A stretch of 32,708 nucleotides of DNA, filler included, from Candidatus Woesearchaeota archaeon (lineage in GTDB: Archaea; Nanobdellota; Nanobdellia; Woesearchaeales; GCA-2687795), in assembly GCA_030753365.1 (NCBI GenBank). It is 3 parts of 3 records of this genome, joined end to end, with 100 filler letters (N's around TTAATTAATTAA, not from the genome) between each part and the next. Parts side by side here need not be neighbours in the genome. Positions count along the whole stretch, not along the records: positions 1 to 13,697 come from JASMCJ010000074.1; 2 more parts are not named here. One strand, written 5' to 3'. The notes under the pieces are model-generated. The model did not search any database. It had not been told where the DNA came from and saw only the letters and a program-made list of their open reading frames with translations. Below, piece after piece: positions 1 through 32,708 of the stretch. Both the position numbers and the translations under genes were made by a program. The stretch's first letter is position 1; each line of letters starts with the position of its first letter.

Positions 1-1
1 A

Positions 2-376
2 GACCTTAGTTTAGAGAAAATCAATGAAATTAAAACAAAGAAAAGTAAAGCTCTTGATATTAACCTTAAGAGAGCTTTCAAGGAGGATAACACTGAGAAA
101 TGGAACATTTATTTCAACAGCTCTAATGTTGGCTTCCTTAACATTAGGTATGGCGAGAAGGTTGAGATTGATCTTGTTGCTGATGAAAGTTTCAGGTTTT
201 TAGAGAAACAACTGCTTGAAGAGCTTAACACTGTTCTTGGCCTCACAAAGATAAGTAGAGAGATCTTGTTTAACAATTATTATTTTGCTCATCATTCTCA
301 TAAGAAACTCAAGAGCAAAAAGCCAAGAAAATTAGTTCTGGGAAATATTGAGATTGGCATGGGATTTAGGGAATAG
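2..376 (+). CDS. 3' part of a hypothetical protein (truncated by window start)
   Basis: Open frame from position 2 (DLSLEKINEIK...) to TAG at 374-376; absent from the ORF track; no family recognised. Confidence 0.7.
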   Translation, partial: DLSLEKINEIKTKKSKALDINLKRAFKEDNTEKWNIYFNSSNVGFLNIRYGEKVEIDLVADESFRFLEKQLLEELNTVLGLTKISREILFNNYYFAHHSHKKLKSKKPRKLVLGNIEIGMGFRE

Positions 377-378
377 AA

Positions 379-816
379 TTATTTTTCTTCAGGTATAATT
401 ATCCAGCATATAATATAAGCAAGAATTCCTGAACCTCCTACAAAAGTAAACAAAACCCATGCTAGCCTTATCAATGTTGGATCAATCCCAAAATATTCTC
501 CTATACCGCCGCACACTCCTCCTAATACTCTATTACTTCTGCTTCTGTAAAGCCGTTTAGTTCCTTTGCCGAATTTCTTCTTTTTAAATGATTTATAGTT
601 TTTATTCACTTTCACAAATAATAGATATATTAATGCTCCTATAAAATTAATGAATATAATAATCAACACCCATATAAGCTTATCGGTAGTATCCAGTTCT
701 GATTTAATACAATCTATCAACATCCAAAGCCAGAATAAGAAAAAGAATAACATCAATGGCAGCATGAACATAGCAAGTCCAACTGTTAAAATCGGTGCAA
801 AGGCTATCCTGAACAT
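379..816 (-). CDS. PspC-domain membrane protein with N-terminal PLDc_N-like hairpin
   Basis: C-terminal KRLYRSRSNRVLGGVCGGIGEYFGIDPTLIRL...LAYIICWIIIPEE is the PspC signature; N-terminal W-M-L-I-D...DKLIWVLIIIF..FIGALIYL resembles PLDc_N. Confidence 0.88.
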   Translation of the reverse strand: MFRIAFAPILTVGLAMFMLPLMLFFFLFWLWMLIDCIKSELDTTDKLIWVLIIIFINFIGALIYLLFVKVNKNYKSFKKKKFGKGTKRLYRSRSNRVLGGVCGGIGEYFGIDPTLIRLAWVLFTFVGGSGILAYIICWIIIPEEK

Positions 817-817
817 T

Positions 818-955
818 TTAAATCATCCCTTCTCCTTCTGTTTCTTCTCTTAAAGTGCAAATCTTCTTTAAATCCCAGTATACATTGCATTCCTTGCCAA
901 ATTTGTTCCATTTCCAGCAGCCCATGCAGCATGGACTTTCAACCTCTTTTTCCAT
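818..955 (-). CDS. 45-aa cysteine-rich microprotein, probably co-transcribed with the PspC gene
   Basis: MEKEVESPCCMGCWKWNKFGKECNVYWDLKKICTLREETEGEGMI*; its stop (818-820) lies 1 nt from the PspC ATG. Confidence 0.65.
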   Translation of the reverse strand: MEKEVESPCCMGCWKWNKFGKECNVYWDLKKICTLREETEGEGMI

Positions 956-1078
956 TTTATATTAATCATAATAACAAAAAAATATAAAGCTTTTGTTTTT
1001 ATATACTCTTATGTTGTTTAACAAAGGCAAACTTATACCATAAAAGCAATGATAATAGTATATCAAGAAGTAAGATTG

Positions 1079-1483
1079 TTAGGCTCTTTTAAAGCAATGA
1101 TAATCAAAGCCTGGATGATTACGTTCAATAGATTTTCCATTTTCATATTCTCCTACAACTACAATACGGGCACTATCTACTAATGTTATAATTGACTTAT
1201 CAAAACATTTTGTGTCCAATAATTCACTGATTGGTAGACCAAGCTTGGTTTGGTCTGGATAGAATGAGCCATACATATTCAGGCAGTCTTTTAATGTCTT
1301 AACATAGAACTTCTTTATAGACTCTGAGCTTATTGAAGGTAGTATCTTCTCAACTATATAACTTCCACCACCTTTTAGCTTATAATCAGAGTCTCCTTTC
1401 TGATATATTAATTCATGCCCTTTTCTAAGTTTTAATGCTTCTGCTAATGTTAACTCTGTTAGGCTTCTCATAGGTATATTCAT
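1079..1483 (-). CDS. hypothetical protein
   Basis: 134-aa ORF filling an otherwise empty interval; no motif recognised. Confidence 0.55.
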   Translation of the reverse strand: MNIPMRSLTELTLAEALKLRKGHELIYQKGDSDYKLKGGGSYIVEKILPSISSESIKKFYVKTLKDCLNMYGSFYPDQTKLGLPISELLDTKCFDKSIITLVDSARIVVVGEYENGKSIERNHPGFDYHCFKRA

Positions 1484-1564
1484 TTTATTTATTTAGAATA
1501 GAGTATCTTTTTTAAATTTACCTCTCAATTAGTAGTAGTTTAGATTATTTTCTTTTTAATTAAC

Positions 1565-1572
1565 TTTATAAA
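1565..1572 (+). promoter_or_regulatory. TATA box of the NFACT-R gene (probably leaderless)
   Basis: TTTATAAA ending 22 nt before ATG 1595. Confidence 0.55.
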
Positions 1573-1594
1573 CAATCTAACCTTATTCTGTTAT

Positions 1595-2395
1595 ATGACT
1601 TCACTAAGCTTAGATTTAAATAAATCCATTGAAAAGAATGCTTCTGTTTACTATGATAAGGCAAAGAAGTTTAAGAAGAAGCTGGCTGGAGCAGAGGAAG
1701 CTCTTAAGAAAACAAAAAGTAAGCTGACCAAGCTTGAAAAACAGAAGAAGTTTGCTGATAATACTTTCCAACAGCAAAAAGAAGTAAAGTCAAGAGAAAA
1801 GAAATGGTATGAGAAGTTCAGATGGTTTATTTCTTCAGAAGGTTTTCTTGTTATTGGCGGCAGAGATGCAACAACCAATGATATTATAATAAAAAAGCAT
1901 ACAGAACCTGATGATGTTGTGTTCCATACAGAGATGCCAGGTTCTCCTTTCTGTGTTATCAAGACTGAAGGCAAGAAGCCTGGCAAGGCAACTTTAGAGG
2001 AAACTGCCCAGTTCTGCGCTGTTAATTCAAGAGCTTTCAGGAGAGGCCTTTTGACCGCAGAGGTTTATCATATCAATCCAGAACAGGTTTCAAAGGAAGC
2101 TCAGAGCGGTGAATATCTAAGTAAAGGTTCTTTTATGATTTATGGTAAAAAGAATTATATTACTGCAGAAGTCAAAACTTTTATTGGAATTCTTGAAGAT
2201 GGCAGTGTTATGTCTGCTTCAGAATCAGCTATGAAGAAACATTGCAAAGCTTATCTTGGCATTGTGGCAGGCAACTCAAAGAAGAGCGAGGTTGCCAAGA
2301 AGCTCCAGAAGTTCTTTATAGAAAAAACAAAGCTCAAAGCAGTCCTTGATGAGATCATGCAGGCATTACCTCCTGGTGATTGCAGGGTTGTTTAA
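1595..2395 (+). CDS. C-terminal half of Rqc2/RqcH (NFACT) protein: second coiled coil plus NFACT-R (DUF814) domain
   Basis: LDLNKSIEKNASVYYDKAKK, WYEKFRWFISSEGFLVIGGRDATTND, FHTEMPGSP, GEYLSKGSFMIYGKKN and terminal DEIMQALPPG are archaeal NFACT C-terminal motifs. Confidence 0.88.
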   Translation: MTSLSLDLNKSIEKNASVYYDKAKKFKKKLAGAEEALKKTKSKLTKLEKQKKFADNTFQQQKEVKSREKKWYEKFRWFISSEGFLVIGGRDATTNDIIIKKHTEPDDVVFHTEMPGSPFCVIKTEGKKPGKATLEETAQFCAVNSRAFRRGLLTAEVYHINPEQVSKEAQSGEYLSKGSFMIYGKKNYITAEVKTFIGILEDGSVMSASESAMKKHCKAYLGIVAGNSKKSEVAKKLQKFFIEKTKLKAVLDEIMQALPPGDCRVV

Positions 2396-2409
2396 CAAAA
2401 CCTTTTTAT
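2396..2409 (+). promoter_or_regulatory. putative archaeal BRE/TATA promoter of the MEP operon
   Basis: CAAAACCTTTTTAT ending 24 nt before the ispG ATG; nearly identical to CAAAACCTTTATAAA upstream of the thermosome gene. Confidence 0.5.
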
Positions 2410-2433
2410 CCTTCTTTAGACTTCTTCTTTTAA

Positions 2434-3471
2434 ATGAGGCATAATACCAGGAAAGTAAAAGTTGGAAAGATATTCATTGGAAGCAACTCTCCTATTTCTA
2501 TCCAGTCAATGTGCAACACTAAGACTTCTGATATTAAAGCTACATTAAACCAAATCAATGAATTAAAAGAGGCTGGCTGTGAAATCATTAGAGTAGCAGT
2601 TCCGGATAAAGAAAGCGTAGAAGCATTAAGAACAATAAAAGAAAACATCACTCTTCCTTTAGTTGCAGACATTCATTTTGACCATAACCTAGCGATTGCT
2701 TCATTAAAGTATGCTGACAAGATTAGAATCAACCCAGGAAATATAGGAAGCATGGATAAAGTAAAAGAAATAATTGAAGCAGCAAAGGAATATCAAAAGT
2801 CTATAAGAATCGGTATCAACTCAGGCTCTTTAGAACAGGATTTAATAAATAAATATGGTGTAAACGAGCTTTCAATGGTTGAATCCTGTTTAAGATACAT
2901 TAAATTCTTTGAAGCTAACGATTTCTATAATATTATTCTTTCATTAAAATCATCTGATGTTACAACAACAATAAAAGCATATCAATTAATCTCAGAAAAG
3001 ACAGATTATCCTTTACATTTAGGTGTTACTGAAGCAGGCACTAGGTTTAGCGGAACTATCAAGTCTTCAGTAGGTATAGGCTCTTTGCTGAGTCAAGGCA
3101 TTGGCGATACTATCAGGGTTTCTTTGACTGATAATCCAGTTGAAGAAGTCAAAGCAGGCTTTGAAATATTAAAATCATTAAATTTAAGAAAGTTTGGCAG
3201 AGAAATCATCAGCTGCCCTACTTGTGGAAGAACTAAAGTAAATCTTATAGAAATTGCGAAAGAAATAGAAGAAAAAACTGAACATATTAAGAAGCCTATT
3301 AAGATTGCTGTGATGGGCTGCGCTGTTAACGGCCCAGGAGAAGCAAGGGAAGCCGATGTTGGCGTTGCTATGGGAGAAAAATCTTTAATTTTCAGCAAAG
3401 GTAAGATTATTGCAAAGGTTGATAATGATGATATTATTCTTGTTTTATTAGAAGAAATAGAAAAGTTATAA
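2434..3471 (+). CDS. ispG: (E)-4-hydroxy-3-methylbut-2-enyl diphosphate synthase
   Basis: IQSMCNT, PLVADIHF, RINPGNIG, RIGINSGSL, HLGVTEAG, GDTIRVSL and Fe-S ligand motifs CPTCGR and MGCAVNGPGEA. Confidence 0.97.
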   Translation: MRHNTRKVKVGKIFIGSNSPISIQSMCNTKTSDIKATLNQINELKEAGCEIIRVAVPDKESVEALRTIKENITLPLVADIHFDHNLAIASLKYADKIRINPGNIGSMDKVKEIIEAAKEYQKSIRIGINSGSLEQDLINKYGVNELSMVESCLRYIKFFEANDFYNIILSLKSSDVTTTIKAYQLISEKTDYPLHLGVTEAGTRFSGTIKSSVGIGSLLSQGIGDTIRVSLTDNPVEEVKAGFEILKSLNLRKFGREIISCPTCGRTKVNLIEIAKEIEEKTEHIKKPIKIAVMGCAVNGPGEAREADVGVAMGEKSLIFSKGKIIAKVDNDDIILVLLEEIEKL

Positions 3472-3472
3472 G

Positions 3473-5323
3473 ATGTACTTAGAGAAAATTGATTCACCTA
3501 AAGATTTGAAGAAGCTTGAGATAGAAAAGCTTCCTGTTCTTGCAGATGAGCTAAGAAAGTTTCTGATAGATAATGTGTCAAAGACTGGCGGCCATTTGGC
3601 ATCAAGCCTTGGCGTTGTGGAGTTGACTATTGCATTGCATTACTGTTTTGACAGCCCTAAGGATAAGATTATTTGGGATGTTGGGCATCAGGCTTATCCT
3701 CATAAGATTCTTACTGGAAGAAGAGACAGGTTTCATACTTTAAGGCAGCATGGAGGGATTAGCGGTTTTCCAAAGATAGATGAGAGTGAGCATGACATTT
3801 TCGGTGTTGGGCATGCAAGCACATCAATCTCTGCTGCTCTTGGGATAGCAAAGGCAAGGGATATTAAGAAAGAAAAGTTTGATGTTGTTTCAGTTATTGG
3901 CGACGGGGCAATGACCGGTGGCATTGCATTGGAAGCTATTAACCAGGCAGGCTACCTTGGCAGCCCTTTTATCTTAATCCTGAATGATAATCGGATGTCA
4001 ATTGCTGCTAATGTTGGAGCGTTGTCTGAATACACTCATAGGATAGCTAAGACTAAGGTGTATAAGGATGTAAAACAGGATATTGATACTATTATTAATA
4101 AGGCTTCAGGTGATATGAAAGGTATTACAGAAAAGCTCAAGGCGCACTTAAAAGAGGTTGGCGCTCCGGGATTATTGTTTGAGAAGCTTGGGTTTAATTA
4201 TATTGGGCCTGTTGACGGGCATGATATTAATAAGTTACTTGAAAGCTTGGAGAATGCAAAACAGATTGAAGGCCCTGTGCTTTTGCATATAATTACAAAG
4301 AAGGGCAAAGGCTATGAATTTTCAGAGAATGATGCAACCAAGTTTCATGGTTTAAGCGCTTTTAATGCAGAGAACGGAAAGGCTCTAAAAAAGAAAACTG
4401 ACAAAAGTTACACAGAAGTGTTTGCAGACACTTTGGTAAGGCTTGCTGATGAAAATGAAAATATTGTTGGGATTACTGCTGCAATGCCTCATGGCACTGG
4501 GTTGATTAAGTTTGCAGAGAAGTATCCTGACAGGTTTTATGATGTTGGCATTGCAGAGCAGCATGCTGTCACTTTTGCCGCAGGCCTGGCAGTTTCAGGT
4601 TTGAAGCCTGTTGTGGCAGTTTATTCAACTTTCCTCCAGCGCGCTTATGACCAGATTGTTCATGATGTTTGCCTGCAGAATCTTCCTATTGTGTTTGCGC
4701 TTGACAGGGCTGGCCTGGTTGGCGAGGATGGGCCAACGCATCATGGCGTGTTGGATCTTACTTACCTTAGAAGTATCCCTAATATGATTGTTATGGCTCC
4801 TAAGGACGAAAATGAGCTTCAACATATGTTAAAAACAGCAATTGACTATAACGGCCCGATTGCAATAAGATATCCTAGAGGAAGCGGATTTGGCATACCA
4901 TTGGATAATAAGCTCCAAAACATAGAAATCGGAAAGAGCGAAACAATAAAGAATGGTAGTGATTTGGTTATAGTTGCAGTTGGCAGTATGGTTTATGAAT
5001 CTTTGGAAGCGGCAAGACTGCTTGAGAAGCAGAATATTGATGCAGCAGTGGTTAATGCAAGGTTTGTTAAGCCTGTTGATAAAGAGATACTAAAAATTAT
5101 TAATGATACTGGTGGGGCAGTGATTGTTGAAGAGAATGCTGTTAAAGGAGGTTTTGGAAGCGCAGTGCTTGAAGAGCTTCATAAAGAAAAGATTGATGCA
5201 CAGGTAACTCAGATAGGCATCCCTGATAAGTTTATAGAACATGGCAGTCAGAAGATTCTTAGAGAGAAGTATGGGTTGACAAGGGATAATATTGTTTTAA
5301 AGTCAAAAGAGTTATTGGAATGA
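3473..5323 (+). CDS. dxs: 1-deoxy-D-xylulose-5-phosphate synthase
   Basis: GGHLASSLG, WDVGHQAYPHK, TPP motif GDGAMTGG...NDN, GIAEQHA, YSTFLQRAYDQ, DGPTHHG. Confidence 0.97.
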   Translation: MYLEKIDSPKDLKKLEIEKLPVLADELRKFLIDNVSKTGGHLASSLGVVELTIALHYCFDSPKDKIIWDVGHQAYPHKILTGRRDRFHTLRQHGGISGFPKIDESEHDIFGVGHASTSISAALGIAKARDIKKEKFDVVSVIGDGAMTGGIALEAINQAGYLGSPFILILNDNRMSIAANVGALSEYTHRIAKTKVYKDVKQDIDTIINKASGDMKGITEKLKAHLKEVGAPGLLFEKLGFNYIGPVDGHDINKLLESLENAKQIEGPVLLHIITKKGKGYEFSENDATKFHGLSAFNAENGKALKKKTDKSYTEVFADTLVRLADENENIVGITAAMPHGTGLIKFAEKYPDRFYDVGIAEQHAVTFAAGLAVSGLKPVVAVYSTFLQRAYDQIVHDVCLQNLPIVFALDRAGLVGEDGPTHHGVLDLTYLRSIPNMIVMAPKDENELQHMLKTAIDYNGPIAIRYPRGSGFGIPLDNKLQNIEIGKSETIKNGSDLVIVAVGSMVYESLEAARLLEKQNIDAAVVNARFVKPVDKEILKIINDTGGAVIVEENAVKGGFGSAVLEELHKEKIDAQVTQIGIPDKFIEHGSQKILREKYGLTRDNIVLKSKELLE

Positions 5324-6459
5324 AAAATATATCAATTTTAGGCTCAACTGGAAGCATTGGAACTCAAACATTAGATGTTATTAGAAATAATAAAGACAGA
5401 TTTAACGTGGTAGGCCTTGCAGTTAATAGCAGTATAGAAGTTCTCAAACAGCAAATTGACGAATTCAATCCAATAGCTGTTTCTGTTTATGATGAAAAGA
5501 AAGCAGAAGAGCTAAAAAAGCAGGTTGATATAGAAATTCTTTCTGGCAAAGAAGGGCTTAACAAGATGGCAACTTTAGAAGAAGCTGATACTGTTATTAC
5601 AAGTGTTGTTGGCTCTATTGGAGTTATTCCAACATTGAAAGCAATACAGGCAAAGAAGAATATAGCATTGGCAAATAAGGAGACATTGGTGACTGCAGGA
5701 GATATTATAATGAAAGAAGTAAAGAAAAATAATGTTAATCTAATGCCAATTGATTCTGAGCATTCTGCTTTATTCCAATGCCTTAATGGAGAAAAGAAAG
5801 AAGACATTAACAGATTAATCATCACATGTTCAGGAGGCTCATTCAGAGGCAGAACAAAGGAAGAGCTGAAAGATGTTACAGTGAAAGAAGCATTGAACCA
5901 TCCAACATGGAACATGGGCGGCAAGATTACTATTGATTCTGCAACCTTAATGAACAAAGGCTTTGAGGTAATAGAAGCTCATCACTTATACAACATTCCT
6001 TATGAGAATATTGATGTTATTATCCATCCTCAGTCTATTATCCATTCAATGATTGAATATGTAGATGGCTCAATAATGTCCCAGTTGGGCATACATGACA
6101 TGAGGCTGCCAATTCAGTATGCTTTGAGTTATCCTAAAAGAATTCCTAACAAATTGCCAAAGCTTTGCTTTGAAGAATACAATTCATTTACATTTAGTAT
6201 TCCAGATATTGAAACCTTTCCCTGCTTAAGATATGCTTATGATGCTGGTAAGATTGGAGGAACTATGCCTTCTGTTATAAATGCAGCTAATGAGGTTGCT
6301 GTCAGAGAATTTCTTAAAGGAAGAATTAGATTCTTACAAATACCTGAAACTATCAGGAAAGCAATGGATACCCATAATTTAATAAAAAATCCAGATATTG
6401 ACGATATTATGAAAGCTGACGAATGGGCTAGAGAGTTTACTGAGGAAGAATTGAGATGA
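5320..6459 (+). CDS. dxr: 1-deoxy-D-xylulose-5-phosphate reductoisomerase
   Basis: GSTGSIG, LANKE, PIDSEH, HPTWNMGGKITIDSATLMNKGFEVIEA, HPQSIIHS, NAANE. Confidence 0.97.
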   Translation: MKNISILGSTGSIGTQTLDVIRNNKDRFNVVGLAVNSSIEVLKQQIDEFNPIAVSVYDEKKAEELKKQVDIEILSGKEGLNKMATLEEADTVITSVVGSIGVIPTLKAIQAKKNIALANKETLVTAGDIIMKEVKKNNVNLMPIDSEHSALFQCLNGEKKEDINRLIITCSGGSFRGRTKEELKDVTVKEALNHPTWNMGGKITIDSATLMNKGFEVIEAHHLYNIPYENIDVIIHPQSIIHSMIEYVDGSIMSQLGIHDMRLPIQYALSYPKRIPNKLPKLCFEEYNSFTFSIPDIETFPCLRYAYDAGKIGGTMPSVINAANEVAVREFLKGRIRFLQIPETIRKAMDTHNLIKNPDIDDIMKADEWAREFTEEELR

Positions 6460-7145
6460 ATATTGCAATTATCTGCGCAGCTGGGAAAGGGAAGAGGATG
6501 AATTCTGATATTAACAAAGTGTTCCTCCTAATAAAGGATAAGCCTATCATCTGGCATACTATCAACACATTCCAGAAAAATGATGCTATTGCCAAAATTA
6601 TTATTGTAACATCAGCAGATGACATAGAGAAGATGAAAGCTATATCAAAAGATTTCATCAAAGTAATCAGCATACTAGAAGGTGGAAAGGAACGCCAGGA
6701 TTCTGTTTATAATGGAATAAAAGAGGCTTCAAAACATTGTGACAATGATGATATTGTTTTAATTCATAACGGCGCTAATCCTTTGGTTAGCCAGGAGACA
6801 ATTAACAAGACTATTGAAGCTGCAAATGAATATGGAGCTTCCGTTGCAGCCATGAAAGTAAAGGATACAATAAAATCATCAACCAAAAATGATTTTGTAA
6901 AAAAGACTCTTGACAGAAACAAGCTTTGGGCTATGCAAACACCACAAGTGATCAGGTTTGGATTAGCAAAGCAGGCTTTTGATAAAGCTTTTGCTGATAA
7001 CTACTATTCTACTGATGATGTTGCGTTGGTTGAGTATATTGGAGAGAAAGTTAAGATTGTTGAATCTAATCCAGAAAATATTAAGATTACAACGCCTAAT
7101 GATATTGTTCTAGCAGAGAATATTTTGGAGAATAAGAATGATTAA
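6456..7145 (+). CDS. ispD: 2-C-methyl-D-erythritol 4-phosphate cytidylyltransferase
   Basis: AAGKGKRM..NK, GGKERQDSV, QTPQ, TDD, NIKITTPND; position in operon; HDxARP motif reads HNGANP. Confidence 0.92.
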   Translation: MNIAIICAAGKGKRMNSDINKVFLLIKDKPIIWHTINTFQKNDAIAKIIIVTSADDIEKMKAISKDFIKVISILEGGKERQDSVYNGIKEASKHCDNDDIVLIHNGANPLVSQETINKTIEAANEYGASVAAMKVKDTIKSSTKNDFVKKTLDRNKLWAMQTPQVIRFGLAKQAFDKAFADNYYSTDDVALVEYIGEKVKIVESNPENIKITTPNDIVLAENILENKND

Positions 7146-7614
7146 GGTTGGAATAGGAAAAGATTCACATAAATTCGGAAGCAATAAACCTCTTATACTT
7201 GGCGGTATAGAAATTCCTTCAGAACAGGGCTTTGAATCACATTCAGATGGTGATGTTGTGCTGCATGCCTTATTTAATGCTATTTCATCAGCGTTAGGTG
7301 GTGGAAGTATAGGCTATTATTACCCTAATGATGATTCTTCTAATTATAATAAGGTTAGTAAAGAATTCTTTGAGAAAATATATGAACTGCTGAAGCAAAA
7401 TAATTACAAAGTTTGCAACATTTCAATCACAATAGAAGCTAAACAGCCAAAGCTTGAGCCTCATTTCCCAGCTATGAGGAAATCAATCGCAGACATTTGC
7501 GAAACTGATATAAACTCTGTTGGTATCACTGCAACAACTGGTGAAGGTTTGACCGCTTTTGGGAAAGGAGAAGGGATACAGGTAATAGCAATGGTGAGTT
7601 TAATACAATGTTGA
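7138..7614 (+). CDS. ispF: 2-C-methyl-D-erythritol 2,4-cyclodiphosphate synthase
   Basis: GIGKDSH, LILGG, HSDGDVVLHA, ATTGEGL..GKGEGI. Confidence 0.95.
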   Translation: MIKVGIGKDSHKFGSNKPLILGGIEIPSEQGFESHSDGDVVLHALFNAISSALGGGSIGYYYPNDDSSNYNKVSKEFFEKIYELLKQNNYKVCNISITIEAKQPKLEPHFPAMRKSIADICETDINSVGITATTGEGLTAFGKGEGIQVIAMVSLIQC

Positions 7615-8453
7615 CAGAAAAATCCTATGCACGTATAACTTTAGCTCTAGACATTCTAAAGAAACTGAAAGGTGGAGATTTAGAGGGCTATCATAAGCTT
7701 AACATCATAAAGCATCAGATTAATCTCTATGATATAGTCAGTGTAGAAGAAGCTAATAAGACTGAAATAATCTGCAATAATCCTCATGTTCCAAAGGATA
7801 ACACAAATCTCTGCTGGAAGGTTGTTGACTTGTTGAAGCAGGAATGTAAGATAAACAAGAGCATAAAGCTAACCATTGAAAAGAACATTCCAATACAAGG
7901 TGGCCTTGCAGGCGGCTCTTCGAATGCAGCAATAACTTTAATATTGCTTAATAAACTATGGAACCTCAACTTATCAGAACAGCAGTTAATACAATCTGCA
8001 AGAAAAGTTAGCATGGATGCTCCTTATTACATTATAGGTAATACTGCTTTTGACACTGAAATATCAACATTAGAAAAAATGAATACTAATCTAAACCTTA
8101 ATTTCATTATAATCCTACCAGAATTTGGCGTTTCAACAACTAACGCATATAAGAATATAGATTATAATTATATTGCAAAATTCAATCATAAGACTAAGAC
8201 AATGAGAGAAGCAATACAAAACAATACCAAAGAAGAGGTTATTAAGAATATGCATAATGATTTTGAGTTAAGTGTTTTCTCAAAATATCCTGAACTAAAA
8301 AAAATAAAGAATGATTTAATTCATTCAGGCTGCCTTAATGCAGTTATGAGCGGCTCAGGCTCTGCAATGATAGGAATTGCAGAGAGTAAAGAACATGCAT
8401 TAGAAATTAAACAGAAGTTACCTTATAACTCTATTATTACATCCTCAAAATGA
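7608..8453 (+). CDS. ispE: 4-diphosphocytidyl-2-C-methyl-D-erythritol kinase (GHMP kinase)
   Basis: GYH, NL, KNIPIQGGLAGGSSNAA, VSTT.AY, NDFE, MSGSGS; position in operon. Confidence 0.93.
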   Translation: MLTEKSYARITLALDILKKLKGGDLEGYHKLNIIKHQINLYDIVSVEEANKTEIICNNPHVPKDNTNLCWKVVDLLKQECKINKSIKLTIEKNIPIQGGLAGGSSNAAITLILLNKLWNLNLSEQQLIQSARKVSMDAPYYIIGNTAFDTEISTLEKMNTNLNLNFIIILPEFGVSTTNAYKNIDYNYIAKFNHKTKTMREAIQNNTKEEVIKNMHNDFELSVFSKYPELKKIKNDLIHSGCLNAVMSGSGSAMIGIAESKEHALEIKQKLPYNSIITSSK

Positions 8454-9262
8454 ACCTTACAAAAGCAAAATACTCAGGCTTCTGCTTTGGAGTGAAGAAA
8501 GCACTGGATATTGTAGATAACCTTAAAGGAGATAATGCCTATATCTTAGGTGAACTTATCCACAATCCTCAGGTTATAGAAAAGCTAAAGGAAAGAGGAA
8601 TCCAAATACTAGAAGATATTAATGATATAACTAAAGGGACTATTGTGATTTCTGCTCATGGCATGCCTGATTCTGCTATAAAACAATGCAAAGGATTGAA
8701 TGTTATTGATGCTACCTGTCCTTTGGTTAAAAAGGTTCATATGATTTCAAAAGAGTTTGAAACAGAAGGTTTTACTACTTTAATCTTTGGCGATAAGCAT
8801 CATCAGGAGGTTAAAGGAACTGCTGGCAACCTTAAAGATTGTTTGATTGCTTCAAATATTGAAGAACTAAAAGCTCTTGACCTGAACAGAAAGATTGGCA
8901 TAGTTTCCCAGACTACACAGGAAGTTGAGAAGTTTAACAAGATAGTTGATTATGTTAAAGACAAAGCAAAGGAAACAAAGGTCTATAACACTATCTGCTC
9001 TGCAACAAGACAGAGGCAGGAAGCTGCAGCAGAGCTTGCTAAAACAATGGATTTAGTTATAGTTATTGGTGGCTATAATAGCGCAAATACAGTAAAGCTA
9101 AAGGACATTTGCTCAGAAATCACTGAAACAAAGCATATTGAGTCAACTAATGAATTGAAAGAAGAATGGTTCAAAGGTAAGCAAAACATAGGTATCACTG
9201 CTGGAGCTTCTACTCCTGAATGGGTTATTGAAGAGGTTGTTGAGAAAATAAGCTCATTCTAG
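8450..9262 (+). CDS. ispH: 4-hydroxy-3-methylbut-2-enyl diphosphate reductase
   Basis: GFCFGV, IHN, SAHG, DATCPLV, SQTT, NTICSAT..RQ, SANT, GITAGASTP; all three Fe-S cysteines present. Confidence 0.96.
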   Translation: MNLTKAKYSGFCFGVKKALDIVDNLKGDNAYILGELIHNPQVIEKLKERGIQILEDINDITKGTIVISAHGMPDSAIKQCKGLNVIDATCPLVKKVHMISKEFETEGFTTLIFGDKHHQEVKGTAGNLKDCLIASNIEELKALDLNRKIGIVSQTTQEVEKFNKIVDYVKDKAKETKVYNTICSATRQRQEAAAELAKTMDLVIVIGGYNSANTVKLKDICSEITETKHIESTNELKEEWFKGKQNIGITAGASTPEWVIEEVVEKISSF

Positions 9263-9277
9263 CAAAACCTTTATAAA
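9263..9277 (+). promoter_or_regulatory. archaeal BRE/TATA promoter of the thermosome gene
   Basis: CAAAACC-TTTATAAA, followed by a GGGGG ribosome-binding-like run at 9306-9310 before ATG 9320. Confidence 0.65.
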
Positions 9278-9319
9278 GCGAATTTAATTCGTCATATATA
9301 CTATAGGGGGAATTACAAA

Positions 9320-10957
9320 ATGGCAGATCAACAAGTACAACCAATATTTATTTTACCAGAAGGGACACAGAGAACTTCTGGCAAGAATGCTCAAAGAACT
9401 AATATTATGGCAGCTAAGTTAGTAGCTGAGACTGTTAGAACTACTTTAGGCCCTAAGGGTATGGATAAGATGTTGGTTGATTCTTTAGGAGATGTTACTG
9501 TTACTAATGATGGTGTTACAATTCTTGAAGAGATGAACATTGAACATCCTTCTGCAAAAATGATTGTTGAGGTTGCCAAGACTCAGGAAGATGAGGTTGG
9601 CGATGGAACTACAACTGCAGTGATTCTTGCAGGAGAATTGCTTAAGAACGCAGAAATCTTGTTAGATCAGGATATCCATCCTACTGTTATTGCAAAAGGT
9701 TATAGGATTGCTGCAAATAAATCACAGGAAGTTCTCAACCAGATTGCTGAAAAGATAACTGAAAAGGATGAAGATCTTCTTAAAAATATTGCAACCACCG
9801 CTATGACTGGCAAAGGCGCTGAATCTTCAAAGGAAAAGCTTGCAGAGCTAGCAGTTAGGGCTGTTAAACAGGTTATGGATACTGAGAATGGTGTTTTTAT
9901 TGATAAGGATAATATTAAGATTGAAAAGAAAGTTGGAAGTTCTGTTGATAATTCTGAGTTAATCCAGGGCATTGCCATTGACAAGGAAAAGGTTCATTCA
10001 GGCATGCCAAGACTGGTTAAGAATGCAAAGATTGCATTGATTGATTCTGCTGTAGAGGTTAAGAGCACTGAAACTGATGCTAAGATACAGATTAATGATC
10101 CTAACCAGATGCAGGCTTTCCTTGACCAGGAAGAGAAGATGCTTAAGGATATGGTTGAAAAGATTGTTAAGAGCAATGCTAATGTTGTTTTCTGCCAGAA
10201 AGGCATTGACGACATTGCCCAGCATTTCCTTGCAAAGAAAGGCATTTATGCTTCAAGAAGGGTTAAGAAGAGTGATATGGAAGGCCTTTCAAGGGCTACA
10301 GGCGCTAAGATTATTACTAACTTAGATGACTTGTCTGCTGCAGATTTAGGTAAGGCAGGCATTGTTGAAGAGACTAAGATAGGCGATGAAGATATGACTA
10401 TTGTAAAAGAGTGCAAGAACCCAAGAGCTGTAACTCTTTTGGTTAGAGGAGCTACAGAACATGTTATTGATGAGGTTAAACGAGCTGTTGAAGATGCTAT
10501 TGGTGATGTGTCAGCAGCTTTGAAGAATAATAAAGTTGTTGCAGGCGCAGGCTCTCCTGAGATTGAGCTTGCCAGAAATTTAAGAAAGTTTTCCGAAAGC
10601 TTATCAGGAAGAGAGCAATTAGCTGTCCAGGCTTTTGCAGATTCTGTTGAGATTATCCCAAGAACTTTAGCAGAGAATGCTGGCTTAGACCCTATAGACA
10701 TTCTTACAGAACTTAAAGCAGCGCATGACAAAGATAAGAAATGGCATGGTATTGACGTTTTCACAGGTAAAATTGTTGATGCTTGGAGCAAGGGCGTTTT
10801 AGAGCCTTTAAAAATCAAGACTCAGGCTGTTAGCTCAGCTAGTGAGGTTGCAATCATGATTTTAAGGATTGATGATCTTATTGCATCTTCAGGCGGAGGA
10901 GCTAAAGGCGGTATGCCAGATATGATGCCTCCTGGTGGAATGCCTCCAGGATACTAA
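9320..10957 (+). CDS. ths: thermosome subunit (group II chaperonin)
   Basis: [56 protein letters not shown] and a GGM-rich tail. Confidence 0.97.
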
Positions 10958-12207
10958 CCTTCTTCTTTCCCAACATTCATTTTCAAGAAATACTTTGAAA
11001 GCTTTATCATAATAGTTGATGTAATTATTGAATATAATATGAATGCCAAGCTTAAGTTAAGAACAACTTGAGCTCCTGGTAATGATATAAACGGAACAGT
11101 TACAAGATTTCCTATTCCTTTTACTATTTCTGTTGTTGTGAACATATAAGTTGTCAATATGAATATTACCACTGCTACTGCTATGCCTTTCTGGACATTA
11201 AAAGACATGAATATCCTTTCTCTTAAGTTATACTCTTTAGAAAATAATAGCTGGATTGTGCCAAACCTTATTATCAGATATATAAGGAATAGTGTAAATG
11301 ATTTAACTAGAAATCTTGTGTTTAACGGAATGTTAATTATAAACCCTACTAGCACAAACACTAATATTTGCAGTGAGCTTGCAAACACGCTTGAAAACTC
11401 CTGCAAAACATTCTTTTCCTTTAGATAAACATTGCCAAAGAAGATTCCCATCACTGTTACAGCAAGTACACCATTGCCACCAAGGTTTTCTGCCAGGATA
11501 TATGTTAGCAATGTGGCTGTTATGATTGCCAAAGGACTTAATGTTTCTGAATACTTCCTTTTCATTAGCTTAAATACTATTATTCCTACTAATATGCCTG
11601 CTCCTATCCCTGCAACAAATTGCTGTAAGAAAGGTGATATTTGTTCTATGATTTTTGACATTACTAATTCTTTCTTTATGGTTCCCATAAGGTCTAATAT
11701 TATGAATGGCATCAGAACTATAAGAGGAGTATTGATTATTGATTCTATTTCCAGCATTTCTATTACTTTATTTTTGGTTTGTTTGAACATTGTAAACACT
11801 GTTGAAGGATCTGTGCCAGACATTAATGCTGCAAACATCACAGCAAGGTAATATGAAGGTATTTTGAATATCATTACTGCAAAGAAAGAAAGGAATATCA
11901 TGTTTGCCAGAAGGAACACGGCAGATAATTTTAATGTTTTAACTGAAAACAGATCAAATTCTTTCATCTTTAGCCTTGAAGACGAATCAAACACTATCAT
12001 TACTAACGCAAGTATTCCTATTGATGTTAAGAATATGTCTGGAAACTGGAATAATGGCTGTTCATTGTATGTTATCTTATTTAACAGAATACCAGTTAGT
12101 ATGAGAAAAAGGATGTTAGGCAGACCAAGCTTTCTTGATATTAATGTGGATATTATGCCTATTAATAGGATTATTCCTAAGTATGTTAAAAACACAAGTG
12201 CTTCCAT
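10954..12207 (-). CDS. cation:proton antiporter (CPA1/NhaP type)
   Basis: Highly hydrophobic multi-pass protein, GTDP motif, IESIINTP (ES..ND-like), GNGVLAV; GAGGTGA ribosome-binding site at 12211-12217; convergent 4-nt overlap with the thermosome stop. Confidence 0.88.
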
Positions 12208-12258
12208 GGTTCACCTCTCTTTAATGGTTTAGAAATTTCCTTCTTAATATAGTTTTCC

Positions 12259-12269
12259 TTTCCGCCCTA
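12259..12269. repeat. left arm of a perfect 11-bp inverted repeat bracketing the RelBE-like module
   Basis: TTTCCGCCCTA; exact reverse complement at 12781-12791. Confidence 0.75.
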
Positions 12270-12284
12270 ATTAGAAAAATTTAT

Positions 12285-12306
12285 ATACTATAGCTGATTA
12301 TAGTAT
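12285..12306. promoter_or_regulatory. palindromic operator candidate overlapping the TA promoter
   Basis: ATACTATA-N6-TATAGTAT between the TTTATATA box and the antitoxin ATG. Confidence 0.5.
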
Positions 12307-12309
12307 GCT

Positions 12310-12531
12310 ATGGTAACTACAATACAAATAAGTGGAAATTTACAGAATGAGTTAACAGATAGAAAGATTTCTGATAGAGAGACCTATGAAGAAATTATAT
12401 GGGATCTGATAGAAGACACTAAAGAGCTATCTGAAGAAACTAAAAGAGAAATTAAAGAATCCAGAGAAGAATTTAAAGAAGGAAAGTTCTCTACTCTTGA
12501 AGATGTTGAAAGACGACTTGGAATAAGGTGA
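12310..12531 (+). CDS. antitoxin (RelB-like/DUF7557-like, acidic)
   Basis: MVTTIQIS...RETYEEIIWDLIED...ELSEET...EFKEGKFSTLEDV; small acidic protein directly upstream of a RelE toxin. Confidence 0.8.
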   Translation: MVTTIQISGNLQNELTDRKISDRETYEEIIWDLIEDTKELSEETKREIKESREEFKEGKFSTLEDVERRLGIR

Positions 12532-12534
12532 GTT

Positions 12535-12783
12535 ATGTATCAAGTAATATTCACACCTAACTCTGAGAAACAGTTAAAGAAACTTCCTAAAGATATTCAA
12601 GTCAGAATTATTAATGCACTAAAAAGAATTAGAATTAGACCTGAGTCTTATCTTACAAAATTAGTTGATGATCCTGCGTATAAGTTTAGAGTAGGAGATT
12701 ACAGATTAATTATTGATGTTATTCATGATAAACTTATTCTATTGGTTGTAAAAATAGGACATAGAAGGAATGTATATCAATAG
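12535..12783 (+). CDS. relE: RelE/ParE-family toxin
   Basis: MYQVIFT..SEKQLKKL, YKFRVGDYRLI, VVKIGHRRNVY; AGGTGA ribosome-binding site upstream. Confidence 0.9.
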   Translation: MYQVIFTPNSEKQLKKLPKDIQVRIINALKRIRIRPESYLTKLVDDPAYKFRVGDYRLIIDVIHDKLILLVVKIGHRRNVYQ

Positions 12784-12791
12784 GGCGGAAA
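12781..12791. repeat. right arm of the 11-bp inverted repeat; contains the relE stop codon
   Basis: TAGGGCGGAAA. Confidence 0.75.
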
Positions 12792-12796
12792 TAAAA

Positions 12797-12824
12797 ATTG
12801 AATATAACCCTTGTTATATTCTCG
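12797..12824. other. dif-like tyrosine recombinase site 1 (11-6-11)
   Basis: ATTGAATATAA-CCCTTG-TTATATTCTCG; ATAA-N6-TTAT core; on the minus strand one arm reads TTATATTCAAT versus the E. coli XerD arm TTATGTTAAAT. Confidence 0.55.
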
Positions 12825-12902
12825 AGCCTACGAAGTGGGCGAGACAAGCGAACGAAGTGAGTGAAGAGTTTAGAAAAAGACTACATATAAAGCACGAAGT
12901 GC
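12820..12902. repeat. cluster of GAA-loop mini-hairpins (ACGAAGTG x3)
   Basis: GCCTAC-GAA-GTGGGC 12826-12840 inside a TCTCG/CGAGA stem; GAACGAAGTGAG 12850-12861; GCAC-GAA-GTGC 12892-12902. Confidence 0.65.
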
Positions 12903-12921
12903 AATCAAAGAAAAGAATAAA

Positions 12922-12934
12922 AGGCGGAAAAAGT
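12922..12934. repeat. left arm of a perfect 13-bp inverted repeat bracketing the GDT1 gene
   Basis: AGGCGGAAAAAGT; exact reverse complement at 13514-13526; abuts the GDT1 stop. Confidence 0.75.
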
Positions 12935-13479
12935 CAAAAAAAGCAAAGTACACCAATGATGATAAATAAAATCCCTGCAATGTATGATACCCTTTTTCGA
13001 TTGATTTCCTTAATAATAAATTTACCTAAATAAACAGCTAATATCGATAGGATAACTAATACAGAGATAACACCTAAAAACACCCACAATGCATTAAATT
13101 TTGTTGCAAATAATCCAGAAACAATTTGGGTTTTATCCCCCATTTCAGATAATAGTATTATTCCAAACCCCGAAAGAAATGGGCTTTTTAGATCACATTT
13201 AGCATCATCTTCTTTATTGTTTGTTAAAGTAATGATTCCGAAAATTAAAAATATTATACCTGAGAATATTTTAATAAATTTTAGAGGTATAATATTTGTT
13301 ATATAATCGCCCAAAAGGATGGCTAATCCATCTGTTATGATGAATGCTAAAATCACACCAAGCAATAATTGAAAATATTTTTTTGTTTTTGAAGCTAAAC
13401 AAAATACAGCAATTTGTGTTTTATCTCCTAGTTCAGCTAATCCGACAGCGATAAAAGGTATAATAAAATCTTGCCACAT
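12934..13479 (-). CDS. TMEM165/GDT1 (UPF0016) family Ca2+/Mn2+ transporter
   Basis: Two copies of the signature motif: AELGDKTQI and SEMGDKTQI. Confidence 0.93.
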   Translation of the reverse strand: MWQDFIIPFIAVGLAELGDKTQIAVFCLASKTKKYFQLLLGVILAFIITDGLAILLGDYITNIIPLKFIKIFSGIIFLIFGIITLTNNKEDDAKCDLKSPFLSGFGIILLSEMGDKTQIVSGLFATKFNALWVFLGVISVLVILSILAVYLGKFIIKEINRKRVSYIAGILFIIIGVLCFF

Positions 13480-13513
13480 ATTATTGTTTTTTGCATCACT
13501 ATTAATAAATTTA

Positions 13514-13526
13514 ACTTTTTCCGCCT
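13514..13526. repeat. right arm of the 13-bp inverted repeat
   Basis: ACTTTTTCCGCCT. Confidence 0.75.
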
Positions 13527-13550
13527 CATGTATTTAAGGTCTTTTTCTAA

Positions 13551-13577
13551 ATTGAACATAATTGTGTTATATTCCCT
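13551..13577. other. dif-like site 2 (11-5-11), direct orientation relative to site 1
   Basis: ATTGAACATAA-TTGTG-TTATATTCCCT; minus-strand arm TTATGTTCAAT matches the E. coli XerD arm at 10/11; spacer one base shorter than canonical. Confidence 0.45.
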
Positions 13578-13697
13578 CTCTGGCTGGAGCCAAAGGCGAC
13601 CCGAGAGAGGTCGAGGAGCGGAACGAAGTGAGCACCGCAGAAGTAAGCCGCAGGAATTTGCCAATCTTAAGGGGGTGGAGGGGGATATTCCCCACCA
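13574..13697. repeat. GC-rich multi-hairpin non-coding element running into the assembly gap
   Basis: GCC-AAA-GGC, CGACC...GGTCG, GCGG-AACGAAGTGAGCA-CCGC, GGGGA-TAT-TCCCC; shares GAACGAAGTGAG with 12850-12861. Confidence 0.6.
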
Positions 13698-13797
13698 NNN
13701 NNNNNNNNNNNNNNNNNNNNNNNNNNNNNNNNNNNNNNNNNTTAATTAATTAANNNNNNNNNNNNNNNNNNNNNNNNNNNNNNNNNNNNNNNNNNNN
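13698..13797. other. assembly gap / artificial contig linker
   Basis: 100 nt of N with TTAATTAATTAA (stops in all six frames) at 13742-13753. Confidence 0.97.
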
Positions 13798-14165
13798 CAA
13801 TTTCAGGCATTGTAGTTGGAATAACTTCCATGATAACCACAATCATAGGCAATCTTGGTCCATTGTTAAAAAAGGCAACCGAAGGCGGTGAAGGAGCAGG
13901 CGGCATGGCTAATATGTCAGACATGTTTGGTGATGGAATACCCACCTTCTACTTCCAGATAGTTGTAGGGATATATGTAGTAGAAATGATATACATCATG
14001 ACAATCATCACAAACGGCATAGAAAACGGTTCTGACAAGCTAAACGAAAGATACAGCCTTGGAAACAACATGATAAGAAGTATGATACTATATTCTATAG
14101 TCTCTTTATCAGTAATGGTACTATTCAACCTTGTTGCAGGGGCCATAATGGGCAGCATAGAATAA
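13798..14165 (+). CDS. C-terminal fragment of a membrane protein, likely a type II secretion/type IV pilus platform (TadC/ArlJ-like) protein
   Basis: Frame open from the gap: ISGIVVGITSMITTII...IPTFYFQIVVGIYVVE...GIENGSDK; three hydrophobic segments; family call from memory of similar archaeal proteins. Confidence 0.55.
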
Positions 14166-14215
14166 AAAGCATAAAACCTCTTAGTTTAGGTCAATTCTCT
14201 GATTAATCCGAAATC

Positions 14216-14223
14216 TTTATTAA
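14216..14223 (+). promoter_or_regulatory. TATA box of the tRNA gene
   Basis: CCGAAA-TC-TTTATTAA ending 26 nt before the mature tRNA 5' end. Confidence 0.65.
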
Positions 14224-14249
14224 CAGACTTTGATTTCAACACTATATAA

Positions 14250-14378
14250 GCGAGAGTAGTATAGTGGTTAGAAAGCTCTAAAAGCTTAACCAATATACGA
14301 CGTTGCCAACGTTGTGACCCGGGTTCAAAACAGTTTTTTATTTACATAAGAAAGCTGGTGAAAGTCCCGGCTCTCGCA
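14250..14378 (+). tRNA. tRNA-Gly(GCC) with two non-canonical introns (14272-14293 at 22/23; 14330-14364 at 59/60)
   Basis: Acceptor GCGAGAG/CTCTCGC plus discriminator A; anticodon arm CGACG-TTGCCAA-CGTTG; T stem CCGGG/CCCGG; removing both inserts at BHB cut sites gives a 72-nt cloverleaf with T-loop TTCAAAT; no encoded CCA. Confidence 0.92.
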
Positions 14379-14388
14379 TTCTTTTAAT

Positions 14389-14958
14389 ATGAAACTCATC
14401 CTAACAAGGCATGGAGAAACCATTGAAAACCAGAACAAGATAGTACAAGGGCACTTGCCTGGCAAACTATCTAAAGAAGGTATTCAACAGGCAAAAAAGT
14501 TAGCCTTAAGGTTAAAAGATGAAAAGCTTGATTATATCTATTCAAGTGATTTAGCAAGAGCTGCTGACACAGCAAAAGAAATTCTAAAGTATCATCCAGA
14601 TACCTCCATAGAATTTGTAGAAGAACTAAGGGAAGGAGATTTAGGAAGTTTCACTGGCAAAAACAAAAAAGACATTGATTGGAACAATCGTCCTGGTGAT
14701 ATGGAACCAAGAGAAAGCATGCGAAAAAGAGTCAAGAAACTATTAGATTCTGTATACACTAAACATCCAAATGCAACTATATTATTTGTAGGCCATAATG
14801 GCATCAACAAGGCTTTAATTTCTGTAATCCTAAATAAGCCTGCTGAATACATGGAATAACTGGAAAACCAGTCAAACACAGCAGTTTGCATATTTGAAAT
14901 AAAAGAAGACAAGAACCATATTGTGCACTTAATGAACTGTGTAAAGCATCTTGGCTAA
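14389..14958 (+). pseudogene. histidine phosphatase (phosphoglycerate mutase-like) with an internal in-frame TAA at 14857-14859
   Basis: RHGET, SSDLARA, LREG, VGHNG motifs; after the TAA the frame continues LENQSNTAVCIFEIKEDKNHIVHLMNCVKHLG*, the family's usual C-terminus. Confidence 0.75.
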
Positions 14959-15085
14959 CATTGGTTACCTATTAAACAAAATATTATTCCTTAATACAAA
15001 TGCTTCTTCCCTAACCCATTAAGGCTCTTCCATCTCCTTCATATAATCCAGCCAAAACCCTAACTCATTAGTTCCCATTCTTAAT

Positions 15086-15180
15086 TATTTAGTTTGGGTT
15101 TTATACCCCGATGCTTGCATCGGCTTAATACGCAAACTAAATACTAAAAATACCCCGCAGCTTGCTGCGATTGGGATTTT
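15086..15180. mobile_element. non-autonomous twin-hairpin element (IS200/IS605-end-like or REP-like)
   Basis: ATACCCCGATGCTTGCATCGG (15103-15123) and ATACCCCGCAGCTTGCTGCG (15150-15169) with compensatory stem changes; first copy enclosed by TATTTAGTTTG/CAAACTAAATA. Confidence 0.55.
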
Positions 15181-15309
15181 TTATTCATACCTATTAGTTC
15201 TGATAATAATATAATTATCAGGAGTTGGCTGCTCAACCTCTACCCTAACATAATCTTCCTCTAACTTTTTCAAGGCATCTTCAAGATTCTTATCGATTTT
15301 TTGATACAT
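15181..15309 (-). CDS. small hypothetical ORF, possibly truncated by the adjacent hairpin element
   Basis: MYQKIDKNLEDALKKLEEDYVRVEVEQPTPDNYIIIRTNRYE*; the stop sits at the element boundary. Confidence 0.35.
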   Translation of the reverse strand: MYQKIDKNLEDALKKLEEDYVRVEVEQPTPDNYIIIRTNRYE

Positions 15310-15386
15310 GTTATTATCCTTCAATTTAACAAATATAAACCTTTCCAAAAGATAATTATATAAACCCATAAACAACAAAATCTTCT

Positions 15387-16421
15387 ATGAACCAGCTCTC
15401 AGCCTTAGACATCTATTACTTGCTAAAAGAATTCAAGACTCTAATAGGCTCAAAAATAAACAACGTATATCAACTCTCAAAGAAAGAGTTCTACTTCCAG
15501 CTCCACACCCCTAACAAAGGCAAAAGTTACCTAAAAATATCTCTACCATCATTCATCTTCCTAACAGAAAAAAAGGAAACCATAGAAACTCCTTCAAACT
15601 TCTCAATCTTCCTAAGAAAACACCTAAACAATGCAAGAATCAGAAGCATCTCCCAAAAAAACTTTGAAAGAATCATAGAAATCCAACTAGAAAAAGAAAC
15701 CACTCACATCCTAATCATTGAACTCTTCAGCAAAGGCAACATAATCCTCTGCGATGAAAACTACACAATCATAAGCCAGTTAGAACAGCAAAAATGGAGC
15801 CAAAGAGAAATCAAAAAAGGCATAACATACAAATATCCAGAAAAAGCATACAACTTCATTGCACTAAAACAACCTGAACTAACCAAAGCCTTAAAACAAA
15901 CAAAAAAAGACAAGCTAGTCACCTTCCTAGCAACCGAGCTAAGCTTAGGCGGCCTTTACTCAGAAGAAGTATGCACTATAACAAACATAGACAAAACCAA
16001 AAAACCATCTCTCTTAAAAGAAAAAGAAATTAGCTTATTATTCTCAGCATTCAAAACCCTAAAAACCAGAACACCAGACCTAAAAGGCTTCAAAACCTTC
16101 AGTAGCTTAATAGAATCCTCCAACAAAACAGAAACAAAAAATCCCGAAGAAATCAGGTTCCAAAAACAAAAAGATAAATTAACCTCCATCCTCCAAACAC
16201 AAGAAGATAAAATCAAAGAGCTAAACCAGAAAGAAGAAGAACACAAAAAGAAAGCAGAACTCATCTATTCCAACTACAATCTAATCAAAACCATTCTCAA
16301 AGACATCATCAAAGCAAAAGAAAAATACAGCTGGGAAGAAATAAAAGCCAAACTAAAAGGCCATAAGATAGTAAAAGAAGTAAACACAAAAGATAAGACA
16401 ATTGTTCTGGAAATAAACTAA
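15387..16421 (+). CDS. N-terminal half of Rqc2/RqcH (NFACT-N/FbpA domain, HhH, first coiled coil)
   Basis: LSALDI, GSKINNVYQ, PSNFSIFLRKHL, FERIIE, IIELFSKGNIILCD, YKYP, LGGLYSEEVC, KAELIYSNY; ends KTIVLEIN*; TTATATAAA box at 15356-15364. Confidence 0.88.
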   Translation: MNQLSALDIYYLLKEFKTLIGSKINNVYQLSKKEFYFQLHTPNKGKSYLKISLPSFIFLTEKKETIETPSNFSIFLRKHLNNARIRSISQKNFERIIEIQLEKETTHILIIELFSKGNIILCDENYTIISQLEQQKWSQREIKKGITYKYPEKAYNFIALKQPELTKALKQTKKDKLVTFLATELSLGGLYSEEVCTITNIDKTKKPSLLKEKEISLLFSAFKTLKTRTPDLKGFKTFSSLIESSNKTETKNPEEIRFQKQKDKLTSILQTQEDKIKELNQKEEEHKKKAELIYSNYNLIKTILKDIIKAKEKYSWEEIKAKLKGHKIVKEVNTKDKTIVLEIN

Positions 16422-17269
16422 ACTCTCATCCCTCTCAACTTCTTAACTCTCTCCTGAAGTGGCGGATGTGTAGAAAGCAGCTTCATCATTCCTCTGCCGC
16501 TAAAAGGATTAGCAATAAACAAATGCGCAGTAGAAGGGCTTCCAAACCTCATAGGATGCCTTGCCGCATTATGCTCCAATTTCTCCAAAGCATCAGCCAA
16601 TCCATAAGAATTATGCAACGTCTTAGCAGCGCTCTCATCAGCAATATACTCCCTACTCCTTGAAATAGCCAGTTGAATAATAGCAGCAATAATAGGAGTA
16701 ACAATCGCAAGCACAAGCAATTCTAATCCAGAGCCTCCTCTCCTGTCCCTTCCTCCAAAACCTCCAAAAATAGCTCCCCATCTGGCAATCATAGCAACAT
16801 ATGAAATAACACCTGCAATAGTAGCAGCAACAGCCTGAATTAAAGTATCTCTATTCTTAATATGTGAAACCTCATGCGCAATAACACCTTTAAGCTCATC
16901 ATCATTCATAAGCTCCAAAATACCTTCAGTGCAAGCCACAGCAGCATGCTTAGGATTCCTGCCAGTAGCAAACGCATTCGAATTTTCAGTAGGAATAATA
17001 TAAACCTTAGGCATAGGAACATTAGCAAGATGAGAAACCTCCTTAACCAATTTAAACAACCTATGAGAACTCTCCTCATTAACCTCCTTAGCCCTATACA
17101 TAGCCAAAACAATCTTATCAGAAAACCAATAACTTCCAAAATTAATAATAACAGCAAAAACTAAAGCAAAAGCTAACCCCTGCATTCCACCCATAAGATT
17201 GCCCACCCAAAGCAAAACTCCGGTCAACAACCCCAAAAGCACAACAGTCTTCAATTGATTCTTAATCAT
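16418..17269 (-). CDS. htpX: zinc metalloprotease HtpX (M48)
   Basis: NAFATGRNP, GVIAHEVSH, ISRSREYIAD, LSTHPP. Confidence 0.95.
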   Translation of the reverse strand: MIKNQLKTVVLLGLLTGVLLWVGNLMGGMQGLAFALVFAVIINFGSYWFSDKIVLAMYRAKEVNEESSHRLFKLVKEVSHLANVPMPKVYIIPTENSNAFATGRNPKHAAVACTEGILELMNDDELKGVIAHEVSHIKNRDTLIQAVAATIAGVISYVAMIARWGAIFGGFGGRDRRGGSGLELLVLAIVTPIIAAIIQLAISRSREYIADESAAKTLHNSYGLADALEKLEHNAARHPMRFGSPSTAHLFIANPFSGRGMMKLLSTHPPLQERVKKLRGMRV

Positions 17270-17344
17270 AATGCCTTAATAAACAGTCTTTATTTATTAA
17301 CTTTTTGTAACATTTATAAAGATTAAACAACATGTTAATTTAAT

Positions 17345-17620
17345 ATGAAAAAACGCTTACACCTGATAATCCATGGAACCGTCCAGGGAGTCTTCTTCAG
17401 AGACTTCACAAAACAGCAAGCAAAATCTTTAAACATAACAGGATATGTAAAAAACCAAACCGGAAACAGTGTTGAACTAGTAGCAGAAGGCGAAGAAGAA
17501 AGTTTAAACCAACTACTGCAACTCTGCAAACAAGGTCCATCCTCAGCAGAAGTCACAAACCTCAACATCAAATGGGAAGAATACAAAAATGAATTCAAAG
17601 AATTCAGCATAACCTACTAA
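17345..17620 (+). CDS. acyP: acylphosphatase
   Basis: GTVQGVFFR, GYVKN, VELVAEG, GPSSAEV. Confidence 0.95.
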   Translation: MKKRLHLIIHGTVQGVFFRDFTKQQAKSLNITGYVKNQTGNSVELVAEGEEESLNQLLQLCKQGPSSAEVTNLNIKWEEYKNEFKEFSITY

Positions 17621-17970
17621 GCATTATTCACATAAGCAAACAACCCTTCAATATGGCTCAGCTTAGTATGCTTTCTCAACCATTCCCTAAAAAACTTATC
17701 AACCTTAACACCTTCTTTATCTAATCCCTCCTTCAGTTTCTTATAAAGTTCCTTCCCCTTCTTATCAAAATCAGTAAGTATAATGCATTCTTTCTCCAGC
17801 TTAGCCATATCCTCAGCAACCTTGTAAAGCGACTTCTTAAGGCTCATAACATTTTCAATCCCCAGCTTCTCCAAAGCCCTCTTATCTTTAATACCCTCAA
17901 CAATAATAACCTTCTCACAAATCTTAAGCTTGCCAACCCACTCCAACAATTGAAGATGTTTTTTATTCAT
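17617..17970 (-). CDS. stand-alone Toprim-domain protein (UPF0292-like)
   Basis: IIVEGIKDKRAL, ILTDFDKKG, HIEGL; start placed at ATG 17970 because GAGGTGA lies at 17976-17982. Confidence 0.85.
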   Translation of the reverse strand: MNKKHLQLLEWVGKLKICEKVIIVEGIKDKRALEKLGIENVMSLKKSLYKVAEDMAKLEKECIILTDFDKKGKELYKKLKEGLDKEGVKVDKFFREWLRKHTKLSHIEGLFAYVNNA

Positions 17971-17993
17971 TTTTATCACCTCATTAGTACTAT

Positions 17994-20244
17994 CTACTTC
18001 GCATACTTCTTAAGTGCCTTCCTTATATTAGCAATTCTCCTATACACTCTAACCTTATCCTCTCTCTTAATATTACTCATCCTTAAATCATTATAAATCA
18101 TAGTCATCTTATTATACTTCTCAATAGTATCATCATCAATCCTATTCTCCTTTATATCAGATATCACGCTCATCAACAAATTGTTAAACCTCTGTATAGT
18201 CAGTCCCTGTTCAAGATTCCTAATCTGCCTAAACTTCCTCCCAACCTCAAACTTCCTTCTGCTCAATGAAACCGCTTCCCTCTCAAGCTTATGATACCTA
18301 AACCATGACAACGACTCCTTGCCAGTCTTATATCCAATAATACCCAAAATCACGCTAATCATAATCAATAAAACAAACAGCATATAATCCCTAAAGTCGC
18401 TTATCCTTGCATACCTCTTAACCTCAACAACAGGCTTAGTCTCAACAACTTCAAACACATCAGTGCTCACAGCCTTCTCTTTGCCATAAGTAAGCTCAAC
18501 ATGGAACAGATAATTCCCATATTCAACATCCTCAGGCAGCTTCAACCTCCTTGTAACAGACAGCCTTCCATCAACAGCCATCGTCTCTTCCCTGAAATTA
18601 ATCACATTGCCGTCAATATCCCTAATAGCATAATTAATCGTGACATCAACCTTCTTAAGATCACCAACATTAATCATAGTAATATCAGCCTCAACATACT
18701 CTCCTCTCAACACTTTCTTAGTCACATTATGAACCTCAACACCCACATCAAACAGCGGCTTCTTCTTAGTAACATCTATAATAACACCCATCACTTTCAC
18801 AACATACCCTGCTGTAATCAGCAATTTGCCTGTATACAGCTTCACAGGCTGTTCATCGCTTGCAGAAAGATACAAAGTAACCTCTTTAGACTCCTTAGGC
18901 TGTAACACAAAACTATCATCCATAACCAAAACCAAATCCTCCACGCCAATCACATTTATACTAAAGTTAAGCTTAACATCTCCTCCATTAGTAATAACCA
19001 GTTTCTCTTCCCTTGTCTCCCCCTGCTTAAGCTTAATCTTCAACAAATCTCTATCAACCTCAAACTTCCTCACAATCTTCATAGGTCCCCCTATGCTTTC
19101 TCCTGTGCCTTCAGCATCTCTTACTATTATAGGTCCTGGCACAGGTGTTTCATCAGTAGAATAAACAGTAAACTGGGTAACATTAAATGATAAGGTTCTA
19201 TTGCTAGGTGTATGATTAGTATAATTATTTTCCTTACAGATTGTCAGAGGACAAGGTTCATAATTCCTTAATATCCTAGGATTAGTAAAAGTAAGATTAT
19301 ACACCTCTAAAATAGCTGACCTATTAAATGCACTTATCATACTTGAATTAATCTCTATTCTATTAGAAGTAATATTAACATATTTATCAATATCAGTCCC
19401 ATCACTTAAGTCTGTAATATTAGTGAAATTAATCTTTCCATATTTTGTAACAGTAAGGAACATATTAGTTATATTAAACACATTTAGAGAAGACAAGTTT
19501 GTTGCATAATCATATTCAGTCGTAAGCACAACCGCTAACAATCTCTCATTGCTCTCACCAATATTTCCAATATTATCTATACAATTTATGCTCCAATTAT
19601 ACTGCACTGTAGGGATATCATATAAATGGAAGTAATTTGTTTCATTCTTAGAAATTGAAACATTCGTTATATTCACCTCATTATTAACAGTCAGCGAACA
19701 ATTATCTACATCATTTGTCTCAGTCACATTATAACTGAAGGTAATATTCCCATCATTATCCCCTGATTTATTAATAGGAAGTATAAGAGTTATTACCGTA
19801 GCAGTTGTATCTATAGTAAAATTCCTAATAACTGACAAAGACGAATTCTCTGAGCCATCATCGCACTTAACTTTCCAATAATAAACAGAATCATTCAACT
19901 CAGTCCAGTTATATGCTGAATCTGAACCATTAGTTATGCCAGATGTCACATTAACAATATTTGAAGGATTGCTTATATTCTGCGCATACACATAACAGTT
20001 CATAGCATCCAAATCTATATCAGTCACATTCCAGTTAAGCACTGAGAAATTAACCTCAATATAGTTTCCATTTACTGGAGAATTTAACTCAGGTATATCA
20101 GGCGCTTTATTCAGTATAGTAATCGTAGAGCTGTTCTTCCAGCCGCTCCATGAACTATTATCATAACCATTAATAGAGCAAGTCCAGTTCTCCAGTTTAC
20201 TCGTCAAAGATGGAGTCACATTATTTATTGTATAACATGTTTCT
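17994..20244 (-). CDS. large membrane-anchored surface glycoprotein (5' end lost in gap)
   Basis: Asn/Thr/Ser-rich Ig/FnIII-like region (YYWKVKCDDG, YNWSINCID) dense in N-X-S/T, then CARDB/NPCBM-like segments, one TM helix and a basic cytoplasmic tail. Confidence 0.75.
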
Positions 20245-20344
20245 NNNNNNNNNNNNNNNNNNNNNNNNNNNNNNNNNNNNNNNNNNNNTTAATTAATTAA
20301 NNNNNNNNNNNNNNNNNNNNNNNNNNNNNNNNNNNNNNNNNNNN
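20245..20344. other. assembly gap / artificial contig linker
   Basis: 100 nt of N with TTAATTAATTAA at 20289-20300. Confidence 0.97.
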
Positions 20345-20346
20345 GG

Positions 20347-21207
20347 AAGAAAAAGAAATATTATTTAAGCCATAGCTATAGGATAGGAAGCAAGGTAAAA
20401 AAAATACAAAGATATCTTGGCTCAGACCTTAATGATAACCGGCTTAATAAACTAAAGAACCATGCGGAAAAACTAATTCTTGAACAGCTTAAGAAAAGAG
20501 ACATTTTAGAGTACGAACTAACAAGAGATGAGATAGAATATTTTAGAAAGATAGAATCCAAGATTAAAGTAGAACATTTTAATAAGAAGGACTGGAACAG
20601 ATTTACAGAAGAATTTACTTATAATACAAATGCAATAGAAGGTTCAACAGTTACTTTTTCAGAGGTAAAAGACCTTATTGATAAGGAAATTAAGCCTGAA
20701 AATTTTGATGAAATAGAAACCATTAATGTGGCTAGCGCTGTTGAATTTATCAAATCAACAAAAGAAAGGTTGTCATTAGAATTCATAAAAAAAATTCATC
20801 AAATTTGCTTTAATCATACAAAATCCTTTGCAGGGAGATTCAGAAGTGTTGAGGTAGTGATTAAAGATAAAGAAGGAAACATAATGCATCAGGGAGCCTC
20901 CTATAATAAGGTAAAAGACTTGCTAAATGAATTGGTTGTTTGGTATAATAGATATAAGGAAAAATATCCTCCTTTACTCTTAGCGTCTGTGGTGCATAAC
21001 CAGTTTGAAAAAATTCATCCCTTTCAGGATGGGAATGGCAGGGTTGGGAGGCTGCTCCTTAATTATGTTCTAATAAAGCATAAATATCCTCCAGTAAATA
21101 TAAGATTAAAAGACAGGATAAAGTACTATGAAACCTTAAGAAAATATGATTTGACTGGGGATATTAAGTTCACTATAAAGTTTCTATTAAGGCAATATCA
21201 TAAATAG
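20347..21207 (+). CDS. Fic-domain protein (class II, 5' end lost in gap)
   Basis: Frame open from the gap (KKKKYYLSHSYR...), inhibitory-type motif TNAIEG, catalytic HPFQDGNGRVGR; longer than the track's 159-aa call. Confidence 0.9.
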   Translation, partial: KKKKYYLSHSYRIGSKVKKIQRYLGSDLNDNRLNKLKNHAEKLILEQLKKRDILEYELTRDEIEYFRKIESKIKVEHFNKKDWNRFTEEFTYNTNAIEGSTVTFSEVKDLIDKEIKPENFDEIETINVASAVEFIKSTKERLSLEFIKKIHQICFNHTKSFAGRFRSVEVVIKDKEGNIMHQGASYNKVKDLLNELVVWYNRYKEKYPPLLLASVVHNQFEKIHPFQDGNGRVGRLLLNYVLIKHKYPPVNIRLKDRIKYYETLRKYDLTGDIKFTIKFLLRQYHK

Positions 21208-21387
21208 GGTACTACAAAACAACTAAAATACCTTTTTACGTAGTTTCTTCACATATCATATAGGCAATTGGTTGCTGAGTTACTTCCTGATTCAAATAAG
21301 AAGTTTTATCATCCTGATTAGATCATAGCAGGTCAATCCCCCACAAAAAACATCAAATTTAAATACGAAAATGAGTTCTTAATAAGA

Positions 21388-22998
21388 ATGAACAGAAAAA
21401 TAAAGGTTCTTTTGATAACAGCTTTGTTCTTATTTACGCTTTATCTCTGGACTTTGCCTTTTCAGAAGAATAGGATGCCTTATGGCGAGGTGGATGCTGG
21501 CTCACATTTTACTGTAGGAGATTATATGGCGGAGACGGATAAGTCAGTTTATGTTTTGCCGTATTTTATTGATAAGAGGTATGGAACTGATAACTTTTTT
21601 AGTCCGCATCATTTGTGGTATCATCCGCCGTATCATGTTAATTTTGCAATCATGCAGATTTTTGGAGGGGAGAGGATACTGCCTGTGTTTTTGTTTAATG
21701 CTATCTTGTGTTCTATTATTGTTTTGATTTCTTATTTTGTTTTGGAGAGATTGTTTGGGTTTTGGGTTGCGTTCCTTTCAAGCTTATTGTTTGTTTTTTC
21801 AATGAGAGATATTATGGTTTTCTTGTGGGGACAGTGGCCGCAACAGATATCTTATTTTTATACGCCTTTGGTTTTGTATGTTTTTTATAAGTATGTTTGC
21901 TCTTATCTGGATGGCAATACAAAGCCGGTTTATGCTTATATTTTTGCAGTATTGTTAGGCGTTAATTTTTATCTGCATCCTGTTGGAAGCTTTCATACGA
22001 TTGTGGCTTTGGTTTTTTTTAGCTTGTTTTTATTGATTAAAGAGAGAAAAATTCCTTTTAGCTTTAAGCATATTTCAGTGTGCGCTTTGATATTCCTGCT
22101 TATGCTGGGAATTTTTCCTTTGCAGACAGCTAGTGTGTTTGGGCAGATGGGTGGAAGTTCTGAAGAAGAGAAAGCAAAAAGCCCATTGTATCATGATTTT
22201 GGTAGCTTTTTTTCATGGTTTGCATGGAAGGAGCTTTATGTTAGTTGGGGGACGCAGCCAGAGGCTTATTTTGATTATGATGCTATGAATGGAGGGTATT
22301 GGACATTGCCTTTGCTGCTTATAGGGTTGTTTTTTATTTTGTTTAGGAGAGAGAGAAAAGATTTGCTTTTGCTTAGCTTTTTGCTGGGCGTTTATTTTAT
22401 GATACATATGATTGTGTTTATGGGTTCAGGAAGGCCGGAGAGAAGTTTGGCAGCTTCTGCGCATGTGTTTTATCCTTTGGCAGCAGTGGGATTGCTGAGC
22501 ATACCTTTTTTACTGGGTCTTGTTTTTAAGATTAAGAAGAGGTATAAAAATTATATTAAGTATGTTCTGATTGGCTTGTTTGTTTTTATGGTGTTTAGCT
22601 CTAATTTTAAGCCTGCGTATTCACAATTAAAAGGTGCTTATGAAGGTATTGTTAGAATAACACCAACTCAATACAAAGCTGCGGAAGCAATAAGAGAGTC
22701 TTCTATTCCTATGGGAGCTAATATTACAGGGTTGGGGATATTGCCTATGGTAAGGCAGCAGAAGATGAGATGGATGTGGTTTGTTTCGCATCGTTATATA
22801 AGGCCGTATAAAGGCTCTTTAGATTTAGGAGGGAAGCCGATTTATGTGATGGTTGATTATTCTGATTTGATTCTGCTTAGGCAGGATCCTACTTATGCAG
22901 AGGAGTTAAGGAAGCTGCAGGCTTTTGAAGAGCAAGAGTTGGTTAATGGCAGTTTAGTGGTTAATCATGAATTGATAAGGGTGTATAAGCTTGGTTAA
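21388..22998 (+). CDS. multi-pass membrane protein, probable GT-C-fold glycosyltransferase
   Basis: N-terminal TM then acidic loop PYGEVDAGSH, YHPP, WGQWP, many TM segments, soluble C-terminal domain; similar to 25477..27144. Confidence 0.6.
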   Translation: MNRKIKVLLITALFLFTLYLWTLPFQKNRMPYGEVDAGSHFTVGDYMAETDKSVYVLPYFIDKRYGTDNFFSPHHLWYHPPYHVNFAIMQIFGGERILPVFLFNAILCSIIVLISYFVLERLFGFWVAFLSSLLFVFSMRDIMVFLWGQWPQQISYFYTPLVLYVFYKYVCSYLDGNTKPVYAYIFAVLLGVNFYLHPVGSFHTIVALVFFSLFLLIKERKIPFSFKHISVCALIFLLMLGIFPLQTASVFGQMGGSSEEEKAKSPLYHDFGSFFSWFAWKELYVSWGTQPEAYFDYDAMNGGYWTLPLLLIGLFFILFRRERKDLLLLSFLLGVYFMIHMIVFMGSGRPERSLAASAHVFYPLAAVGLLSIPFLLGLVFKIKKRYKNYIKYVLIGLFVFMVFSSNFKPAYSQLKGAYEGIVRITPTQYKAAEAIRESSIPMGANITGLGILPMVRQQKMRWMWFVSHRYIRPYKGSLDLGGKPIYVMVDYSDLILLRQDPTYAEELRKLQAFEEQELVNGSLVVNHELIRVYKLG

Positions 22999-23317
22999 GA
23001 TTGGAAATAGAGAATTTGGGATAGGGATATTGGCTTTAATAATCATATTTTCATTTATATTGTTTGGGTTTACAGGAGTTAAGGTTGTAGGAGGAGCAAT
23101 ATTATTGTTCTTTCTGCCTTTTTATTTGATACTGGATAATTTTGATATTGAGTTTGGAGAGAAGATAGTGTTTTCGTTCTTTATGGGTATAGGAGTGTTT
23201 TCTATTTTTGTTTATTATTTAGGGTTTGTGGTTAATTCTATTAGGGTTGCAATAGTTGTTACTTTTCTGCTGTTGGTTGGAGTTGGGCTTGGGTTGAAGA
23301 AGTTTGGGAAGAGTTGA
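22991..23317 (+). CDS. small membrane protein (DUF1616-like)
   Basis: Four hydrophobic segments with FFLPFY...EKIVFSFFMGI; overlaps the upstream stop. Confidence 0.65.
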   Translation: MVKIGNREFGIGILALIIIFSFILFGFTGVKVVGGAILLFFLPFYLILDNFDIEFGEKIVFSFFMGIGVFSIFVYYLGFVVNSIRVAIVVTFLLLVGVGLGLKKFGKS

Positions 23318-23377
23318 GAAGTTTGATTGTTTTGAAAAAGAGATAATTTAATATATTTGATTTACTTTGGAGAGACT

Positions 23378-23695
23378 ATGGCAGAATATGAACTTATAGA
23401 GACAACAGATTTTGAAAAATCTTTCAATAAACTTCCTATACAGATTAAGGAGAGATTTAAAATACAATTCAATAATTTAAAAGATGATCCTTATTCACAA
23501 GGAAAGCCTTTAGGATATAAACGGTTTAGAGAACTGAAAAATGATGCTTATAGAGTTTATTATTTAGTTTATGATAATGAAATTATTGTATTATTTGTTG
23601 GTGTCTCTGATAAGAAAGATCAACAAGAAGTGATTGATGTTGTTAAAAATAATATCGAAGTGTTTAAAAATTTCATAGAAAATAGAAACTATTAA
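23378..23695 (+). CDS. RelE/ParE-family toxin
   Basis: YELIETTDFEKSFNKL, PYSQGKPLG, FRELK...YRVYY, VGVSDKKDQQ; ATG 23378 follows GGAGAG. Confidence 0.8.
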   Translation: MAEYELIETTDFEKSFNKLPIQIKERFKIQFNNLKDDPYSQGKPLGYKRFRELKNDAYRVYYLVYDNEIIVLFVGVSDKKDQQEVIDVVKNNIEVFKNFIENRNY

Positions 23696-23829
23696 ATATG
23701 GAACTTGCTCAATGGTACCTAAAATGAATAAGATCAAAGGATTAATCAACGAACAACAAAAATTAATCAATAAGTTATCTATGGAAATAGTTAATCTTGG
23801 TAGGAGTATTACTAAACCAAATCTTAAAA

Positions 23830-23955
23830 ATGCCCTCAAAAACTAAAAAACTGGAAACTGAACTTGAAGAACAGAATGATTTTCTTAAGCATATGCTTAG
23901 ATCTCTTGATGATTTAAAGAAAGGCAGAGTAAAGAAGTTTGACTTTTCACAATAA
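23830..23955 (+). CDS. 41-aa putative antitoxin downstream of the toxin
   Basis: MPSKTKKLETELEEQNDFLKHMLRSLDDLKKGRVKKFDFSQ*; SLDDLKKGRV resembles archaeal antitoxin C-termini; below the ORF track cutoff. Confidence 0.55.
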   Translation: MPSKTKKLETELEEQNDFLKHMLRSLDDLKKGRVKKFDFSQ

Positions 23956-24060
23956 TTCTTAGATACCATCCAGATCATTTAGGACGTACATAAGACAGAG
24001 AAAAGTAGAAAAATAATTCTCTATTTTGGTAGCTTATAAATCACAGAAGCGAAATGTTTA

Positions 24061-24089
24061 TATAGTATATGTATATACTATAGTATATA
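24061..24089. promoter_or_regulatory. overlapping palindromes (operator candidate) at the promoter of the wHTH/toxin pair
   Basis: TATAGTATAT-GT-ATATACTATA (24061-24082) and the perfect 18-bp palindrome TATATACTATAGTATATA (24072-24089). Confidence 0.55.
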
Positions 24090-24107
24090 TATATAATACT
24101 AGCTAAA

Positions 24108-24377
24108 ATGGAACGACAAGTCCTACACTACCCAAGATTGGATACAGTGCTCAATGTAGAGAAGATTATTAAGGAATCTGATGAGCCTCTTTCGAAGAAT
24201 GAAATAGATAGAAGGCTATCTAAACAGATAATGAGGCCAACTCTTAACCTTATTCTTGAATATCTGGAGGAAAGCGGAAAGATTGCTATTCTTAAGGAAG
24301 GGATTATTTGGATTTACAAGGAAGATGTCAGCAATAAGCTTAAGTTAAAGCTTAACAAAGCTGTTACAGTTATGTAA
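24108..24377 (+). CDS. winged-helix protein, putative antitoxin/regulator
   Basis: LSKNEIDRRL...RPTLNLILEYLEESGKI...GIIWIY helix-turn-helix plus wing pattern; 1 nt from the next gene. Confidence 0.7.
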   Translation: MERQVLHYPRLDTVLNVEKIIKESDEPLSKNEIDRRLSKQIMRPTLNLILEYLEESGKIAILKEGIIWIYKEDVSNKLKLKLNKAVTVM

Positions 24378-24378
24378 A

Positions 24379-24747
24379 ATGGATAAACCAACAATCCTCC
24401 AGTTTGATGATGAAGCTTATCAGGAGTATCAGGAGCTTCAACAAGCGGTGTTAGAAGGCAAAGCTGCAAAGAAGAAACCAACTTATGAGCAGCTGCTTAC
24501 TTCTATTAATAATGCCATGAAAAATATTAAAGCTGATTTTAAGTATGGAGACCTGATTCCGAGAAAATATCTTAATAAATTTGTTATACAAAAATATGGA
24601 ACGGATAAGGTGTTCAGAGTAGAACTTGTAGGTTATTGGAGGCTTCTTTATACTATTATTGGTGATGAAACTAAAATCATTGCCTTTATTCTTGAGTATA
24701 TGGACCATGACAAATATAATAAATTGTTTGGTTATAATAAGAGATAA
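24379..24747 (+). CDS. RelE-like toxin (divergent)
   Basis: GDLIP...VFRVELVGYWRLLYTI...ILEYMDHDKYNKLFGY; coupled to the wHTH gene. Confidence 0.6.
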   Translation: MDKPTILQFDDEAYQEYQELQQAVLEGKAAKKKPTYEQLLTSINNAMKNIKADFKYGDLIPRKYLNKFVIQKYGTDKVFRVELVGYWRLLYTIIGDETKIIAFILEYMDHDKYNKLFGYNKR

Positions 24748-24762
24748 GTTTCTTTTGCTTTC

Positions 24763-25149
24763 TCAAACCCTCCTAACAATCCACATCAATAATGAAGATG
24801 CTCTGCGATTGAAGAAGTTATGTTTGTAGAGATATATGTAGTCTAGTATATTATGTATAAGGTATCCTGTTAGAAGTAGATAAAGATTAAAGTATAAGCA
24901 GAATAATGTGAACACTATCATGAATTCGAATGTATGGAAGATGACTAAGACATCTTTTAGGCCTGGCTTAAGGAAATATTTAGAAGCTTTTTTTAAATTT
25001 AAGGACCTGAATTTTATGATATAGTACAGGTAATGGTCAAAGTCGATTAAGAAACCGCCTATGAATAAGTATAAGACTGGCCAGTTATAGAAAGGGTACA
25101 ATGTTATCATTAAGACTAATGATACAAAAAAGTGTATTGAGAGTTTCAT
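24763..25149 (-). CDS. membrane-bound metal-dependent hydrolase (YdjM/DUF457-like)
   Basis: MKLSIH, LIDFDH, FHT.E, HNILD; ATG 25149 overlaps the upstream stop (ATGA). Confidence 0.7.
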   Translation of the reverse strand: MKLSIHFFVSLVLMITLYPFYNWPVLYLFIGGFLIDFDHYLYYIIKFRSLNLKKASKYFLKPGLKDVLVIFHTFEFMIVFTLFCLYFNLYLLLTGYLIHNILDYIYLYKHNFFNRRASSLLMWIVRRV

Positions 25150-25496
25150 TTGTTTTTGATTATGATTATACTCCCTATAGTTAATAGAAGTAAAGGAAGC
25201 AGTATTCCATGATATTTTATGTTCAGGCCGATTAAGCCAAAGTAGTATGAGCACGTTCCTATTATTGCAGCGCTGACAGCAACGCCTATCAGAAATCGTT
25301 CCATGAAGTTTAACTTGTCTTCCCAGTAGTACATTAGTGAGAAGCCTGGCAGTATAAAGAGCCAGAAGAATGCAAGTAAGGTTCTTAGGATTGTGGGAAA
25401 GTCTTCATTATAAAACAGGATTTTTAAGATAACTATTCCTGCTAAGAGTATGTAGACTAGACTTACCGCTTCTTTTTTAATCAAATCTTTTTTCAT
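25146..25496 (-). CDS. small membrane protein (DUF1616-like)
   Basis: LFILPGFSL...ERFLIGVAVS pattern; four hydrophobic segments. Confidence 0.7.
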   Translation of the reverse strand: MKKDLIKKEAVSLVYILLAGIVILKILFYNEDFPTILRTLLAFFWLFILPGFSLMYYWEDKLNFMERFLIGVAVSAAIIGTCSYYFGLIGLNIKYHGILLPLLLLTIGSIIIIKNK

Positions 25497-27144
25497 TTAT
25501 GCAGTCCTCTCCTGGATTATTGTTTTTTAAGACTATAACATAATCGTTTCCATAAACTGGCTGGATCCATTCTTTTTTAATGAGCTCACTTGCAATGAGC
25601 ATGTTGTATTGGGCAAATACTGGCTGCTGGCTTACTTTGTCGAATATGTAGTAGTCAAATGTGCAGATGTCTCTCATCTTGCTGTAGTAGTATGTGGGGT
25701 CTTTTGATTCTTCTTCTTCTGCATGGTAGCCGTATTCAAAGAAGGATTTTCTGTAGGCGTAGTGAACGCCGTGATGGTCGCCTAACCTGGATATCATGTA
25801 TTCCCTTTTTATAGTTTTGTTTTGCAGAATGCTGGTGAAGTAGTTTGTGCCTACCCTGTAAGGAGGGATGTGAGTGTTTCTTAGGATAGCTTTTTGGCCG
25901 TAGAAGTCTCCATAGAAGAATAAGATTTTTTCATTATTTACATTGTCCTGGAACCATCTGAACATGTCCCAGTGCTGCTGGCTCATTAGTCCCTGGGCTG
26001 TGAATCTTGCTGTGACAGGAACTATGGAACTCATTGCTGATATGTTTAAAATAATGAGAAATATGGAGGCTATGGCTATACTATGGATTGTTTGCAATTT
26101 TTTAATTATTAACTTTATTAAATAGTATATTCCTGCGCCTAAGAAGATTGAGAGATAGATTGGCCAGAAGAACCTTGCCTGGAATGAGCGGTGGCCAAAG
26201 CCATAGTAGTTGCTGTAGCCTATTAATAACATTACAAGTCCAACAAGGAATGCAGTGCTTTTTTTCTTCCTGAAATAAAAGAGAGAAATGATGAAGCCTA
26301 TTGATAAGAAGATTAGGAGATATTTGAAACTGGGTATGCCGAACATTGGGCTGGCCCATGCTTTCATTGCGTAGAATGAGTAAGGCTGCATCCTTGCCCA
26401 GGTGAATTTGAAGATTACTAAATAATAAAAGCAGATTATGAATGAGAGTATGGATCCTATTAAGGCTTGTTTGAATAGGGTTTTGTAATCTTTTTTTATG
26501 AATTTGTAGATGAAGTAGATGAATAAGAACATTGCCGCGAAGACTGCTTCTGATGTGTGTGTTAGGATTGTTGCAGAAAGAAAAATAGTGAATAGGATGA
26601 ATGAGTTCTTTAAGTTGATTTTTGATAGCGCCCAGAAGAATGCGATTAAAAAGAACTGGGCAGAGACGGCTGGCCAATGGCCCCAGGTGAATCCTATGTA
26701 GGGGGCCTGAGAAAATACTAAGAGAGAGAGAGGGAGGCTTAGTATTGCAACGTGTTTGTTGAATTGTCTTATTATAAGGTACATTATTAGAGAAGCGAAG
26801 GAGGTTAGTATGAATATTAGGAGGTATGTGCTGTCATAGGTTTCAAGGCCTGAGACATAAGAGAATATTGCGCCTATGTGATATAGTAATGGCTGGTAAA
26901 AGCCTACATTGTCTTCATAGCCTGCTACGATATATGGGGCTTCATACCTATAATTACCCATTAGTTTTATTGATTCAACTCTTACCTGGTGTTGGTAGGT
27001 GTCAGATGCAAGATAGCCGAAGGGAAAGTTGTGGCTTAGCTCGTGGTTGAAGAATATAGCGCAGCCTGCCCAGAGCATTACAGAGAATACTATTAGGAGA
27101 AAGATTGATTCTAAGTTTATTTTAGTTAGCTTAATGATAATCAC
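25477..27144 (-). CDS. multi-pass membrane protein, probable GT-C-fold glycosyltransferase
   Basis: PFGYLASDTYQH, FYQPL, WGHWP, many TM segments, soluble C-terminal domain; directly downstream of the GT2 gene. Confidence 0.62.
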   Translation of the reverse strand: MIIIKLTKINLESIFLLIVFSVMLWAGCAIFFNHELSHNFPFGYLASDTYQHQVRVESIKLMGNYRYEAPYIVAGYEDNVGFYQPLLYHIGAIFSYVSGLETYDSTYLLIFILTSFASLIMYLIIRQFNKHVAILSLPLSLLVFSQAPYIGFTWGHWPAVSAQFFLIAFFWALSKINLKNSFILFTIFLSATILTHTSEAVFAAMFLFIYFIYKFIKKDYKTLFKQALIGSILSFIICFYYLVIFKFTWARMQPYSFYAMKAWASPMFGIPSFKYLLIFLSIGFIISLFYFRKKKSTAFLVGLVMLLIGYSNYYGFGHRSFQARFFWPIYLSIFLGAGIYYLIKLIIKKLQTIHSIAIASIFLIILNISAMSSIVPVTARFTAQGLMSQQHWDMFRWFQDNVNNEKILFFYGDFYGQKAILRNTHIPPYRVGTNYFTSILQNKTIKREYMISRLGDHHGVHYAYRKSFFEYGYHAEEEESKDPTYYYSKMRDICTFDYYIFDKVSQQPVFAQYNMLIASELIKKEWIQPVYGNDYVIVLKNNNPGEDCINEKRFD

Positions 27145-27840
27145 CTAATCAACGAACCTGTACTTCACTAAATATAAAATCGCTTTGACACCGTCTCTCC
27201 AGCTTATCTTTTTTCCTTCATTAAAGTTTCTGCAGTTGTAGCTTATGGGGATTTCAATTATTTTGTAACCTTTCTTTAAAATCTTTGCTGTTATCTCAGG
27301 CTCGAAGTCAAACCTTTTTGCTTTTAGTGTTAGTGAGTTAAGAACATCTTTTGTGAATACTTTGTAGCAGGTTTCCATGTCGCTGATCCATCTTAAGTAT
27401 AGGATGGAAGTTGTGATAGAGAGCAGCTTGTTTCCTATATAATGAGAGGGAATGCCCCATCTTTCTTTTCCTAGGAGGGGCTTTTTCATGAATCTTGAGC
27501 CATAGACTACTTTTGTTTTTCTTTCTAAAATTGGCTTTAATAGCTTAGAATATTCATCAGGATTGTATTCGTGATCTGCATCCTGTATGATGATTATGTC
27601 ACCTGTGATATGTTTTAAGCCGGTCCTTATTGCAGAGCCTTTGCCTTTATTTTTTTCATGGAAGAATACTTTGTGACCTTTTATTTTGACTAATAGATCT
27701 TTTGTTCCATCTGTTGAGAAGTCATCTATTATGATTATCTCTTTCTTAAGCTTTCCAATGTCTGCTGCCTCAACTTTCTTGAGCAGAGAGAGTATTGTGC
27801 TTTTCTCGTTATAAACCGGGATTATTATGCTGAGTATCAT
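27145..27840 (-). CDS. GT2 glycosyltransferase (polyprenol-phosphate glycosyltransferase / DPM synthase-like)
   Basis: SIIIPVYNE, DDFSTDGT, NKGKGSA, IQDADHEY, VYGSRF, DMETCYK, FEPEIT. Confidence 0.92.
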   Translation of the reverse strand: MILSIIIPVYNEKSTILSLLKKVEAADIGKLKKEIIIIDDFSTDGTKDLLVKIKGHKVFFHEKNKGKGSAIRTGLKHITGDIIIIQDADHEYNPDEYSKLLKPILERKTKVVYGSRFMKKPLLGKERWGIPSHYIGNKLLSITTSILYLRWISDMETCYKVFTKDVLNSLTLKAKRFDFEPEITAKILKKGYKIIEIPISYNCRNFNEGKKISWRDGVKAILYLVKYRFVD

Positions 27841-30184
27841 TTTTTTCCTTTATCTTTTTTATTTTCTTATAACTAAAATATCCTATGATTAAGATTAAGG
27901 TTATTGCGGTTATATATAAGCCAGTAGTGTAAGATCTTGGTTTGTATTCAAATATTATGTTATTTTCATTTCCTTCCAGATAAACAGAGCTTATCATGGC
28001 GTTGGCGTTTAGAATTTGCTTTGTATTTCCATCAGCTAAAGCTGTCCAGCCAGGGAATACTGAAAACTTTTCGCTGATGACTAAGAAGCCTTTATATTTT
28101 TTGTTTAGTTTGATTTCCCGTTTGTCAAAATTGTGCATTATTATGTCTTTGTCTGGTATTTGGATTAAGGTATTGTTATTAAGAGAGTTCCATAGCCTTG
28201 TTAATTCTTCTTCTGTGATAATGTTCTTGTTTTTTGTTATGTCAGGTATTAGGGTGCCGCCTGAATTGATATAATCTTCTAATGTAAATATTGAATTTTG
28301 GTCAATGGAACCTTTTTCTAATACTACTGCAGTGTATCTTTTTAATTCCTGTAAGCTATAATCATTTACTCTTTTCTTTCCTCTTATTACTACCGTGCTG
28401 CTTGAGCTAAAATTACCGTTGAGTATTAAGCCATAAATAGCCCTTGTGGCACTTTCCCATTCTCCTACTACTAGAATACTGTTGCTTGCAATAAATGCTC
28501 TTGGCAAGGATTCTTCATTTTCGTAGAGGTAAGGCCCCCAGGCTTTTTTCAAAGGCTCAACTTTTGGGAAACAGACACTGCAATTCTCAAACTTTTTTAT
28601 GAGCTTAAATCCTGAAACATCTATCTCTTCTGTTGCTGTAATATCATCCATTTCTTTTGTTGATGTGATATACTTTACATTCAGAATTCCCCAGAGTTTT
28701 GAAGGCTGTGAGTTTGCAAGACCTAAGTAAACGTTCATGTAAGGAACATACCATGTTGAGTCGTATCTGTATATATGCTCTAGTTTTAATGGTATGTTGT
28801 AAAAGTCAGTGGCCCAGTCAATTCCTCTTGTTTCCCAAGTTTGTATTCTGAATGTGCCAGGCTGTTTGCTGAGGTATTGTAGTATATGATTGTTTTCTAT
28901 TGCGCTTCTTGCATCAACCCATTCTTTTGTGGAGCCTTCTGTAAAATGGCTGTAATTGAATGTCCATAGGTTTAGGATGATTAAGGAGACTAAAGCAATG
29001 TAGATTAATTTTTTGTGTTTCTTAACATGCTTAAGAAGTTCCTGTGCTCCTATGCCTGCGAGTATGGAAGCAGAGAAACAGAATAGGAATAAGCTTCTGT
29101 CCAAGTATCTTAAGCTGTCGAAGAATGGTATATATTTCCATAGGAAGTAATAGAATGAAAATGTGTTGTTTGCTATCATGATGGATAATAATGCAGTGAA
29201 TGAGAAGAATAGGACGATTTTGTTTTTGTGTTTTTTGAATAGGGCAAAGCATACCAATAAAAAGGCAATGATTCCTATATGGTCACCGTTTCCTTCTGCT
29301 CTTTGAACTTTTGGCATTCCCTTATAGATTGGTTCTATTAGCCTGTTGAACATGTCAGGGTTTTTTAGCTGTCTTGAAGAGGCTTTTTTCCAGGGAGTTT
29401 GTCCTCTGCTGCTTACTTCAAGATAATCTATATTGGGAATTATCCTTTGGGCGGATAGTCCAAAGAAGATGATTACTATGAGAAGGTAGACCATACAACT
29501 TCTAAAGAGTTTTCTTTTAGAGAACTTGCTGAATATATGGAATAAGAAGTAAAAGAAGAGTACAAGGCCGAGCCAGATTCCTATTTTCATGTCAGGGTTA
29601 AACCTGAATAGTATTGCATAGAGGATTCCTGTGATTATTGAATTTTTAACCCAATTCTTTTCTCTTAGTGATTTCATGACAAACATGAATACCAAAGGCA
29701 TTATTGCATAGCCTCCTAAGGTTGTGAGCCAGCCCCAGGGCAGGAGCCTTGAGCTTACATGGCCGTTTAGTATGTAAACAAGAGAGGCAATGAAGGCGAA
29801 CTTTTTTTGGACTTTGAGATAGTTCATGAGAATGTACATAGAGAGCCCTGAGAGAAAGAAGGCAAGAACATAACTCATCTTGAGGGCTATTAATGTGTCT
29901 GGAATTAGAAGTATCATTATTCCCTGAATACTGTCAAAGCCAAACTCTGGCTTCATGAGGAAGGGTGTTCCGCTGAACCCATATGGGATCCATAATGGCC
30001 AGATGTCGTGATAGTCGAATAGAGAGATCTTTAATACTTCTGTAAAAGGATAGTATGCTGTTGCTATGTCATGAGCCGGGACTTTATGATTGTAGAAGCC
30101 TATAAAGAATACAAATGTTAAGAGCAGAAGAGCTAGAATGTAAATTAGATGGTTGCTTAATTTATTTTTAATGTTTAATTTCAT
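27809..30184 (-). CDS. YfhO-like membrane glycosyltransferase (GT-C), paralogue 2
   Basis: D...YYP, PLW.PY.FSGTPF, LYEN...LPRAF, FLVISEK...PGW.A, IIFEYKP; start placed at ATG 30184 by alignment with its paralogue. Confidence 0.8.
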   Translation of the reverse strand: MKLNIKNKLSNHLIYILALLLLTFVFFIGFYNHKVPAHDIATAYYPFTEVLKISLFDYHDIWPLWIPYGFSGTPFLMKPEFGFDSIQGIMILLIPDTLIALKMSYVLAFFLSGLSMYILMNYLKVQKKFAFIASLVYILNGHVSSRLLPWGWLTTLGGYAIMPLVFMFVMKSLREKNWVKNSIITGILYAILFRFNPDMKIGIWLGLVLFFYFLFHIFSKFSKRKLFRSCMVYLLIVIIFFGLSAQRIIPNIDYLEVSSRGQTPWKKASSRQLKNPDMFNRLIEPIYKGMPKVQRAEGNGDHIGIIAFLLVCFALFKKHKNKIVLFFSFTALLSIMIANNTFSFYYFLWKYIPFFDSLRYLDRSLFLFCFSASILAGIGAQELLKHVKKHKKLIYIALVSLIILNLWTFNYSHFTEGSTKEWVDARSAIENNHILQYLSKQPGTFRIQTWETRGIDWATDFYNIPLKLEHIYRYDSTWYVPYMNVYLGLANSQPSKLWGILNVKYITSTKEMDDITATEEIDVSGFKLIKKFENCSVCFPKVEPLKKAWGPYLYENEESLPRAFIASNSILVVGEWESATRAIYGLILNGNFSSSSTVVIRGKKRVNDYSLQELKRYTAVVLEKGSIDQNSIFTLEDYINSGGTLIPDITKNKNIITEEELTRLWNSLNNNTLIQIPDKDIIMHNFDKREIKLNKKYKGFLVISEKFSVFPGWTALADGNTKQILNANAMISSVYLEGNENNIIFEYKPRSYTTGLYITAITLILIIGYFSYKKIKKIKEKNDTQHNNPGL

Positions 30185-30210
30185 TTTGTTTGATGCTTGT
30201 GTTTTATACA

Positions 30211-30336
30211 CAAAAAAGGATACCTCCAATTTCATTCGTGGGTTAGATACTGGGTATCTTTTTTGGTCGCCATCCTCCCACTTTAAGCATGTTTTGCTAT
30301 TTAAAGGAAACCCACAACTTCAGTTGTGGGAGGATG
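30211..30336. mobile_element. structured intergenic element, probable IS200/IS605-end remnant
   Basis: Hairpin CCCACAAC-TTCA-GTTGTGGG (30311-30330), 11-bp inverted repeat CATCCTCCCAC/GTGGGAGGATG (30271-30281/30326-30336), near-perfect inverted repeat 30211-30224/30253-30265. Confidence 0.5.
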
Positions 30337-32635
30337 TCACTTTTGTATAACCTAAGTATATTATGATTAAAATAAGGGTTATTAGGGTGATATATAAGCC
30401 AGTAGTATAAGGTTTGGGTTTGTATTCAAATATTATACTATCTTCATTTCCTTCTAAGTAAACAGAGCTGATCATGATGTCAGCGTTTAAGATTTCTCGT
30501 TTGATTCTATCAGCCTTAGCTTCCCAGCCAGAGAATATAGAGAATTTTTCGCTGATAACTAAAAAACCTTTGTATTTTTTGTTTAGTTTGATTTCTCTTT
30601 TGTCAAAATTATGCATTATTATGTCTTCGTCTGGTATTGGAATAGATGTACTTTTATTGAAAAAGTTCCATAATTCTGTTAAGTCTTCTCTTGTGATTGT
30701 GCTCTTATTTTTTGTGAAGTCTGGGAATAATATTCCTCCTGAATTGGCATAGTTTTCTATTATAGGGGTTGATTCATGGTCAATAGAGCCTTCTACTAAG
30801 AATAAGGCGCCGTATTTTTTTAGCTCGCTTATGGTATAATCATTTATTTTTTCTTTTCCTGGTATTATTACAGTGTTGCCTGGCTTGAACTTTTTATCAA
30901 TCATTAAGAAATTGATTGTTTGTGTGACTGATTCTTCTTTTCCTAGTATTAAGATACTATTTTTTACAACGAATGCCCTTGGCAGAAACCCTTCATTTTC
31001 GTAGAGGTAAGGTCCCCAGCCCTTTTTTAAGGGTTCAACTTCTGGGAAGCAGATTTTACAGTCCTCAAATTTTTCTATGAACCGGAAGCCAGGGACGTTT
31101 ATTTTGTCTGTTGCAGTGATATATTTTACGTTTAAGATTCCCCAAAATTTTGATAGGTCGTTGTATGCAAAACTTAAGTAGCCGTTCATGTAAGGAACAT
31201 ACCATGTTGGATCGTATTTGTATATGTGCTCCAACTTTAATGGCACATTGTAAAAGTCAGTGGCCCAGTCAATCCCTTTTGTTTCCCAGGTTTGTATTCT
31301 GAATATGCCTGGCTGCTTGCTGATGTGTTGTAATACATGATTGTTTTCTATTGCTTGTTTTGCATCAGTCCATTCTTTTGTGGAGCCGCCTGTGAAATGG
31401 CTGTAGTTAAATGTCCATAGGTTGATGATGATTAAAGAGACGAGAATGATGTAAATTATTTTTTTGTATTTCTTGATATGTTCAAAGAGCTGCTGCGCTC
31501 CTATACCTGCGAGTATGGAAGCAGAGAAACAGAATAGGAATAGGCTTCTGTCCAGGTATCTTAAACTGTCGAAGAATGGGACATATTTCCATAGGAAATA
31601 GTAGAATGAAAATGTGTTGTTTGCTATTATTATGGATAGTACTATAGTGAATGAAAAGAATTGGACTAGTTTGCTTTTGTATTTTTTGAATAGGGCAAAG
31701 CATATTAAGATAAAAGCAATGATTCCTATGTGGTCTCCGTTTCCTTCACTTCTTTGGACTTGGGGCATTCCCTCATAGATTGGTTCTATTAGCTTGTTGA
31801 ACATGTCCGGGAATTTTAACTGCCTTGAGGAAGCTTTTTTCCAAGGAGTTTCTCCTCTGCTGCTTATGTCAAGGTAGTCTATGTTAGCTAATATCCTTTG
31901 AGTTGATAGTCCAAAGAAGATGATTACTATAAGAAGGTAAACCATGCTGCTTTTGATGAGCTTTTTTGTGGAGTATTTTCTGAATACATGGAATAGAAAG
32001 TAGAAGAAGAGGACAAGGCCAAGCCAGATTCCTATTTTCATGTCAGGGTTGAACCTGAATAGTATTGCGTAAAGAATTCCGGTTATTACTGAGTTTTTTA
32101 TCCAGTTTTTTTCTTTTAATGATTTCATGACGAACATGAATAGCAAGGGCATTATTGCATAACCGCTTAGGGTTGTGAGCCAGCCCCAAGGCAGGAGCTT
32201 TGAGCTTACATGGCCGTTTAGCATGTAGACGAGGGATGAAATAAAAGCGAACTTTTTTGGGAGTTTGAGGTATCTCATGAAGATGTACATTGAGAGCCCT
32301 GAGAGAAAGAAAGCAAGAACATAGCTCATCTTGAGGGCTATTAATGTGTCTGGAATTAAGAGCATCATTATTCCCTGAATACTGTCATAGCCTAGTTCAG
32401 GTTTCATTAAGAAAGGCGTTCCGCTGAAGCCATATGGCATCCATAAAGGCCAGATGTCGTGGTATTCAAATAAGGAGATTTTTAATGCTTCTGCGTTTGG
32501 ATAATAGAATGTTGCAACGTCATGCGCAGGGACTTTATAGTTATAAAATCCTATAAAAAAAGTGAATGTTAAGAGTAGGAGAGCCAGGAGGTAGATGTAA
32601 TTGTTCTTTATTTGCTTAATTATATTTGATGCCAT
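30320..32635 (-). CDS. YfhO-like membrane glycosyltransferase (GT-C), paralogue 1
   Basis: Same motifs as 27809..30184 with long identical stretches (e.g. GILYAILFRFNPDMKIGIWLGLVLFFYFLFH); AGGAG upstream of the start. Confidence 0.82.
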   Translation of the reverse strand: MASNIIKQIKNNYIYLLALLLLTFTFFIGFYNYKVPAHDVATFYYPNAEALKISLFEYHDIWPLWMPYGFSGTPFLMKPELGYDSIQGIMMLLIPDTLIALKMSYVLAFFLSGLSMYIFMRYLKLPKKFAFISSLVYMLNGHVSSKLLPWGWLTTLSGYAIMPLLFMFVMKSLKEKNWIKNSVITGILYAILFRFNPDMKIGIWLGLVLFFYFLFHVFRKYSTKKLIKSSMVYLLIVIIFFGLSTQRILANIDYLDISSRGETPWKKASSRQLKFPDMFNKLIEPIYEGMPQVQRSEGNGDHIGIIAFILICFALFKKYKSKLVQFFSFTIVLSIIIANNTFSFYYFLWKYVPFFDSLRYLDRSLFLFCFSASILAGIGAQQLFEHIKKYKKIIYIILVSLIIINLWTFNYSHFTGGSTKEWTDAKQAIENNHVLQHISKQPGIFRIQTWETKGIDWATDFYNVPLKLEHIYKYDPTWYVPYMNGYLSFAYNDLSKFWGILNVKYITATDKINVPGFRFIEKFEDCKICFPEVEPLKKGWGPYLYENEGFLPRAFVVKNSILILGKEESVTQTINFLMIDKKFKPGNTVIIPGKEKINDYTISELKKYGALFLVEGSIDHESTPIIENYANSGGILFPDFTKNKSTITREDLTELWNFFNKSTSIPIPDEDIIMHNFDKREIKLNKKYKGFLVISEKFSIFSGWEAKADRIKREILNADIMISSVYLEGNEDSIIFEYKPKPYTTGLYITLITLILIIIYLGYTKVTSSHN

Positions 32636-32708
32636 GAAATCTCCTTTTTGAATATGAATATCATTAATGAACTAAATAATTTACTTATTTTTTATAAACT
32701 GAATAAGG

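Follow-up and report, generated by a model that had tools for sequence, protein, structure and literature searches.

The window, by which we mean the whole analysed stretch of 32,708 nucleotides including filler, comes from the genome of a Candidatus Woesearchaeota archaeon (GCA_030753365.1, here G000), and its first part (positions 1-13,697) is contig C74, which holds both sites considered here. As an earlier note on this DNA had described, two dif-like sites in the same orientation surround a minus-strand GDT1 gene, and the site pattern matched twice in the window compared with 0.00 matches expected from 100 shuffles. Site 1 (12797-12824, plus strand) is composed of a left arm at 12797-12807, with which a toxin-antitoxin unit ends, a 6-bp spacer, and a right arm from 12814 (GDT1 cassette start). 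Site 2 (13551-13577, plus strand) has its left arm at 13551-13561 (GDT1 cassette end), followed by a 5-bp spacer and a right arm with which the next unit, termed U, starts. The designation as dif-like holds, as the left arm of site 1 equals the P. abyssi dif except for one of 11 positions, as far as the excerpted text of PMC2958812 gives that sequence. The enclosed gene (12934-13479, minus strand) encodes a GDT1-family divalent cation/proton antiporter of 181 aa (PF01169, E 2e-40).

On the other side of site 1, a ParE/RelE-family toxin gene (12535-12783, plus strand; PF05016, E 3.9e-10) is directly preceded by a 73-aa ORF (12310-12531, plus strand), which gave no Pfam match and is a likely antitoxin; similar ORFs precede toxins in the array of another genome, G070. 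An 11-bp inverted repeat at the start of this unit (12259-12269) pairs with 12781-12791 and likely marks where an older cassette began, one that has since lost its own site to decay; upstream of 12797, the site profile detected no site scoring at least 14 in the window contig. Two further features of the window were recorded. A complete bacterial-type MEP isoprenoid cluster (ispG, dxs, dxr, ispD, ispF, GHMP kinase, ispH) is located at 2434-9262 of this archaeal DNA; such clusters have previously been reported from Woesearchaeota. On contig C78, two long minus-strand ORFs (27809-30235 and 30320-32635) share 300-nt stretches with 81-82% identity and are likely tandem paralogs unlinked to the array.

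Both sites are followed by hairpin elements, which had been taken for the same element each time. They do share mini-hairpin words and the 12-mer GAACGAAGTGAG, found exactly at 12850 and 13621 and elsewhere in the genome only in the overlap copy on contig C44, but they are not copies of one unit, and a blastn search of the region against the genome gave no alignment between the two. They are different cassette-start elements. The element of the GDT1 cassette (12825-12934, plus strand) contains three top-strand C-GAA-G mini-hairpins at 12831, 12853, and 12895 and two 13-bp start repeats (12869-12881 and 12922-12934), which pair with the cassette end, where two repeats (13514-13526 and 13539-13551) are perfect 13-bp complements of both.

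The end of C74 overlaps the start of C44 by 141 nt, and seven other contig pairs overlap alike; since the join runs through a repeat, it does not set the distance between the two contigs. The assembly break within a repeat had been correctly anticipated, but the repeat is the 185-bp unit U, which begins with the spacer of site 2, and not a second copy of site, hairpin, and cargo. U is a gene-less cassette (13562-13697, plus strand, continuing on C44) present in multiple copies in the population. On C44, outside the window, it lies directly 5' of a terminal, attI-like site (C44:180) with a third left arm and a degenerate right side. This is followed by a plus-strand tyrosine recombinase gene (C44:452-1282, 276 aa) facing away from the sites. 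As the earlier note had stated, the window itself contains no recombinase gene, but one is encoded just past the break.

The multiplicity of U is reflected in public sequencing runs, most of those containing this DNA being marine. In four of four runs from four studies, contig depth rose from 11.4, 11.3, 6.4, and 35.8 over GDT1 to 69, 72, 43, and 230 over U, i.e., approximately 6-fold relative to the GDT1 side as the sole baseline; this depth adds up contigs regardless of organism and should not be read as a copy number. In these four runs, contigs with differing upstream DNA met at 13549-13557, and one of the upstream sequences was the end of U itself. A search of metagenome contigs with the start of U returned eight loci (fetched loci carry L-numbers), of which the eighth, L099, repeats the arrangement of the window. 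Considering the window and seven public contigs, U follows seven different cassette ends and precedes three different cassette starts. L101 reads W-U and L105 reads W-V-U, with W 100% identical over 1607 nt and the joins located at the site; likewise, L104 (X-U) and L103 (X-V) diverge at a site join. These contigs are filled and empty forms joined at the site, and cassettes occur in different orders among close relatives. Empty junctions, proposed earlier as a check, were therefore present in public contigs as filled/empty pairs, but none was found for the GDT1 cassette and no circular cassette form was seen. From the varied neighbours of U and the filled/empty pairs, it follows that further cassettes probably lie between C74 and C44. 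The unit of the array is also not the tandem unit of site, hairpin, and cargo suggested before: comparison of junctions showed that a cassette comprises spacer and right arm, mini-hairpin element, zero to three genes, and the left arm of the next site.

The GDT1 cassette is located at the distal end of the cassette array. No joint skipping it was found in the contigs of the four runs, its end is constant in these runs and in L099, and none of 19 GDT1 homologs in 400 other genomes (36-67% identical) is flanked by sites. These results do not support mobility of this particular cassette, and GDT1 as a widely mobile cassette was rejected given the 0/19 homologs. Cassettes without genes, 81-185 bp long, frequently take turns with those carrying cargo (L068, L087, L205, L200, L051, L049, and window 13562-13697), and one immediately precedes the terminal site in each of G000, G220, G021, and G036; they may be adapters, promoter carriers, or selfish minimal cassettes. 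Elsewhere in G000, an orphan site with a cassette-start element was noted between housekeeping genes (C64:10378) and a start element alone at C8:12001-12065, both start elements resembling those in the population contigs L100 and L104.

In this genome and its relatives, the motif occurs above background. Of 401 genomes of the order, 108 contain the relaxed pattern, compared with 14 when it was reversed as a control, and each of these 14 held a single match; in other orders of the class, it matched in 20 of 62 genomes versus one in the control (hand count). With the strict pattern, 12 of 301 genomes of the order were found versus none in the control, and four of the 12 looked coding or isolated on inspection. 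Ten genomes flagged as unpublished (G109, G128, G173, G193, G195, G197, G282, G319, G394, and G499) are included in genome tallies only and in no array analysis. Loci were fetched for multiple pattern matches or a nearby recombinase, and the arrays are thus a selected rather than a random set. A site profile trained on 79 sites of the chosen arrays (score threshold 14) yielded 161 sites in 33 arrays, all in direct repeat and up to 10 per locus, after one opposite-strand match in L087, inside an ORF 11 kb away, had been dropped. The 5-bp spacer of site 2, formerly listed as a caveat, is an ordinary variant, with 5 bp in 29 and 6 bp in 132 of the 161 sites.

As the earlier note had envisaged, cargo in the interval differs among relatives. 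The median cassette measures 782 bp, and the 128 intervals comprise 22 empty ones, 61 with one ORF, and 45 with more. A Pfam match was obtained for 65 of 143 cargo ORFs, including eight NUDIX, five ParE, four MFS, and three PIN proteins as well as methyltransferases, hydrolases, and an HNH nuclease, while 78 had none; the 143 ORFs are 140 of 144 listed plus three from population contigs, and Pfam tallies were made by hand. With mechanical ORF calls, 98 cargo genes run on the same strand as the site and 103 on the opposite one. In G096, a single contig of 1.13 Mb, all eight sites form one 10.6-kb cluster beside the recombinase at 1,045-1,056 kb, about 75-120 kb from the skew maximum at 925-970 kb. 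Arrays are surrounded by thermosome and other chromosomal genes. No array site was found in the same-genus genome G001 (75% complete), and none of six loci gave an Rfam match. Searched with one pattern, 45 viral contigs matched, but the site was never followed by a mini-hairpin and never belonged to a cassette array; these single matches without hairpins are regarded as chance, so that no viral carrier was found with this pattern. Site-like matches before rpl21e on C27 and C38 were also discarded (no spacer TG, score below 14). Independently of this, the two contigs carry diverged copies of the rpl21e-rpoF region, possibly from a second strain or contamination.

The arms of a cassette belong together. 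In 115 cassettes shorter than 2.6 kb, 77.6% of the five variable positions are complementary between the right arm and the left arm that follows, compared with 59.7 ± 2.1% after permutation within arrays, where none of 2000 permutations reached the observed value; the two arms within one site pair at 55.2%, which is not above permuted. Outside the arms, the end that best complements a cassette start is that of the same cassette in 71 of 86 cases versus 19 expected, and single strands with such complementary ends are predicted to fold. The spacer was identical in 51 of 71 pairs with common downstream DNA versus one of 11 with common upstream DNA; these pairs are not independent, U or V being part of 34 of the 51. 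Since the spacer goes with the downstream cassette, the join is placed at, or just before, its first base, which coincides with the spacer edge at which Xer enzymes cut according to the excerpted text of PMC8371274. The spacer ends on the right in a near-invariant TG (G in 160 of 161 sites); cutting at the left edge would leave this TG unexplained. Spacers of neighbouring sites differ and are 5 or 6 bp long. In 150 elements, C-GNA-G mini-hairpins were counted 154 times on the top strand and 10 times on the bottom strand, with 12 in shuffled sequence. Loops of the C-GNA-G type are especially stable in single-stranded DNA. Predicted folding energies were nearly equal for the two strands, both overall (-13.1 vs -12.6 kcal/mol) and for the GDT1 cassette (-38.9 vs -39.6), and folding energy was abandoned as a strand discriminator because it did not clearly separate the strands.

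A XerA-family enzyme, of the kind for which the earlier note had proposed a search, is encoded at C44:452-1282. It scored 218 bits against NF040815 (cut-off 220), matched PDB entries 4a8e and 5hxy, and stayed below the cut-offs for IntI, XerC, and XerD, with 194 bits for TIGR02249 (cut-off 265). Its alignment with V. cholerae IntI4 (2a3v) breaks around an insert of approximately 40 residues that is missing from the C44 enzyme, and the corresponding motif distance is 59 aa in the array enzyme vs 100 in insert-bearing proteins. Trees (FastTree without bootstrap, and a quick tree) unite the recombinases encoded next to arrays in a single branch with support 99. The other DPANN XerA-like proteins are its neighbours, and insert-bearing IntI-like proteins stand apart; the best PDB match had suggested IntI as the sister group, but the tree gave this no support. 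With a nine-member clade profile, scores exceeded about 320 bits in 61 of 301 genomes. At least three sites were present in 13 of these 61 genomes vs 8 of 240 without the clade, or 9 of 52 vs 8 of 240 with the seeds excluded, where related genomes are not independent; eight of the 21 genomes with at least three sites have no clade match, these genomes being incomplete. Scored by eye, a terminal site precedes 17 of 22 clade genes vs none of 13 other XerA-like genes. It lies about 107-272 bp before the recombinase ORF start and shows a good left arm, a spacer usually ending in T, and then usually ATAT or ATAG. Three of the 13 other genes have instead a separate palindromic site 129-299 bp 5' of the gene (L089 in G304, L091 in G220, and L059 in G027), which is probably the true chromosomal dif; G220 possesses an array as well. 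In G096, the array-clade protein is the sole full-length XerA-like match and may therefore do both jobs there. A scan of two of 64 GTDB parts with the clade alignment returned mostly distant recombinases, and one of 40 examined loci had a site.

A second XerA-like recombinase of G000 (C13:592-1476) has a single upstream site (C13:413) near the break at the contig start; its separate branch is common to G001, G050, G070, and G010, and it is possibly a second platform. Upstream of both recombinases, the motif CACTGGTCA was observed (C44:301-390 and C13:465-540), mostly in the form of two boxes separated by about 60-80 bp. The other positions are C8:58242-58312, C21:5585-5675, C58:3495-3585, and C69:23221, among them the presumed promoter of a small ORF preceding a radA-like gene (radA assigned by eye). 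The motif is present in G001 and G039, and is missing from most other array loci. It may be a DNA-damage operator, in parallel to the SOS control of intI.

Taken together, the locus is very probably a cassette system moved by an Xer-family enzyme. At a probability of roughly 0.6, we favour the fuller model that a XerA paralog encoded downstream of the array moves cassettes as folded top-strand ssDNA. The gene would be looped out as the single strand of a cassette folds, and two neighbouring sites would pair into one dif-like substrate. The enzyme would then cut the top strand only, after the invariant TAA, and rejoin it to give a single-stranded circle, for which spacer homology would not be needed, and the product would become fixed upon replication. 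Insertion of new cassettes would take place mostly at the terminal site before the recombinase gene, so that old ones, such as the GDT1 cassette and the toxin-antitoxin unit, would end up farthest from it. The mechanistic template is the folded ssDNA substrate attP of CTXphi, as presented in the excerpt of PMC3089051. We infer the action of the array-adjacent enzyme, the folded top-strand substrate, the replicative resolution, and the terminal-site preference from the comparisons above. Several observations count against the full model, namely the spacer TG, the equal folding energies, the eight of 21 genomes without the clade, the circle that was not seen, and the enzyme's missing IntI insertion.

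The last point would be less of a concern if the same array and dedicated recombinase relied on double-stranded exchange, either of two strands or of one strand with replicative resolution, while hairpins and paired ends act afterwards, e.g., to prime or protect a released circle. The 11-6-11 form of dif kept in 132 of 161 sites agrees with this, as does the action of P. abyssi and T. acidophilum XerA on double-stranded dif described in the excerpt of PMC8371274. However, neighbouring sites have unlike spacers of 5 or 6 bp, the spacer tracks the downstream cassette only, and arm complementarity exists within cassettes and not within sites, whereas a protein-binding site on double-stranded DNA needs none; we thus regard this course as unlikely. 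More doubtful still is that cassettes borrow the housekeeping XerA in the manner of IMEX or dif modules, the adjacent recombinase being incidental or interchangeable. Arrays in G304 and G070, where no array-clade protein was found, and the possible double role of the G096 protein would fit, but terminal sites stand before array-clade genes only (17/22 vs 0/13), other XerA-like genes have their own palindromic dif at three of 13 loci, including that of array-bearing G220, and genomes with at least three sites are enriched for the array clade.

We see very little chance that a trans-acting HUH nuclease of the IS200/IS605 TnpA or RAYT type moves the cassettes via ssDNA hairpins and that the likeness to dif is a relic. 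HUH substrates typically feature mini-hairpins on a specific DNA strand and joins of one strand, and the top-strand hairpin bias would be explained; conservation, however, is centred on the Xer-type arms, the join lies at the Xer cleavage position on the edge of arm and spacer, and it is a tyrosine recombinase that adjoins the arrays. Equally improbable are operators or terminators that play no role in recombination. Each site does resemble one, being a short intergenic palindrome followed by hairpins, but hairpin strand is independent of gene direction, all eight G096 sites sit in one 10.6-kb cluster by the recombinase, Rfam gave no match in six loci, and the precise filled/empty junction pairs contradict such a role unless contigs were misassembled.

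To our knowledge, integrons are the only well-known system that collects and reorders single genes by site-specific recombination. If the model is true, a second integron built from Xer/dif parts would represent convergent evolution and offer a direct test of how an Xer enzyme without an I2 domain may come to recombine ssDNA cassettes, a puzzle raised in the excerpted part of PMC4792948. The recombinase, acting as a single enzyme, seems tolerant of unlike spacers. From a practical perspective, such a hypervariable locus breaks assemblies, attC-based tools miss the arrays, and these hold many uncharacterized accessory genes (no Pfam match for 78 of 143 cargo ORFs). The earlier note knew of no description in DPANN, and our search of openly accessible papers likewise found no dif-bounded cassette arrays in DPANN; some of the loci may be contained in the lists of archaeal integrons of PMC9668308.

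For comparison with known systems, the cited papers are considered as far as their excerpted text goes. In the dif modules of Acinetobacter (PMC6449649), dif-like sites likewise enclose toxin-antitoxin pairs and small genes of adaptive value. However, these modules are plasmid-borne and depend on host XerC/D, while the present arrays lie on the chromosome, have an enzyme gene next to them, and consist of cassettes with paired ends. The proposed assignment to dif modules is not borne out, since pdif sites have inverse orientation according to the title of Blackwell and Hall 2017 (cited in PMC6449649), whereas all 161 sites here are direct. Neither is that to IMEX elements: CTXphi is a phage using host XerC/D at the chromosomal dif (PMC3089051), in contrast to gene cassettes with their own adjoining recombinase at a locus that is not the chromosomal dif, and the single-pattern search of viral contigs revealed no carrier. 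The 11-6-11 site and the enzyme family are shared with archaeal XerA/dif (Cortez et al. 2010, PMC2958812; PMC8371274), but dif is single-copy and palindromic within the site, whereas these sites are multi-copy with variable spacers and complementarity across cassettes. Strand-biased circularizing integrative elements (PMC9345347, PMC10214605) also possess a tyrosine recombinase and are reported to circularize one strand preferentially; by their description, they are set apart as self-contained elements of Gammaproteobacteria, unlike these arrays of non-autonomous cassettes.

The closest likeness in layout is to integrons, including the archaeal ones (Ghaly et al. 2022, PMC9668308), with which the system shares an array of small cassettes, gene-less cassettes, and complementary cassette starts and ends. 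The recombinase gene also faces away from the adjacent attachment site with the array behind it (17/22 loci), the cargo includes toxin-antitoxin and functionally unassigned genes, and single-strand recombination is likely here as well. On the other hand, integrons use the IntI insertion to handle single-stranded sites, whereas the array enzyme has none and groups with DPANN XerA. Its sites are 27-28 bp, dif-like, and joined after the left-arm TAA instead of being attC; a simple pattern for attC-type end pairs (RYYYAAC...GTTRRRY, without covariance model) matched at only three of 165 sites between -60 and +200. Integron cassettes are generally co-oriented, while cargo here faces both ways (98 vs 103). 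The system is thus integron-like in its working, yet it departs from integrons in IntI, attC, and co-orientation and lacks the defining features of dif modules and IMEX elements; it likely arose separately from bacterial integrons. On balance, we lean slightly towards a second, independent DPANN integron that captures and reorders folded ssDNA with a duplicated XerA and split dif sites but no IntI domain, occurs in about a fifth of Woesearchaeales, and would be a living model of the route from Xer to integron.
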